From an uncultured Poribacteria bacterium (GTDB lineage Bacteria; Poribacteria; WGA-4E; WGA-3G), in assembly GCA_958296135.2 (NCBI GenBank), contig CATQHZ020000001.1, forward strand, positions 2,496,001 to 2,560,000: a stretch of DNA of 64,000 nucleotides, written 5' to 3'. Both the position numbers and the translations under genes were made by a program. The notes beneath the pieces were generated by a model that was not told the origin of the DNA, searched no databases, and saw only the letters and a list, made by a program, of their open reading frames with translations. Within the stretch, counting starts at the first letter, position 1, and each line of letters opens with the position of its first letter. Positions 1-64,000 of the stretch are shown piece by piece.

Positions 1-711
1 ACAGGAGCGCGCGACAAAGTAGTAGACATGAAAGAGCTCTTCATTGACATCGGCGCGGAAAGCAGCGAACAGGCAACGGAGGAATTCAGCGTGCTGCCGG
101 GATGCCCCATCGCTCCCTACGGGCCCTTCCAACCGATGAAAAACAGCAAACTGTTCGCCGCTAAAGCGTTTGATAACCGCGTCGGGGTCGCGCTGGTAAT
201 CGAAACGCTTTTAAGCATCCCAGAAGAACATCCGAACACCGTTATCGGCACCGGAAGCGTGCAGGAAGAAATCGGATTACGTGGTGCCAAAACGGTAACC
301 GCAAGCGTGCAACCCGACATCGCAATCGTGCTTGAGGGACCGCCTGCAGACGATACCCCCGGATTGGATAGCGAGGCCGTGCAGGGAAAACTTGGCGGCG
401 GTGTGCAAATTCGACTCTACGACCCTTCCATGGTAGTCAATCCGAAATTGGGAGAATTTGTCATCGAAACAGCGAAACGGCACCAGATTCCGTATCAAAT
501 CGCCGTGCGCCAATCCGGCGGCACCGACGGCGGTTCGATTCATCAAATCGGAGCGGGCGTGCCATCAATCGTGCTCGGCGTGCCAGCGCGCTACGTGCAT
601 AGCCACGTCTCTATCATCAACATTGACGACTATGCCGCGACGTTGCAACTGCTTGCGCACCTCGTCCGAGAAATAGATACCTCGGTTGTGGAGGGATTTT
701 TGTTCGCGTAG
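1..711 (+). CDS. M42 family metallopeptidase (5' truncated by window edge)
   Basis: Frame open from base 1; motifs KAFDNRVG, VQEEIGLRGA, GGTDGG, RYVHS. Confidence 0.9.
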   Translation, partial: TGARDKVVDMKELFIDIGAESSEQATEEFSVLPGCPIAPYGPFQPMKNSKLFAAKAFDNRVGVALVIETLLSIPEEHPNTVIGTGSVQEEIGLRGAKTVTASVQPDIAIVLEGPPADDTPGLDSEAVQGKLGGGVQIRLYDPSMVVNPKLGEFVIETAKRHQIPYQIAVRQSGGTDGGSIHQIGAGVPSIVLGVPARYVHSHVSIINIDDYAATLQLLAHLVREIDTSVVEGFLFA

Positions 712-730
712 CCGCCACGGAGGATAAACA

Positions 731-1561
731 ATGACTTTACCGAAAATCTCGTTCTGTCATCACCAGATCAGCAAGCTGCTCATTGGCGATAACCCGATTT
801 ACGGCTATTCGCACTTTAACCAACTGCTATCGCAGCATCAGCAGGAATATCACACGCCGGCGCGCGTCGTCGCAACGCTCAAGCGAGCCGAAGAAGTCGG
901 CATTAACGGCTGGCAGAACAGCCTCACCGAACGCTCACTAGCTGACCTGACGCGCTACCGCGAGGAAGGCGGCACGATGAACTGGTTCTGCCTCAGCAGG
1001 AGCTCGGACTGGTACCACGAACCCGAACTGGTTTTTGAGGCAGCGAAGCACAACCCACTCGGCATGGCACCACACGGCGGCGGCGTGGGACAGCGATGCC
1101 TCCGAGAAAATAGACTCGAGCTGCTGCAGGATATCCTCAAACGGATTCGCGACACCGGATGCCTCGTCGGCTTGTCAGTGCATGACCCGAGACTCTTGCA
1201 CATCGCCGAAGACGAAGCGTGGGACCTTGACTACTACATGACCGGGCTCTATAACCTCCACGGCGGACAAGAAAAGTTCACGGAGAAGTTCGGATACGCA
1301 CCCCTCGGCGAAATCTATGCACGCGAAGACCGGGATGCAATGTGTGAAGCGATACAGCGAACCGATAAACCGTGCATCGTTTTCAAGGTGCTTGCCGCCG
1401 GACGGACGATCGGCAGTCCCGAGCAAATCCGCACCGAAATCAAATTCGCGATCGACCATATCAAACCGACCGATCCGCTTTTACTCGGCATGTACCAGCA
1501 ATTCGGCGACCAGGTCGGCGAAAACGCGGCGTTGATTACGGAACTTTGCCAGGAGATATGA
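731..1561 (+). CDS. Hypothetical aldo/keto-reductase-like TIM-barrel protein
   Basis: ISKLLIGDNP N-terminus, FKVLAAGR near C-terminus; SD GAGG upstream; adjacent to an AKR. Confidence 0.6.
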   Translation: MTLPKISFCHHQISKLLIGDNPIYGYSHFNQLLSQHQQEYHTPARVVATLKRAEEVGINGWQNSLTERSLADLTRYREEGGTMNWFCLSRSSDWYHEPELVFEAAKHNPLGMAPHGGGVGQRCLRENRLELLQDILKRIRDTGCLVGLSVHDPRLLHIAEDEAWDLDYYMTGLYNLHGGQEKFTEKFGYAPLGEIYAREDRDAMCEAIQRTDKPCIVFKVLAAGRTIGSPEQIRTEIKFAIDHIKPTDPLLLGMYQQFGDQVGENAALITELCQEI

Positions 1562-1574
1562 TGGAGGACGAAAA

Positions 1575-2558
1575 ATGGAAAGACGCACTTGTGGGGAATC
1601 CGGAATCGAAATCTCACCGATGGGCATCGGATGCTGGGCATACGGCGGCGGTGACTACTGGGGGCCGCAAGCACAATCCGATGTCACCGAAGTAGCGCAC
1701 GCGGCACTGGACGCAGGCATCAATTTCTTTGATACGGCGGAAGGCTATAACGACGGCAGAAGCGAAGAAGCACTCGCAATCGCGCTCAAAGGGAGACGAC
1801 ACGAGGCAGTCATCGGCACGAAGGTGAGCACGCCTAACCCGGCCACCATCCGAGAGCACTGCGAAGCCAGCCTCCGCCGACTGCAGACAGACTACGTCGA
1901 CATCTATATGATTCACTGGCCGCACGAAGAATTCGCCATTGAAAAAAGCATGGAGGTGTTAACGCGCCTCCGGGAAGATGGGCTTATCCGAGCCATCGGC
2001 GTAAGCAACTTCGGCGTGGGACAGCTGAAAGACACCATCGACACCGGCGCATCCATCGCCGTGAATCAACTTTGCTATAACCTTTTGTCGCGCGCAATAG
2101 AACCCGAACTCCTTCCGCTCTGCAAGCAATACAACATCGGTATCTTAGGATACATGCCGTTGTTGCAAGGAATTTTGACCGGCAAATATAGGAACGTCGA
2201 TGAGATTCCGCCGGTGCACTCGCGGTTTCGCCATTTTGGCGCAGACCGGCCGAACGCCTCACACGGCGAGAAAGGCGCGGAGGAAGAGATGTTCGAGACG
2301 CTAGAACGCATCCGAAGCATCGCTGAAGCGGAACAGGTGCCGATGAGCAAGCTCGCGATCGCCTGGGCGATGGCGAAACCGGGAATTACGTGCATGCTCG
2401 TTGGCACACGGAATGTCGGCGAACTAGAACAGAACCTGCACGCCGTTGAATACTCGCCTGCCGCCGAGGTGATTGAAAGCCTGGACAAGGTGACTGAACC
2501 GCTCTTGGAGAAAATGGGCGCGAACCCGGACTATTTCACCGGTGGGAAAATCCGATAA
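1575..2558 (+). CDS. Aldo/keto reductase
   Basis: GINFFDTAEGY, TK, LQTDYVDIYMIHWP, IRAIGVSNF, YMPLLQGILTGK. Confidence 0.95.
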   Translation: MERRTCGESGIEISPMGIGCWAYGGGDYWGPQAQSDVTEVAHAALDAGINFFDTAEGYNDGRSEEALAIALKGRRHEAVIGTKVSTPNPATIREHCEASLRRLQTDYVDIYMIHWPHEEFAIEKSMEVLTRLREDGLIRAIGVSNFGVGQLKDTIDTGASIAVNQLCYNLLSRAIEPELLPLCKQYNIGILGYMPLLQGILTGKYRNVDEIPPVHSRFRHFGADRPNASHGEKGAEEEMFETLERIRSIAEAEQVPMSKLAIAWAMAKPGITCMLVGTRNVGELEQNLHAVEYSPAAEVIESLDKVTEPLLEKMGANPDYFTGGKIR

Positions 2559-2574
2559 ACGGAGGACCTGATGC

Positions 2575-3453
2575 ATGACACTCAAATTTAACAAAGACCT
2601 CGGGAGCCCGTTGGCAACGTCAGCGGCAGACCTCACGCAAACCAACGCCGATGGCGCGCCGGTCGTACCACTGACGCAAGAGCAGAAATACCTGTTTGAT
2701 AAAAACGGGTGGCTCTTAATCCCAGGCGTGCTGACAGATTCCGAGGTTGAAGAGATGCGCGACTTTTGCTATCGGCTGCAGCGCGCCCCGGAGACAATCC
2801 CACAACATCACCGCTCCACCTACGGCGGCCCACTGGAGAAACTCACCGATCATCCGGTCGTTGTCGCATTCGGCAACGAATTCCTCGCATCGCCCTATCT
2901 AGCCTCTGAGACATGCTACGGGTTCCGCATGGAGATGAGTTTTCTGGCACTCCGCTCCACATCCGACGAAACGCCTTTCAAATTCCACGCGCACAACGGC
3001 AACGGAATGCTGCGGATGCCGGGCGACTGCCACGAATACCACTGCCTCCCCGGGCAAGCCTATAGCGGGTTGACGCGCGTGGTGTGGGAGCTCAACCCGG
3101 TTAAAAAAGGCGATGGCGGGACAATGTTCATCACCGGAAGCCACAAAGCCGCCTATACCGCACCTGAGGGCGCGCATACGCAAGACTGGGAGTTCTGGGA
3201 TACCTACTCCTGTCCCCCCGGGTCTGTCATTATCTTCACGGAGGCGACTACGCACAGCGGCCAGCCGTGGCGCAACCCGAACACCGATAGAGTCGCGGTT
3301 TTCAACGCCTATAACTCCGTCGATAAACGGTGGAGCTTATCAAAACCGCCGAAGGCACTGTTGGAATCGATGCCGCCAAAACGGCAGACGCTTTTCCGAG
3401 ACGCTTATGTGAAAGGCAACGTGACCGGCACAAAGTTTAATATGGCTCTGTAG
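2575..3453 (+). CDS. Phytanoyl-CoA dioxygenase (PhyH) family protein
   Basis: QKYLFDKNGWL, GDGGTMFITGSHK, GSVIIFTEATTHSG..W. Confidence 0.85.
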   Translation: MTLKFNKDLGSPLATSAADLTQTNADGAPVVPLTQEQKYLFDKNGWLLIPGVLTDSEVEEMRDFCYRLQRAPETIPQHHRSTYGGPLEKLTDHPVVVAFGNEFLASPYLASETCYGFRMEMSFLALRSTSDETPFKFHAHNGNGMLRMPGDCHEYHCLPGQAYSGLTRVVWELNPVKKGDGGTMFITGSHKAAYTAPEGAHTQDWEFWDTYSCPPGSVIIFTEATTHSGQPWRNPNTDRVAVFNAYNSVDKRWSLSKPPKALLESMPPKRQTLFRDAYVKGNVTGTKFNMAL

Positions 3454-3465
3454 ATTCGGAACCAG

Positions 3466-3582
3466 TAGGCGAGCCCTCCCGGTCTCGATGGCTTGTAGGA
3501 GAAACCTCCCGCGTCTCGATGGCCTTGTAGGAGAGCCCTCCCGGTCTCGATGGCTTGTAGGAGAAATCTCCCGCGTCTCGAT
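3466..3582 (+). repeat. Tandem array of four ~30-32 bp GTAG-headed REP-like units
   Basis: gtagg(a/c)ga(g/a)(c/a)(c/t)ctccc(gc)gtctcgat x4; same family at 15782 and 45029-45158. Confidence 0.85.
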
Positions 3583-3645
3583 CCGAAGTGTCAGGAAAAG
3601 CCCCATTCCGATTAAGGAACGGTCTATAGCAGGAGAATCAAAATC

Positions 3646-4470
3646 ATGACACCGAAACAACGATATCTATTTGACGTAACCGGCTACCTCCACTTAGAAA
3701 ACGTCATTACCGGCGATGCCTTAGCCGAGGCAACCGAAGCGGTGGATAGATATATCACGACACCACCCGATCAACTGCCACCGGGATTTGAAGTGAAGGG
3801 GCTACATCAGCACGGGTTCGCCTTTGACAAATCGCTGGAGGGCTTAACCATGCATGCCGCGACCTGGCCGATTATTAAGGAATTCACGGCGAATCAACCG
3901 CGGTTCGCGCGCGGCTCACTGAAACACGATAAGCACGCCCTGTGGGAACCAGGCGAACACGCACGGGTAAATCCGGGCGGATTGCACTGCGCACGCGATG
4001 ACTACGGATGGTATAGCACCCGCTACGAGGTAGACAATGGGCGCATCTATTGCGACAACTTCGTCTGCTTCACCTATTTCACCGACGTGCAACCGGGCGA
4101 CGGCGGGCTTATCGTGATCCCCGGTTCGCATAAAAGCGAGTTCACCCGGCCCGAAACTTTGCTCACGCTTGATGAAGAGGACGGCATCGATCCTGTCGAT
4201 AACCCGGTTTTCACCAACATCACGCCGAAGGCAGGGGATATTGTGATTATTTCAGAACTGCTCACGCACGGCGTGCTGCGATGGAAGCCGAAGGACAGAG
4301 ACCGGCGGTTCCTCGTGCTGCGTTATTATCCGCAATACGCTGGCAGACACAACCTCCCGCAACCCATTCTGGACCGGCTTTCGCCAGAGACGTTGGAATT
4401 AGTTGAATCCGCGCCGTATGGGCATATCAAGGAGATTGTGAAAAGCGATGAGGTGACGTTGACGGTGTAA
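3646..4470 (+). CDS. Phytanoyl-CoA dioxygenase (PhyH) family protein
   Basis: QRYLFDVTGYL, GLH, GDGGLIVIPGSHK, SELLTHGVLRW. Confidence 0.85.
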   Translation: MTPKQRYLFDVTGYLHLENVITGDALAEATEAVDRYITTPPDQLPPGFEVKGLHQHGFAFDKSLEGLTMHAATWPIIKEFTANQPRFARGSLKHDKHALWEPGEHARVNPGGLHCARDDYGWYSTRYEVDNGRIYCDNFVCFTYFTDVQPGDGGLIVIPGSHKSEFTRPETLLTLDEEDGIDPVDNPVFTNITPKAGDIVIISELLTHGVLRWKPKDRDRRFLVLRYYPQYAGRHNLPQPILDRLSPETLELVESAPYGHIKEIVKSDEVTLTV

Positions 4471-4508
4471 GGTGTATGCGCGGACCGCCCCGCGCACACC
4501 TTTTCATC
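4469..4508. repeat. Palindromic dispersed repeat (aaggtgtatgcgcgg..ccgcgcacaccttttcatc)
   Basis: Near-identical copy at 6397-6435; related inverted copy near 10133-10173; lies between convergent genes and may act as a terminator. Confidence 0.75.
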
Positions 4509-4579
4509 TACCGCCGCCCCGGCACAGAGACTTGTGCGGGAGTGCATCTTGTATCGCGAATACAACAGTTAATAGGGTA

Positions 4580-5629
4580 TTACTCCTCGCGCTTCAACTC
4601 GCCCCACTGTGCAGGAAACTGGCCCGCAGCAGAAACTGGTAGATACAGCGGCACCCAATCCGGCGAAAACTCTCTATAAGGCGTATCGGTGAGCTGCACA
4701 ATCTTGCCACTCGCACGATGATACCGATAAATATCAAAATTCTGAATCGGTAACTGGTCTAACAACCTATCTTCCGCCGCAACGAAAAGAATCTGTGTGC
4801 CCCCTGCCGCCCAACACGCATCACTGACTAGCCATGTCTCTGGAATCTTCAGAACGTTTGGATGTCTGCCGTGCTTGTCCACCACAATGAGTTTATTGGA
4901 GACGCGCAGCGGTTTCGCCGGATCGAACTGATATTCAATTTCAGCATACATCAAGTGTTGCCCATCCGGTGACCAGCACTGTGTGTAACGCGAAATCAGA
5001 TGTTCGCCAACAAGATGCGGCTGGGGGCCTTTGAGAAAAGGCCGCGGGCGGTTCCCTTCAATATCAACGATGTAGATATGGCGGCCGTTTGCACCGACAT
5101 GTTGATAAGCGATATGATGCCCATCCGGTGACCAATTCGGCGCGGAGGAGAACCCTGCTGCCCGCGCCGTTTTCGTGAGTTGTCTCAGCTCCCCACTTGC
5201 AACCTCCAGAATGTAAATCTCGAAATTGCCACCGCGGTTGCTTGTAAAGGCAATGTGTCGCCCATCGGGGGCCCAGGTGGGAGACCCGTCCAACTTTGGA
5301 TGGTGCGTGAGGCGCCGTTCATTGCTGCCATCAGCATCCATGAGGAAGATGTCAAATTGTTGGCCTTGTGCAGAGCGTAAGTCGCGCTCAAAAACGATGC
5401 GGCTGCCATCCGGAGACCAACGGGGGAGATACTCCCTCAGCGGCGTGTTGGTAAGTGGTGTGACAGTGCTGCCATCATCATTCATCACGTAGATGTCGCA
5501 GTTGCCATCGCGCGTGGAGTAGAAGACAATCGCGGCGAAGGCATGCGCCGCAGGAAGCAGCATGAAAACGAGCACGAGGCACGCCGCTGCACAGCCGGAT
5601 GCTGTCCTGTCTCTGTAAGTTAACATCAC
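4580..5629 (-). CDS. Secreted TolB-like (PD40 repeat) beta-propeller protein with C-terminal WGxLK tail
   Basis: Signal peptide; repeated P-x-W-S/A-P-D-G; ends LPVSAAGQFPAQWGELKREE. Confidence 0.85.
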   Translation of the reverse strand: MMLTYRDRTASGCAAACLVLVFMLLPAAHAFAAIVFYSTRDGNCDIYVMNDDGSTVTPLTNTPLREYLPRWSPDGSRIVFERDLRSAQGQQFDIFLMDADGSNERRLTHHPKLDGSPTWAPDGRHIAFTSNRGGNFEIYILEVASGELRQLTKTARAAGFSSAPNWSPDGHHIAYQHVGANGRHIYIVDIEGNRPRPFLKGPQPHLVGEHLISRYTQCWSPDGQHLMYAEIEYQFDPAKPLRVSNKLIVVDKHGRHPNVLKIPETWLVSDACWAAGGTQILFVAAEDRLLDQLPIQNFDIYRYHRASGKIVQLTDTPYREFSPDWVPLYLPVSAAGQFPAQWGELKREE

Positions 5630-5651
5630 AATTTTCCTCCTGACTTAAGAG

Positions 5652-5684
5652 GCTGTCTAGGGAGGGGCGGCCCCCCTAGACAGC
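5652..5684. terminator. Strong hairpin after the pseudogene (possible terminator or processing stem)
   Basis: gctgtctaggg...ccctagacagc inverted repeat; no U-tract on the minus strand. Confidence 0.4.
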
Positions 5685-5688
5685 GGTT

Positions 5689-5956
5689 TTAGTCTCGGCG
5701 GATCATAAATTCCCAGGTATCGTGCACCTCAACGGCAAACACCTCGCGATCATGAAACCGGAGCGCGGTATACGCGTCAATGAGATATCCCCCCGGGTCG
5801 AGCCCGCGACAGCTTGCGCCTTGCAAACCATCAAGATAGAGCGATAGGGGTGGCAAACAGACTCACCAAAACCAGCAAACCGATTCCCGCAAGGCACACT
5901 GTCCATGCGCCGCTTCTCGTCCCCGTGCGCGGGGAATTCAACAATGTCCTAAACAT
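5689..5956 (-). pseudogene. Internally deleted, frameshifted paralog of the secreted protein at 10181-10687
   Basis: N-term MFRTLLNSPRTGTRSGAWTV matches MFRTFFSFPRTGTKRGAWTV and stops at 5831; another frame gives GLDPGGYLIDAYTALR..., resembling ELDPGDEFTLSAYTRV. Confidence 0.7.
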
Positions 5957-6160
5957 CTTTCTCCTCCTTATGAGAAAGGGCAGAAGGTGATACCCCATTT
6001 CAGATATCCAAACCACTTGGACTTTCAAGGCACCATACCTCCCACGCGCGCTTAACTCTAATTATACCCTCCGAGGCATAAAAATTAAGGCCCTTTGCCA
6101 CTTTTTTTCACAATATTCGCGGTTTTTCCTCGAAAAAAGCGCAAATCGGGCAAAATCTGA
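5957..6160 (-). promoter_or_regulatory. Conserved promoter + structured leader, copy 1
   Basis: -35 CTTAAT (6084-6089), 17 nt spacer, -10 TATAAT (6061-6066); leader with GTCCAAG-NGG-TTTGGAT hairpin; homologous to the copies at ~7.7 and ~10.7 kb. Confidence 0.8.
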
Positions 6161-6300
6161 TAGAAAAGTTGAACTTCTCCGGAAATTCTTCCGAAAAATC
6201 ATCGCATTCCTGAAAGGCGCGTACAGAAACTCGCGTAGACTGGGAAGCGGGCAGCCGCCGCGCCAACAAGCACTCCAGCTGCCCGGTATATCTTTACGCC

Positions 6301-6389
6301 TCAGTCCTGAAACGGAGACAACTGCGCCTTTAATATCCCCAACACCTCATGGTAGATTTGGGTCACGCGCGGCGCAGAGATATCCAACT
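6301..6389 (-). pseudogene. 3' relic (region 4.2) of a second copy of the sigma factor gene
   Basis: 89 nt matching 7900-7988 with 2 mismatches; encodes LDISAPRVTQIYHEVLGILKAQLSPFQD*. Confidence 0.9.
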
Positions 6390-6433
6390 CCTTGGAAGGT
6401 GTATGCGCGGGCCGCTCCGCGCACACCTTTTCA

Positions 6434-7075
6434 TCAGTGAGAAAATGCCCTCGCACGCGAGGCGGCTGCCTTATCAGCCTGTGCACTCTTAAGAGATTTG
6501 AGCGTCTCTTCATGGGGCCACAGGGAGTAAGTTGCCTCATAGAGGGCTATCTCTTCGTCAAGAGTGATGACCTCCCCCAATTGCAATTTCAGACTTATGT
6601 CCACATTCGTGTGCACTGCCGGGATATCGCCAAACTGCTTGATGAGTTGTGCGCGACGAGCCTCTGCCCGCTCATACGGATCGGCAATCTCAAACCACAC
6701 TTTTGGCGGTGGGCCTTCTGCCTCTTCGGATTCGTGTGAGTGGATTTGAGGCCACGGCTCCACTTCATGGGTATGGGAGTGCTGTGTATCGTCTCGCCAA
6801 TCAACGTCAACATCAGCATCGTCCTCATGAGTGTGCGGATGCACGGAGGTATCAGCAGCTGCAGCCGCCCCTTCCGCCACTCCCGTCTCTTTGGAGGACT
6901 CTTCCGCGTCCTCCACGTCCAGAGGTTTGGAACGCGCAGACTCATTCTGCTGTTCAACCGGCTCTGGCACTTGAGGCAGGCTCTTATCAAAATCCTTTTT
7001 CGCCACCTCAAAGTAAATCTGAAATCCGGCTATCAGCAGCACGAGGACGATGGCCGGTAAAATGAGGTTACGCAT
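6434..7075 (-). CDS. Hypothetical N-terminally anchored/secreted protein with acidic, His-rich linker
   Basis: Hydrophobic N-terminus; HPHTH, HSHTH, HSH motifs; SD AGGAG upstream. Confidence 0.75.
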   Translation of the reverse strand: MRNLILPAIVLVLLIAGFQIYFEVAKKDFDKSLPQVPEPVEQQNESARSKPLDVEDAEESSKETGVAEGAAAAADTSVHPHTHEDDADVDVDWRDDTQHSHTHEVEPWPQIHSHESEEAEGPPPKVWFEIADPYERAEARRAQLIKQFGDIPAVHTNVDISLKLQLGEVITLDEEIALYEATYSLWPHEETLKSLKSAQADKAAASRARAFSH

Positions 7076-7100
7076 TTTTTGACTCCTTCTCAAGATTGTG

Positions 7101-7333
7101 CCCAGTAGCAGAGAGCAGTGGGCCCTGGTTGTCCAGGGCCCACTTGCCTACACTTTTAAGACCAAATTAATTTGCTGGTTTGAGATGTCCAGCCCTCAAC
7201 CTAGGCGAGAATTGGAAGTCTCGCACTACAGGGTGAGAGCAACGCGCAGCTCACACATTAATTTGGTATCAGGTTGTGTCCAATAGCGGAGGCAGTGGGC
7301 CCTCCGTTTGCCAAGGGGCCCTTGCCTACACTT
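7101..7333 (-). repeat. Two direct copies of a ~54 bp hairpin (7101-7155, 7280-7333)
   Basis: cca(g/a)tagc..gcagtgggccct..gggccc(a)cttgcctacactt in both copies. Confidence 0.75.
7161..7267. ncRNA. Candidate multibranch structured RNA
   Basis: 11-bp perfect closing stem accaaattaat/attaatttggt enclosing three hairpins; family not recognised. Confidence 0.45.
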
Positions 7334-7344
7334 ACGCGCCGAAA

Positions 7345-7638
7345 CTAACTGTCGCAGCTGTCACAATCGCCTGCAACGGTTTCTCGGATCGACTGATAGT
7401 CCAGTCTGCGCGTAACATCATGAACAACCGGATGCGCGCTTCCCGTTTTGTCATCCGGCGTGCTGGTCGAAGTCCAGCGGCGGAAAAACGAGACGCACTC
7501 GGTCCCACTCGCAGTTGTACATGTGTAACTCCGAGAGTGCAGTACAACTTCGTAGGGATTGGACTCGGATGGACTGCTGAAAATAGCCAGCATGGCAAAA
7601 GCCACCAGCAGCCCTAGCGTCAAAACTCGGATTCTCAT
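7345..7638 (-). CDS. Small secreted protein (97 aa, 4 Cys, C-terminal CDSC)
   Basis: Signal peptide MRIRVLTLGLLVAFAMLAIFSSPSES; downstream of promoter copy 2. Confidence 0.7.
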   Translation of the reverse strand: MRIRVLTLGLLVAFAMLAIFSSPSESNPYEVVLHSRSYTCTTASGTECVSFFRRWTSTSTPDDKTGSAHPVVHDVTRRLDYQSIRETVAGDCDSCDS

Positions 7639-7694
7639 TTTTCTTCTCCGCAACAGTTCCTTCAAGGAGTATTCTATAGATTCTCCCCAAAGGG

Positions 7695-7875
7695 AAGGGT
7701 GGAGGTTAATTCCCCATCTCGGATATCCAAACCGCTTGGACTTTCGAGGCACCATACCTCCCACGCGCGCTTAACTCCAATTATACCCTCCGAGGCATAA
7801 AAATTAAGGCCCTTTTTCACTTTTTTCACAATAGGTGCGTTTTTTCACGAAAAAACGCATATCGGGCAAAAAATG
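7695..7875 (-). promoter_or_regulatory. Conserved promoter + structured leader, copy 2
   Basis: CTTAAT (7803-7808)-N17-TATAAT (7780-7785); same leader hairpin. Confidence 0.8.
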
Positions 7876-7899
7876 GAAGAAACCTGCCCGGCACCCACC

Positions 7900-8721
7900 T
7901 CACTCCTGAAACGGAGACAACTGCGCCTTTAATCTCCCCAACACCTCATGGTAGATTTGGGTCACGCGCGGCGCAGAGATATCCAACTGAGCTGCAATCT
8001 CTGTCCCTTTCACCGCTTCAATCGTTTTTGAGACCACTATCCTTTGCTGCCGCTCGGTAAGCGACGACAGTCCCTCCCGAACCTGCTGCCTCACTTCCGC
8101 ACGAACCACATCCGCTTCTACGTCCACAGACGCATCTGCAACGAAGTCACCAACAGACATGTCGCTGTCTTCATCCCCAACCGGTGCCTCCAGCGAAATC
8201 GTTCCTTCCCGGAACAGCAGAATTTCTTCTATTTGTTTGACGGTTAACTCCACGGCTTCGGCGACTTCGGCGTGCGTCGGTTCGCGCAACAGCGTCTGAC
8301 ACAGCGTCGCCCAAGCGGCGGAGACTTTGCCACACTGCCGGAGATGACCGGGAAGCGCGGTAAATCCAGAGTCGCGGCGAACCGCCACCTGAATCGCCTT
8401 CTCAATGCCGCGCGTTGCATAGGTGCTGAGTTTACACCCCTTCCGGTAATCGAATTTATCCACCGCCTTTACCAATCCCATATTTCCCTCTTGAATCAGG
8501 TCTTCAAGGGGCACCCCGTTGTTTTGGTATTTCCGTGCGATAGAAATGACCAGGCGCAAGTTCGCCTCGACCAGCTCATCGCGTGCGTCGGCATCGCCGG
8601 CTTCCATTTGCTTGGCTAATGCTACTTCCTCCTCCCGCGATAACGGGCCGTGCGTCTCGGCACACTGCAGACAGCACGTTAACGCATCCGGCGCACTGAG
8701 TGTAGGAGTGAACTGTTTCAT
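7900..8721 (-). CDS. Sigma-70 family RNA polymerase sigma factor, RpoD-like but divergent
   Basis: PLSREEEVALA, LVEANLRLVISIARKY, DLIQEGNMGLVKAVDKFDYRKG, ISLEAPVG, region 4 HTH; SD AAGGAGG. Confidence 0.92.
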   Translation of the reverse strand: MKQFTPTLSAPDALTCCLQCAETHGPLSREEEVALAKQMEAGDADARDELVEANLRLVISIARKYQNNGVPLEDLIQEGNMGLVKAVDKFDYRKGCKLSTYATRGIEKAIQVAVRRDSGFTALPGHLRQCGKVSAAWATLCQTLLREPTHAEVAEAVELTVKQIEEILLFREGTISLEAPVGDEDSDMSVGDFVADASVDVEADVVRAEVRQQVREGLSSLTERQQRIVVSKTIEAVKGTEIAAQLDISAPRVTQIYHEVLGRLKAQLSPFQE

Positions 8722-8780
8722 TGTGAAACCTCCTTGCGTAAAAATTGGAACCGTTCAACGGTATTTCAATCTCTATATAT

Positions 8781-8809
8781 AGTATAGGAATTAAATGGCA
8801 AAAGTTTAG
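8781..8809 (-). promoter_or_regulatory. Putative promoter of the sigma gene
   Basis: CCTAAA-N17-TATACT in an AT-rich intergenic region. Confidence 0.45.
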
Positions 8810-9002
8810 GGTAAAATGCACTTTTTTTGCGGTTTTTTTTACTTAATTCTCAAAAAAACGCAAAATGGCGATGTTCACGCGTGCATGTTACCGGTGCCAC
8901 TCTTAATAGGTGCGCATTTTTCGGAAATGTCAACTTTTTCTGCAAAGAAGTAAACCGTAACAAAAAATCCGCGGACGTGGAAAACACGCCCGCGGCAGAA
9001 AC

Positions 9003-10115
9003 CTAGTGACGCAGGCGAGGGCCGTCTTGGGACTCCCGCACGCGCGAAAAAGGTGCATCCGGTGCATTCTTCGCCTTTATCCGCCCCCACTGCGTCGTTA
9101 ATTTACCTGCCGAGGAGACCGACAAAGGATGCGATGTCCAATCGGCCGCCCAGTCATCAGCCGGGTGCTGCGTCAGGTTGGTTATCTGCCGGGTGGACAA
9201 CTCATAGCGATAAATCTCATAGTTGCCGCCCGCCCGATTCACCAACCCATTTTCTATCCCATCGAAAAGCACCGCTGTGCCATCCGCCGCCCAGCAGACC
9301 CCGCCTACCCACCATGTCGCAGGAACCGCCAACACCCGCGGATGGGAACCATCCCGCCGACGGATAATCAGACGATTGGCGACCCGCTTAAACATGTCGG
9401 GACCGACATCAAACTCCCTCTCATTATACAGCAGGTAGTCACCATCCGGAGACCACCGCGGGTGATGACTCATGAAAGTCTTCCCTAGAATCGCCGGGAC
9501 TAATGCCTTGACAAGGGGCCGGTTGCGCTTTCCGGTAGCATCCATCAGATAGATGTGCCGCCCTTGCCCCGGCAGCGACATTTGATAAGCAATCTGCCGC
9601 CCATCCGGAGACCAGGCGGGACCCGTGGCGTAACCGCCGACCGCGGCACTGTCTGTCAGTTGTCTCACGGCACCGGTGGCGATATCCATCACGTGAATTT
9701 CAAAGGCACCGCTTCGATCACTCAGAAAAGCAAGGCTGCGTCCATCGGGAGCCCAACCACCATTCCCATCTAATGCCGGGTGTTGTGTCAGGTTTCGCTG
9801 TCTTGTCCCATCTGCATTCATAAGGAATACGTCTATATCTTGCCCCTGTTCTGGGACCTCCGAATTGAGATCCGCAGAAAAAATAATCTGTGCGCCATCC
9901 GGAGACCAGCGCGGGCGACTCTTATAGAGCAAATCGCTCGTGATCCGGCGGACATAGCTGCCCTCATCGTCCATGACGTAGATGTCGCTTTCATAGATGT
10001 CAATGCTGCCCTCGCGATCCGAGATGAAGACAATGTCGGCCGAGGCAACCGCCGCCATCAACACAAAGAGCAGACTGACCACTATCAGTTCAGATGAAAG
10101 GTTGTGAATGCGCAT
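9003..10115 (-). CDS. Secreted TolB-like (PD40 repeat) beta-propeller protein with WGxIK tail
   Basis: Signal peptide; repeated WSPDG/WAPDG; LSVSSAGKLTTQWGRIK; paralog of 4580-5629. Confidence 0.85.
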   Translation of the reverse strand: MRIHNLSSELIVVSLLFVLMAAVASADIVFISDREGSIDIYESDIYVMDDEGSYVRRITSDLLYKSRPRWSPDGAQIIFSADLNSEVPEQGQDIDVFLMNADGTRQRNLTQHPALDGNGGWAPDGRSLAFLSDRSGAFEIHVMDIATGAVRQLTDSAAVGGYATGPAWSPDGRQIAYQMSLPGQGRHIYLMDATGKRNRPLVKALVPAILGKTFMSHHPRWSPDGDYLLYNEREFDVGPDMFKRVANRLIIRRRDGSHPRVLAVPATWWVGGVCWAADGTAVLFDGIENGLVNRAGGNYEIYRYELSTRQITNLTQHPADDWAADWTSHPLSVSSAGKLTTQWGRIKAKNAPDAPFSRVRESQDGPRLRH

Positions 10116-10180
10116 GGTGATTCTCCTCCCAAGAAGAAAGCGTGTGCTGCGCGCCACCTGACGCGCAGCACCTGGGACGG

Positions 10181-10687
10181 TTATTTCTGATAACGACGCT
10201 TAATTTCCACTTTCCAGCCATCGCGCGCCCCTCGCGCCCGAATCGCAACGCGGGTATACGCTGACAGCGTAAACTCATCGCCTGGGTCTAACTCAGGGAT
10301 GTCGTTGAGATCGAGGCGCCGCCCGTAAATCGGCTCCATATATACCGCACCCGCAGGAAGCCGGCGGTCCGATCTGACTTTCTTGTTCTCGGTGCCCGTT
10401 TCCAGGATGGCGTGCTGGAACTCGTAGTCAAACCGGGCAGGGAACCCACTCTCGTTGGATACCGTGAGATAATGCGAACTCCGCGTATACGGCCGGCTGT
10501 AGCCAATGCCCCACAACTCCACAGAACCGTAGACACCGCCTACCCATCGGGAATCCGATATGGCTGACGCATCGGGTGGCACAGTGAAGAGACACATCAG
10601 TGCCAGCAAGCCGATTACCGATAGACGCACTGTCCATGCGCCGCGCTTAGTCCCCGTGCGAGGGAAACTGAAAAATGTCCTAAACAT
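10181..10687 (-). CDS. Hypothetical secreted protein (168 aa)
   Basis: SD AAGGAGG; long signal peptide ending ASA; paralogous pseudogene at 5689-5956. Confidence 0.75.
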   Translation of the reverse strand: MFRTFFSFPRTGTKRGAWTVRLSVIGLLALMCLFTVPPDASAISDSRWVGGVYGSVELWGIGYSRPYTRSSHYLTVSNESGFPARFDYEFQHAILETGTENKKVRSDRRLPAGAVYMEPIYGRRLDLNDIPELDPGDEFTLSAYTRVAIRARGARDGWKVEIKRRYQK

Positions 10688-10870
10688 CTTTCTCCTCCTT
10701 TGAGGAAGCACGGAAGGTGATACCCCTCTCTTGGATATCCAAACCGCTTGGACTTTTGAGGAACCAGACCTCCCACCTTCGCTTAACTCTAATTATACCC
10801 TCGGCGGCCAGAAAATTAAGGCCCTTTTTCACTTTTTTCACGAAAAAAACGCCATTCGGGCAAAATGTTG
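10688..10870 (-). promoter_or_regulatory. Conserved promoter + structured leader, copy 3
   Basis: CTTAAT (10815-10820)-N17-TATAAT (10792-10797); same leader hairpin. Confidence 0.8.
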
Positions 10871-10948
10871 GGAAAAATGGGAAATTGCAAAAAAAAGCCG
10901 CCGTTGTGAAAACACAACAGCGGCGAAAAGAAAATAAAGATTCCGGCA

Positions 10949-11536
10949 TTAACCAGATGCCTTATCAGAAAACTCAACGAAACGATAGATGTGCCGCAAA
11001 GGCAACTCGCAGTCAATCGAAACAACACGTAGCACATCCGTGAGTTCCCGCAATTCCTCAAAAATCCACTTTTCCCCCTGGCGAAGATAGTGCTCAACGC
11101 GAACATCGTCTTGTGAAATCAAGATGTATTCCTGCACAGATTCCACCCGCCGATAGTAGGCGAATTTCTCACCCCGGTCTCTCGATTCTGTTGATGGCGA
11201 AAGCACCTCTACCAAAACAAGCGGATTGATGAGGGTATCAAAGACATCATCCTCAAAACGTGGCTCATCACAGACAACGGTGACATCCGGATAAAGGTAA
11301 GACGTTACGGGGCTCGTTCCCACGCGCATATCGCTACCGTAAACCCGGCACCCCCGTTCTACCACTTGGTTGTAAATCCCATTGATAGTATTCACGGTAA
11401 TGAGATTATGCGCGTTACTTGCTCCGGGCATTTCAATAATTTCTCCATTGAAGTATTCGCTTTTAAATTCTGATTTGCGCTCAAAAGCAAGGTATTCCTC
11501 TGGCGTTAAGAGGGTTTGCACTGCAACAGATGCCAT
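10949..11536 (-). CDS. Uma2 family endonuclease-like protein
   Basis: TPEEYLAFER..KSEYFNGEI, YPDVTVVC, NPLVLVEVLSPST...DRGEKF..Y. Confidence 0.92.
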   Translation of the reverse strand: MASVAVQTLLTPEEYLAFERKSEFKSEYFNGEIIEMPGASNAHNLITVNTINGIYNQVVERGCRVYGSDMRVGTSPVTSYLYPDVTVVCDEPRFEDDVFDTLINPLVLVEVLSPSTESRDRGEKFAYYRRVESVQEYILISQDDVRVEHYLRQGEKWIFEELRELTDVLRVVSIDCELPLRHIYRFVEFSDKASG

Positions 11537-11556
11537 AGGTGCCTCCGCTAAAATAT

Positions 11557-11594
11557 ACCCCGGTAGGCGTGCTGTGTCCGCGCGCCTACCGGGG
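11557..11594. repeat. GTAG-type REP-like palindrome
   Basis: ccccggtaggcgtg..cgcgcctaccgggg; family copies near 18061, 20079, 20850, 28550, 31421, 31538. Confidence 0.75.
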
Positions 11595-11607
11595 AACTCT
11601 GACGATG

Positions 11608-12015
11608 CTATAGATTGCTCGCAACCTTAACCCGGTTCTGCGCGCGGGCACGGGCCGCCTCCGCACGCTGAACGTTCAAATCCAGCGCATTTGCGGCGAG
11701 ATGCGCCTGCGCGCGTTCTAACGCAGTCGCCGCACGCTGAACATCAATCTCCGATGCCCACTCGGCTGTCTCAACTAACGCTGTAACGCCGGTGCGGAGC
11801 ACCTCAAACACGCCACCGCTCGTCGCTAGCAACTGCGGCGTATCTCCCTCACGGATACGGAGCTCGCCGACTTCCAAAGCCGTCAGGAAGGGGATGTGCC
11901 CAGCGAGGATCTCAAAGTTACCCTCAACACCCGGTGCACGGACACTCGTAACCTCCCCTTCATAAATCAACTTTTCTGGCGTGCGAATTTCAAGGTGAAA
12001 ACTTCGACTTAACAT
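11608..12015 (-). CDS. atpC: ATP synthase F1 epsilon subunit
   Basis: LEIRTPEK, GVEGNFEILAGHIP, C-terminal helices; position in operon. Confidence 0.95.
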   Translation of the reverse strand: MLSRSFHLEIRTPEKLIYEGEVTSVRAPGVEGNFEILAGHIPFLTALEVGELRIREGDTPQLLATSGGVFEVLRTGVTALVETAEWASEIDVQRAATALERAQAHLAANALDLNVQRAEAARARAQNRVKVASNL

Positions 12016-12023
12016 AGTGTTTT

Positions 12024-13741
<1,718 letters not shown>

Positions 13742-13744
13742 GTC

Positions 13745-14071
13745 TCATCTCCTTTTGCGTCGCCGACGCGTAAACGGAGGAAATTCCCACTGATTTTCAT
13801 CAGGAATGTAAGCCGTCACAAATTCAATATAAACAAGATCGGCATATTCACAGACGACGTGCAGGTAAACTGTGACGTTTTCCACGAGTGTTGAACGTCC
13901 ACAAATTAATACCCGCTGTTCTTGGCGATACTCTTCAATGATGACTCCATTGAGAACCGCCTCTACGATATGTTTTCGTTCAAAACCTTCCTTTGCAGCG
14001 TGCTGAATTGCATGCCCTTTAACAAGGTAGTTGCCAACCTGAATTCTCTCACGAATAGTTTGCAAATCCAC
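13745..14071 (-). CDS. DUF4258 family protein (putative toxin)
   Basis: Y...HA, NGVIIEEY...RVLICG...LHVVC...VTAYIPDENQW...TRR; GTG start inferred. Confidence 0.8.
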   Translation of the reverse strand: MDLQTIRERIQVGNYLVKGHAIQHAAKEGFERKHIVEAVLNGVIIEEYRQEQRVLICGRSTLVENVTVYLHVVCEYADLVYIEFVTAYIPDENQWEFPPFTRRRRKRR

Positions 14072-14102
14072 TTGTTGGGCTCTCAATTCCAATTTGTGCT
14101 CG

Positions 14103-14576
14103 TTACAGTTGAGGGCATGCCTCGTGAAACCGAGCCAGGGCCTCAGCGGCATTCACCAACGCCCACTGCCGATTTCGGGCTGGCATCATGAGATTCAGAC
14201 GCTGGATTTTACGGTTCACGCTCTCAAACTTGGCGCGATACTCCGCAAGTCCGCGAGCGCGCTCATGCTCAAAACTCCGTATGACAGCTGCCCCTCGGCT
14301 CGGCTGTTGCCGCACGATGGCAGCCAGGCGTTCGCGGCGCGCGGTGAGATTCGCGAGCAGCTTGTCCAACTGCGCCTTGTCCCGCTGAATCTCCTTCTCC
14401 AATTCAATCCACCGTGGCGCGAACCCGTTCTCTTTCAGCAGCCGATTCGCCATCCGAACTTGAGGCGTAATGAACGGATTCGTATCCAAGTTGAGCGGCT
14501 TGCCTTTGCCCGGCAAGTTAGTAAACTCGCCGCGTTGCATCGCCTTTTCAATCTGTTCGTCAACATTGATAGGCAT
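14103..14576 (-). CDS. DUF1992 (DNAJC28 conserved domain) protein
   Basis: VDEQIEKAMQRGEFTNLPGKGKPL...ANRLLKENGFAPRWIEL. Confidence 0.9.
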   Translation of the reverse strand: MPINVDEQIEKAMQRGEFTNLPGKGKPLNLDTNPFITPQVRMANRLLKENGFAPRWIELEKEIQRDKAQLDKLLANLTARRERLAAIVRQQPSRGAAVIRSFEHERARGLAEYRAKFESVNRKIQRLNLMMPARNRQWALVNAAEALARFHEACPQL

Positions 14577-14724
14577 TTGAAACCTCCTCTGCGAGGTAGG
14601 CGCGCCTGATGAAGATTAAAAAATAAACGGCTTATGTTTCCCCGATGGAAACGGGCAGATATAGAAAGCAGTTTTTCGCCCCGGTTCATCAACAATATAT
14701 TTAGGATTGACAGTGAGCAGCACT

Positions 14725-15591
14725 TTATCCCTCCAGGGCCGCCGCGCCACTGACAATCTCGGAGATTTCGGTTGTGATTTGCGTTTGGCGTGCCCGATTC
14801 CGCTGAAGAATGAGCTCGTCGATGAGCTCGTTCGCCTTCTGCGTCGCATTCTCCATGGCAGCCATCCGCGCCGCTTGCTCCGCAGCGTTGGAGTCCAAAA
14901 GCACCTTCCACATCTGCATGTTCAAGTCCTTGCTGAGCAGCATCTCAAAGAGTGCCTCCTGCCCCGGTTCATAGACATAATCTAGGAAGAGCTCATCGCC
15001 TTCAGGGACTTCGGGCTCCAACGGGAGAAGCTGCTCAACCAGCACCGTTTGCAAAATCGCCGACTTGAAGTTGTTGTAGATAACCTCAACCCTATCGATC
15101 TGTTTGTCAACGTAGAGCTGCTCAAACTCGTGGACGACATCCACAGCCGTCTGGAATTCCAGCTGGCGGAAGATATTGACATACGCGTCCGTAATATCGT
15201 AGCCGCGCCGCGAAAAATGTTCGTGCGTCCGTCTGCCGATGCAGATGAGCGTCACATCCGCACCGTTCGCCTGATAGTGCTGCGAACGCTGCGTCGTCGT
15301 GCGGATAACGTTGCTATTGAAACTGCCGCACAACCCCCTATCTCCCGAAACTGAAATGAGACAGACGTGTTTCACTTCTCGGCGTTCCAGCAAGGGATGC
15401 GTCGGGTTCTCGATTTGCGAGATAAGATGCCCCAAAATGGTGTCCAATTTCTCGGCATAGGGACGTGTCGCGGTGATGTTCTCCTGCGCGCGGCGGAGGC
15501 GCGCCGCGGCAACAACGCGCATCGCATCCGTAACCTGCGCGATGTTCGTAATACTCGCGATGCGCCGCCGAATTTCACGTAGTGTTGCCAT
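14725..15591 (-). CDS. atpG: ATP synthase F1 gamma subunit
   Basis: DRGLCGSFN, EQAARMAAMENAT, NRARQTQITTEISEIVSGA. Confidence 0.97.
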   Translation of the reverse strand: MATLREIRRRIASITNIAQVTDAMRVVAAARLRRAQENITATRPYAEKLDTILGHLISQIENPTHPLLERREVKHVCLISVSGDRGLCGSFNSNVIRTTTQRSQHYQANGADVTLICIGRRTHEHFSRRGYDITDAYVNIFRQLEFQTAVDVVHEFEQLYVDKQIDRVEVIYNNFKSAILQTVLVEQLLPLEPEVPEGDELFLDYVYEPGQEALFEMLLSKDLNMQMWKVLLDSNAAEQAARMAAMENATQKANELIDELILQRNRARQTQITTEISEIVSGAAALEG

Positions 15592-15629
15592 TTTTTCGTA
15601 CTTCCTACCGGGTGTTTAGCTGCTCTTGG

Positions 15630-15850
15630 GCAGATAACGCAGATAACGCAGATAACGCAGATAACGTTGTCGCATCATGCCAAAAAACGTTGTCTTTTCT
15701 TGCATGGTGTAGGACAGGTTTCCATCGCCCTACGAGACGATGAAGAAGGCACTCCCCGCGTAAGCAGAGACGCAGTGAAGCGTAGGAGAGACCTCCCGGT
15801 CTCGATTTTCCCTATAGCTCCCCGCGTAAGCAGAGACACAGCGGAGCCTA
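15630..15850. repeat. Composite repeat-rich spacer: (gcagataac)x4, GTAG REP and ~30 bp direct repeats
   Basis: 9-mer x4 at 15630-15665; ctccccgcgtaagcagagac at 15752 and 15818 flanking the REP at 15782. Confidence 0.75.
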
Positions 15851-15903
15851 ACCCTGCCAAACTTGGTTTATCAAACGCTTGGCACCAATACGAAAACCCC
15901 TGA

Positions 15904-17433
15904 TTATGCAGCCGCTGTCGCTCGGTTATCCTTGAACGTCTTGACCGCGGCGTGCAAATCCTCAAGCACTTCATCGCTCAGTAAGCCGGTCTCGGAGATC
16001 TCCGTGAGCATCTCGGCGTGATGCCGGTCTAGATACTGCAGGAATTCGGTTTCAAACCCCGCAACTTCGTCTTCCGGTACATCGTCCAAATAGCCGTTCG
16101 TGCCACAGAAAATGGAGGCAACCTCACGTTGGACCGGCATCGGGGCATATTGCGGCTGCTTAAGCAACTCAACCAGCCGTGAACCGCGCCGAAGCAAGGA
16201 CTGCGTAGACGCATCCAAATCTGAACCGAATTGCGCAAACGCGGCGACCTCGCGGAAACTAGCAAGATCGAGTTTCAGGGTGCCAGCGACTTCATCCGAT
16301 TTCATCGCCTTCACTTGCGCATCGCCGCCGACACGGGAAACGGACGTGCCAACATCAATGGCAGGCCTCACGCCCTGGTTAAAGAGATCCGTGGTGAGGT
16401 AAATCTGTCCATCGGTGATAGAAATGACATTCGTCGGGATGTAAGTCGTCAAATCGCCTTCAAAGATTTCAATAATCGGCAGCGCGGTGAGGGAGCCGCC
16501 GCCCAAGGCATCGCTCAACTTCGCCGCGCGCTCCAGCAATCGTGAATGCAGATAAAACACATCACCGGGGTACGCCTCGCGGCCGGGGGGACGGCGAGAG
16601 AGCAGCGACATCTGGCGGTATGCCCACGCATGCTTCGTCAAGTCATCGTAGATGATTAAGGCGTGTTTGCCGTTATCCATGAAGTACTCGCCCATCGCAG
16701 TGCCGGAATAGGGCGCGAGATACTGAAGCGGTGACGGCGCGCTCGCTGGCGCAGAGACGATGGTGGTATATTCCATCGCGTTATGCTCACGGAGCGTGTT
16801 GGCAACCTGCGCCAACGTAGAGCCTTTCTGCCCAACGGCGACATAGATGCAATAGACATCTGTCTCTTTCTGGCTCAGAATCGTGTCTAACGCGATGGCG
16901 GTTTTGCCTGTCCGCCGGTCGCCGATGATGAGCTCGCGCTGTCCCCTACCGATCGGTGTCAAACTATCTACCGCCTTTAAGCCGGTGTAGAGCGGTTCGC
17001 TGACAGGCTGCCGTTGGACGATGCCGTAGCCTTTCCGTTCAACCGGAAGCGTCTGGTCTGTCTGAATCTCTCCCAGGCCATCAATCGGCTGACCGAGGGC
17101 ATCGACAATCCGTCCGAGGAGTGCTTCGCCGACAGGGACTTCCGGCAGCCGTCCTGTGCGCTTGGCGACATCACCCTCGTGGATGAGCTGGTCTTCGCCA
17201 AACAGGACACATCCGACGTTGTCTTCTTCAAGATTAAACGCGATGCCGTAAATGTCGTTTGGAAATTCGATCATCTCACTCGCCATGGCATTCGCGAGGC
17301 CATGCACGCGCGCGATGCCATCGCCAACCTCTAATACCGTGCCAGCATCGTAGACATCTACGTCCTGTTCAAATTGGACGAGCTGCTGTTTGAGGATATT
17401 TGATATTTCGTCCGGTCTGACTTCTCGTGCCAT
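15904..17433 (-). CDS. atpA: ATP synthase F1 alpha subunit
   Basis: [50 protein letters not shown]. Confidence 0.98.
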
Positions 17434-17503
17434 ATTTGCAATTCTCCCCTATAGACATTAAGGACCTAACGTTCCTTTATGGAAATGGGGTCTTTTCCTT
17501 TTG

Positions 17504-18043
17504 TTATCCCTTTGCAAGCTGCTGCTTCAACCGGCGGAGTTGCGCCGCGACGCTTGCATCAAAAACAGTATCCCTTAGCTGCACAATGAAACCGCCCTGA
17601 ATCGCCGAGTCAACTGTCATTTCTAGCCGAACCTCTTTGCCCGAATACGCGCGCAATTGCTGCGTGAGCAACGTCTGCTGCGCCGCTGTCATCGGGACAG
17701 CAGTTGTTACCTTCGCGACAAGCCGGCCGGCGGCTTCATCGAGAATTTGCAAGAAGACATCCGCTATCGCAACAAGGTAGCGTTCCCGCTGTTTGAGCGC
17801 GAGGAGGCGCAGGAAATTCAGCGTCAGCGGATGCACGGTTTCCGCGAAAAGGGTTTGGAATGTCTCACCCTTCATCTGCGGCGACAGCATAGGGCTGCTG
17901 AGGAATTGCGCGAATTCTTCAGACTGTTCAACTGTCTGTTTCAGCGCGTTTACATCCGTAACGATAGGGTTCAAGGCGTTTTGCTCGACGGCGGCATCGT
18001 ATAGCGCGCGCGCGTAAGGTTTCGCAACCCGAACGTCTCTCAT
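17504..18043 (-). CDS. atpH: ATP synthase F1 delta subunit
   Basis: VAKPYARAL, VDSAIQGGFIVQ...DASV. Confidence 0.93.
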   Translation of the reverse strand: MRDVRVAKPYARALYDAAVEQNALNPIVTDVNALKQTVEQSEEFAQFLSSPMLSPQMKGETFQTLFAETVHPLTLNFLRLLALKQRERYLVAIADVFLQILDEAAGRLVAKVTTAVPMTAAQQTLLTQQLRAYSGKEVRLEMTVDSAIQGGFIVQLRDTVFDASVAAQLRRLKQQLAKG

Positions 18044-18197
18044 AATATGTCTCTCAGCAATAGGCGCGGTTTTCAACCGCGCCTACCGAATCAGATTTCA
18101 GATTTCGGAGTGGCGCAAAGCGTTTGAGAAGCGTTTTTCAGCTAATGACGCTATCTAGCCAGTCCTGCTTGCGGCTTTGTCGCAAGCTTGCATCACT

Positions 18198-18848
18198 TCA
18201 CACCCGCCTATTCGTATCTCGCTCGGGCAACCGACGAATAGAAGCATCAATAATCTGCTGGTGTCTCTCCGCATTGAGTTCCGCGCTGATAATTTTGCCG
18301 GCGGCATCAATGGCGAGTTCGGCGACAACACCACGCAATTCTAAAATCGCCTCGTCCTTTTCCCGCTGGATTTCGGCGCGGGCTCTTTCGACTTCATCAG
18401 CCGCCTCTTGCCGGGCTTGTGCCAGAATCTGCTGACGTTCAACGTTGCCCTGCTCAATGGCGGCTTGGATTTTCGCCTGCGCCTCCGTCTCAATATCACT
18501 TAAACGCTGGCGCGTCTCGGCTGTGAGCCGGTCCAATTCTTCCCGGTCTGCCTGCAACTGTGCCGATTGCTCCGCGACCTCGTTGCGGCGTTCATCCAGA
18601 AGCCCGCCGACTTTGCCGAACACAAACTTCCAAAGCACCAAGAGCACGACGAGGAAACCGATAACTTGGATGATAATCGTCTGCGGATCGATCCCGAGGA
18701 GGGCCAAGAGCCCTCCTCCACCTTCAGCATGCGGTTCATCAGCGGCGAACGCGTTCCCCGCAGCAGCAAACCCTAGCAGTATCAGAAACACCGCGAGTCG
18801 AAGCGGAGCGCACCAGCGGCGCATAGTTTGGTAGATTTTTTTTACCAT
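18198..18848 (-). CDS. atpF: ATP synthase Fo b subunit with N-terminal signal-like extension
   Basis: TIIIQVIGFLVVLLVLWKF..LDER followed by coiled coil. Confidence 0.92.
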   Translation of the reverse strand: MVKKIYQTMRRWCAPLRLAVFLILLGFAAAGNAFAADEPHAEGGGGLLALLGIDPQTIIIQVIGFLVVLLVLWKFVFGKVGGLLDERRNEVAEQSAQLQADREELDRLTAETRQRLSDIETEAQAKIQAAIEQGNVERQQILAQARQEAADEVERARAEIQREKDEAILELRGVVAELAIDAAGKIISAELNAERHQQIIDASIRRLPERDTNRRV

Positions 18849-18872
18849 CTTTCGTATCCCGTTGCCGTTAAC

Positions 18873-19169
18873 TTACCGCTGTTGCGTCGTGACACGTTTG
18901 GCATCAGATTCGATCATCTGCTTTACCATGTCGCCTTCAGGGAGTTTCCCTTGCAGGACGAAGAACATCAACAGCGCGTAGATAACGAGCGATTCAATGA
19001 GTGCCAAACCGATGATCATCGCGGTCTGGATTTGGGGAGCGGATTCAGGTTGACGAGCGATTCCCTCAAGCGCAGTGCTGGTAGCTCTGCCTTGAGCAGT
19101 CGATGCGAAAATCACGGCAATTGGCAGGCCAAGCGTCACGCCAAATGCCAAAACAGCTAGATAAATCAT
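18873..19169 (-). CDS. atpE: ATP synthase Fo c subunit
   Basis: ARQPE loop; GLALIESLVIY. Confidence 0.95.
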   Translation of the reverse strand: MIYLAVLAFGVTLGLPIAVIFASTAQGRATSTALEGIARQPESAPQIQTAMIIGLALIESLVIYALLMFFVLQGKLPEGDMVKQMIESDAKRVTTQQR

Positions 19170-19218
19170 TATCAAAAAGCCTCCTTAAACTTTCGGGACG
19201 AAGCCCCCTTATCAACAA

Positions 19219-20046
19219 TCAATGATGCGCTTCAGCACCGTGTGCATCCGCGCCGTGCTCTACAAACAGCACAATGTAAATTGAGGTTAAAATGGTGAAG
19301 ACGAACGCCTGCAGAAAACCGCCGAACAATCCGAAGAAAAGCATCGGGACTTGAACGGGTAAAAAGGGAATCGAGGCAATCGTCACGATGAGCCCCAGTT
19401 TGGTGAGCTCAATAATAACCGATTCTTCCCCGAAAATATTCCCGAAGAGCCGAATAGCAAGCGAGCCCGCGCGTGAGAGCTGCGCAATCACTTCTAGCGG
19501 GAACATCAGAACACCCAGCCACGGCGGAGACCCGATGAGATGCTTCAGATAGCCGCCGAGCCCGTTTTCTTTAATGGCGATGATTTGAACGCCAAGCACG
19601 GCTGTAATGCCGAGGGCGAGCGTGGTATTCAGATCGGCTGTCGGAGACTGAAAACCGGGTATCAATCCTAGGTAATTCAGTGTGATAATGAAAATGAAAT
19701 AGGAACCTACGAACGGCACATACTTTTTCCCATGTTCACCGAGGATGCCCCCGAAGAAATCCATTATCCCACCGACAAACAGCTCCAACAGGGTTTGTCC
19801 TTTGCCTTCCGGAATCCGTTTCAGCCGCCGCGTCGCGAAGATGAAAAGCACAACGAGCAGCGCGACCGCGAAGTAGGTATTCGCAATCAGGTCTGGTTGA
19901 TGCCAGCGTCCTGGTTCCGGAATAATATGATTCGGCAGCACATCCGAAAGCGGCTTGAGCCAAGAACGGTGCGCGTCTTCCGCCGCCCATCCGAGACTTG
20001 CAACGCTAATTCCGAAAACTAAAAAGATACACAAGCGTTTTGTCAT
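19219..20046 (-). CDS. atpB: ATP synthase Fo a subunit
   Basis: PTADLNTT, SLAIRLFGNI, LQAFVFTILT..YI. Confidence 0.95.
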   Translation of the reverse strand: MTKRLCIFLVFGISVASLGWAAEDAHRSWLKPLSDVLPNHIIPEPGRWHQPDLIANTYFAVALLVVLFIFATRRLKRIPEGKGQTLLELFVGGIMDFFGGILGEHGKKYVPFVGSYFIFIITLNYLGLIPGFQSPTADLNTTLALGITAVLGVQIIAIKENGLGGYLKHLIGSPPWLGVLMFPLEVIAQLSRAGSLAIRLFGNIFGEESVIIELTKLGLIVTIASIPFLPVQVPMLFFGLFGGFLQAFVFTILTSIYIVLFVEHGADAHGAEAHH

Positions 20047-20136
20047 TTTTCGTTTTCCAAGACAGATGCAGAACTTATCCGGTAGGCGTGCTTACAAAGC
20101 GCGCCCCCGGGGAGAATTAGGGAATTTGCGTCCATC

Positions 20137-20532
20137 CTATTTCGTGTTTGAGAAGTGTGATACGATGAGCCCCATCGCTTTAAAGATGATTGCAATTTGC
20201 GTTAAGGCAATCCCGCCGGCGAGGGCATAGTCGTTACGCCACTCCATTTTAAAGAGCAGGTAGAGGCACCCGCCAAGCACCGCATACTTGCCGAACGCGA
20301 TTGCACCGAGCAGGTATTTCGTCTTCTTCGAGCTCCCTGGGCGGACAAGCCTGCGGACAACGAACTCTACAGACCAGAGCATGCTCAGGCTGATAGCACT
20401 GCCGATGAGAAAACTCGGCACCGCGCTCCGGTGGAGCCAGAAAAGTAGCCCGGCAATCAGCACCGTGAAGGTGATGCTCAAAATATAGATGTGGCGGATA
20501 AACCGGTCATCCACTTCAAAAGCAGAATTCAT
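20137..20532 (-). CDS. atpI: ATP synthase subunit I-like membrane protein
   Basis: Four hydrophobic segments directly upstream of atpB. Confidence 0.7.
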   Translation of the reverse strand: MNSAFEVDDRFIRHIYILSITFTVLIAGLLFWLHRSAVPSFLIGSAISLSMLWSVEFVVRRLVRPGSSKKTKYLLGAIAFGKYAVLGGCLYLLFKMEWRNDYALAGGIALTQIAIIFKAMGLIVSHFSNTK

Positions 20533-20822
20533 TCAGGCGGGTCCTTCTGTTCCCGACGTTTTTCCGCACGCCGCTGTTTTTCTAGCCGTTCAAGTTGTCG
20601 GTTCCATCGCGCTACGGCGCGGAACATTTCCATGAACCCCGCTGTAACGCCCATGCCGAAACCGATGAACAAGCCAACCGTTTCGTTGCCTAATTTTCCG
20701 CCCAGCCACTTGCCGCCGAACGTACCGATGCCGATCGCCAACGCAAGCGTCAGCCCTATCGAGGCAAGGTCGAACATGCCGATATTCTCGTGTTTGAGTT
20801 GTTTCAGCCGACGCTTAAACAT
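20529..20822 (-). CDS. AtpZ/AtpI family protein
   Basis: SIGLTLALAIGIGTFGGKWL...GFGMGVTAGF pattern; first gene of the operon. Confidence 0.8.
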   Translation of the reverse strand: MFKRRLKQLKHENIGMFDLASIGLTLALAIGIGTFGGKWLGGKLGNETVGLFIGFGMGVTAGFMEMFRAVARWNRQLERLEKQRRAEKRREQKDPPE

Positions 20823-20979
20823 GGCACACCCTCTCTCAAAGAAAACTCCTCGGTAGGCTCGCTTTCTAATCGCGCCTCGCGGACTGGCCTGTAAGGGCGG
20901 ATGTCCATATCCGCCAATCAAATAGAGAAAATGGAACCCTGAACAGCCCTATTCCGTTCCACATTAGACGACGCTATAT

Positions 20980-21008
20980 ATTATACCACAAGAATTAAGA
21001 AAATGCAA
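20980..21008 (-). promoter_or_regulatory. Housekeeping sigma-70 promoter of the atp operon
   Basis: TTGCAT-N17-TATAAT. Confidence 0.7.
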
Positions 21009-21051
21009 AAAAATCTTGCAAGATTTTTCCGAAACGCGCATTTATCAGCAC

Positions 21052-24000
21052 TTATATCGGAAATTGCCCAATTTCCGCCATCAACCGGAGCGTCTCTGCG
21101 ACTGCAACTAAAAGCTGCTGATACTGCCGAATCTCCGAGAGACTGAGCGGTGTATGCTTCCGCTCCTTCAACCACCTGTCACAGACCTGATACGCGCCAA
21201 TCTCAAATTCCCAAACATCCGCCGGTACATCCGCAAAGTGCTGTATCTGATTAATCCAAACCTTTCCATCGCGGTAACCATACTTTGCAACAACGCTGTC
21301 CCCCTCCCCTTCAAACCGATGCCGCGCTGTTTGAGTCGGCACATTGCGCAACAGATGCATGTCAATCAACGCACAGCCGAGTGCCGACAACTTCCGGAAC
21401 ACGTCGACAGTTGTCGGCATCGGAATGCGCGGGAAGTCGTATTTCAGAAAATCGTAATAGCGTTTGCGATAGACAGGACTGTGCAAAACGGCGTAGAGGT
21501 AACCGAGGATAGCCTCCGGTGAAACCCCTGTCGGTGTGCCAAAAGGCGCAGCCTGTGGAAGCCCCAGTTTCACCGAAAACGCCTCAAGAAATGCCGGTTT
21601 GAAGTTGAGAGAACGTTCCGAAGCGAGCTCCAACTCCTCTCGCACTGGATAGAGATAAAGTGGGAACACGTGAGCACCTTCGTTACCGCGAGTTGAGAGA
21701 CAACTATTCACGGTAACCTGAGCTGTCACGAGAACATGCTTCCATGCCGGACTCGGCACACCAAAACAGACGCAAAGCGCAAGGTTCTCCAACAACAGAT
21801 GTCTCATCGTCTTATAGGATGGCGTATTGTGAAATCCCTTTGACTTGCCTGTGTAATAAGTAAACCGCGTATCAAACGGACGGTAGCGGATAGGCACAAT
21901 GTGATTTTCGGTATCTGGGTGATTACGAAGATCGGCTTGGGCAGCGGCAATTTGCCACGAAGTGGTATCCCGGCGCAATTGATACCTACCCCGTGCTTCT
22001 TCCTCAGAGAGTGACACAAAATCGGTAACGACATCGCGCACCGCTTCCGGCGTGTGATGAATCGTGAATTTATCCCGCGCCGTGATAACACCGGCTGAAT
22101 GCACTTGAAAAATATCGGTAACCTTCAAGCCCTCCTCGTACTCTGCGCGCCGCGCCGTATCTTGTGGAACAAACAGATACAGCGATGAGGTGGGGTGGAG
22201 TTCTGTCCACTGAGTGTTTTGGACATCACTATCCGACAGCGTTTGGTATTTTTCTGCGCGGCTACCCCATAAATCAGCATAAAAGACCTTCGCCAAATCG
22301 GCGTTATCACGCTCCTTGACACACAGCAGAATCGATACCCCCTGTTGGATGTTAAAGACATTCTCGTCCTTTTTTTCTGTCGGGATAGCCTCTTTTATGA
22401 TGCTACTTCCGTGAAGATTGAAAAGATAGAGAGCATTGAAACTGTTCAACAAACTCTGCCGCATGCCGCTAAAGTCAGTGCCATCAAGGAAGCCGTTGTT
22501 GACGATATAGCCGATAACGCCTTCCCCGGTTTGCTCAACGCGCCACTGTGCCCAGCGGATAAACTTCACGTAATCCGCCTGAAGCGCGCCCCGAGTCTTC
22601 AACCGCTCGCCATCTACTTTTTTGTAATCCTCAATAAGCCTTCCGATAAAGGTTAACTTACCCTTAACACGGCTTGGGTTGGTAGAAGCCTCAGTATAAG
22701 GAGGATTACCAATAATCGCGAGAACAGGCGCGTCCTTTTTCACCGAAACTGCCGCGTTCGCCTCATCCGAAATGAAGCCCGCAAACGCAAACCGCTCCTT
22801 CTCTATCGGTGCCGCTAGCGTGTTCGTCAGGTAGATGCTGAGACGTTCGTCTCCCGTTGGAGCCCAACCGTTCGCCTGCAGAAAGAGACTCAACGTGAGA
22901 TGCGCAATCGTGTACGGTGCCACCAAGATTTCAAAACCGCAGACCTGTTGGACGAGGTGCTCTCGGATATAGTGCCCCCAGACACCGCTGCCATATTTAT
23001 CGGTAACGTGTTGCCGGATGTGGTTCAGCACGGCCAACAGGAAGCCCCCCGTGCCTGTCGCCGGATCGAGGATGAGCGCGTCTGTATCGGCAAGCCCATC
23101 GGGTTTCTGCAGTTTCGTCTTAAGTAGCGCATCCACGGATCGGACGATGTAAGAGATGACCGGCGGTGGTGTGTAGTAGACACCGCGGGCGGTGCGTCGG
23201 TGCGCATCATACGCCGCGAGGAAGGTTTCATAGAAATGAATAACCGGGTCTGCGTCTAGTAAAAGGCTCCGTTCCGATGAAGGTGGGTTAGCCCCTTCAT
23301 AGCTAGCGTGCGTCTGCACGTCAAACGCCGTGCGAAGCATCTCTGTCGAAACGTTACCGAGGAGGCGCGCGATGTCGTCCAATATCCACGTGATATTGTT
23401 ATGGAGGCGCGGCTGCGCGACTTGATGAAAAAGGCTTTGCAGAAACGGGTTCGATTTGGGGAGTGCCGCTGCGGCCGTTATGCGTGAGAAGTGCGTCGCC
23501 GTTGGCAGCGTGCATCGTGCGGCGAAGAGGCCATAAGCGAGTGTCTGTGCAGACATATCGGCGAAATCGGCCGGTGTTAGCGTGGCGAGGAGCAATTTCT
23601 GAAAGGCGGAAAAGATTTGATAGATGTCGCTAGCTTCGTCCTTCAAAGCGGCGGCGATTTGGGTTTGGAGTTCGCGCGTGCGGCGCGCGAGGTAGTTTGC
23701 AAGTGCCGCTGGCGTTGCGAGTGGCACCGGGGTTGCGCTGAAGAAGCGATTCAACAGCGTCTCACATTCAGCCTCGGGGCCTGAGAGGCTTGCTTTTGCG
23801 CGCAGCGTGCCATCGGTATACAGCCGAAATTCGACGAAGTTGGTAAGGATAAAGTTGTCGAGGTTCTCAATGAAGCGTTGATTCTGCGCTTTGGCGTGGC
23901 CGGTGAGTGCATCCAGGGCTGTGCCATAAGCCTCCGCTTCAATGTAACCGATAGGGAATTCGCCTCTGCGCGCGATGAAATCCGGTCTGCCGATTTCACC

Positions 24001-24159
24001 GAGTTTCCGCGGTTCTTGGGTAATCGTCATGTCAGGCGAGAGATTTTCCAAGAACGTCTTCAGGTGCGGCAGCAGCGAGAGCTCTGGTGTGGCATACACG
24101 CTTTCACGCGTGCTGTTGATAGTTTGCAAATAGGTGTGGCAGAGACGTTGAAAATCCAT
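21052..24159 (-). CDS. Fused restriction-modification-like protein: N-terminal nuclease-like domain, N6-adenine MTase, type ISP-like C-terminal specificity domain
   Basis: GRPDF..GYIEAE; RGVYYTP; LDPATGTGGF; IGNPPY; YRPFD; FEIGAYQVCDRWLKER. Confidence 0.88.
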   Translation of the reverse strand: MDFQRLCHTYLQTINSTRESVYATPELSLLPHLKTFLENLSPDMTITQEPRKLGEIGRPDFIARRGEFPIGYIEAEAYGTALDALTGHAKAQNQRFIENLDNFILTNFVEFRLYTDGTLRAKASLSGPEAECETLLNRFFSATPVPLATPAALANYLARRTRELQTQIAAALKDEASDIYQIFSAFQKLLLATLTPADFADMSAQTLAYGLFAARCTLPTATHFSRITAAAALPKSNPFLQSLFHQVAQPRLHNNITWILDDIARLLGNVSTEMLRTAFDVQTHASYEGANPPSSERSLLLDADPVIHFYETFLAAYDAHRRTARGVYYTPPPVISYIVRSVDALLKTKLQKPDGLADTDALILDPATGTGGFLLAVLNHIRQHVTDKYGSGVWGHYIREHLVQQVCGFEILVAPYTIAHLTLSLFLQANGWAPTGDERLSIYLTNTLAAPIEKERFAFAGFISDEANAAVSVKKDAPVLAIIGNPPYTEASTNPSRVKGKLTFIGRLIEDYKKVDGERLKTRGALQADYVKFIRWAQWRVEQTGEGVIGYIVNNGFLDGTDFSGMRQSLLNSFNALYLFNLHGSSIIKEAIPTEKKDENVFNIQQGVSILLCVKERDNADLAKVFYADLWGSRAEKYQTLSDSDVQNTQWTELHPTSSLYLFVPQDTARRAEYEEGLKVTDIFQVHSAGVITARDKFTIHHTPEAVRDVVTDFVSLSEEEARGRYQLRRDTTSWQIAAAQADLRNHPDTENHIVPIRYRPFDTRFTYYTGKSKGFHNTPSYKTMRHLLLENLALCVCFGVPSPAWKHVLVTAQVTVNSCLSTRGNEGAHVFPLYLYPVREELELASERSLNFKPAFLEAFSVKLGLPQAAPFGTPTGVSPEAILGYLYAVLHSPVYRKRYYDFLKYDFPRIPMPTTVDVFRKLSALGCALIDMHLLRNVPTQTARHRFEGEGDSVVAKYGYRDGKVWINQIQHFADVPADVWEFEIGAYQVCDRWLKERKHTPLSLSEIRQYQQLLVAVAETLRLMAEIGQFPI

Positions 24160-24169
24160 ATTATCATGC

Positions 24170-24199
24170 ATTATAGCCGCAAACGTTTTTAATTGTCAA
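24170..24199 (-). promoter_or_regulatory. Sigma-70 promoter of the RM-like gene (near-leaderless transcript)
   Basis: TTGACA-N18-TATAAT ending ~10 nt before ATG 24159. Confidence 0.65.
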
Positions 24200-24290
24200 C
24201 GTTGTTTTCTTTATTATGCGATGCCATTTTATGTTATCATAGTTACCAAGGCTTCTCAACGTAGGGCGGGGGCCTGTCCCGCGCCATGCC

Positions 24291-24430
24291 AAGCAAAACC
24301 TTCCATCTGGGAGCAAGATGCGTCCAGCACTTGTTGTGCAGGCAGACGCATGGAACCGCGCACTTTTCCATACTATTCTTGCTCCCATCACGAGTAGCCC
24401 CCGACAGATGGTTGGAGTTCCGACAATGTT
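24291..24430 (+). pseudogene. PemK/MazF toxin gene fragment
   Basis: GSKMRPALVVQADAWN...TILAPITS matches the MazF signature; 5' end replaced by a REP at 24261-24290. Confidence 0.65.
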
Positions 24431-24431
24431 A

Positions 24432-24761
24432 TCAAAATCCGGGTTCGCCGTGCCGATGAGCCGGAGTTGCGAGGTGAAGCGCGACGTAGACAGCTGTGTC
24501 CGTATAAACGAACCAGACGGCAGACTGACTCTTCGCCAGTTTTTCGGTGCGCTCATCGGTGAAACCGACACCTTGCGGCGCATCTTGCCAGCAGGTATTG
24601 TTGAGGGCCCCATCTATCGTCGGTGGATGTTCGGTTTTGCGCGCCGGGAGTGCTTTCCGAACCGTTTGTTGGCTACCAAGACCGGAGGCCCCGCCTACAG
24701 CTGCAATCGCGTGAATAGGGAACAGAGACAGCGCGATGAGCAGCGTGAATGCGAATCTCAT
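24432..24761 (-). pseudogene. 5' fragment of a secreted CBM9/DUF5916-like protein
   Basis: Signal peptide then PPTIDGALNNTCWQDAP...VYTDTAVYVA; ends prematurely. Confidence 0.6.
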
Positions 24762-25591
24762 TCTTCTCCCTCCTCGCCCAGATATTGCAGCGGATTCTCC
24801 ACAATGTAGTCCCCAGAATCTACCAGAAATTGCTGCACGAGATACACGTGGCCCGCGCCGATAATCAGCAAAATCCGGTCATCGGCAGACTCCGTGATGC
24901 GCGTCAGATTGACGAAGATTTTGAGATTTCTATCATACCAAGAATGCGACACCCAATTCGCCCGCGGATATTGCGTGCCTACCCCAATACGCGCCTCCCT
25001 CAAGTATTGATGATGGTCCGCGAGCAGGGCCTCCGATTGGTTCAGCCGCCGATACATCTCAAGCAGCGATTCGTATTTGTCGGGTTCAATCCACGTCGTC
25101 CCATCGGCATCCTGAACCATTTTGCCTTCGGTAGCCGGTGGACTATAGAGGAGATGCACCTGATTGTTGGCTTTGGCGATTGCCTCAAGGTCTCGCCCGA
25201 AAGCCTCCCTAAGTTCCCCAAGGAGTGCCCAAAAAGGATCATCGCTGGGGAAATAATCAACGCAGTAAACCTTCGGATGCCCGAACAGTTTTGCGAGGCG
25301 GAAGCCGATCTGCTCGTCTTCACCCCGCTTGAGTTCGTATGTCCCATTCAGATATCCCTGATAGTTCGCTTGCACCTCTGCGTCAAACCGCGCTTCATCT
25401 ACTTCCAAAGCGATCTTCGTCGGATTGAACGTCTTGAGGCGTTGCACGAGATGCTCAATTTCAGCTTGGCGTTTCGGCGCAAGGACATCATCCATTTTCA
25501 GGTTGAATACGTCCGCTCCCGGGTTTGCCAGATGCGCACTGCCAAGAATCATGACTGTCGGTTTCATCGATAAAATATCTCCTTCAGACAT
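24758..25591 (-). CDS. DUF5694-like protein
   Basis: VMILGSAHLANPG.D, FNPTKIALE, WYDRNLKIFVNL, RILLIIGAGH. Confidence 0.75.
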   Translation of the reverse strand: MSEGDILSMKPTVMILGSAHLANPGADVFNLKMDDVLAPKRQAEIEHLVQRLKTFNPTKIALEVDEARFDAEVQANYQGYLNGTYELKRGEDEQIGFRLAKLFGHPKVYCVDYFPSDDPFWALLGELREAFGRDLEAIAKANNQVHLLYSPPATEGKMVQDADGTTWIEPDKYESLLEMYRRLNQSEALLADHHQYLREARIGVGTQYPRANWVSHSWYDRNLKIFVNLTRITESADDRILLIIGAGHVYLVQQFLVDSGDYIVENPLQYLGEEGEE

Positions 25592-25706
25592 TAAGGTTCA
25601 GGTTTTTGTCAACTTATTTTTCATTGCTCAGTCCCACAACCGTCAGAAAACCGTCAGCGAAAGTAGACCGTGGGACAGTCTCGGCATCGTGTCGCTCATT
25701 TGCTGC

Positions 25707-25964
25707 TTATGCCTTCTGCGCCACCATGCTCGCGAGGATACCGAGGATTTTGGCGCACTGCCGGATAGGGTAGCCCTCCAGATCGATGTGCAGATGCCTT
25801 TCCGCCAATTTGAGGAATTGCCACTCCCTGCCTGTAGTCGTAACACCATAAATGCAAGGGATGTCATTCCCTCTTTGAGCGTTAAAGCGTTGTGCGGCGA
25901 TCATTTCGGCGGCACACTGCCCGCGCCCGATTTTAATTATGCCACGTTTATGCCGCAATTGCAA
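25707..25964 (-). pseudogene. 3' fragment of a PD-(D/E)XK-like hypothetical protein
   Basis: GQCAAEMIAAQRFN...IYGVTTTG..WQFLKL; no N-terminal half; REP-like sequence at 25972-26025. Confidence 0.55.
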
Positions 25965-26250
25965 GTCGCTTGTATCGGGACCGGGAGTTCCCTCCTACCG
26001 CCCACCGGGGACATCGCGACTAGGCAAATGGCCCGATGCAATTCTGAAACTTCATTCGATTTGAATCTACAGAGATGAGACGATTCAAATGCGGTTGATA
26101 TTAGTAACGAATAGCATTGCTGCAGTCGGTGGAAACCCCTTGTCCTCGCGTTCCTGCAAGCAATGATAAGTGTCTATCAAATTGCCAAAACGGTATCTTT
26201 TGTTGCCAAAAGGCTCCTCGGATCCCACTGCGAAAAACAAGCCCCTTGGA

Positions 26251-27549
26251 TTAATCCGAGCGTAAGGCTTCAATTGGGGCGAGCGACGCGGCTTTTATTG
26301 CGGGATACAGCCCAAACGAGAGCCCGATAACCGCCGAAAAGGAGACCGGAATCAAAATCCATGCCGTCGAGAGAACTGCCGGCCATTCCGGGACAATTTT
26401 GACGATTTTGACAGCAAGGAGTGCCATGCCTTCGCCCGCAAGGATGCCTAACAGCACACCGAGCGCGCCCCCAACACTACACAGCACAACAGCTTCCATG
26501 AGAAACTGTAGCAGAATGTCCCGACGCTTTGCACCGAGGGCCCTTCGGAGCCCGATTTCGCGCGTCCGTTCATTCACAGCGACTAACATCATGTTCATAA
26601 TGCCTATGCCGCCAACAAGCAATGAAAAGCCGGCGATGCTACCGAGTGCAATCTTTATCACCTGACTGATTTTTCCCAACTGCGCGATGCCCGCACGCAT
26701 ATTAATGATTTGGACGAAGTCATCTTGGTTTCTGTGCCGCCTCCGGAGGACGGCTTTTACCTCCTCAATCGCCTTCGGAACATCGTCGACAGTATGCGCG
26801 TAGACGATGATTTCCTGAAGCCGACGACTGCCAGTGAAACGTTCTTGCACCGTGGAGAGAGGAATAAAAACAAGGTTATCCAGACTCCATCCGAACCGTA
26901 GGCTTCTCCCTCTCGGCATCATTGTGCCAACAACAGTGAAACGTCGCATAGAGCGCTTCAGCCATTTTCGGTTTTTAATCGTGTAGTCACTGTGTCGTGC
27001 AATTTTAATTTCTTGTCCCAGAGGGGATTTGTCTCCAAAGAGCGTCGTCGCCACCTCATCCCCAAGTACGCAAACTTTCGTTGCGTGCTCCTCATCTTCA
27101 TCGGAGATGAAACGGCCCTCTTTAACGTCCCAATCCATTGCGGTTTGATACGTAGCATCTACGCCATTCCAACCAGCACGGGCTTCCGCACCGCCCGCGG
27201 CTTGGATTAACACGCCTATCCAATTCCCAATCCTCGGGGTGACAGCACTCACAGAGGGACACGCTTCCCATATAGCCAACACATCTCCGTATTCCAAGTA
27301 CTCGTTGCTGCGGTTTCTGACCCACTTGTTCCCTTTCCACTTAGACGCCGAGCGGAACAGGCGAAATTGGTTGGCACCGCCCAATTTCTGCACGTCTTGT
27401 CTCACGATTTCCTTCGCACCATCACCAATCGCTATCATGGCTAACACCGCGGCGACACCGATGACAATGCCAAGCATAGTGAGTAACGAGCGCAACTTGT
27501 TTGCACGGATAGCGGAGAGCCCAATGGAGAACCCATCAATGAAACGCAT
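26251..27549 (-). CDS. MacB/FtsX-family ABC transporter permease
   Basis: NKLRSLLTMLGIVIGV; SLLVGGIGIMNMMLVAVNERTREIGLRRALGA; GLYPA.KAA.L.PIEALR. Confidence 0.93.
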   Translation of the reverse strand: MRFIDGFSIGLSAIRANKLRSLLTMLGIVIGVAAVLAMIAIGDGAKEIVRQDVQKLGGANQFRLFRSASKWKGNKWVRNRSNEYLEYGDVLAIWEACPSVSAVTPRIGNWIGVLIQAAGGAEARAGWNGVDATYQTAMDWDVKEGRFISDEDEEHATKVCVLGDEVATTLFGDKSPLGQEIKIARHSDYTIKNRKWLKRSMRRFTVVGTMMPRGRSLRFGWSLDNLVFIPLSTVQERFTGSRRLQEIIVYAHTVDDVPKAIEEVKAVLRRRHRNQDDFVQIINMRAGIAQLGKISQVIKIALGSIAGFSLLVGGIGIMNMMLVAVNERTREIGLRRALGAKRRDILLQFLMEAVVLCSVGGALGVLLGILAGEGMALLAVKIVKIVPEWPAVLSTAWILIPVSFSAVIGLSFGLYPAIKAASLAPIEALRSD

Positions 27550-27590
27550 TATGATGCCTCCAAAGTTTCCTTTAAGATTCAATATTTAAT

Positions 27591-27606
27591 AGCAATTTCC
27601 GTGCCA
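27591..27606 (-). promoter_or_regulatory. Sigma-54 (-24/-12) promoter
   Basis: TGGCACGGAAATTGCT matches TGGCACG-N4-TTGCW, ~40 nt upstream of the permease start. Confidence 0.7.
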
Positions 27607-27696
27607 CATCGAAAACCTGCACGGTTACGGGATAGTTCCCACGCCGGTTCCGTAAAATTTTTATCAATGTGGAAAGAAACTTTCCACTTCCCCAAC

Positions 27697-27741
27697 AAAA
27701 AAAGCCCCTACCATCGTAGCAGCGTTACGATGGTAGGGGCT
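27697..27741 (-). terminator. Intrinsic terminator after the DUF4252 genes
   Basis: 15-bp stem gcccctaccatcgta/tacgatggtaggggc followed by a T-run on the minus strand. Confidence 0.8.
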
Positions 27742-27750
27742 CCGTGGCTT

Positions 27751-28362
27751 TCAATCTTCCTCATCCGGAGCCTCCTCTTCAGACGAAGCCTCTTTCTTTT
27801 TCTCTTCCTCCAGAGCCATGTCAATCTCTACAACAGGCCCTAAATTCGCAAGCAGCTCCCCGATGCGTTCTGCATCGATGTTGCCCACGATGTTGACGAA
27901 AGTTACCTGTGCAGGTTCAGGTGCCATAACGGCGACAAAGATACCCGAGACAACCTCTTCGTCATAGAGTAGACGGATCTGGATTTTCTCTTTTTCGTTG
28001 TTGAACTTGGCGAGAAGCTCCCACTTCTCCACCTCAAGTCTCTTCTCGTAGTAGGCAATCAAGGCACCCGCATCCACGTCAGCACTCTCGTAGGTGCGCA
28101 CATAGATGCCGGAGAGCATCTCAATTAACTCCGCGGCTTGGGGCTTCGCGCTCACGGACTTCGTGACAAGCGCGATTAATTTTTCAGTCAGGTTGATCTC
28201 AACCATCGGCTCGGGGGCATCGGGACAGTCAAAGAGAATCTGCCCCTGCTGCTTTTCTGCACCCTGTTTTTCGTCATCGGCGATTGCCCCACTTATCGCG
28301 ACGAACGACGCGGTGACGACAACCACCGCGAACATCAAGGACCACGGCTTCATCGGTTTCAT
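27751..28362 (-). CDS. Secreted DUF4252-like protein
   Basis: Signal peptide; VEINL..LIAL, GIYVRTY, FVNIVGNID. Confidence 0.75.
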   Translation of the reverse strand: MKPMKPWSLMFAVVVVTASFVAISGAIADDEKQGAEKQQGQILFDCPDAPEPMVEINLTEKLIALVTKSVSAKPQAAELIEMLSGIYVRTYESADVDAGALIAYYEKRLEVEKWELLAKFNNEKEKIQIRLLYDEEVVSGIFVAVMAPEPAQVTFVNIVGNIDAERIGELLANLGPVVEIDMALEEEKKKEASSEEEAPDEED

Positions 28363-28589
28363 AGATTATTCCTCCACATAATAGACAGAGCCACTTAGTT
28401 TTCGGTTTTGACTACCGAGATGAAAAATGGGCAGCCACCCCGGCCCGCATAGGGAAACCGGTTCTCCCGAGTTTGTCCTGTTTGAGCTCAGGCGAGCACA
28501 AACGACAGAAGGGGAGAACTGAATCGCTCTGACATGATGGAAACCCTGTGGGGCGCGCTTGCAAAGCGTGCCTACAAGGGTTTATTCTC

Positions 28590-29186
28590 TCAATCCTGTG
28601 TGGAATCTGGCTTATCGTCCGCATCCTGTTCGGTTTCAGCATCTGAATCAGGAGAATCGTAGACGATTTCCCGCGTGTCATACAGGACTTTTTCCAAGAA
28701 ATCGGACTCCATCAGTTTCCCGAATAGGGTGCCCAGTTTCTGGAAATCGATGGTCCCGTAGATATTCGCGAAACCTACGTCGTCCTCATCGGTGAAAGCA
28801 ATGAAGATACCGTTCACTACCCCGGGTTCATCCGCGAAGAGCATGCTGACGTGAAGCATATCCCGGATTTTGACGAGGCTTTGCCATTTCTCCGCCTTGA
28901 GGCGGTTTTGGTGGTGGCTTCTCACCGCGTCCAGGTTCTCCGCTTTATCGTAAACGCGGATGAAGACTCCCTCTATCATCTCGGCGTATGCCGCGTAGTC
29001 GGGCAGATTTACCGCGAAATTGACAAAGAGCGCGAAGAATGTCTTATCCAAGTTGATTTCATCTCGGGCGGCGGGGGCATGCAGCAGGTCCAACTCGATT
29101 TTGCCGCGCGTCGCCGCTGTCTCTGCACCACCGCTCGCGACGATGCAGAAAACGAATAACAGTGCCGTAAGGCTCAAGCGTTTCAT
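28590..29186 (-). CDS. Secreted DUF4252-like protein
   Basis: Signal peptide; EINL, GVFIRVY, FANIYGTID; paralog of the neighbour. Confidence 0.7.
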   Translation of the reverse strand: MKRLSLTALLFVFCIVASGGAETAATRGKIELDLLHAPAARDEINLDKTFFALFVNFAVNLPDYAAYAEMIEGVFIRVYDKAENLDAVRSHHQNRLKAEKWQSLVKIRDMLHVSMLFADEPGVVNGIFIAFTDEDDVGFANIYGTIDFQKLGTLFGKLMESDFLEKVLYDTREIVYDSPDSDAETEQDADDKPDSTQD

Positions 29187-29833
29187 GGTGTGTCTCCTTC
29201 GGGATGCACCGTTGCCGGAACAGTCCCAGTTAACTTGTCAAGTATCCCGATACTCTGTTGAATGGCGGATGAGACATGCGCCATTCGTTTTAGGGCACCG
29301 CGCGATGCAGCGTCCAGTTGAACAGCAGAAACCAGACTCGCGTTGACAACAATGCCGGTCCGCTCTACCGCGTAGTGCACCGTGCTGAACGCGTAATTGA
29401 AGTCGCGGGAGGCTTGCGCCATCTGCGCCTGACGCTGTTGATGCTGATAGGCACCAAACAGGAGTGCCCCAACTAAGCATGTCACCGCGCCAACGCGAAC
29501 TAACGGACGCCCGTAGGTAGTCCCTAAGCCGCCGAAGATGGCTCTAAACCGATAGAACCATCCCCCGCTGTCTGGATGCGCGCGGACATACGCCGCAACC
29601 GTGCTGAAAATCTCCGGTGGCGGCTCAGGCTTCGGCAGCGCGTCCAACACCTCATCAAGTGTGTGCGCGATGCGAACCTCCTCCTGACAAGTCGGGCAGG
29701 CCGCGAGATGCGCGGCTACCAGTGCATCGGTGCTCGCATCCAATTCATCGGCGAGATACGCCGCTAAAATGTCCTGAACCGCCGCGCAGGAGAGGGAATA
29801 AGGGCGATTTCGGTTCATTCGTTCATTCTCCAA
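29183..29833 (-). CDS. Zinc-finger (zf-HC2) anti-sigma factor with TM segment
   Basis: C...AYLADEL...HLAACPTC; follows the ECF sigma. Confidence 0.85.
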   Translation of the reverse strand: MENERMNRNRPYSLSCAAVQDILAAYLADELDASTDALVAAHLAACPTCQEEVRIAHTLDEVLDALPKPEPPPEIFSTVAAYVRAHPDSGGWFYRFRAIFGGLGTTYGRPLVRVGAVTCLVGALLFGAYQHQQRQAQMAQASRDFNYAFSTVHYAVERTGIVVNASLVSAVQLDAASRGALKRMAHVSSAIQQSIGILDKLTGTVPATVHPEGDTP

Positions 29834-30348
29834 TAAGGACTTAACAATTCCCGTAATTTTTTGCGGGCGCGAAACACCGTCGATTTCACGGTTCCCTCGG
29901 GCCGCCGTAATACCGCCGCGATGTCCTTAAAACTCATACCTTCCAATTCGCGCATGATTACCATCCGTTGCATCTCCGGCGGCAGTTGTTGGATAGCCTG
30001 CCGCACTACCTGCTTGAGCTCCTGTTTGAGGAGCAGCTCTTCCGGCGACGGCGACACCTCAGCCGAATGCGTGTGCATCAGCGTCTCCAATTCCTCGTCA
30101 TTTCCTTCTGTCAAAGGCACCTGAAATTTGCGCCGCTTTAGCAAATTGTAACAGAGATTCTGGGCGCATTTGAGCAGCCACGAGTGAACGGTTTCCTCCC
30201 GCAATGTCGCGCGATGTTCCCACGCTCTGATGAAGGTGTCCTGCGTTATATCCTTAGCATCTTCCGGATTGCCAACCAGGTAGAGAGCATGCCGATAGAC
30301 CTGAGCTTGATGCTTCCGGACTAACCCTAGGAATTGTTCTTCTGTCAT
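29815..30348 (-). CDS. ECF sigma factor
   Basis: DAKDITQDTFIRAW, SWL...N, EGMSFKDIA...GTVKS..FRARKKL. Confidence 0.93.
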   Translation of the reverse strand: MTEEQFLGLVRKHQAQVYRHALYLVGNPEDAKDITQDTFIRAWEHRATLREETVHSWLLKCAQNLCYNLLKRRKFQVPLTEGNDEELETLMHTHSAEVSPSPEELLLKQELKQVVRQAIQQLPPEMQRMVIMRELEGMSFKDIAAVLRRPEGTVKSTVFRARKKLRELLSPYWRMNE

Positions 30349-30457
30349 GTTGCAACTCCGCGCGTTTTGTGGTTACTGAGACTACAAACGAGTTGCAAAA
30401 AAGTTGCACTCTTTTTTAGAATATTGGAAAAAAAGAGGAAAATAGTGACAAGGTGGC

Positions 30458-30491
30458 AAAAATAAGCGGAACTGAAGTGCTTCAGTTCCGC
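30458..30491 (-). terminator. Intrinsic terminator
   Basis: gcggaactgaag/cttcagttccgc stem then TTATTTTT on the minus strand. Confidence 0.7.
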
Positions 30492-30564
30492 GACGATGCC
30501 GTTTTCGTCAGGTAATCGCCGCCTGATGAAAACGACACCGAGGCGAGGACAAGAAAAATTGCGG

Positions 30565-30882
30565 ACGCGGCCGCGCTCATTGCGAAGCGCGGCCGTTTTT
30601 TGCCTCAGCTTCTTCGGCGCGCTGTTCTGCCTGCTCGGCGCGCTGTTTATATTGTTCGGCGCGCTGCTGTTCTTGTTCGGCGCGCTGTTCTGCCAGGTTG
30701 GCGCGCTGCCGCTCCGCTTTCAAGACCTGTTCAACTTCTTCAGCGCGCTTCTCAGCCGCTTCGGCGCGCCGCTCCAGCTGGTCTGCCCGTTTCTTAGCTT
30801 GTAAATAATACATGACACGCTCCAATATCTTGCTACCGCCAATAATCGCAATTGTTAATATGAAAGCGAAATTAGAGAGATG
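30565..30882 (-). pseudogene. Tandem duplicate of the 3' half of the upstream coiled-coil gene
   Basis: Matches 30916-31170, with three extra heptad units. Confidence 0.75.
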
Positions 30883-30927
30883 TGCCCAAATAACTTCGGA
30901 CGAGTCAGACTGCGAACGCGGCCGCGC

Positions 30928-31419
30928 TCATTGCGAAGCGCGGCCGTTTTTTGCCTCAGCTTCTTCAGCGCGCTGTTTATATTCCTCGGCGCGCTGTTCT
31001 GCCTGCTCGGCGCGCTGTTCAGCTTCTTCGGCGCGTTTTTCAGCCGCTTCGGCGCGCCGCTCCAGCTGGTCTGCCCGTTTCTTAGCTTGTAAATAATACA
31101 TGACACGCTCCAATATCTTGCTACCGCCAATAATCGCAATTGTTAATATGAAAGCGAAATTAGAGAGATGCGACCAGATGACTCCCATCGTTTTCCGCAG
31201 CGGGACACCTGTTTTTCTCCCATCGAGAATCTCGCCAACGCCAACCCATAAGGCATACGCCCCCAAGATAATGAGGAAGAGGTAAATCGCTGGATTTAAC
31301 CACCTTCTCGGGATGCCCCCCGGAAAAGCAGCATATCCCTCTTCTTCCCCCGGGTCTTGGACAGGATGTTCCTCTCCATTATCATGTTCTGTTTCCTGCA
31401 TCAATTGATACCAAATCAT
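30928..31419 (-). CDS. Hypothetical 2-TM protein with C-terminal AEQRAE heptad coiled coil
   Basis: Two hydrophobic segments; 21-bp repeats; start codon uncertain. Confidence 0.6.
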   Translation of the reverse strand: MIWYQLMQETEHDNGEEHPVQDPGEEEGYAAFPGGIPRRWLNPAIYLFLIILGAYALWVGVGEILDGRKTGVPLRKTMGVIWSHLSNFAFILTIAIIGGSKILERVMYYLQAKKRADQLERRAEAAEKRAEEAEQRAEQAEQRAEEYKQRAEEAEAKNGRASQ

Positions 31420-31586
31420 TGTGCGCGGTTGCAAACCGTGCCTACAAAAACTGTTATGTTTTCGTGCTGTCCTTTCAACGGTGCTCTGATATGATACCCG
31501 ATTTGAGCGGCAAATTCAAAGGTTTCAGAGAAGAGAACCGGTAGGCGCGCTTTGCAAGCGCGCCAAGGAAAATACAGCTGCCTTCT

Positions 31587-33038
31587 TTACAGCCCCGAAT
31601 TCTGCGCAGCATCAAACACAAGCGATGGCAGAATCCCAATCAACAACACGCCAATTGCGGCGAGGACGAGCCCCACCACCAGCGTCCGCGGATACGGAGA
31701 GACATCTACCTCTCCTGCCGGCTCACGCATATACATTGTGACGACAACTCGCAGGTAGTAAAACGCTGAAATCGCCGTGTTGACAGCACCGATGGCGACG
31801 AGCCAGATATGTCCTGCCTGCACCGCCGATTTGAAGACGTAGAATTTCCCGACAAACCCCGCTGTCGGCGGAAAGCCTGCTAGCGATAACAGCATCACGG
31901 TGAGAAAGAGTGCCAGTAGCGGCTTCCGGAACCCAAGCCCAGCGTAATCCGAAAGCGTCAAACGTTCGCCCGCCGATGTTTTCGCCAGAATAACCGCGGC
32001 GAACGCGCCGATGTTCATGATGCAATAAACAAGCAAATAGAGCATCGCACTTGAGATACCCTCTCGATTGGCCGCCGCCACGCCTATCAGCACATAACCG
32101 GCGTGCGCGACACTTGAATACGCGAGCATCCGCTTGATGTTTGTCTGTGCAATGGCGAGGACATTCCCAACCGTCATCGTCAGCATCGCCAAAAGGATGA
32201 CAACGCCGCCCCATTCGGGTTGCAGATGCTGTAATGCCTCCGTGAAGATTCTCAGAAAGGCGGCAAAGCCTGCGGCTTTCGGTCCCGCGGAAATGAACGC
32301 CGCAATCGTCGTGGGCGCGCCATCGTAAACATCGGGTGCCCACTGATGGAATGGCACAATCGCCACCTTAAACCCGAACCCAACGATGAGCAGGAACATC
32401 CCAGCAAGCAGCAGCGGCGATGGGCTCCCCGACGCGACAACTGTCGCAATAGCCGGAATGCTCGTCGTGCCGGTGCCGCCGTAGAGAAGCGCGATACCGT
32501 AGAGGAAGAACGCGCTCGCGAACGCGCCAAGCAACAAGTATTTCATCCCTGCCTCACTAGAGACAGCATGTTCGCGGAAATAGCCCGCCAACACATACAG
32601 CGACAGCGACATCAATTCCAAGCCGAGGAACACGACAATCAGTTCATTGCCCGCCGCCATCAGCATCATGCCGAGCGTCGCCAGCAAAATGAGCAGATAA
32701 TACGGCCCCTGTCTCCTCTCTCGCCGCCGGTCCGCGCTGTCACCTCGCAAATAATTAATAGAAATCAGCGAGACCAGCATCGTTGAAACGAGGAAGATGA
32801 TGTTGAAGAAAACGGAGAAACCATCTACGGCAAACATTCCCCCAAAGGTAATGCCATAAGTGCTGTCAAGGCGCATCGTGACAGATACCCACAGTGCAAT
32901 CCCGGCTCCGACAATTGTCAGCCACCCTAGCACGGTTTTTGAGAGCGAATCTATCATGTCAAAGACAAGTACGAGGAGCAACGTCAACCCGATAACCAGC
33001 TCGGGCATCAGCAATTGCCAGTTAATATCTATTGGCAT
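31587..33038 (-). CDS. nuoN: NADH-quinone oxidoreductase subunit N
   Basis: LGLELMSL, EAGMKY, FKVAIVPFHQWAPDVYDGAPT, KRMLAYSS, GFVGKF. Confidence 0.95.
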   Translation of the reverse strand: MPIDINWQLLMPELVIGLTLLLVLVFDMIDSLSKTVLGWLTIVGAGIALWVSVTMRLDSTYGITFGGMFAVDGFSVFFNIIFLVSTMLVSLISINYLRGDSADRRRERRQGPYYLLILLATLGMMLMAAGNELIVVFLGLELMSLSLYVLAGYFREHAVSSEAGMKYLLLGAFASAFFLYGIALLYGGTGTTSIPAIATVVASGSPSPLLLAGMFLLIVGFGFKVAIVPFHQWAPDVYDGAPTTIAAFISAGPKAAGFAAFLRIFTEALQHLQPEWGGVVILLAMLTMTVGNVLAIAQTNIKRMLAYSSVAHAGYVLIGVAAANREGISSAMLYLLVYCIMNIGAFAAVILAKTSAGERLTLSDYAGLGFRKPLLALFLTVMLLSLAGFPPTAGFVGKFYVFKSAVQAGHIWLVAIGAVNTAISAFYYLRVVVTMYMREPAGEVDVSPYPRTLVVGLVLAAIGVLLIGILPSLVFDAAQNSGL

Positions 33039-33075
33039 TTTTCTATCCTTTCTATTTTTCGTAGAACTGAGCGTG

Positions 33076-34590
33076 CTAGCGCAGAAAAACGAACGTGACA
33101 ATGACAAACAGCGGCATCAAAATCCCGACAGACCAGAGCATAAAGCCGAAGAAACTTGGCATTGGGATATGGCTATCCTCCGCAATCGCCTTCACCATGA
33201 AATTCGGTGCGTTCCCGATGTAGGTATTCGCCCCCATGAAAACAGCACCGACAGAGATGGCAGTGAGCAGTTTCACAAACTCCAGATGCTGCGGCTCCGC
33301 CAACTGTCCGGTGAGAATTTGCGGCACCAAGTCTTCGGTGAGATGCAGTTTGCCGAGAGCAGTGTTAAAGAACGTCAAATACGTCGGCGCATTGTCCAAG
33401 AAACTGGACAGCACCCCGGTTACCCAGAAATAGTGCCACGATTCTTGCATCATTCGGTTTAACCCGCCCAACGCGCCGTTTTCGCCAGCCTTCAAAATCG
33501 CCAAGGCGGGGATGATTGTCATAAAGATACCGGCGAATACCTTCGCCACCTCTTCAATCGGTGCCCATGAAAACTCATTTGCCTGCCGCAATTCACCGCT
33601 GAAGGGAGTAAATTTGAGCGACAATAAGCCCATCGCCACAATAAGCACGTCTCGAAGGATGTTCTGCCATGCAACATGCACGCCGAGAACGTTGACTTCG
33701 CCTAACTTCACCGTCCCACTCATTAGGACAGCGACGACGATACCGAAGAGGAAGATGAGGTTAAAAAGTCCCTCCACCCGAATCGGTTCACGGGTGCCAT
33801 CATCCGGCACTTCGCCGCCTTCGCGTTTGAACATAATGGTGTCTAGCGCGAAGAAAAGCGCGATTAAGAGAACGCTGATGAACAGCATGTGTGGGAAGAG
33901 CACCGTGGTCGTCCAGAAGAACGGAACACCGTGCAGGAATCCCAAAAACAGCGGCGGATCGCCGAGGGGCGTTAGGGCGCCACCGATGTTGCTCACCAAA
34001 AAGATGAAGAAGACAATCAGGTGCACCTTGCTTTTTCGATACGCATTCGCGCGAATCAACGGCCGGATGAGCAACATGGACGCACCCGTTGTGCCTACCC
34101 ACGAGGCAATAGCAGTGCCGATGAAGAGCAGCAACGTGTTCACTAACGGGGTGCCGCGCAAGGTGCCGCGCACCAGCACGCCGCCCGCCACCGTAAACAG
34201 CCCCCACAACAGCACAATAAACGGGATGTAGTCTATCAGATAGATGTGCAGAATGTCGTAGAACGCGCCACCGCGAAAAGCGATGAGATAGGGAATAGCG
34301 AAGACTAACGCCCAGGCAGCAGCCATCTTCCCACCGTGATGGTGAAGAAAATGCGAATCCCACACCACCGGGATAATCGCGATAGAGAGCAGAATACCGA
34401 CGAACGGGGCGATGCTCCAAATAGGCAGTTTTTCCCCGGACACGCCGCCGTGGTGGTGTTCATCGTGCGCGCCAGGCTCGTCGTGCGTGTCATCCGCCGC
34501 AAAGGCAAGCCCCATGGAGCCCACAAGCACTAAAATGATACAAAATGGTAGGAGCGCGCCGCCTAAAAATCTACATTTCTTTACAGACAT
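33076..34590 (-). CDS. Putative sodium:proton antiporter (ion transporter superfamily)
   Basis: GTTGASMLLIRP, SNIGGALTPLGDPPLFLGFL, SSFLDNAPTY, FMGANTYIGNAPNFMVK. Confidence 0.85.
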   Translation of the reverse strand: MSVKKCRFLGGALLPFCIILVLVGSMGLAFAADDTHDEPGAHDEHHHGGVSGEKLPIWSIAPFVGILLSIAIIPVVWDSHFLHHHGGKMAAAWALVFAIPYLIAFRGGAFYDILHIYLIDYIPFIVLLWGLFTVAGGVLVRGTLRGTPLVNTLLLFIGTAIASWVGTTGASMLLIRPLIRANAYRKSKVHLIVFFIFLVSNIGGALTPLGDPPLFLGFLHGVPFFWTTTVLFPHMLFISVLLIALFFALDTIMFKREGGEVPDDGTREPIRVEGLFNLIFLFGIVVAVLMSGTVKLGEVNVLGVHVAWQNILRDVLIVAMGLLSLKFTPFSGELRQANEFSWAPIEEVAKVFAGIFMTIIPALAILKAGENGALGGLNRMMQESWHYFWVTGVLSSFLDNAPTYLTFFNTALGKLHLTEDLVPQILTGQLAEPQHLEFVKLLTAISVGAVFMGANTYIGNAPNFMVKAIAEDSHIPMPSFFGFMLWSVGILMPLFVIVTFVFLR

Positions 34591-34632
34591 TAAGCCTCTA
34601 CGAGGCTTAATTGGAAGGGAATCCTTTTTCAC

Positions 34633-36183
34633 TTACTTCGTCTCTGCCTCCTTGTTGATATCTACCCGGGCATACCGGGGAACTTCCTTTATTTTGGTGT
34701 GTCCCATCGCGGGAGCAGTTTCCTGCTGAACCTTCGTCACAACAACGTTCACTGATTTTTCCATCCGACTCAAGAACGGCTTCGGATAAACGCCTATCCA
34801 GACGATGAACAGCAGCACCGGGAACAGCACTACCAACTCGCGTGTGTTCAGATCTGGCAGTGCAGCGTTAATTTTATTCGGTGTGCCGAACATCACGCGT
34901 TGGAACATCCACAGCATATACACTGCCGCCAGAATCACGCCGGTCGCGGCGAGCACAACGTAAACTTTGGAGAAAGCACCGCCGTGAAAGCTGCCGAGCA
35001 GAATCATAAATTCGCCGACGAAACCGTTCAAGCCCGGCAACCCGATGGATGACAAAGTGGTAATCATAAAAATCGTGGCGAAAATTGGCATCGACTTGGC
35101 CACCCCACCGAAATCGACAATCATGCGGCTGTGCCGACGCTCATAAATCATGCCGACGAGGAGGAAGAGCGCGCCGGTGCTCAGCCCATGATTTATCATC
35201 TGCAGCACGCCGCCTTGGATGCCAGCGTGGTGCCGCGTGAAAAGGCCCAACACGACAAACCCAAGGTGGCTCACACTCGAATATGCCACCAATTTCTTCA
35301 GATCTGGTTGCACCATCGCCACTAACGCGCCGTAAATGATGCCGATGACAGCGAGCGTCACTATCAGCGGCGTATACGTCGCCGCCGCATCAGGAAAGAG
35401 CGGCAAACAGAATCGGACGATGCCGTAGGTGCCCATTTTCAACAGCACACCGGCAAGGATAACACTGCCGACTGTCGGTGCCTCGACATGCGCGTCTGGC
35501 AGCCAGGTGTGGAACGGAAACAGCGGCACTTTAATCGCAAACGCAATGAAAAACGCGAGAAATAAGAGGTTCGCGTGCGTGAAGGTGCCGGCTTTCTCAT
35601 AGAGCGGCAGCAGCGCAAAACTATTGTCGTTCTGGAAGTAGAGGTAAAGGATGCCAACCAGCATCAGCGCGCTGCCTGCCATCGTATAGAGCACAAACTT
35701 GACAGTGGCGTAAATGCGCCGTTCACCACCCCAGATGCCGATGAGAAAATACATCGGAATCAGCATCGACTCCCAGAACACGAAGAACAGGAATAAATCC
35801 GTGGCGCAAAACACGCCGAGCATCCCCGTCTCGAGTGCCAGCAACGACATCATAAAGCCGCTGAGCCCCTTCTCCACCGAATTCCATGCGGCGAGGATGC
35901 ACACCGGTGTCAGGAACGTCGTCAGGAGCACCAGCCACAGCGAGATGCCGTCAATGCCGATGTCGTAGCGCGTGCCTAACCCCGAAATCCACGCATGGCT
36001 CTCCTGAAATTGCATCTCGGCGGTAGTCGCATCGAATCCCGTGTAAAGTCCCAACGAGATGAGGAACGTCAGCAATGCCACCGCCATCGCAATGCCTTTC
36101 ACGGCAGATGCTCCTATCCCTCTGAGCAGCGCAATCGCCACTACGCCGAGCAGTGGTAAAAAAATGACTATTGAAAGTAGCAA
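34633..36183 (-). CDS. nuoM: NADH-quinone oxidoreductase subunit M
   Basis: FFVFWE, KVPLFPFHTWLPDAHVEAPT, LKMGTYG, GFVGEF. Confidence 0.96.
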   Translation of the reverse strand: MLLSIVIFLPLLGVVAIALLRGIGASAVKGIAMAVALLTFLISLGLYTGFDATTAEMQFQESHAWISGLGTRYDIGIDGISLWLVLLTTFLTPVCILAAWNSVEKGLSGFMMSLLALETGMLGVFCATDLFLFFVFWESMLIPMYFLIGIWGGERRIYATVKFVLYTMAGSALMLVGILYLYFQNDNSFALLPLYEKAGTFTHANLLFLAFFIAFAIKVPLFPFHTWLPDAHVEAPTVGSVILAGVLLKMGTYGIVRFCLPLFPDAAATYTPLIVTLAVIGIIYGALVAMVQPDLKKLVAYSSVSHLGFVVLGLFTRHHAGIQGGVLQMINHGLSTGALFLLVGMIYERRHSRMIVDFGGVAKSMPIFATIFMITTLSSIGLPGLNGFVGEFMILLGSFHGGAFSKVYVVLAATGVILAAVYMLWMFQRVMFGTPNKINAALPDLNTRELVVLFPVLLFIVWIGVYPKPFLSRMEKSVNVVVTKVQQETAPAMGHTKIKEVPRYARVDINKEAETK

Positions 36184-36308
36184 TGAAACCTCCTTTTTTC
36201 GTCTTGGCGCGAAGCGTTCGGTTAGGTTTCTCTCGGCAGAGAGGCTGTCTCTGCATATCCGCTTGCGCCGGGTATCCCTTGGCTAAGTTTTTAGTTTATC
36301 CCTTATTT

Positions 36309-38225
36309 TTACGAAATAAACAGATAATAGGCAAGGAATATGACGATGCCCACAACCATTGACACGATATACGCTTGAACCACGCCAGTCTGAAGCCGCC
36401 GCAATGTTCCGCCAATGATGCGGATAGCCACAGCGACACCGTTGACAATCCCATCAATAATGCCGGTATCCACGACGCGCCACAGCAGATAGTGCGAGAC
36501 ATTCTTAATCGGCTGCACGAAGACAGCGTTATAGACTTCATCAATGTAATATTTGTTCGCCACCAACTTGTGGAGTGCTGTCCCAGGTTGCGCGGCGGGA
36601 GTCCGCTTGCTGTATCGCATCCACGCGAATCCGATGCCAACCAACCCGACAATCGCCGAGATAATCATAAACGGCACTGCGCTGCCAGCCGCTTCGCCGT
36701 GTGCCCCGTTCCCGATTTCCTTCGCCGCCTTAAAGACACTTTCTGTGAAATGGTGGAACGCGCTGCCGTGTCCCCCCCATCCGAGTAGCAGCCCAATTAT
36801 CGCCGATGGGATGGCGAGAATCACCAGCGGCACCCACATCACTGGCGGCGATTCATGCACATGCGAGGCTACGGCTGATGCCACACGAGATTGCCCGTAA
36901 AAAGTGACGAAGATGAGCCGGAACATATAGAACGCTGTCAAGAACGCCGTAATCAAGCCGATAACGTAAATCGCAGGATGGCTTCCCCACGCGCTGTGCA
37001 GAATCTCGTCTTTGCTCCAGAAACCGCTGAGGAACGGAAAGCCGGCAATGGCCAGCGCACCGATAAGGAACGTCCAATGCGTTATTGGCATTTTCGCCTT
37101 CAAGCCGCCCATCTTCCGCATATCCAACTCGTTCGCCATCGCGTGCATCACACTACCCGCCGCAAGGAACATGAGCCCTTTGAAGAATGCATGCGTCATC
37201 AGATGGAAGACACCGGAAGCATACGCACCGACACCGACACCGACGAACATATAGCCGAGTTGACTGACGGTGGAATAGGCGAGGATGCGCTTGATGTCGT
37301 TCTGTGTGAGCGCAATCGTTGCAGCAAAGAACGCCGTTAACACACCAACCCACGCAACAACTTGTCCCGTATGCGCAAGTTCATAAAGCACGGCGGAACG
37401 CGCAATCATATAGACACCCGCTGTCACCATCGTGGCGGCGTGAATTAAGGCACTAACAGGTGTCGGCCCCTCCATCGCATCGGGTAGCCAGACATAGAGC
37501 GGCATCTGTGCCGATTTTCCCACCGCGCCGACGAAGAGCAGCAACGTCGCGATGACGAGGGTGCTCCCGCCGAAAACCTTCTGGAAAGTATCTGCTTCCG
37601 CGGCACCAAAAATTGCAGTGAAATCCAAACTGCCAAACGCAGCAAACAAGGTAAACATGCCGAGCAAGAATCCGAAATCGCCGATGCGGTTGACAATGAA
37701 CGCCTTCTTCCCTGCATCTGTCGCCGATTGTCTCTCATACCAGAACCCGATGAGCAGATAGGAGCAGAGCCCAACACCTTCCCATCCTACGAACATCATC
37801 AAGTAGTTGTTGCCGAGCACCAGCACCAACATCGCGAACACGAACAGGTTGAGATACGCAAAATAGCGCGTATAGCCAGCATCGCCGTGCATGTAGCCGA
37901 TGGAATAGACGTGGATAAGGAACCCAACGCCGGTGATAACGAGAAGCATCACGGTGGTGAGCGCGTCAACGTGGAAACCGATGTTGAAAGTGAATCCTTC
38001 ACCCGCAATCCACTCGTAAAGCACGCCAGCATCGCCTTCCAGCACCGCGCCGCCTTGCACACCGGCAAACGCGACGATAGCACAGATGAACGAAACGAGC
38101 ACCGCCAGCGTGCCTATTCCCCCACTCAACTTCTCGTTACCTTTTAAGAATTTGCCAAACAGCCCATTAATCAGAAACCCGACGAGGGGCGAGATTAACA
38201 GGACAACAATGAGTTCTCGTGACAT
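36309..38225 (-). CDS. nuoL: NADH-quinone oxidoreductase subunit L
   Basis: GWEGVGLCSY, NRIGD, KSAQ..WLPDAMEGPTPVSALIH, THAFFK. Confidence 0.97.
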   Translation of the reverse strand: MSRELIVVLLISPLVGFLINGLFGKFLKGNEKLSGGIGTLAVLVSFICAIVAFAGVQGGAVLEGDAGVLYEWIAGEGFTFNIGFHVDALTTVMLLVITGVGFLIHVYSIGYMHGDAGYTRYFAYLNLFVFAMLVLVLGNNYLMMFVGWEGVGLCSYLLIGFWYERQSATDAGKKAFIVNRIGDFGFLLGMFTLFAAFGSLDFTAIFGAAEADTFQKVFGGSTLVIATLLLFVGAVGKSAQMPLYVWLPDAMEGPTPVSALIHAATMVTAGVYMIARSAVLYELAHTGQVVAWVGVLTAFFAATIALTQNDIKRILAYSTVSQLGYMFVGVGVGAYASGVFHLMTHAFFKGLMFLAAGSVMHAMANELDMRKMGGLKAKMPITHWTFLIGALAIAGFPFLSGFWSKDEILHSAWGSHPAIYVIGLITAFLTAFYMFRLIFVTFYGQSRVASAVASHVHESPPVMWVPLVILAIPSAIIGLLLGWGGHGSAFHHFTESVFKAAKEIGNGAHGEAAGSAVPFMIISAIVGLVGIGFAWMRYSKRTPAAQPGTALHKLVANKYYIDEVYNAVFVQPIKNVSHYLLWRVVDTGIIDGIVNGVAVAIRIIGGTLRRLQTGVVQAYIVSMVVGIVIFLAYYLFIS

Positions 38226-38323
38226 TTTTTATCAGAATCTCCAGGATTTCAGAATGTGACAGAATTTTCGGCTTTCGCTACGAATAACAGAACGGGGACG
38301 TTGTCCAGTCTTGTATCTCGGGA

Positions 38324-38833
38324 AACCGGAACTAAAAGATGCAAGAAAAGACAATGTCTTTTTCGCCTGGTTAAGACAACTTTCTCTGCACAAGAGAAGC
38401 TGTCCGAACACACTGCGAAATACGAAAATCATCCTTTGAGCGAGTTCACCTCGTCGACGTTAATCGTTTGGCGATGCTTAAAGACGCTGACAATAATCGC
38501 CAACCCAATCGCCACTTCGGCTGCCGCAACCGTCATCACAAAAAAGACGAATACCTGTCCCTCTGTCTGACCGAGGCTCCGGCTAATCGCCACGAAAGCG
38601 AGGTTGGCGGCGTTCAGCATCAGTTCAATACACATAAAAATGATAATCGCATTCCTGCGGACGAGGACACCGATGACACCGGTGGTAAACAGGAGCGCGC
38701 TTAAAATGAGATAGTATTCTAACTCTAACATTTTGTTGTTCCTTGCGGTGGTTCAACTGTTACTACTGTGCAGAAAAGGCTGACTTAGCCATCCGAAAAG
38801 ACATTGTCTTTTCTTGCAGTCTTTGGCCAGGTT
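38324..38833. repeat. ~50 bp inverted repeat pair flanking nuoK (38324-38375 / 38784-38833)
   Basis: 23-bp perfect core tgcaagaaaagacaatgtctttt / aaaagacattgtcttttcttgca; partial third copy near 15690. Confidence 0.75.
38429..38731 (-). CDS. nuoK: NADH-quinone oxidoreductase subunit K
   Basis: [26 protein letters not shown]. Confidence 0.96.
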
Positions 38834-38842
38834 CTTCTCCGC

Positions 38843-39367
38843 CTAATTATCCGTTGGTTTCTCGCGCTTCACCAAGACGATAACCCCAATCAACGCCGCC
38901 AACAGTATCAGCGACGTAACCTCAAATGGCAAGAGATACTTGCTGAACAACAGTTCCCCAATACCATACGTCGTTACCGCTTCCGGAGCCGGTTGTGCCG
39001 ATGCGACCGCGGTACCGTTGCGTGCGTTCACGGCGATGTAAATGCCTTCCGCCGCAAAGAGGATGCCTAAGACGATGCCAATGCCTTTCAATTTCGCCCC
39101 AGTCGGAGCCCCCTCCCTGTCGCGCCTACCTAAATTCAGAAGCATAATGACGAAGAGGAACAGCACCATAATCGCGCCCGCATAGACAATCACTTGCGCC
39201 GCAGCCACAAAATGCGCGCCGAGCAACACGAAGAGCCCCGCCTGCGCGAAAAACGTCACAATCAGGGCCAATGCGCTGTAAATCGGATGCCGAAACGAAA
39301 TCACCGAAATCGCACCCACTAGCGCCAGCAACCCAAAGACGAAAAACAAAATCTGTTCTGGATTCAT
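38843..39367 (-). CDS. nuoJ: NADH-quinone oxidoreductase subunit J
   Basis: QVIVYAGAIMVLFLFVIMLL, YLLPFE. Confidence 0.95.
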   Translation of the reverse strand: MNPEQILFFVFGLLALVGAISVISFRHPIYSALALIVTFFAQAGLFVLLGAHFVAAAQVIVYAGAIMVLFLFVIMLLNLGRRDREGAPTGAKLKGIGIVLGILFAAEGIYIAVNARNGTAVASAQPAPEAVTTYGIGELLFSKYLLPFEVTSLILLAALIGVIVLVKREKPTDN

Positions 39368-40665
39368 GACGAACCCTCCGATTCCAGTGTATCTAACCCC
39401 GCAATCTCCGGCGTTGAAACCTCTGGCGGTTTATTCATCACCAGCAGGCCCCCGACAACGGAGATAACGATAAACGCAGCAACCACATTGCCGATACCGA
39501 TGAGCAGCTTGTTGCCGTCCGTCGTTACCCAGAGGAACCCTGTCACGACGATGGAACTCAATGCTACCGGCAGCAGGAACTTCCAACCGAGGTTCATCAG
39601 CTGATCATAGCGGAAGCGAGGGAGTGTCCAACGCACCCAGATAAACACAAACAAAAAAATGGCTGTCTTCGCGAAGAAAATGCCGAAAGAGATGAGCCCG
39701 CTGAGGATGGGGCCTCCGACATTCTCCAATCCGAAGAAGTGCCAGCCGCCCAAGAAGAGCGTTACTGTCACGGCGGAACCGACAATCATGTTCATGTATT
39801 CCGCCATAAAAAACATCGCGAACTTCATGCTACTGTATTCGGTATGGTAACCGGCGACGAGTTCCTGCTCCGCCTCGGCAAGATCGAACGGCAAGCGGTT
39901 CGTCTCCGCGAACATCGCTGTCGTAAACGCCAGAAACGCAGGGAAGTGGATGAGGAAGTTCCAATTCCAGAGGTTTTTCCCTTGTGACTTCGCGATTTCT
40001 CGGAGACTCAACGCCGAGCCCCCCTGCTCCACGACAGTCAGCATCAGCACGCCGATGATTGCCAAGCCGAGCGTCAGCTCGTAACTAATCATCTGCGCCG
40101 ACGAACGCAATCCGCCTAACAGCGAGTATTTGTTGTTCGATGCCCACGCGCCGAGCACAACACCGTAGACTCCGAGGGACGTGATTGCCAAGATATACAA
40201 GATGCCGATATTGATGTCCGCAATCTGGAGCGGTATCGTATGTCCAGCAATTTCGATTGAACCGCCGAACGGCACGACGGCAATCGTTAGCATCGCCGGG
40301 ATGAGGAGCATCGCCGGGGCAAGCACGTAAAGCGGCTTATCGACGTGATTTGGAATCAGGTCCTCCTTCAAAAGGAACTTGATGCCATCAGCGATAGGCT
40401 GAAGCAGGCCTTGGAATCCGACGCGGTTGGGGCCGAGCCGGTCTTGCATCCAGCCGCTGATACGGCGTTCTGCCCAAATCATCGCCATCACCCCGATAAG
40501 CAGCAGATGCGCGATGATGAGAATTTTGACGATGGAACTCAAAAGTAACACGTTAAGTGGTAAACCCATTCTTCTGTATGGCCCTAACGGGTTCGATAAG
40601 GCCCCTTCGGCAAAGAACATTGTCTTGCCAGATCCGCTTGCGACGTTATCGCAAGCTGCCATCAT
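39364..40665 (-). CDS. nuoH: NADH-quinone oxidoreductase subunit H
   Basis: ERR...QDRLGPNRVG, AQMISYE, ETNRLPFDLAEAEQELVAGYHTEYS, PRFRYDQ. Confidence 0.96.
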   Translation of the reverse strand: MMAACDNVASGSGKTMFFAEGALSNPLGPYRRMGLPLNVLLLSSIVKILIIAHLLLIGVMAMIWAERRISGWMQDRLGPNRVGFQGLLQPIADGIKFLLKEDLIPNHVDKPLYVLAPAMLLIPAMLTIAVVPFGGSIEIAGHTIPLQIADINIGILYILAITSLGVYGVVLGAWASNNKYSLLGGLRSSAQMISYELTLGLAIIGVLMLTVVEQGGSALSLREIAKSQGKNLWNWNFLIHFPAFLAFTTAMFAETNRLPFDLAEAEQELVAGYHTEYSSMKFAMFFMAEYMNMIVGSAVTVTLFLGGWHFFGLENVGGPILSGLISFGIFFAKTAIFLFVFIWVRWTLPRFRYDQLMNLGWKFLLPVALSSIVVTGFLWVTTDGNKLLIGIGNVVAAFIVISVVGGLLVMNKPPEVSTPEIAGLDTLESEGSS

Positions 40666-40667
40666 TA

Positions 40668-42314
40668 CTACTCAGCCAACTTCACGCCGCTATCGCCAAT
40701 GTTCTGGTGCGTCGCTTCCGCGTAGCCCGACACATTCTCCGAAATAGCAAGGGAGATCTCGCCCGCGAAATGATAGTTCATCTCGCCGCCGAGCTGCCTC
40801 GCGAGTTGCTGAATAATTTCCCAGTCAATACGCGCTTCACCCGGTGCATCCACCGTCTTGCGGATACGCTGCACCCAGCCTTTGGAATTGGTAAAGGTGC
40901 CGTCTTTTTCCGCGAACGTCGTCCCCGGCAACACCACATCTGCAAGCGCGGTTACCTCGGAAGGCAGAACGTCTTGGACGATGAGGAAGTCCACACTCTC
41001 CAGCACTGCCTTCTCTTCTGCTTCAAGCGAACGTTCCGGCGCACCACTGACGAGGTAAACAATGTCCGCCTCGGAGACTTTTTTCCAGAGTGCCTCGCCT
41101 TCCAAAACCGGGGTCCCGTTACTCAGCATTTTACGCGCCCCTGCGGTGTTCGGATTTTTGTCCGCCTCAATGGTAAACTGCGGGAAGGTGTGCTCCTCGC
41201 CCGGCAGGGCACCGAAGAGACCGAGGTGTTCTGTCTTCAACACCTCATGCGCGAATTGCTGCAAAACGTAGTTATCCTCATTCGTGCCTTGCGCCGAACC
41301 GATGACAACCACTTTCTCTGCATCCGCCTCAGACAACTTCTCCGTAATCTGCGTCAGTGCATCAGCCCAGTGCGTCGGTTGAAATTCGCCATCAACTCGC
41401 TTCATCGGCAATTGAAGCCGGTCATCGCTGTTGACGTAGCCGTATCCGAGCCGCCCATCGTCGCACATCCAGTGTTGGTTAATCTCCTCGTGGAATCGGG
41501 GTTTGAGCCGGTAAACGCCATCCTCCTTATATTCCACCGTGATATTGCAACCGACACTGCATCCCGCACAGACGCTCTTCTCCTGTTTCATGAACCAGGG
41601 ACGCGATTTGAAGAGGAAATCCTTGCTGATCAGCGCGCCGACAGGACAAATGTCCACCACATTGCCGGCGAGTTTGTTATCCAGCAGTTGTAACGGCATG
41701 CCATCGTGCGAGCGGGGAATGTCAATCTCGTCGTGAGAACCGCGGTGTATTAAACCGAGCTCATTGCTTCCCGATACCTCTTGACAGAACCGGATGCAGC
41801 GCGTGCAGACAATACACCGCGTCGAATAGAGCAGCACATCGGGCCCGAGGTCTTTCTTAGGCGGGACGTTCTTCACCTCTAAATACCGGCTCTTGTCATG
41901 TCCATGCCGATAGGTGAAATCTTGCAAGTCACATTCGCCTGCCTGATCGCACACCGGACAATCCAGCGGGTGATGGACGAGCAAGAATTCCAAAATATCC
42001 TCCCGTGCCTTCTTGACACGCGGGCTATCGGTATAGACGATAAAATCGTATTTGCCGTCCAGTTTTCTATTCGGCGGGGCGGTTCGGAGCACCGTCGTGC
42101 ATCCGGTCGCGAGCTGCCGGTCTGGCACAATTGCCCCCGCGGGTGGGAAGAAAACGTGAGGTTCAACGAGGCACATCCTGCAATTCGCCGGACGGCTCAG
42201 CCCGGGGTGATAGCAGTAGTGCGGCACCTCAATGCCGTGCAGCCGTGCGGCTTCTACGACGTTCGTTCCGTCTTCCACCTCCACCTCGAGGTCATTCAGT
42301 TTAATAAAGGCCAT
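40668..42314 (-). CDS. nuoG: NADH-quinone oxidoreductase subunit G (short form)
   Basis: YCYH..CRMC, HPLDCPVCDQAGECDLQ, CIVCTRC, CPVGAL, CAGCSVGC. Confidence 0.92.
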   Translation of the reverse strand: MAFIKLNDLEVEVEDGTNVVEAARLHGIEVPHYCYHPGLSRPANCRMCLVEPHVFFPPAGAIVPDRQLATGCTTVLRTAPPNRKLDGKYDFIVYTDSPRVKKAREDILEFLLVHHPLDCPVCDQAGECDLQDFTYRHGHDKSRYLEVKNVPPKKDLGPDVLLYSTRCIVCTRCIRFCQEVSGSNELGLIHRGSHDEIDIPRSHDGMPLQLLDNKLAGNVVDICPVGALISKDFLFKSRPWFMKQEKSVCAGCSVGCNITVEYKEDGVYRLKPRFHEEINQHWMCDDGRLGYGYVNSDDRLQLPMKRVDGEFQPTHWADALTQITEKLSEADAEKVVVIGSAQGTNEDNYVLQQFAHEVLKTEHLGLFGALPGEEHTFPQFTIEADKNPNTAGARKMLSNGTPVLEGEALWKKVSEADIVYLVSGAPERSLEAEEKAVLESVDFLIVQDVLPSEVTALADVVLPGTTFAEKDGTFTNSKGWVQRIRKTVDAPGEARIDWEIIQQLARQLGGEMNYHFAGEISLAISENVSGYAEATHQNIGDSGVKLAE

Positions 42315-42450
42315 ATTTTCGTATTTCCTAGCGGGCTTTCGTCGTTCACAATGCGTTCAATAACGGTTGTTGGTGCGATAACGCCTGCCTCCGTCTACTC
42401 GTCATCCAGACGCGAGACGCATCAACGTCACCCGGTATTATAGGGCTGGG

Positions 42451-43920
42451 CTATTCGAGCTCTCTTGGAACGATGCGCTGTTGATAAGCGTAGTTCTCTT
42501 CCGGTGGCACTGTCGCCTCTTCAACCGAAAGCGTCGTCAATTTTCCCTCGCGGATAGTCGCCTCAAACTCCGGCCGGAATTTCCGCATGTAGCTGACAGC
42601 CGGCCACGAAACAGCGATGCCAAAGACGCAGATGGTATTCCACGTCATCGTATCAACATTAGCGATGTTGTTCGCGACGCTCTCCAGCAAATCCAAGTCT
42701 TCGTAGATATCCTCGGTTTCGCCGGTGTCGCCCCACCTCCCGTTTTCGGCGATGCCGAATTTGGGGCGGGTAATAGTGCTCTTCCGTCCGTTTCCATCGG
42801 CGATGCGTTGCACAATATCACGCACCCACGGCGTGCCCCAGCGGCACGGCGTGCATTGCCCACACGACTCATGCGCGTAAAACTTCATAATGTTCAGGAG
42901 ACAATCCACGATATTCCGCGTTTCGTTCATCACGATGATGCCGCCGGAACCGAGCATCGATTTGGCCAGCGTCAGCGAGGTGAAATCGAGGCGCGTGTCC
43001 AATTCATAGTGCGTCAAAATCGGCGCGGAACTGCCGCCCGGAATAACCGCTTTCACTTGTTCACCGCGCAGGCCGCCGGCAACTTCAATGAGTTCGGCGC
43101 ATGTCAATCCCAGTTCCAATTCATAGACACCCGGTTTGTTGACATCGCCGCTGATGCAGTAGAGTTTGGTTCCCGTATTCGGATCGGGTTTCGGCGGATC
43201 GAAGCGCGCATCGCCATACGTCGGCCCCATCTTCGTATACCACTCTACACCGTTACCGACGATGAAAGGGAGGTTACAGAGCGTCTCCACATTTTGCACG
43301 ACGGTGGGTTTTCGGAACACGCCTTCCACAGCCGGAAACGGCGGCTTGTTGCGCGGCTGTCCCCGTTTTCCTTCTAGTGACTCAATGAGCCCCGTCTCTT
43401 CACCACAGATGTAGGCACCTGCACCGGGGTGTGTGTAGATGTCAACGTTGAGCCCTGTGCCGCGGATGTTCTTGCCGAGGTATCCGTTGGCGTAAGCCGC
43501 TTTAATAGCGGCATCCAGCCTCTTCTTGCCGAGGGTAAACTCGCCGCGGATGTAGACATAAGTCGTCTCAATGCCCATCGCATAGCAGCAAATCAGGATG
43601 CCCTCAATGAGGAGGTGAGGATTTTTCTCCAAGACATACCGGTTGCTAAACGTCCCCGGCTCGCTTTCGTCAGCGTTGCAACAGAGATAACACGGCTTGA
43701 TATCCTTCGGGACGAAACTCCATTTCAACCCGGTGGAAAAGCCTGCACCCCCTCTGCCTTTCAACCCGGAATCCATCACCATCTTAGCGATGTCGTCCGG
43801 CTGGTAGTCCGCTACCGCCTTCTCAAAACAAGCGTAGCCGTCGTGTTGACGAAAGACATCGAAGGTGTGAATCTCCGGTACATCCAAGTGTTCATAAAGA
43901 ATGCGTTTTTCTTCAACCAT
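42451..43920 (-). CDS. nuoF: NADH-quinone oxidoreductase subunit F
   Basis: GRGGAGF, NADESEPGTF, GAGAYICGEET, ESCGQCTPCR. Confidence 0.96.
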   Translation of the reverse strand: MVEEKRILYEHLDVPEIHTFDVFRQHDGYACFEKAVADYQPDDIAKMVMDSGLKGRGGAGFSTGLKWSFVPKDIKPCYLCCNADESEPGTFSNRYVLEKNPHLLIEGILICCYAMGIETTYVYIRGEFTLGKKRLDAAIKAAYANGYLGKNIRGTGLNVDIYTHPGAGAYICGEETGLIESLEGKRGQPRNKPPFPAVEGVFRKPTVVQNVETLCNLPFIVGNGVEWYTKMGPTYGDARFDPPKPDPNTGTKLYCISGDVNKPGVYELELGLTCAELIEVAGGLRGEQVKAVIPGGSSAPILTHYELDTRLDFTSLTLAKSMLGSGGIIVMNETRNIVDCLLNIMKFYAHESCGQCTPCRWGTPWVRDIVQRIADGNGRKSTITRPKFGIAENGRWGDTGETEDIYEDLDLLESVANNIANVDTMTWNTICVFGIAVSWPAVSYMRKFRPEFEATIREGKLTTLSVEEATVPPEENYAYQQRIVPRELE

Positions 43921-43983
43921 ATTTGTTGTTCCTAGCGAGGGTCCCGCGCCCCCGTCGCACAAGTTTCCTGTCCTTCGCGAGCC

Positions 43984-44502
43984 CTACAAGTTATCCAAAA
44001 TCTCATCCACCTTCTCCGGTGTCAAGTTTTTGTATAAATCGTCGTTCACCATGATAACAGGCGCGACATCGCACGACGCGAGGCACTCCACTTTCATCAA
44101 GGTGAATTTTCCATCGGGAGTGGTGCCTTTGCCGAGGTCTGTCTCAGAAGCGACATCCGTGCCAAGCTTCGCCTTGAGATGCGCCAACACGCCTTTACAA
44201 TCGCGCAACGCACACGGCAACGTGTGGCAGACACGAATGACATACTCGCCCACCGGCTCCTCAAAGAACATCGGGTAGAACGTCACGACATCCTTCACTT
44301 TCATGAGCGGGACTTCAAGAAGTGCCGCGACGTATGTCATCACCGCGGGACTAACGTAACCCGCCTGCTTCTGCGCGAGATGGAGCGTCGGAAGCATCGC
44401 CGCTTCCTTCACCGGATAGTGCCCGATGAGCGCGTCAAATTCACGTTGGTTTTCTTCGGTAAACCGAAAAGTGTTCTGAATTTGTATGAGTTCCTCTGAC
44501 AT
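43984..44502 (-). CDS. nuoE: NADH-quinone oxidoreductase subunit E
   Basis: VVTFYPMF, VCHTLPC, ECLASC..AP. Confidence 0.95.
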   Translation of the reverse strand: MSEELIQIQNTFRFTEENQREFDALIGHYPVKEAAMLPTLHLAQKQAGYVSPAVMTYVAALLEVPLMKVKDVVTFYPMFFEEPVGEYVIRVCHTLPCALRDCKGVLAHLKAKLGTDVASETDLGKGTTPDGKFTLMKVECLASCDVAPVIMVNDDLYKNLTPEKVDEILDNL

Positions 44503-44558
44503 CTAGTTTTCCTTCGGTGTTTTTCTCGGCTTCGGGCACGCTTTGCCCGCGCGCCGCC

Positions 44559-44900
44559 CTAATAGTCTCCCCAAAACTGAATGCGGTTTTTCTCGGGGTC
44601 CGCAATATCAAAGCATGCGAGCCCATCCTCGTTTTTCAGGGGACGCAAGCGCAACCCCTTCGCCTTCAGTGCCGCATGCACCGCACTGACACTCTCAGCG
44701 TGAAAGCCAATCTTTTGTCTGCCATTGTTTGGCTTGCTCGCGCTGTGAAGGCAGAGCTTGCACTGTCCCGTATCGAAGCGGAAGAAGCGGCGCGCCGGAA
44801 ACGGCTGTTCTGCATCAGGCGTTAACCCGACGACATCCCGATAAAACGCCGTGACTCCCTTCATATCTTTCACAAAGAGGATGATGCTTCCGATTTCCAT
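44559..44900 (-). CDS. VOC (glyoxalase/bleomycin resistance) family protein
   Basis: LFVKDM....FYRDVVGL, DPEKNRIQ. Confidence 0.85.
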   Translation of the reverse strand: MEIGSIILFVKDMKGVTAFYRDVVGLTPDAEQPFPARRFFRFDTGQCKLCLHSASKPNNGRQKIGFHAESVSAVHAALKAKGLRLRPLKNEDGLACFDIADPEKNRIQFWGDY

Positions 44901-44928
44901 GATGAAAGAACCCTCCCAAGTGGCTTAA

Positions 44929-44957
44929 ATTTTACCAAAAAACCGAAAAATTGTCAA
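44929..44957 (-). promoter_or_regulatory. Internal sigma-70 promoter upstream of VOC-nuoE
   Basis: TTGACA-N17-TAAAAT. Confidence 0.7.
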
Positions 44958-45026
44958 CTTTAAAAATATTTTTTGGTAGAACCTTCTCGCTACCCCAATA
45001 TACCTACTGAATCGGAATCAGAGTCC

Positions 45027-45158
45027 CGGTAGGAGAGACATCCCGGTCTTGACTTTCCTCGGTAGGAGAGACATCCCGCGTCTCGACTCCCCCCGGTAGG
45101 AGAAACATCCCGCGTCTCAACTCCCCCCGGTAGGAGAAACATCCCGCGCCTCGACTCC
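45027..45158 (+). repeat. Tandem array of four ~33 bp GTAG-headed REP-like units
   Basis: cggtaggaga(g/a)acatccc(gc)gtct(c/t)(g/a)act x4. Confidence 0.85.
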
Positions 45159-45175
45159 CAGAGACTAATCGCGTA

Positions 45176-46321
45176 TTAGAATTTCGTCAACAAATACGCC
45201 GCATTCGTCTGCAGCAGCGTCAACGCCTCCTCAAGGAGAGGTGGTTCTGCTTGTTCTTGGATTTTGAAACCAATCTCTCGGAGTTGCAGCGTCAACGCCT
45301 CCTCAAGGAGAGGTGGTTCTGCTGGCACTTGCTGCTCACCTTCTCCCGAAGGGGAGTTGGGCTCCCCTGTCCGCTGGGGAACTGTGCCGCGCTGTTTTTC
45401 CAACACATCCAACGTGGCGACAAACGCCTGAATCTCACGCCTGGCCTCGGAAAGCTCGTGCTTCCCGAAAGCCGTAACGCTGTTCGCCAAATGCTGCCGC
45501 AGCGGCACCGCGGCATCTTCATCCAGCCATCCTAAAGTCACACTCCGAGAGATGAGCGTTTCTAACCGACGCGTGAGTTCAGACGCACTCGTTCCCACCG
45601 GAATCGCCTCAGGACCGATGACGAAACCGCGAGGGGCATACTGGTGATGATAAGGCGTGACAACCGCTTCATGCCCATCTATACTGCCACCTGATGTCCA
45701 CACTTCTGCCGTGATGATACCTGGAACACTCCGGCATTTAAATGCGAAACCGCCCTGGGATGTCCCCGGAAGAATGTAAGGTGTCCCAAATTTGCGATTC
45801 CAAGCGACATGATTGCTAGCTCCAGCGAATTCAGGAGGCTGTCCAAAATTTTTCCAGCCCGGAGGATTTGAAATATCACGAAGCCAACTCCTAGGAAGAT
45901 CTAGTGTCCGAACCCAAAGAGTATGGACCGGATGCTGACTGGTTTCCCGGCTTGTGATGCTGTAGATATAACGGTATTCGGGTAACCCAGTGTCCGGTGT
46001 CGTGCGATGCGCCGGTTCTACCCACTCAACACGGCTTGAAACAAACACATCCGCTTTCCCACCCCGCGGCCCCCAGTCAAAGGCGCGAACGCTATACGAA
46101 TCACCTCGCTCATCGCGCAGGGGGCCGCCTGAATAGTCGCGCCAATAGATGCGATAGAGGCCCGCTCCTAACGCCTCGGCATCATGGTTCCTTTCCTTCA
46201 ACCACGCTACCGTCTGCTCTTCCGGAACAGGCGGATGGAAAACCGCCCGCTTTGCAGCATCCGTTACCGACAGTAAGAGAACGGACAGCATAGCTACCGA
46301 TAAAAGAATTCGCCTTTTCAT
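45176..46321 (-). CDS. Hypothetical secreted protein
   Basis: Signal peptide MKRRILLSVAMLSVLLLSVTDA; long ORF; internal 38-bp duplication near the 3' end. Confidence 0.7.
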   Translation of the reverse strand: MKRRILLSVAMLSVLLLSVTDAAKRAVFHPPVPEEQTVAWLKERNHDAEALGAGLYRIYWRDYSGGPLRDERGDSYSVRAFDWGPRGGKADVFVSSRVEWVEPAHRTTPDTGLPEYRYIYSITSRETSQHPVHTLWVRTLDLPRSWLRDISNPPGWKNFGQPPEFAGASNHVAWNRKFGTPYILPGTSQGGFAFKCRSVPGIITAEVWTSGGSIDGHEAVVTPYHHQYAPRGFVIGPEAIPVGTSASELTRRLETLISRSVTLGWLDEDAAVPLRQHLANSVTAFGKHELSEARREIQAFVATLDVLEKQRGTVPQRTGEPNSPSGEGEQQVPAEPPLLEEALTLQLREIGFKIQEQAEPPLLEEALTLLQTNAAYLLTKF

Positions 46322-46370
46322 CAACTGCCACCTCGGGTGCCATGCCGCCCCGACGCGCCTTTACCACAGA

Positions 46371-47567
46371 CTACCGATCCAACTCCCCCGCAATCACGTT
46401 CAAACTCCCCAACACGGCGACGGTATCCGATACCATGCCCCCTTCCAGCATGTGCGGCAGTGCTTGGAAATTCAGGAAACTCGGCGGACGGATGCGGATA
46501 CGATACCCCGTGCCGCTGCCATCACTCACGATGTAGAAACCGAGCTCGCCGTTCGGCGATTCAGTCGCGCAATAGTGCTCGCCTACCGGCGGCTGCACAC
46601 CGTGCCCATCCATGATAATCTTGAAATGGTGGATAAGCCCCTCAATATGCCCATACGCATCCGACTTCTTCGGCAGCGAGATCTTGTTGTCCTCTACGTT
46701 CACCGGGCCAGCCGGCAGGTTATCCAATGCCTGCTGAACAATATGGCAACTCTGCACCATCTCCTCCATCCGCACCAGATACCTGTCGTAGGCATCGCCG
46801 TTTGAGCCGACAGGCACCTCAAACGTCATCTCATCGTAAGAGGAGTAGGGTTCCGCCTTCCGGATGTCATGCGCGATGCCGGTAGAGCGGAGGCACGGTC
46901 CTGTCAGCCCGTAATTAATCGCGTCTTCGCTTAAAATCGCACCGACTCCCTTCGTCCGGTCCATCCAGATACGATTCCGCGTGAGGAGCGTATGCGTTTC
47001 ACGCAACGCCTTCGGGAAATTCGTGATGAATTGCCGTACATCCTCATCAAACCCAGCGTAAAGGTCACGGAGCACACCGCCAACGCGCGTATAACTCGTC
47101 GTCAACCGAGCGCCAGTCGTTTTCTCGAAAATGCTATACAACTTCTCGCGCTCGCGGAAACTGTAGAGGAATACCGAAAACGCGCCCAAGTCAAGGGCCG
47201 CAGTGCCTAACCAGAGCAGATGGTCTGCCAGACGCGACAGCTCTGCCATCAAAATGCGGATGTATTGACACCGCTTCGGCACCTCAATGCCCAGCAGCTG
47301 CTCCACCGCGAGCACATACCCGAAGTTGTTGGAAAGCGGTGACAGGTAGTTCATCCGGTCGGTGACGACGATGAACTGGTTGTAATCCAAGTGTTCCCCC
47401 AGCTTCTCAAATCCGGTATGCAGGTATCCGAGGTGGGGTGTCGCTTTCAAAATCGATTCGCCATCCAGTTCTAACACGATGCGCAGTGTGCCGTGTGTCG
47501 CCGGATGCTGCGGGCCGAAATTGAGAACCATTCTCTCGCCAGTTGCCCGCTCCAGCTCAGCGTGCAT
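46371..47567 (-). CDS. nuoD: NADH-quinone oxidoreductase subunit D
   Basis: LNFGPQHPATHGTLR, GYLH.GFEK, DRMNY, ESPNGELG, GELDR. Confidence 0.97.
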   Translation of the reverse strand: MHAELERATGERMVLNFGPQHPATHGTLRIVLELDGESILKATPHLGYLHTGFEKLGEHLDYNQFIVVTDRMNYLSPLSNNFGYVLAVEQLLGIEVPKRCQYIRILMAELSRLADHLLWLGTAALDLGAFSVFLYSFREREKLYSIFEKTTGARLTTSYTRVGGVLRDLYAGFDEDVRQFITNFPKALRETHTLLTRNRIWMDRTKGVGAILSEDAINYGLTGPCLRSTGIAHDIRKAEPYSSYDEMTFEVPVGSNGDAYDRYLVRMEEMVQSCHIVQQALDNLPAGPVNVEDNKISLPKKSDAYGHIEGLIHHFKIIMDGHGVQPPVGEHYCATESPNGELGFYIVSDGSGTGYRIRIRPPSFLNFQALPHMLEGGMVSDTVAVLGSLNVIAGELDR

Positions 47568-47613
47568 GTTATCCTCCTATTGCTCAGCATCCCCAGTCTC
47601 GATGTTTCGGTGT

Positions 47614-47690
47614 GGCGGGACTAGGAGGTCCCGCCTACCAGCAGCAGAAATTCGGGACCAGGAAGTACCGCCTACCAGCAGCAGAAATGT
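47614..47690 (-). repeat. Two tandem GTAG-type REP-like units
   Basis: cgggac(t/c)aggaNgtNccgcctaccagcagcagaaat twice. Confidence 0.75.
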
Positions 47691-47692
47691 CG

Positions 47693-48253
47693 TTAGACGT
47701 TCTGCCTCTCAAAATTGAAACGCTCGCGCTCGCCGCGGCCGCGGAGCGGGTAATCCTTGCGGAGCGGATGCCCATCAAAATCGTCTGGCATCAAGAGGCG
47801 CCGCAGGTCCGGGTGCCCCTCAAAGTCAATCCCAAACATATCGTAAGTCTCGCGCTCCAGCCAATTCGCGCCCCTCCACAGACTCGTCACAGAGCGGACG
47901 CGCAAATCCCGTTCATGCACAGGCACTCTGACGCGCACCCGACAATGCCCCTGATAGGAATACAACTGGTATACCACCATGAATCGGGCATAGCCAAACT
48001 TCACCAACTCCGATTCCAGACGCGAATTGTCAACAGCTGTGACATCCACGAGGTAGGTATATCCGAGCGCCGCATCGGTTTTGAGGTATTCCAAGAGCGC
48101 GTAAGCATCATCCTTGCCGACAACGACGACGACTCCATCCCGCGCTTCCTCGTGCGCTAACAGCGCGTCCGCGTAGTTTTCCTGCAGCTTCTGAAGGACG
48201 AACGGGGATTCGGCTCCGTTATCGGGACTAGAGGTCCCGCCTTCATTATTCAT
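47693..48253 (-). CDS. nuoC: NADH-quinone oxidoreductase subunit C
   Basis: [28 protein letters not shown]...[10 protein letters not shown]. Confidence 0.96.
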
Positions 48254-48774
48254 ACCGCCACCTCTACGCCTTTGGGTACCTCGCCGCCGGCGATTTTCTG
48301 CTGCACCTGCATCACCGCATCGATTAGGTCCTCCGGACGAGGCGGGCATCCGGGAATGTAGACATCGACCGGAATGAACTGATCTACGCCTTGAATTAGC
48401 GTATAGGTATCAAATACGCCGCCGCAGGAAGCGCACGCACCCATGGAGATAACCCACTTCGGGTCCGGCATCTGGTCATAGATGCGTTTCAGAACGGGCA
48501 TCATCTTGATTGAAATGCGTCCGGATACGATGAGCAGATCGGATTGCCGCGGGGAGAACCGGATTGCCTCCGAACCGAATCGCGAAAGGTCGAACTTGGA
48601 TGCCAAAGTCGCCATCATTTCTATCGCGCAACACGCCGTACCGAAGGGCATCGGCCACAGCGAATTCTTTCGGCCCCAGTTTACCACCTTATCGATAGTC
48701 GTCGTGATGATATTTTCGTCCACGGGCCCACCATCTGCTGACAGGCTCCGCGCACCACCAAAATCTAATCCCAT
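48250..48774 (-). CDS. nuoB: NADH-quinone oxidoreductase subunit B
   Basis: [29 protein letters not shown]. Confidence 0.97.
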
Positions 48775-49133
48775 GACAAGCCCCCTTTTTTCCAAGCGTA
48801 AATATAGCCAAGCAGAAGAATACCGATAAACACCAGCATCTCCACTAAAATAAACAACCCACTTTCTGCCGAGAATTTCTTGAAGACGACGGCCCACGGG
48901 TAGAGGAAAACCACCTCAATGTCGAAGATGATAAAGAGCATCGCGATGAGGTCGAAGCGGATAGTAAACCGCTGCCTTGCATCGCCGACAGGGCGCACGC
49001 CGGACTCGTAAACCGACAATTTCGCACGTGTCGGCCGTTTCGGCCCAAGAATATGGGTCAGCGCGAGGTTGATCGCCGCAAAGAGCACCGCGAAAAGTGC
49101 TAACATCAAAATCGGAAGATAATCTATTAACAT
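48765..49133 (-). CDS. nuoA: NADH-quinone oxidoreductase subunit A
   Basis: [28 protein letters not shown]. Confidence 0.96.
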
Positions 49134-49197
49134 GGATCTCTCGCCTAATTTCTCCTAGTGAGACAGAATTGACAAGGTTTTTTATCACCTGCTTAAT

Positions 49198-49226
49198 ATT
49201 TTCACATATTTCGCAAATTATGTCAA
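49198..49226 (-). promoter_or_regulatory. Sigma-70 promoter of the nuo operon
   Basis: TTGACA-N17-GAAAAT. Confidence 0.6.
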
Positions 49227-49296
49227 GTCTTTTTCAATAAAAAACAGAAGCGGAAAACTGAATCGCTCTGGTGATAAAAAATTTCGCAAGCGCGAT

Positions 49297-49941
49297 TCAA
49301 GGTGAAAGCCGCGTCATTTTCCATGAACCATCAGACTGAAGCGTATAGCAAAGCCTATCGTGGAGACGATTCGGGCAGCCTTGCCAAAATTCAAAAAGCG
49401 TCGGCACAAGCCGATACCCACCCCAATCCGGCGGACGTGGGATGTCACCCTCGTCGGCATACATCCGTTCAGCGTGCGCGAAGCCTGCTGTCAGATGCTC
49501 TCTCCCCGCGATAACGCGGCTCTGCCGCACCGCCCAAACAGCAAGTTGACTCCCGATAGGGCGGCTAGCAAAGTAGGCATCCGACTCTTCTACCGACATT
49601 TTTTGCACGGTGCCGACGCTCCGCACCTGCCGGTCCAACTCACGCCAATAGAAGACGAGCGCGGCGTGCGGATTTCGCGCGAGCTCTCTCCCTTTTTGGC
49701 TGTCGTAATCGGTATAGAAGCAAAACCCGTTCGCATTAAAACCTCTGAGGACAACCATTCTGGCGGAGGGAATTCCATCTCGCGTTGCAGTCGCCAATGT
49801 CATCGCATCGGGCAAATCGAGTTCGGCGGCGACAGCATCGGCAAACCATTTCTCGAATTGCTCAAACGGATTCTTGGCGGCAGTTTTCTCAATGAGGCCC
49901 CCGTGGGCGGCGTATTCTCTGCGGAGTTGATGCGTATTCAT
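49297..49941 (-). CDS. pdxH: Pyridoxamine 5'-phosphate oxidase
   Basis: PSARMVVLR, SQKG, YFASRP, WGGYRL..EFWQG..NRLHDR. Confidence 0.95.
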   Translation of the reverse strand: MNTHQLRREYAAHGGLIEKTAAKNPFEQFEKWFADAVAAELDLPDAMTLATATRDGIPSARMVVLRGFNANGFCFYTDYDSQKGRELARNPHAALVFYWRELDRQVRSVGTVQKMSVEESDAYFASRPIGSQLAVWAVRQSRVIAGREHLTAGFAHAERMYADEGDIPRPPDWGGYRLVPTLFEFWQGCPNRLHDRLCYTLQSDGSWKMTRLSP

Positions 49942-50062
49942 AGTCCTAAATCTGTCCCCTTCTCCCGTAGGGCGAGGGCCCGGCGAGCGCGAATCGCCGA
50001 GGGTTTCCCTCGCTATGCAACGAGCGCAGCGGACAGCCCCCGACTGCGTCAGTCCTTTGGCA

Positions 50063-51568
50063 TTACTTTCTCCAAAAATTGGGAGAAAACAGAATCAGCA
50101 CCGTATAGAGCTCCAAACGTCCCAAGAGCATGCAGAAAGACAAGATAAACTTTCCAGCGGTGTGAATATGCGCATAGTTATCGGTGGGCCCGACTGTGCC
50201 GAGCCCCGGCCCGATGTTGCCCATCGTCGCAATGGTGCAACCGGCTGCACTTACCAGATCCATCCCTAGCGTCGCCATCACGCACGTCACAATAGCAAAA
50301 ATTCCGATAAAAAAGAAGAAAAATCCGAGGACATTCGTCATCACCTCCGGCGGCACGATTCTGTCGTTAATCCGAATCGGAAGCACCGCGTGCGGGAAAA
50401 TGAGCCGTTTGATTTCCGCGCCGCTCTGTTTAATCAGCAGCAGGAACCGCACCTGCTTTATCCCGCCGCCGGTTGAGCCCGCGCACCCACCGTAAAACAT
50501 GAGCGTCACGAGGATGAATTGGGACAGGTAGGGCCACTTTTCAAAATCAGCCGTGCCGTAGCCTGTCGTCGTGATAATCGAGAGCACTTGGAAGGTAGCA
50601 TCGCGCAACGATGGCCACATTGAATCGTACGGAATCTGCCCCTCAAACTGAAGAGTGACGGTACTCCACGAGACTAAGACGATGCTGAGGACGATGACGA
50701 CACAATAAAAACGGAACTCGGTATCTTGGAAATATGCCTTGAAATCGCCGCGAAGCATGCGGTAGTGTAGAGCAAAATTGGTGCCGGCGAGGAACATAAA
50801 GCAACAGATAACCATGTCCACATAGACGCTATTGTAATGCGCGATACTGAGGTTTTTTGTGGAAAACCCCCCGGTCGCCATCGTGCCAAAGGTGTGGCAC
50901 AGCGCGTCAAAGAGCGGCATCCCGCCAAACATCAGCAGCGCCGCTTCAACGACAGAAAGGAGAACATAAACGCCCCAGAGCAGTTTGGCAGTCTGCGTGA
51001 TGCGCGGCGTGAGCCGGTCTGTCTGCGGACCGGGGGCCTCGGCGCGAAAGAGCTGCATCCCGCCAACACCGAGCATCGGCAGAATGGCTACCGCGAAGAC
51101 AACGATGCCCATTCCGCCAAGCCAGTGAGAGAAACTCCGCCAAAATAAGACAGCGTGAGAGAGATGCTCAATCTCAGTGAGAACGGTTGCGCCCGTAGTT
51201 GAAAACCCGGACATCGACTCAAAATAGCAGAAGGAGAATTCTGTCCACCGCGTGCGGCCCTCTGCTTCAAACACATCTGCAATGAGGTAAGGAAACGCGC
51301 CGAAGAGCGCAACGCTTATCCATCCCAACGCCACGATAGCGAAACTCGCCCGGATGCCGAGTTCCTGATGTTGCCGCCGAACACTGAAACGGAGAATTAA
51401 CCCCACGACTAAGGTAAGCACCGCGGAGATGGCGAACGCAGCCAGATCGGTTTCAGGTTCACCAGCCGCCGCTTGATAATAGATAGCCACCCCCAAAGGC
51501 AATAGCATAGTGCCAGCGAGCGACATTAATAAATTGCCGAGGGTGTGAAAAATGAGTTTACGACTCAT
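50063..51568 (-). CDS. trkH: Trk potassium uptake membrane protein
   Basis: FESMSGFSTTGAT, ATGGFS, TTTGY, GSTGGGIK, GNIGPG, LLGRLE. Confidence 0.95.
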   Translation of the reverse strand: MSRKLIFHTLGNLLMSLAGTMLLPLGVAIYYQAAAGEPETDLAAFAISAVLTLVVGLILRFSVRRQHQELGIRASFAIVALGWISVALFGAFPYLIADVFEAEGRTRWTEFSFCYFESMSGFSTTGATVLTEIEHLSHAVLFWRSFSHWLGGMGIVVFAVAILPMLGVGGMQLFRAEAPGPQTDRLTPRITQTAKLLWGVYVLLSVVEAALLMFGGMPLFDALCHTFGTMATGGFSTKNLSIAHYNSVYVDMVICCFMFLAGTNFALHYRMLRGDFKAYFQDTEFRFYCVVIVLSIVLVSWSTVTLQFEGQIPYDSMWPSLRDATFQVLSIITTTGYGTADFEKWPYLSQFILVTLMFYGGCAGSTGGGIKQVRFLLLIKQSGAEIKRLIFPHAVLPIRINDRIVPPEVMTNVLGFFFFFIGIFAIVTCVMATLGMDLVSAAGCTIATMGNIGPGLGTVGPTDNYAHIHTAGKFILSFCMLLGRLELYTVLILFSPNFWRK

Positions 51569-52980
51569 ATTTTTGGTCTACGTTCTTCAAACAGGTCTTC
51601 CACAGCCTGAATAGCGTTAGGCATACTGAACACAATAACCTTGTCTGCAGGTTGGATAACGCTCTGCCCGGTCGGAATAATCAGTTTGTCGCGCCGAATA
51701 ATAGCACCAATAAAGGCTTCCTGCGGAAATTTCGTCTTGAACGAAGAGAGCGCCTTGTGAACAATCTTGGCGTTGATGCCCGCCACAATTTCAATGACTT
51801 CAGCCTCTATCCCATGGAGCGAGGCGACAGAGACTATCTGCCCGCGGCGGATGAGGCGGAGAATGTCGCTGACGACAGAAAGATGGCGACTCACCGCGCC
51901 ATCAAGCCGCGGAATCCGCGCTAACAGCGGCAGATAGCGCGGTTGTTGAATCAGCGCGAGGGCCCGCTGCGCGCCATTCTCCTTCGCCATCATGCACGCC
52001 ATAATGTCGTTCTCATCGTCACCGGTGACAGAAACAAAACCGTTCACCTCCTCCACACCGGCCTCCTCAAGCAACCGGAATTGGAGGTAGTTACCGTGCA
52101 AAACAGTCGTGCGCCGCAAAAACTGCGATGCCAATTCGGCTCTCTTCTGGTCTGCCTCAATAAGCTTGACGTTGGTGTCATTTCGCTCTAATGCACTAGC
52201 GAGTTGGATGCCGATAGGGCTCGCACCGACGATGATAACACGTTCCAAGTGTTCGTTAAACATGATGCCGCTGAGGCGGAGCAGCTGCTCCACGGCGACA
52301 GCACTACCGATGACAAACACATCATCGCCTTGTTGCAAGACATCTGCCCCTCTAGGAATGATAATGTAGCGAGACGCTTCCCCCGGATGCACTCTTTCCT
52401 CGGGACGCTTCCGCCGGTGAATAGCGGCAAATCGGATATCCGCCAACAACCCGCTTTTGTCCAATTCGGCCAGGGATCTCCCAATGAACGGGTTCGTCTG
52501 CTTCACGCGAAAGGAGACAAGCTGCACCTTGCCATCTTCAAACTCAACAACCTCCCGCGCTTCAGGTGTCTTAAGCAACCGGACAAATTCGGCAACACAC
52601 AACTGCTCTGGATTAATCAGCAAATCGATGCCGAAATCCTTGGGCGCGATCCCGTTGCCTGACATAAAATAGTCAGGATTGGAAACGCGAGCGATTTTGG
52701 GGCAACGCGTATACATGTTGGCTATCTGGCACGCCAGCATGTTAATTTCATCGCTGCTGGTAACCGCGATGAAGATGTCTGCTTCTTCCACTCCCGCGGC
52801 CTTGATGAGGCGCGGCGAAGCACCGGGACCGCAAAACGTTTGCATGTCCAATTGCTCGTTCACTCGCTGGCATGCTTCTTTGGATTCGTCAATCAGCACG
52901 ACATCGTTGTCTTCTTCAAGTGTCAAGAGTTTGGCGGTATGAAATCCAACTTCTCCCGCCCCGATAATTATTGCCTTCAT
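51565..52980 (-). CDS. trkA: Trk potassium uptake protein TrkA
   Basis: MKAIIIGAGEVG, AVTSSDEIN, two RCK domains. Confidence 0.93.
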   Translation of the reverse strand: MKAIIIGAGEVGFHTAKLLTLEEDNDVVLIDESKEACQRVNEQLDMQTFCGPGASPRLIKAAGVEEADIFIAVTSSDEINMLACQIANMYTRCPKIARVSNPDYFMSGNGIAPKDFGIDLLINPEQLCVAEFVRLLKTPEAREVVEFEDGKVQLVSFRVKQTNPFIGRSLAELDKSGLLADIRFAAIHRRKRPEERVHPGEASRYIIIPRGADVLQQGDDVFVIGSAVAVEQLLRLSGIMFNEHLERVIIVGASPIGIQLASALERNDTNVKLIEADQKRAELASQFLRRTTVLHGNYLQFRLLEEAGVEEVNGFVSVTGDDENDIMACMMAKENGAQRALALIQQPRYLPLLARIPRLDGAVSRHLSVVSDILRLIRRGQIVSVASLHGIEAEVIEIVAGINAKIVHKALSSFKTKFPQEAFIGAIIRRDKLIIPTGQSVIQPADKVIVFSMPNAIQAVEDLFEERRPKI

Positions 52981-53024
52981 TCTTCTCGTCTGTTTGCGCA
53001 GGCTAATCGGATTAGCACTGCTTT

Positions 53025-55967
53025 TTACGGATAATATGCCGCAATTGGAGGACAGGTACAAACAAGATTCCTGTCTCCCTGGACTTCGTTAATGCGAGCA
53101 ACAGCGGGCCAAAATTTATGTTCGCGTACCCACGGCACCGGAAAAGCGGCCGCCTCGCGCGTGTAAGGATGCGGCCACTCTGTCTGTGTAACCCTATCTA
53201 CCGTGTGAGGCGCGTTTTTGAGAACGTTGTCTTGCCTATCCGCGGCACCCCTCTCAATCTCGGCCAACTCCCCGCGGATGCAAATGAGCGCATCACAGAA
53301 ACGCTCAAGCTCCGCGCGCGATTCGCTCTCTGTCGGCTCAATCATCATCGTGCCGGGGACGGGCCAGGAAACGGTAGGCGCGTGAAACCCATAGTCCATC
53401 AGCCGTTTTGCCACATCGGTTACGTCTACATCCGCGCTCTTCTTAAAGTCGCGCAAATCGATGATGCATTCGTGTGCAACGCGCCCATTCTTCCCGGTAT
53501 AGAGGATAGGATAGTGCCCTTCCAACCGCTTCGCAATGTAGTTGGCGTTAAGAATAGCCACCTCTGTCGCGGCCTTGAGCCCCGCTGCGCCCATCATAGC
53601 GATGTATGCCCATGAAATCGGTAGGATGCCGGGACTTCCCCACGGTGCCGCTGAGACAGGGCCGATACCATCGTCGCCGGTAGGTGCACCATTTCGTGGA
53701 AAAAGCGAGCGCGCTGAAACAATTGGATGCGTCGGCAAAAAATCAACGAGATGCGCTTTCACCCCAATCGGCCCCATCCCCGGGCCGCCACCACCGTGCG
53801 GGATGCAGAACGTTTTGTGGAGATTGAGATGACACACATCGGTGCCGATATCCGCAGGGCGGCTGAGCCCAACCAGCGCGTTGAGATTCGCACCATCCAT
53901 GTAAACTTGCCCACCCGCCTGATGGACAATGTCGCATATCTCGCGAATCTCTTTTTCAAACACGCCGTGCGTTGACGGATACGTAAGCATCGCGGCGGCA
54001 AGCGTCTCGCGATAAATCTCTGCCTTCTGACGCAGCTCTGCCAAGTCTACGTTACCTGCCGCATCGCATGCCACTACGACAACTTGCATCCCTGCCATAA
54101 CAGCGCTCGCAGGGTTCGTGCCGTGCGCGGACGTAGGAATTAAGCAGACGTTACGATGCGCCTCGTTTCGGCTGTGGTGATATTTACGGATAACTAACAA
54201 ACCGGCATACTCCCCCTGCGAACCGGCGTTCGGTTGCAATGAGATACCGCTGTAGCCGGTTATCGCTGCCAACCATGTCTCCAATTGTTCAAACAAAGCA
54301 TGATAACCTTTCGCCTGTTCGGCGGGCACGAACGGGTGAATATCGCTGAATTCCGGCCACGTGACTGGCATCATCTCCGCCGTAGCGTTAAGTTTCATCG
54401 TGCAAGAACCGAGCGGAATCATGGCATTGACTAAAGAGAGATCTTTCGCTTGGAGTTTGTGGATATACCGCAGCATCTCCGTCTCGGAGTGGTAACTATT
54501 GAAAACGGGATGCGTGAGGTATTTCGTATTTCGCAACGCGTTCAATGCTGTACAGGCGTAACCGTAACCGTTGTCGATGCCTACGTCTTCGGTGAGCGTG
54601 GGAAAAATTGCGAGGAGTTCCTCAACATCAGCGGCTGTCGTTGTCTCATCTAACGCAACACCGATATGCGTTGCATCGATAGGCCGGAGATTTATCGCCT
54701 TCGCGCGGGCGGCAGCGTGAATTTCTTCCGCGGTAGGCGTGTGGACGCAGAGCGTGTCAAAACAAGGCGCATCACCTGTCGCATATCCCAACTTTTCAAG
54801 GCCCGTGCGTAGCATGCAAGTCAAGGCGTGAACGCGTTCCGCAATTCGCTTGAGTCCCATCGGCCCGTGATAGACAGCATACATCCCTGCCATGACAGCG
54901 AGTAGCACTTGCGCGGTGCAAATGTTGCTCGTCGCCTTTTCACGGCGGATATGCTGTTCTCGCGTTTGGAGTGCCAATCGGATGGCTGGTTTCCCAGTGA
55001 CATCGTGCGAGACACCGGCGATGCGCCCGGGGATACGGCGTTTGAGCTCATCGCGCGTGGAGAGAAAGGCGGCGTGCGGGCCGCCATAGCCGAGCGGCAC
55101 GCCGAAGCGTTGCGCGCTACCGATGGCGATATCAGCACCGAACTCGCCGGGGGGGTTCAGAAGCGTGAGTGCAAGCAAATCTGTCGCAGTAATGAACAAG
55201 CCACCGGCGTTATGAACCTGTTCGGCGAAGCCACCGTAGTCATAAATCGTACCATCTGTCGCAGGGTACTGGACAATCGCACCGAGAATCGGTTCATCGA
55301 AATCCACGTCACGGTGATTCCCAATCTGCAATCGGATGCCGAGGGGTTCGGCCCGCGTCTGCAACACCGCGATTGTCTGGGGATGACACGTCTCCGAGAC
55401 GAAAAAGATACCCGCCTCTTTCCGCCGCCGGGCCGCGGCGAGACACATACCCATCGCCTCGGCGGCGGCGGTTGCTTCGTCTAATAGCGAGGCATTCGCG
55501 ATGGGGAGCCCCGTCAAGTCACTCACCATCGTCTGAAAATTGAGCAACGCCTCCAGCCGCCCTTGCGAAATTTCCGCCTGATAAGGGGTATAGTGCGTAT
55601 ACCACCCCGGATTCTCAAGAATATTTCGCTGGATAACCGGCGGCACGATGCAGTTATAGTAACCCATGCCAATATAGGAACGGTAGACTTGCCCACAACT
55701 ACTCAAATTACCCGCAGCGAGCCGCTTTAATGCCGCAAGTACCTCGGATTCCGAGAGTCCTCGCGCCCCCATCAACCCGGGAGACAGCTCCGTCTGTCCT
55801 GATATTTTCAGATTCAACGGCGACGCGATGCGAATGTCCTCTGGGACAACGTCGTCAATGAACGCATCCATTGAAGCGTAACCGAGGACAGCTAACATCT
55901 CCGTGAGGTCTTCGTTGCGAGGGCCGATGTGGCGATTAGCGAAGGTAACAGTCATCTGATGCCTCAA
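53025..55967 (-). CDS. gcvP: Glycine dehydrogenase (decarboxylating), P protein
   Basis: [52 protein letters not shown]. Confidence 0.98.
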
Positions 55968-56347
55968 TTCTCATCCGCAATGTGTGCTTGATAACTATCT
56001 GCATCAAGAAGTGCCCCAAGTTCCGCAGGCGCGGCCATGCGGATTTTTATCAACCACCCGTCTTCGTAAGGCGAGATATTGACATGTTCCGGCGCATCAA
56101 CCAGCATGTCATTAACAGCGATAACCTCACCGCTGACAGGCGCGTAAAGGTCGAAGGCGGCTTTAACCGATTCTATCACGCCGAATTCGGTTTTCTGTCT
56201 GACATGCATGCCGACTTCTGGCAACTCAACGTAGACAATATCCTGAATCTCTGCCTGGGCGTAATCGGTAATGCCGATGGTGGCGACATCCTCTTCCTGC
56301 CGCGCCCATTCGTGGCTTTCCATGTATCTCAAATTTTGTGGAAACAT
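55964..56347 (-). CDS. gcvH: Glycine cleavage system H protein
   Basis: [17 protein letters not shown] (lipoyl Lys), PYEDGWL. Confidence 0.97.
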
Positions 56348-56509
56348 CGCATTTTGCCCCGCTCACAGGGGCATCTTCCTTTCATCCTGAGCACGATACC
56401 GCGCAGCGTGTGCGGCTAACCGTTCCTCTGATGTCAAGTTTTTCAAGACCGGAGCCCCCAGTCTCACCAAGTCCTCTTTCACCTCATTCACCCGATATCG
56501 GTTTTTAAT

Positions 56510-56538
56510 ATGTTAACACATATCAAAACCCATGTCAA
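56510..56538 (-). promoter_or_regulatory. Internal sigma-70 promoter upstream of gcvH
   Basis: TTGACA-N17-TAACAT. Confidence 0.55.
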
Positions 56539-56540
56539 AT

Positions 56541-57668
56541 TCATTCTCCGCGATAAAAAGGCACCTTGACAATCTCCGCCGGGCGCAGTTTGCCCCGAAT
56601 CTCAATATCAATGGCTTTGTAGCGAGCGCGAGGGACAGGCCCGCGCGCTACGATAGAATTTGAACGGTTGTCACGAGACACCGTAATGCTGGCAAACCCA
56701 ATGTTGCACTTAAGAGTCGGCGAAGGGGCACCACTTGTCACCGTGCCGATGCGCGCGCCATGCTGATACACCGCGTAACCGGCACGCGCGACTGCCCGGT
56801 CGCGCATCTGAAATCCTACCAATCGCCGCGCAACCCCGCTTTCTTTCTGTGCGAGAAGCGCGTCGCTACCGATAAATTCTCCCTTATCTAACTTAACAAA
56901 CCGACTGAGGCCGGCTTCAAGGGGAGTTGTCTGTTCGTCCATGTCCATGCCATATAAACGGAGTCCTGCTTCAAGCCGCAGCGTATCGCGCGCGCCGAGC
57001 CCAACCGGCAACCCACCTGCCGCTGTCACCGCCGGATAGAGGATATGCCAGAGCTCTTTGCCATCGGCGGCATTGACGTATAACTCAAATCCAACTTCAC
57101 CGGTGTAGCCGGTGCGCGAAATTAGCGCAGGAATATCGGCTATCCTGCTCTCCGTAAACCGGAAAAACGGAATCTCGGAAATATCCGCACCAGGCACCAA
57201 AGGATTCAGGATTTCAATTGCATTAGGGCCTTGTAGCGCGATGAGGACTGTGTCATTGCTCCGGTCTGCGAGGTTTACCCCAATGTCGTTGTGAGTTTCC
57301 ATCCACGCGAAATCTTTCGCAATATTGGCGGCGTTCACAACCAGCATGTAGCGCGTATCGGTAAAGCGGTAAACCAGAACATCGTCAACGGTGCCGCCCG
57401 TCTCATTGCAGAGGAGACTATACTGCGCTTGTCCATTTTTCAAACGGCTGCTGTCGTTGGTGGACAGCTTTTGTAGGAAGCGTCCCGCACCCTCTCCGCG
57501 AACCTCTATCTCTCCCATGTGCGACAAGTCAAACAATCCGACAGAGGCCCGCACGGCGAGATGTTCGGCGACAATGCTACTATATTGGAGCGGCATCGCC
57601 CACCCACCGAATTCTGTCCATTTGGCGTTAAGCGCGCGATGAATGTCATAAAGCGGTGTCCGTTTCAT
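56541..57668 (-). CDS. gcvT: Glycine cleavage system aminomethyltransferase T
   Basis: KRTPLY, FDLSHMG, SRTGYTGE.GFE, GLGARDTLRLEAG. Confidence 0.97.
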   Translation of the reverse strand: MKRTPLYDIHRALNAKWTEFGGWAMPLQYSSIVAEHLAVRASVGLFDLSHMGEIEVRGEGAGRFLQKLSTNDSSRLKNGQAQYSLLCNETGGTVDDVLVYRFTDTRYMLVVNAANIAKDFAWMETHNDIGVNLADRSNDTVLIALQGPNAIEILNPLVPGADISEIPFFRFTESRIADIPALISRTGYTGEVGFELYVNAADGKELWHILYPAVTAAGGLPVGLGARDTLRLEAGLRLYGMDMDEQTTPLEAGLSRFVKLDKGEFIGSDALLAQKESGVARRLVGFQMRDRAVARAGYAVYQHGARIGTVTSGAPSPTLKCNIGFASITVSRDNRSNSIVARGPVPRARYKAIDIEIRGKLRPAEIVKVPFYRGE

Positions 57669-57712
57669 TACTGCTGTCCCTTTGCCAAGCAAGAGTCTGG
57701 CGAATCCTCTGT

Positions 57713-58216
57713 TTATCCAGGAATTTGATAGAGGAGCCGATTCTCTGACTGCAGCCAGCCTTCGGGCTTGGAAACGATGGCGAACTCCGCCCGATACCCT
57801 GATGTCCGAGTCCTCCAAGTGCGTAGTTCCACACCAAAAAATCTGAACCGTTCCTCCGTTATCTCGTTCTGCCAGTCCAGCGTTGCACGGTGCTCACGCC
57901 GGAATTCTGTGGCCACCCAAATGACAGTAACAGCCTGCAACCCCGCCGCGTACGTCAGCACTTGACCGAGGTGCGAATGGTCAGAACGCGTCAACTGGTT
58001 TTCAATCACCACACGGGAGTTATCTGCAGCGTTACGACACACCAAATCGGCTCTGAATTCTCCGACGCTTTTTTCACGTGCTTCAAATGCCAATTCCATC
58101 TTCAGGGATTCGGCGAGGCAAGACAGATTCTCGGCTAGCCATGGCGTAAAGTTATGTGCTTCATGTAGCCAGAACTCGCGAGGCGGCCGTCTCTCCCTCA
58201 AGGAAAGTTGAGACAT
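57713..58216 (-). CDS. Nuclease-like N-terminal domain of DUF4268-family proteins (C-terminally short)
   Basis: W.HEA..FTPWLAEN, RADLVC...VVIENQL..SDH.HLGQ.LTYAAG. Confidence 0.75.
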   Translation of the reverse strand: MSQLSLRERRPPREFWLHEAHNFTPWLAENLSCLAESLKMELAFEAREKSVGEFRADLVCRNAADNSRVVIENQLTRSDHSHLGQVLTYAAGLQAVTVIWVATEFRREHRATLDWQNEITEERFRFFGVELRTWRTRTSGYRAEFAIVSKPEGWLQSENRLLYQIPG

Positions 58217-59217
58217 CAGTTGCTGCCCTCCCCCGATTCGTCAAGTTCCTTAAGTTTATATTCAATGTAAGATTGGTGCATTGCATCGCCCGCTGTGAGC
58301 GCGAGTTTCAGGGCTATCTCTAAATCCACTTTTGCCTCCGCATCGCGGCCCCAGCGGAGTTTCTCCTCGGCGCGATAGGTGTACGGCTGTGCAAGCCCCG
58401 CATCTACCCGTATTGCTTCTTCGTAGTCGGCAAAGGCCGCATCATTTTTCCCCAACGAGTCTTTAGTCAACCCCCGATTGGTATAATACACCGCATTGCT
58501 CGGCTCAAGACGAATCGCCTCGTCATAATCGGCAACGGAAGCTTCATACTGCCCAAGAAAGAACTTTAACTCCCCGCGATAGTGATAAACCATCGGCATC
58601 GCCGGGTTAAGACGCAGTGCCGCGTCAAAATCCGCAAGGGCAGCTGCATCGTCGCCTTGCAGCATCTTCGAGAACCCCCGGTTCGCGTACATCTCCGCGC
58701 ACTGCGGACTTAACCGGAGCGCAACCTCGTGGTCTGCCAAGGCAGCCTCGTGCTGCCCAAGCCCCGATTTCGCAATACCCCGAGCCGAATACGCCGCCGA
58801 AACACTCGCATCAAGACTGAGAGCCTGCTCTAAGTCGGCGAGAGCCGCTTCATACTGCGCCAAGGCGTTCTTCGCCTTACCTCGATGCAGATACACCGCC
58901 GCATCCCCCAACCGCAGCCGAATCGCATTATCGTAAGCAGCAACTGCATCTGTGTCCTTACCAGCTGCTGAAAGGAGCAAACCAGCCTGAAACCATGCAC
59001 GCGCTGCCAAAGTGTCATCTGTGCCTTCAACAAGAATAGCAAGGGCACGCCACTTCTCAATGGCGGCCGATATCTCACCGGCCGCCTGGAATGCCTGCGC
59101 ATCCGCAATCGCCTGCTCCACCAAAGACACGGACGATGGAAAAACAGAACCCAACGCCGATTCCGCGACGGTTTGCGCGTTTTGCCCAGGGGAGGGAGTT
59201 GTCGATTTCGTTGCCAT
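58216..59217 (-). CDS. Tetratricopeptide repeat protein
   Basis: Repeated Y.NRG..K..LG....A.AD...A.RL.P units. Confidence 0.88.
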   Translation of the reverse strand: MATKSTTPSPGQNAQTVAESALGSVFPSSVSLVEQAIADAQAFQAAGEISAAIEKWRALAILVEGTDDTLAARAWFQAGLLLSAAGKDTDAVAAYDNAIRLRLGDAAVYLHRGKAKNALAQYEAALADLEQALSLDASVSAAYSARGIAKSGLGQHEAALADHEVALRLSPQCAEMYANRGFSKMLQGDDAAALADFDAALRLNPAMPMVYHYRGELKFFLGQYEASVADYDEAIRLEPSNAVYYTNRGLTKDSLGKNDAAFADYEEAIRVDAGLAQPYTYRAEEKLRWGRDAEAKVDLEIALKLALTAGDAMHQSYIEYKLKELDESGEGSN

Positions 59218-59242
59218 GGTTTTACCTACTTTCTCCTCATCC

Positions 59243-59737
59243 CTAGATGAGGTACCGGCGGGTTCCTTCAGACTGCGTCCAACTTTCAGGTCTGGCAATA
59301 ATAGCAAACTCCACATAGCGCGAAGCCTGATCTTGCCAAGTATGAAGTTCCACACCGAAAAACCTAAAACGTTCCTCCGTTATCTCATTCTGCCAGTCCA
59401 GCGTTGCACGGTGCTCATTTCTGAATTCCTCCGCTACCCAAATCACGGTGGCAGCCTGCAACCCCGCTGCATACGTCAGCACCTGTCCGAGGTGCAAATG
59501 GTCAGATTTTGTTAACTGATTCTCAATGACTACCCGGGAGTTATCCTGTCTATTCCGACAGACTAAATCCGCGCGGAACGCCCCAACACTTTTCTCACGC
59601 GCTTCAAATACCAATTCCATATTGAGCGATTCGGCAAGAAGCGGCAGGTTTTCGGCTAGCCACGGCGTAAAGTCACGCGCCTCATGTAACCAGAACGCGC
59701 GCGGCGGAACATTTTGAAATACGAGAGATGGAGACAT
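59243..59737 (-). CDS. Nuclease-like N-terminal domain of DUF4268-family proteins (copy 2)
   Basis: Paralog of 57713-58216 with the same motifs. Confidence 0.75.
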   Translation of the reverse strand: MSPSLVFQNVPPRAFWLHEARDFTPWLAENLPLLAESLNMELVFEAREKSVGAFRADLVCRNRQDNSRVVIENQLTKSDHLHLGQVLTYAAGLQAATVIWVAEEFRNEHRATLDWQNEITEERFRFFGVELHTWQDQASRYVEFAIIARPESWTQSEGTRRYLI

Positions 59738-60720
59738 CAAGGGTTGGCCTCCATCGGTTCATCCAATTGCTCCAGCCAATCCGCAACATAGGATTGGTGC
59801 GTCTCATCCCCTGCCGCGCACGCCAATTTCAGGGCCCTCTCTAAATCCACTCTGGCTTCCGCATCACGGCCTTCGCGGATTTTTACCCTGGCGCGGTGGG
59901 TGTAAGGATGCGCCAACTCTGGCTCGACACGAATGGCTTCTTCATAATCGGCGAGGGCCGCATCACGCTGTCCCAACGACTCTTTTGTCAACCCCCGATT
60001 GGTATAACTCACTGCATTTCTCGGATCCAGCCGAATCGCCGCGTCAAAATCGGAAAGAGCCGCCTCAGACTGACTCAGGAAGAACTTCAAATAGCCGCGG
60101 TGATGATAGGCCTCGGGCATCATTGGATTAAGACGCAGTGCCGCGTCAAAATCCGCAAGGGCAGCTGCATCGTCGCCTTGCAGCATCTTCGAGAACCCCC
60201 GATTCGCGTACATCTCCGCGCACTGCGGACTTAACCGGAGCGCAACCCCGTGGTCTGCCAAGGCAGCCTCGTGCTGCCCAAGCCCCGATTTCGCAATACC
60301 CCGAGCCGAATACGCCGCCGAAACACTCGCATCAAGACTGAGAGCCTGCTCTAAGTCGGCGAGAGCCGCTTCATACTGCGCCAAGGCGTTCTTCGCCTTA
60401 CCTCGATGCAGATACACCGCCGCATCCCCCAACCGCAGCCGAATCGCATTATCGTAAGCAGCAACTGCATCTGTGTCCTTACCAACTTCTGAAAGGAGCA
60501 AACCAGCCTGAAACCATGCACGCGCCGCCAAAGTGTCATCTGTGCCTTCAACAAGAATAGCAAGGGCACGCCACTTCTCAATGGCGGCCGATATCTCACC
60601 GGCCGCCTGGAATGCCTGCGCATCCGCAATCGCCTGCTCCACCAAAGACACGGACGATGGAAAAACAGAACCCAACGCCGCCGCAACGGGCGACAGGTTC
60701 TGTGTGGATTTAGTTGCCAT
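59737..60720 (-). CDS. Tetratricopeptide repeat protein (copy 2)
   Basis: Paralog of 58216-59217; ~550 bp nearly identical. Confidence 0.88.
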   Translation of the reverse strand: MATKSTQNLSPVAAALGSVFPSSVSLVEQAIADAQAFQAAGEISAAIEKWRALAILVEGTDDTLAARAWFQAGLLLSEVGKDTDAVAAYDNAIRLRLGDAAVYLHRGKAKNALAQYEAALADLEQALSLDASVSAAYSARGIAKSGLGQHEAALADHGVALRLSPQCAEMYANRGFSKMLQGDDAAALADFDAALRLNPMMPEAYHHRGYLKFFLSQSEAALSDFDAAIRLDPRNAVSYTNRGLTKESLGQRDAALADYEEAIRVEPELAHPYTHRARVKIREGRDAEARVDLERALKLACAAGDETHQSYVADWLEQLDEPMEANP

Positions 60721-60738
60721 GGTGCTCCTCCCGATGCG

Positions 60739-61497
60739 CTACGCTGCTAACCCATAAATTCGGGCGAGATTGCCGCCGAAAATGAGTGCCTCCGCGTCAT
60801 CGCCGAGCTCCAACCGCTTAAGCGCATTGATAACTTGGACCGGACGATATTCGGGCAAGTTGGAACCGAACACAATCTGTTCCGGCCCCAATACGTCAAC
60901 GGCTCTTTTCACCTCCATCGGCACGACGGTGTTCGCATCCATCCCCCATCGCCGATGGAAGCGGAGGATTGTCGTCCCTAGCGAGACATTCCTATGAACC
61001 TTCGCTACCTCAATCGCCGAATCCAGATCATCGGGAAAGCCCATATGATCCATGATAACCGGTGTCTCGGGCACCCACCCCGCTACGGTGCCAATTCTAT
61101 TCGGATGACAATTCGCCGGACCCGAATGGATTGAGACGATGAGCCCATGCGCACGCGCCGCCTCAACTACCGGACGCACAATTCCATCGTCCACGTCGTA
61201 ATTATGCACAGCAGGCATCAGTTTAATACCGCGCATGCCCCACTCTTCCGCCGCCAACCGCACCTGCTCAACAGGCTCCGGCTCCGTTGGATGCACCAAA
61301 GCACACCCGAGCGCACGCGGGTTCCCGCGAATCGCATCGCCGAGCTCAGCGTTCCGCGGATTCGGCTGCGTGTTAGGCATGATTACCGCCACATCCATCT
61401 CCGCTTCATCCTCTAACGCCAAGAGGCTGTCTAAATCCAATGTCCCGTTCTCATCACGAAAATCGTCGTTGAGATATGCTTCAAAATCGCCGCGCAT
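60739..61497 (-). CDS. Amidohydrolase family 2 protein
   Basis: GMRGIKL.P, VSIHSG, IMDHMG, IVFGSN.P, IFGGNLARI. Confidence 0.85.
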   Translation of the reverse strand: MRGDFEAYLNDDFRDENGTLDLDSLLALEDEAEMDVAVIMPNTQPNPRNAELGDAIRGNPRALGCALVHPTEPEPVEQVRLAAEEWGMRGIKLMPAVHNYDVDDGIVRPVVEAARAHGLIVSIHSGPANCHPNRIGTVAGWVPETPVIMDHMGFPDDLDSAIEVAKVHRNVSLGTTILRFHRRWGMDANTVVPMEVKRAVDVLGPEQIVFGSNLPEYRPVQVINALKRLELGDDAEALIFGGNLARIYGLAA

Positions 61498-61593
61498 GAG
61501 AGTACTCCTATAAATATTGTAGTCCTAACAGACTGCTGTTCGTATCGCCTACTTCAGGCTCAGGCGAGCCCGAACTACAGTGGAAACTCGGTA

Positions 61594-63078
61594 TTATAGC
61601 ACACGCCGTTCACCAAAGGGGACTCTCGGTTCAGTACCCGCAAAGTAGTCTTGAATCTCATAGAGCTGCAGCCGCGGACATTCCATATCCCACATCGGAT
61701 GCTGCCACGTACCGGCACGACTCGCCTCCGCGCGCATCCCATCACTCGGTTTCTTCGTGACGACAAAGATGCCTAAATCCGCCTGCGCATTCGCCATCGC
61801 CGTGCGAAAATCACGGAGATGCCCAAGGCTATAACTGCCACCTTTTACCTGCGCCACCATTTTGCCATAGGCATTACGCCCCCTCACCTTACCAAGGGGA
61901 AAACGATAGGTGCCATCGATACCGCCATCGCCAACCTTTTTAGCATTAGAGGTAAACTTCAGCACGTGCGTAACGCACCACGCCTCAAATCCACCCGGGT
62001 CATCGCGCGCAAGTTGAAGCGCAGTTTCTAGGTTCTCCGGTGTTCCGATAATAGAAATACTGTCTCTCAATTGCGGAAAGAACTTTTCCATCTGCAATTT
62101 GACGGCACCTGTGGCGAGGTATGTCAAATCAATGCCAAGCCAACGCCGGTTGAGCTCCTCCGCCGCGAGAAGTGTCGTGCCACAGCCACAGAACGGATCT
62201 AACACCAAGTCGCCTTCATGGGTAGAGGCTTGGATGATGCGCTTATAGAGTGCTATCGGCTTCTGCGTCGGATAGCCCGCGCGTTCTCTCGTAGAGGTAT
62301 TCAATTGCAATCCATCTTCAGCCCACAAGGAACCGATAGCAGCACCGGGTTGTTCGTCCAGGTAGATGCGCCGCTGTTCGCCTGTCGTCTGATAATGGCG
62401 GCCCCAACTCAAACGATACTTCCTCCCATCGTCGTCTGTATATCGATACTTTTTCTCAATCTCTTTGTCTGAAATTGGCTCAAACAGCGGATTGAAGACA
62501 GCATCTTTGCTTTTGACATAAAACAGAATCGTATCGGTTTGCGTGGCGAATTTATGCTTCGCGTTATTCTTCCGCCCCGCATACTTCCGCCAGATAATCT
62601 CGTTGCGGTAGTTCGCAGGCCCGAACACAGCATCCATGAGGATTTTCAAGTAGTGACTTGCAGCCGAGTCACAGTGGAGATACATCGAACCTGTCGGTTT
62701 CAGGATGCGCCGCATCTCCACGAGCCGGATGCCCATCATTACTAGATACGCCATCATCGGAGACTGCTTCAAAAACAGCTGTAACCCCTCAACCGTCTCG
62801 CCTACCAGCCCGCCGACTTCTCGGATGAGTTCATCGCATGCCGCTTCGGCGGCATGCCCCCATTTCCATGTATCGGTAAACGCCTTGACAAGCGAATCCG
62901 GCTCGTGCCCTTGTTCATCGCGATAGGGAACGAAATAGTCACGCTTGGAATTGAACGGCGGATCCGTCGCGATGAGAGCCACGACGTTGTCCGGAAACTG
63001 CCGCATCGCGTCTAAGTTATCTCCACGAATGAGGGCGCGGTGCTGTAAAGTGGGAGTCTTTTCAAAGAGGTAGTACAT
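61594..63078 (-). CDS. N6/N4 DNA methyltransferase fused to an Mrr-like endonuclease domain
   Basis: DPPFN, YPTQKP, VLDPFCGCGTT; C-terminal GDGGIDG...QVKGG. Confidence 0.88.
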   Translation of the reverse strand: MYYLFEKTPTLQHRALIRGDNLDAMRQFPDNVVALIATDPPFNSKRDYFVPYRDEQGHEPDSLVKAFTDTWKWGHAAEAACDELIREVGGLVGETVEGLQLFLKQSPMMAYLVMMGIRLVEMRRILKPTGSMYLHCDSAASHYLKILMDAVFGPANYRNEIIWRKYAGRKNNAKHKFATQTDTILFYVKSKDAVFNPLFEPISDKEIEKKYRYTDDDGRKYRLSWGRHYQTTGEQRRIYLDEQPGAAIGSLWAEDGLQLNTSTRERAGYPTQKPIALYKRIIQASTHEGDLVLDPFCGCGTTLLAAEELNRRWLGIDLTYLATGAVKLQMEKFFPQLRDSISIIGTPENLETALQLARDDPGGFEAWCVTHVLKFTSNAKKVGDGGIDGTYRFPLGKVRGRNAYGKMVAQVKGGSYSLGHLRDFRTAMANAQADLGIFVVTKKPSDGMRAEASRAGTWQHPMWDMECPRLQLYEIQDYFAGTEPRVPFGERRVL

Positions 63079-63123
63079 CAGTTCACCCTATTGCCAAGGC
63101 AGAGAGACATCCGCTCTGACAGT

Positions 63124-64000
63124 TCATCTGAAATCTGACTCCTCTGAAGGAAGTCGTTCGTCAACAAAAATTTCACCATTCGCGCCGATTTTAACGGAAG
63201 CCGTTCCTGTCATCACCGTTTCACGATAGCGCGTCCAAACCGCCTCGGCAGCGGCAGCATCGGGGAAACGGACGATAAACACAACCCGCGCATCCATCCA
63301 ATTGGTGGCATCGTCATCCCGATAACTTGCGGAGACACCGAGCGGGAACGCTGTCAGCTGCGGCACATTGAGAGGTAACCCGCTATAGATTTGGCCCAAC
63401 ACCCAATTCGAGCGAAACAACTTATCACTCCCGCCGATTTTGTTATAGCTCGGCAGCAGCGCGAGCAGCGGCACTTTTATCGGTGGCTCTTGAATCTGCG
63501 CCGCGACCGCCTTCGCCAGTGCAACCGCACCTTCGCGAATGCCGGTCGCGAATTCGTAACTCTCAATCTCAACGAAATACTGCCCCTTCGCAAAACGGAG
63601 ATAGCCCCCCGAAAGGAGCGCCTTGCTGCCCACCCATACCGTATCCGCTTGCGGATAGGTATTGAAACTATAGATGCCAAACGCATTTTCCGCGGTGCCC
63701 ATATCAAAAATTTCAAGCAAAATGAGCGGCTTTGAACCGAATTTACGACTCTGGTATTCCACTTCCGCCTGTCGCTGGAAGCCGTAGGCGTGGTAAAGGG
63801 CCGGGGCGACAACTCTATCCCGATAGAGGGTTTCACCGTGATATGTCGATGGCGAACGCGACTGCACCCATTCCGCTTGAGAAACGTTGCGTCCAGCAAC
63901 AACTTGGACAGGTAAGAGCGCCTCCGGGGCTAACATCGTGAGAAGCGGCAACGCCGATACTTGTTCGCCTTGGTCGTGGAGATTAAATTTGACACCTACG
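63124..64000 (-). CDS. Hypothetical protein, DUF6599-like (5' end outside the window or uncertain)
   Basis: LEIFDMGT.ENAFGIYS, F.KG.YFVEI pattern. Confidence 0.6.
   Translation of the reverse strand, partial: VGVKFNLHDQGEQVSALPLLTMLAPEALLPVQVVAGRNVSQAEWVQSRSPSTYHGETLYRDRVVAPALYHAYGFQRQAEVEYQSRKFGSKPLILLEIFDMGTAENAFGIYSFNTYPQADTVWVGSKALLSGGYLRFAKGQYFVEIESYEFATGIREGAVALAKAVAAQIQEPPIKVPLLALLPSYNKIGGSDKLFRSNWVLGQIYSGLPLNVPQLTAFPLGVSASYRDDDATNWMDARVVFIVRFPDAAAAEAVWTRYRETVMTGTASVKIGANGEIFVDERLPSEESDFR

What the first reader, a model, noticed from the sequence alone, without database searches (positions are those of the whole stretch)
5957..10800. Conserved ~90-100 nt structured 5' leader present three times (candidate novel cis-regulatory RNA)
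Seen after each -10 box on the transcribed strand: GUUAAGCG..GUGGGAGGU..GGU(G/U)CCU..AAA-GUCCAAG(U/C)GGUUUGGAU-AUC..GGGG..ACCU(U/C)C. The inner stem is invariant, with variation only in its loop, and is extended by two G-U pairs that work only on the sense strand. The outer GGAGGU pairs with ACCUUC or ACCUCC (G-U/G-C exchange). In copies 1 and 3 a further CUU(U/C)CUC segment can pair over the AAGGAGGAGAAAG ribosome-binding region. Inference: a riboswitch-like or protein-binding translational control element. An alternative is a DNA operator TCCAA-N5-TTGGA.
Basis: partly seen in the sequence, partly recalled or inferred. Interest (0 to 1): 0.72.

Follow-up and report, generated by a model that had tools for sequence, protein, structure and literature searches.

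The report
Duplicated promoter-plus-leader cassette in Poribacteria
Three copies of a roughly 250-base promoter and 5' leader sit in front of secreted-protein genes in one Poribacteria genus; the leader can fold and cover the ribosome-binding site, but whether it is a regulatory RNA remains unproven.

Summary
Three minus-strand copies share a conserved promoter block and a ~100-nt transcribed leader. No Rfam family matches.

The element is rare and local. The genome holds only these three copies. Elsewhere it appears only in two congeneric Candidatus Poribacteria genomes: two full copies plus three truncated remnants. Two metagenome scans and one viral scan found nothing.

The copies arose by local duplication and recombination in a rearrangement-prone locus. 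That locus holds a group-2-like sigma gene, small secreted proteins and TolB-like propellers.

Orthologous leaders are 78-79% identical. Four-fold degenerate sites are 68-69% identical and the adjacent spacer about 50%.

A consistent fold exists: three nested helices, then a hairpin burying the Shine-Dalgarno sequence. It is better on the sense strand (-23.4 against -15.0 kcal/mol).

Covariation is not significant with five sequences, and single-sequence z-scores do not favour the sense strand.

Verdict: a real, unannotated, genus-restricted leader. It is most likely a cis-acting translational or stability element, and the riboswitch reading has no specific support. Interest is modest.

The parts
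5957..6058 (-). c1 leader from the presumed transcript start to the base before ATG. P1 5' arm 6037-6045, P2 5' arm 6026-6034, P3 hairpin 6006-6022, P2/P1 3' arms 5980-5997, Shine-Dalgarno hairpin P4 5963-5979.
   Evidence: Alignment A3; CM R1 105.2 bits; core fold z -2.82.
6061..6200 (-). c1 promoter block: -10 TATAAT at 6061-6066, invariant GGGCCTTAATTTT, A-tract motif AAAAAAGTG at 6099-6107, and a T-run/A-run inverted repeat further upstream.
7639..7777 (-). c2 leader, 139 nt. Core P1-P3 at 7699-7764, P3 at 7725-7741, P4-like hairpin at 7682-7698. That hairpin is not at the real ribosome-binding site here, because about 40 extra nt precede ATG 7638..7636.
   Evidence: (98.1 bits).
7780..7890 (-). 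c2 promoter block, starting directly after the sigma gene's stop codon. -10 at 7780-7785, AAAAAAGTG at 7818-7826, palindrome GCGTTTTTTCGTGAAAAAACGC upstream.
10688..10789 (-). c3 leader. Core at 10710-10776, P3 at 10737-10753, Shine-Dalgarno hairpin P4 at 10693-10709. This copy is orthologous to the single full copies in G001 and G002.
   Evidence: (100.9 bits).
10792..10896 (-). c3 promoter block: -10 at 10792-10797 and AAAAAAGTG at 10830-10838. It follows the terminator hairpin of the Uma2 gene (10897-10924).
10181..10687 (-). p168, a secreted protein of unknown function and the first gene behind c3. The model is a beta-sandwich.
   Evidence: No Pfam or NCBIfam hit. Homologs in 27 of 176 Poribacteria genomes. 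Model pLDDT 73.3. Best PDB match 8okh_A, TM 0.44.
9003..10115 (-). PD40/TolB-like beta-propeller, the second gene behind c3.
   Evidence: PF07676 4.3e-27; TolB model 3e-41, below its cutoff.
7900..8721 (-). Sigma-70 family gene (273 aa) with regions 1.2, 2, 3 and 4, group-2-like. Its own upstream region carries the fourth AAAAAAGTG of the window, at 8819-8827.
7345..7638 (-). p97, a small secreted protein and the first gene behind c2.
   Evidence: ORF and signal-peptide-like N-terminus; no family hit.
6434..7075 (-). p213, the second gene behind c2. In G002 it is driven by a truncated cassette.
6299..6389 (-). Duplicate of the sigma gene's 3' end, lying upstream of c1.
   Evidence: Repeat family D9, 98% identical to 7898-7988.
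5831..5956 (-). Truncated p168-like ORF (41 aa) behind c1, a pseudogene remnant. The PD40 gene 4580-5629 follows.
   Evidence: 58% identity over residues 1-40.

Best explanation
This is a genus-restricted promoter-plus-5'-UTR cassette. It has been duplicated and recombined within one locus of a Candidatus Poribacteria genome. It puts several operons for secreted or periplasmic proteins under one common control.

Shown: each cassette has an A-tract upstream block, a weak -35 region and a consensus -10 hexamer, followed by a ~100-nt leader.

Inferred: the leader works in cis as RNA. About 13 conserved unpaired nucleotides are followed by three stacked helices (P1, P2, P3). A 5-6-bp hairpin (P4) comes immediately after and pairs the Shine-Dalgarno sequence with a CUUCCU tract.

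Inferred mechanism: translation initiation is damped by P4. It could be released when the Shine-Dalgarno-like GGGAGG in the 5' arm of P1 pairs with the CUUCCU tract instead of with its P1 partner. The trigger is unknown; it could be a protein, a small molecule, temperature or a trans-acting RNA. An alternative or additional role of the P1-P3 domain is mRNA stabilisation.
For: 1. Copies. Three copies in the window, no others in the genome.

2. Relatives. Full copies occur at the syntenic place (atpD-atpC-Uma2-cassette) in both congeneric genomes.

3. Constraint. Orthologous leaders are identical at 80/102, 81/102 and 80/101 positions with a single 1-nt indel. Pooled four-fold sites give 451/662 and 320/464 (binomial p 0.014 and 0.013). 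The adjacent spacer gives 40/85, 37/68 and 44/85 and is full of indels. The first 60 leader columns are 82-93% identical in all 10 pairs, as high as the promoter block (85-90%).

4. Fold. RNAalifold finds the same nested fold in all 5 full copies, with 146 of 160 pair cells standard. The sense consensus is -23.4 kcal/mol with 25 pairs. The antisense consensus is -15.0 kcal/mol with 21 pairs. About 30 G-U cells stand against 1 A-C cell in the sense fold.

5. Single sequences. Core z-scores are -2.8, -2.4 and -3.6 for c1, G001 and G002a.

6. Ribosome-binding site. P4 covers the Shine-Dalgarno sequence in 4 of 4 copies that abut a start codon. The computed opening cost is 4.6, 4.0, 1.6 and 2.4 kcal/mol. 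The c2 P4 keeps pairing through one U-A to C-G double change.

7. Terminators. No intrinsic-terminator-like site lies inside any leader, so any control would act on translation or stability.
Against: - Covariation is not significant: 128, 69 and 137 of 500 shuffles reach the observed values, and the RNAalifold covariation term is 0.
- Only 5 full sequences from 3 species exist. c1 is a mosaic of c2 and c3, and G001 carries c2-like bases at the c3 position, so the copies exchange sequence.
- Whole-leader fold z-scores are weak: -1.50, +0.19 and -0.74. Core z-scores for c2 and c3 are only -0.81 and -1.06.
- The antisense core scores -3.45, -3.05 and -5.11 in c2, G001 and G002a.
- The helices are purine-rich against pyrimidine-rich. 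Transitions in the 3' arms therefore keep pairing without any selection. The 3' half of the leader is no better conserved than neutral sites (50-76%).
- The Shine-Dalgarno opening cost comes from the local hairpin alone and is small in G001 and G002a.
- The neighbouring sigma upstream region is 72-78% identical over 300 nt, so the leader's conservation is not exceptional for a regulatory spacer here.
- Three remnants show the leader can be cut without loss of the downstream gene. In G002 the leader halves are split at the P3 loop, and G001 keeps only a 3' quarter directly after the sigma stop codon.
- No RNA data exist.
Confidence: 0.4

Rival explanations
1. There is no dedicated regulatory RNA. 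The leader is simply the 5' UTR carried along when a strong promoter was duplicated within the locus. Its similarity among copies would reflect recent duplication and gene conversion. Its cross-species conservation would reflect ordinary constraints, such as the initial transcribed region, the ribosome-binding site and a generic 5' hairpin.
For: - c1 is a c2/c3 mosaic and carries a 98%-identical piece of the sigma gene.
- G002a and G002b share lineage-specific bases, and G001 has c2-like bases at the c3 position.
- Covariation is not significant.
- The 3' half of the leader is only 50-76% identical.
- The neighbouring sigma upstream region is 72-78% identical without any such claim being made for it.
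- Truncated remnants persist in front of intact genes.
Against: - The first 60 nt are 82-93% identical across species and have no indels. The spacer just upstream of the promoter is about 50% identical with many indels.
- The 12-nt block GGTTTGGATATC is invariant in the 5 full copies, and all of it but its first base is kept in the G002c remnant.
- The nested fold is kept in all five copies, and its consensus is better on the sense strand.
Confidence: 0.3
2. The conserved core is a DNA operator. The inverted repeat TCCAA-N5-TTGGA overlaps a second dyad, TTGGATATCC(A/G)A. It would be bound by a dimeric transcription factor at about +37 to +60, acting as a roadblock or repressor of all cassette promoters.
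For: - The repeat is present in 5 of 5 full copies. In G002a it is a perfect 7-bp dyad, ATCCAAA-GGG-TTTGGAT.
- c3 holds a perfect 12-bp palindrome, TTGGATATCCAA.
- The antisense strand folds as well as the sense strand in 3 of 5 copies. This is what DNA symmetry predicts.
- The 5' half of the leader is as conserved as the promoter, while the 3' arms of P1 and P2 are not.
Against: - No DNA-binding regulator other than the sigma factor was found among the ORFs scanned from 28 to 11536.
- The motif marks no other promoter. TCCAA-N3-7-TTGGATATC occurs 4 times in the genome: the three leaders and one duplication junction at window ~6396.
- An operator does not explain the two further nested inverted repeats (P1, P2) that span 66 nt, nor the 30:1 excess of G-U over A-C cells.
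- In G000 the two half-sites differ at two positions. Those positions are G-U pairs in RNA.
Confidence: 0.2
3. The leader encodes a short upstream ORF (leader peptide) that starts at the AUG one base after GGGAGGU.
For: An AUG follows GGGAGGU in c1, c2, G001 and G002a. In G001 and G002a the frame runs about 28-30 codons and ends at a UAG overlapping the main start. In c2 the frame is open into p97 (read directly from the sequence).
Against: - c1 stops after 3 codons.
- c3 has CUG instead of AUG and a 1-nt insertion that shifts the frame.
- The spacing between the Shine-Dalgarno-like tract and the AUG is only 1 nt.
- Substitutions show no synonymous bias on inspection.
Confidence: 0.03
4. The cassette is a small mobile element of the MITE or REP type that carries an outward-facing promoter.
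For: - The unit is repeated and lies in a locus rich in REP-like GC hairpins and rearrangements.
- The G002 duplicate includes the upstream terminator hairpin.
Against: - There are only 3 copies, all within 5 kb, and none elsewhere in 5.19 Mb.
- No terminal inverted repeats or target duplications were seen.
- It was not found in the other 58 relatives searched by BLAST, or in 109 further family genomes searched by CM.
Confidence: 0.02

Closest known systems
Translational leaders that sequester the Shine-Dalgarno sequence (expression platforms of translational riboswitches; RNA thermometers such as ROSE and fourU). Named from recall, no call.
   Same: A pyrimidine tract just upstream pairs with the Shine-Dalgarno sequence in a short hairpin. 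A larger structured domain abuts it, and a second Shine-Dalgarno-like tract offers an alternative partner.
   Different: - No match to any Rfam family.
- No covariation-supported aptamer.
- Restricted to one genus.
- The downstream genes are secreted proteins of unknown function, not a metabolic pathway.
- The hairpin is weak, 1.6-4.6 kcal/mol.
Orphan candidate structured RNA motifs from comparative genomics (the CMfinder-type surveys listed; only titles and abstract starts were seen).
   Same: A conserved intergenic block upstream of genes with a predicted nested fold and no known ligand.
   Different: Those motifs are accepted on covariation across many sequences. Here only 5 full sequences exist and covariation is not significant.
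5'-UTR stabiliser stem-loops of abundant envelope-protein mRNAs (ompA-type). Named from recall, no call.
   Same: A long structured 5' UTR behind a strong promoter, in front of secreted or periplasmic proteins.
   Different: Such stabilisers need a hairpin at or very near the 5' end. Here about 13 nt would be unpaired if transcription starts 6-8 nt after the -10 box. That start site is inferred, not mapped.
Palindromic operators in the early transcribed region (roadblock repressors). Named from recall, no call.
   Same: A dyad-symmetric TCCAA-N5-TTGGA at about +37 to +55, conserved as well as the promoter.
   Different: No cognate regulator nearby and no other sites in the genome. The extra nested repeats are unexplained.

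Membership tests
Any Rfam 15 family | Covariance-model score at or above the family's gathering threshold | tested here: not met
   0 matches in the whole window at gathering thresholds. At E up to 10 in 5500-11300 there were 12 matches, none over a leader and all far below threshold.
Riboswitch | Conserved aptamer whose helices are supported by compensatory changes | tested here: inconclusive
   91.3% of cells are paired, but shuffles reach this in 128 of 500 trials. 3 pairs have a change on both sides (69 of 500). The covariation term is 0. Power is low, with 5 related sequences.
Riboswitch | Recurrent association with genes of one pathway or transport function across many lineages | tested here: not met
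   Found only in genus g1: 3 of 61 genomes by BLAST; 3 clear hits of 112 by CM, with two further hits at E 0.054 and 0.29; none new in a sample of 151. p168 paralogs and homologs elsewhere lack it. The downstream genes have no assigned function.
Riboswitch | Direct ligand binding | not testable with these tools
   Needs in-line probing or ITC.
Shine-Dalgarno-sequestering leader / RNA thermometer | Shine-Dalgarno sequence base-paired in the predicted structure | tested here: met
   P4 pairs the AGGAG(G) tract in c1, c3, G001 and G002a, which is 4 of the 4 copies that abut a start codon. Opening costs are 4.56, 3.97, 1.58 and 2.43 kcal/mol.
Shine-Dalgarno-sequestering leader / RNA thermometer | Condition-dependent opening that changes translation | not testable with these tools
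   Needs reporter assays or probing at different temperatures.
Transcription attenuator | Intrinsic terminator hairpin with a U-run inside the leader | tested here: not met
   None of the 11 terminator-like sites found in 4400-11700 lies inside a leader.
Palindromic DNA operator | Dyad-symmetric site | tested here: met
   TCCAA-N5-TTGGA is present in 5 of 5 full copies.
Palindromic DNA operator | Cognate regulator in the locus, or further sites forming a regulon | tested here: not met
   No DNA-binding family other than the sigma factor was found among 14 ORFs scanned. The genome holds 4 sites, all in this locus.
Leader peptide / uORF | Start codon and open frame kept in all copies | tested here: not met
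   c1 stops after 3 codons. c3 lacks the AUG and is frameshifted.
MITE/REP mobile repeat | Many dispersed copies | tested here: not met
   3 copies, all within 5 kb.

The most novel reading that the evidence does not exclude
The leader is a lineage-specific translational switch. A Shine-Dalgarno mimic (GGGAGGU, the 5' arm of P1) and the real Shine-Dalgarno sequence compete for two anti-Shine-Dalgarno tracts. An unknown protein or small molecule binding the P1-P3 domain would decide which pairing wins. This would co-regulate a set of secreted beta-sandwich and TolB-like proteins encoded around a group-2-like sigma gene in an uncultivated Poribacteria lineage.
Probability: 0.2. Interest if true: 0.55.

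Novelty: new member of a known kind. Interest (0 to 1): 0.3.

Why it matters
If the leader is a working RNA switch, it would be the first cis-regulatory RNA described for Poribacteria. It would also show how a promoter-plus-leader module can be copied to recruit new genes into one regulon. The searches for 'Poribacteria' with 'riboswitch' and with RNA-motif terms found nothing relevant.

Its reach is narrow: one genus, one locus, and genes of unknown function. The present evidence cannot separate RNA function from DNA function or from ordinary UTR constraint. The most solid result is descriptive. The promoter, the leader, their duplication history, and their use as breakpoints in a fast-rearranging locus are now mapped.

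Tried and rejected
- Rfam, at gathering and at E up to 10: nothing relevant.
- Wider homolog searches:
  - Pattern scan of genome contigs gave 6 stretches. Two are the Poribacteria relatives. Three Bacillaceae hits match only the 20-nt hairpin at 14.5-15 bits, and the Phycisphaeraceae hit gave no CM match at E up to 1.
  - A phylum-wide pattern search with 2 mismatches was swamped by chance matches, comparable to the reversed-pattern control, and was useless.
  - Two metagenome patterns and one viral pattern gave 0 matches each.
- CM R1 on 112 family genomes and on a sample of 151 phylum genomes gave only weak extra hits, G113 at E 0.054 and G142 at E 0.29 per genome.
  - The G113 hit shares the 5' motif and a GUGGGAGG stem. 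However, it is a 22-bp perfect inverted repeat in an ~1.1-kb gap between ORFs (at least 70 aa) on that strand, with no -10 box before it and no gene after it. It was treated as unresolved and probably chance.
- Upstream regions of 28 loci holding p168 homologs show no leader. The best hits were E 0.17 and 2.2, over ribosome-binding-site regions.
- Sequencing runs: no RNA holder is listed. The 4 holders come from one study and are kept as contigs, so no reads were laid.
- Earlier findings of this scan: none for this genome.
- A uORF, a mobile element and an attenuator-terminator were each considered and rejected (see Rival explanations and Membership tests).
- An alternative-sigma promoter of the SigB/F type was considered because GGGTAT precedes AAT. 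NCBIfam places the neighbouring sigma factor nearest RpoD/RpoS, at 183 bits and below all cutoffs. The SigB/F/G model scores 128.5 bits against a cutoff of 234. The idea was dropped.
- Function of p168: the protein atlas gave a best score of 0.76, which is uninformative. The fold search gave only weak beta-sandwich or jelly-roll matches, best TM 0.44.
- A long-range pairing of the conserved 5' UUAAGCG with the first codons (UGUUUAG) appears in the minimum-energy folds of c1, c3 and G002a. It is weak, is lost in G001, and does not apply to c2. It was not adopted.

Full report
**What is there**

The window's minus strand carries three copies of one module.

| Copy | -10 hexamer | Start codon | Leader length |
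|---|---|---|---|
| c1 | 6066..6061 | 5956..5954 | ~102 nt |
| c2 | 7785..7780 | 7638..7636 | 139 nt |
| c3 | 10797..10792 | 10687..10685 | ~102 nt |

Each module has two parts.
- An upstream block of about 90 nt. It holds a T-run/A-run inverted repeat, the motif AAAAAAGTG, an invariant GGGCCTTAATTTT, and GAGGGTATAAT.
- A transcribed leader.

BLAST of c2 against the whole 5.19-Mb assembly finds c1 (E 2.4e-46) and c3 (E 4.1e-36). Nothing else scores better than E 0.05. The simple sigma-70 scan does not call these promoters, because the -35 region is weak.

The motif AAAAAAGTG occurs four times in the window against 0.49 expected. The fourth copy lies upstream of the sigma gene. Genome-wide there are 75 copies against about 25 expected from base composition. 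In at least six promoters it lies 32 nt before a -10-like hexamer: the three cassettes, the sigma gene, and C1:2203941 and C1:3807163. From recall, not from a call, it resembles an A-rich UP-element subsite that would compensate for a poor -35 region.

**Where else it occurs**

The record titles of the two relatives place the organism in Candidatus Poribacteria.
- BLAST over 61 genomes found the module only in genus g1.
- A covariance model built from five full leaders (R1) found nothing convincing in 112 family genomes or in a sample of 151 phylum genomes.
- Two metagenome scans and one viral scan gave 0 matches each.
- No Rfam family matches.
- No RNA-seq holder is listed.
- The scan's notebook had nothing on this genome.

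Copies in the relatives:
- G001 has one full copy at the syntenic place.
- G001 also has a remnant directly after the sigma stop codon. It is the last quarter of a leader with the ribosome-binding site.
- G002 has one full copy at the syntenic place.
- G002 also has a 5' half that ends in the P3 loop, fused to the upstream hairpin of p213.
- G002 has a 28-nt 3' half that begins in the same loop, 5.6 kb further on, before a lipoprotein-like gene.

**Context and history**

The syntenic frame in all three genomes is atpD-atpC-Uma2-cassette. Gene order by genome:
- G000: c3, p168, a PD40/TolB-like propeller, a terminator, a 273-aa sigma-70 family gene, c2, p97, p213, a 91-nt copy of the sigma 3' end, c1, a truncated p168-like ORF, and a second PD40 propeller.
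- G001: p168 has been deleted in frame.
- G002: the genes are reordered.

The sigma factor has regions 1.2, 2, 3 and 4. It scores nearest RpoD/RpoS (183 bits) and stays below every curated cutoff.

c1 is a mosaic. Its first 60 leader columns match c2 (56/60) and its 3' part and ORF start match c3. G001 carries c2-like bases at the c3 position. The copies therefore exchange sequence and are not independent.

p168 belongs to a Poribacteria family found in 27 of 176 genomes. Its members elsewhere lack the leader. The model is a beta-sandwich (pLDDT 73.3). Its structural matches are weak (best TM 0.44, Bdellovibrio Bd1399). No transcription factor or RNA-binding protein was found among the neighbouring ORFs scanned.

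**Is the leader constrained?**

Identity between orthologous sequences:

| Region | Identical / compared |
|---|---|
| Leader | 80/102, 81/102, 80/101 |
| Promoter block | 43/48, 42/48, 41/48 |
| Spacer just upstream | 40/85, 37/68, 44/85 |
| Pooled four-fold sites | 451/662 (G000-G002), 320/464 (G000-G001) |

The leader exceeds the four-fold sites with binomial p of 0.014 and 0.013.

The constraint is uneven. Columns 1-60 are 82-93% identical in all ten pairs, while columns 61-103 are 50-76% identical. The sigma gene's own 300-nt upstream region is 72-78% identical. So the leader is constrained, but not exceptionally for this locus.

**Is it a structured RNA?**

*For:*
- RNAalifold gives one nested fold for all five copies: P1 of 9 bp, P2 of 9 bp, P3 of 7 bp, then P4 over the Shine-Dalgarno sequence.
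- 91.3% of 160 pair cells are standard pairs.
- The core consensus is -23.4 kcal/mol on the sense strand and -15.0 on the antisense strand.
- About 30 G-U cells stand against one A-C cell.
- P4 buries the Shine-Dalgarno sequence in the four copies that abut a start codon. Opening costs are 4.6, 4.0, 1.6 and 2.4 kcal/mol.

*Against:*
- Shuffles reach the observed paired fraction in 128 of 500 trials and the covariation score in 137 of 500. The covariation term is 0.
- Whole-leader z-scores are -1.50, +0.19 and -0.74.
- Core z-scores are -2.82, -0.81, -1.06, -2.39 and -3.57 on the sense strand. On the antisense strand they are +0.21, -3.45, -1.02, -3.05 and -5.11.
- The 5' arms are purine-rich and the 3' arms pyrimidine-rich, so transitions keep pairing without any selection.
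- CUCG (columns 30-33) can pair either with the GGGG tract (top of P2) or with CGAG (an extension of P3). This was read.
- The GGGAGG tract has three possible pyrimidine partners, so alternative folds abound.

**Most likely mechanism**

Shown: a strong promoter cassette was copied within the locus, and a constrained leader ends in a hairpin that masks the Shine-Dalgarno sequence.

Inferred: the leader acts in cis as RNA to set translation, and perhaps mRNA stability, of the secreted-protein operons. A competition between the Shine-Dalgarno-like P1 arm and the true Shine-Dalgarno sequence for the CUUCCU tract is a possible switch. The trigger is unknown. I put this at about 0.4.

Rivals:
- Ordinary UTR constraint plus recent duplication and gene conversion (0.3).
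- A DNA operator on the dyad TCCAA-N5-TTGGA / TTGGATATCCAA (0.2).
- A uORF (0.03). c1 stops after three codons, and c3 lacks the AUG and is frameshifted.
- A mobile repeat (0.02). There are three copies, all local.

**Comparison with known systems**

It works most like a Shine-Dalgarno-sequestering translational leader. It is not a member of any Rfam family. It fails or cannot meet the criteria for a riboswitch: covariation is inconclusive, there is no broad distribution and no pathway association, and ligand binding is untestable here. It has no attenuator terminator.

Searches for Poribacteria together with 'riboswitch' found one unrelated paper, seen as a listing and abstract start only. 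The search with RNA-motif terms required any two of five terms, and none of its 10 listed papers mentions Poribacteria.

**Verdict**

The riboswitch-like reading is possible but has no specific support, and five related sequences cannot settle it. Interest is modest (0.3). If the leader is real as RNA, it is a new member of a known kind.

Noticed in passing
window 6299-6389 and 7898-7988: A 91-nt copy (98%) of the sigma gene's 3' end lies upstream of c1. This shows that c1 arose by duplication of the sigma-c2 junction. A terminator hairpin is also duplicated (6393-6435 and 4466-4508, 93%).
   Followed up: partly
L066 (G001) about 8884-8945; L065 (G002) 8925-8966 and 14562-14590: Leader remnants in the relatives. 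G001 keeps only the last quarter of a leader plus the ribosome-binding site, directly after the sigma stop codon. G002 has a leader split at the P3 loop into halves 5.6 kb apart. The hairpin loop coincides with rearrangement breakpoints.
   Followed up: partly
window 6099-6107, 7818-7826, 8819-8827, 10830-10838; genome C1:2203941 and C1:3807163: The motif AAAAAAGTG occurs 75 times genome-wide against about 25 expected. In at least six promoters it lies 32 nt before a -10-like hexamer. It may be a general upstream promoter element of this organism.
   Followed up: partly
window 7094-7340, 3465-3582, 11560-11593, 20079-20112, 31538-31571; L065 12740-13190: GC-rich REP-like hairpin repeats fill several spacers of the locus and of its relatives. 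In G002 they occupy the sigma-PD40 spacer where G000 has c1.
   Followed up: no
L060 1501-1592 (G113, minus strand): A 22-bp perfect inverted repeat begins with nearly the same 5' motif as the leader (TTAAGCG, 3 nt, GTGGGAGG). It sits in an ~1.1-kb gap between ORFs (at least 70 aa) on that strand, with no -10 box or following gene. CM score 25.3 bits. Homology is unresolved.
   Followed up: partly
window 8750-8762: The palindrome ACCGTTGAACGGT lies in the 5' UTR of the sigma gene. It is largely kept in G001 (one base differs) and mostly deleted in G002.
   Followed up: no
window 10144-10171: A strong GC hairpin with a weak T-run lies between p168 and the PD40 gene. It may be a partial terminator inside the c3 operon.
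   Followed up: no
window 10181-10687; G136: The p168 family of secreted beta-sandwich proteins is patchy in Poribacteria (27 of 176 genomes). It is expanded in one genome, G136, with 11 matches. G000 has two further paralogs, at C1:4360420 and C1:709164; the latter is broken by a TAA.
   Followed up: partly
window 45046-45147, 47616-47688, 57815-60369: Three tandem 34-nt repeats, a 37-nt tandem pair, and a 1521-nt-spaced duplication with 102-nt internal periodicity (a repeat-protein gene).
   Followed up: no
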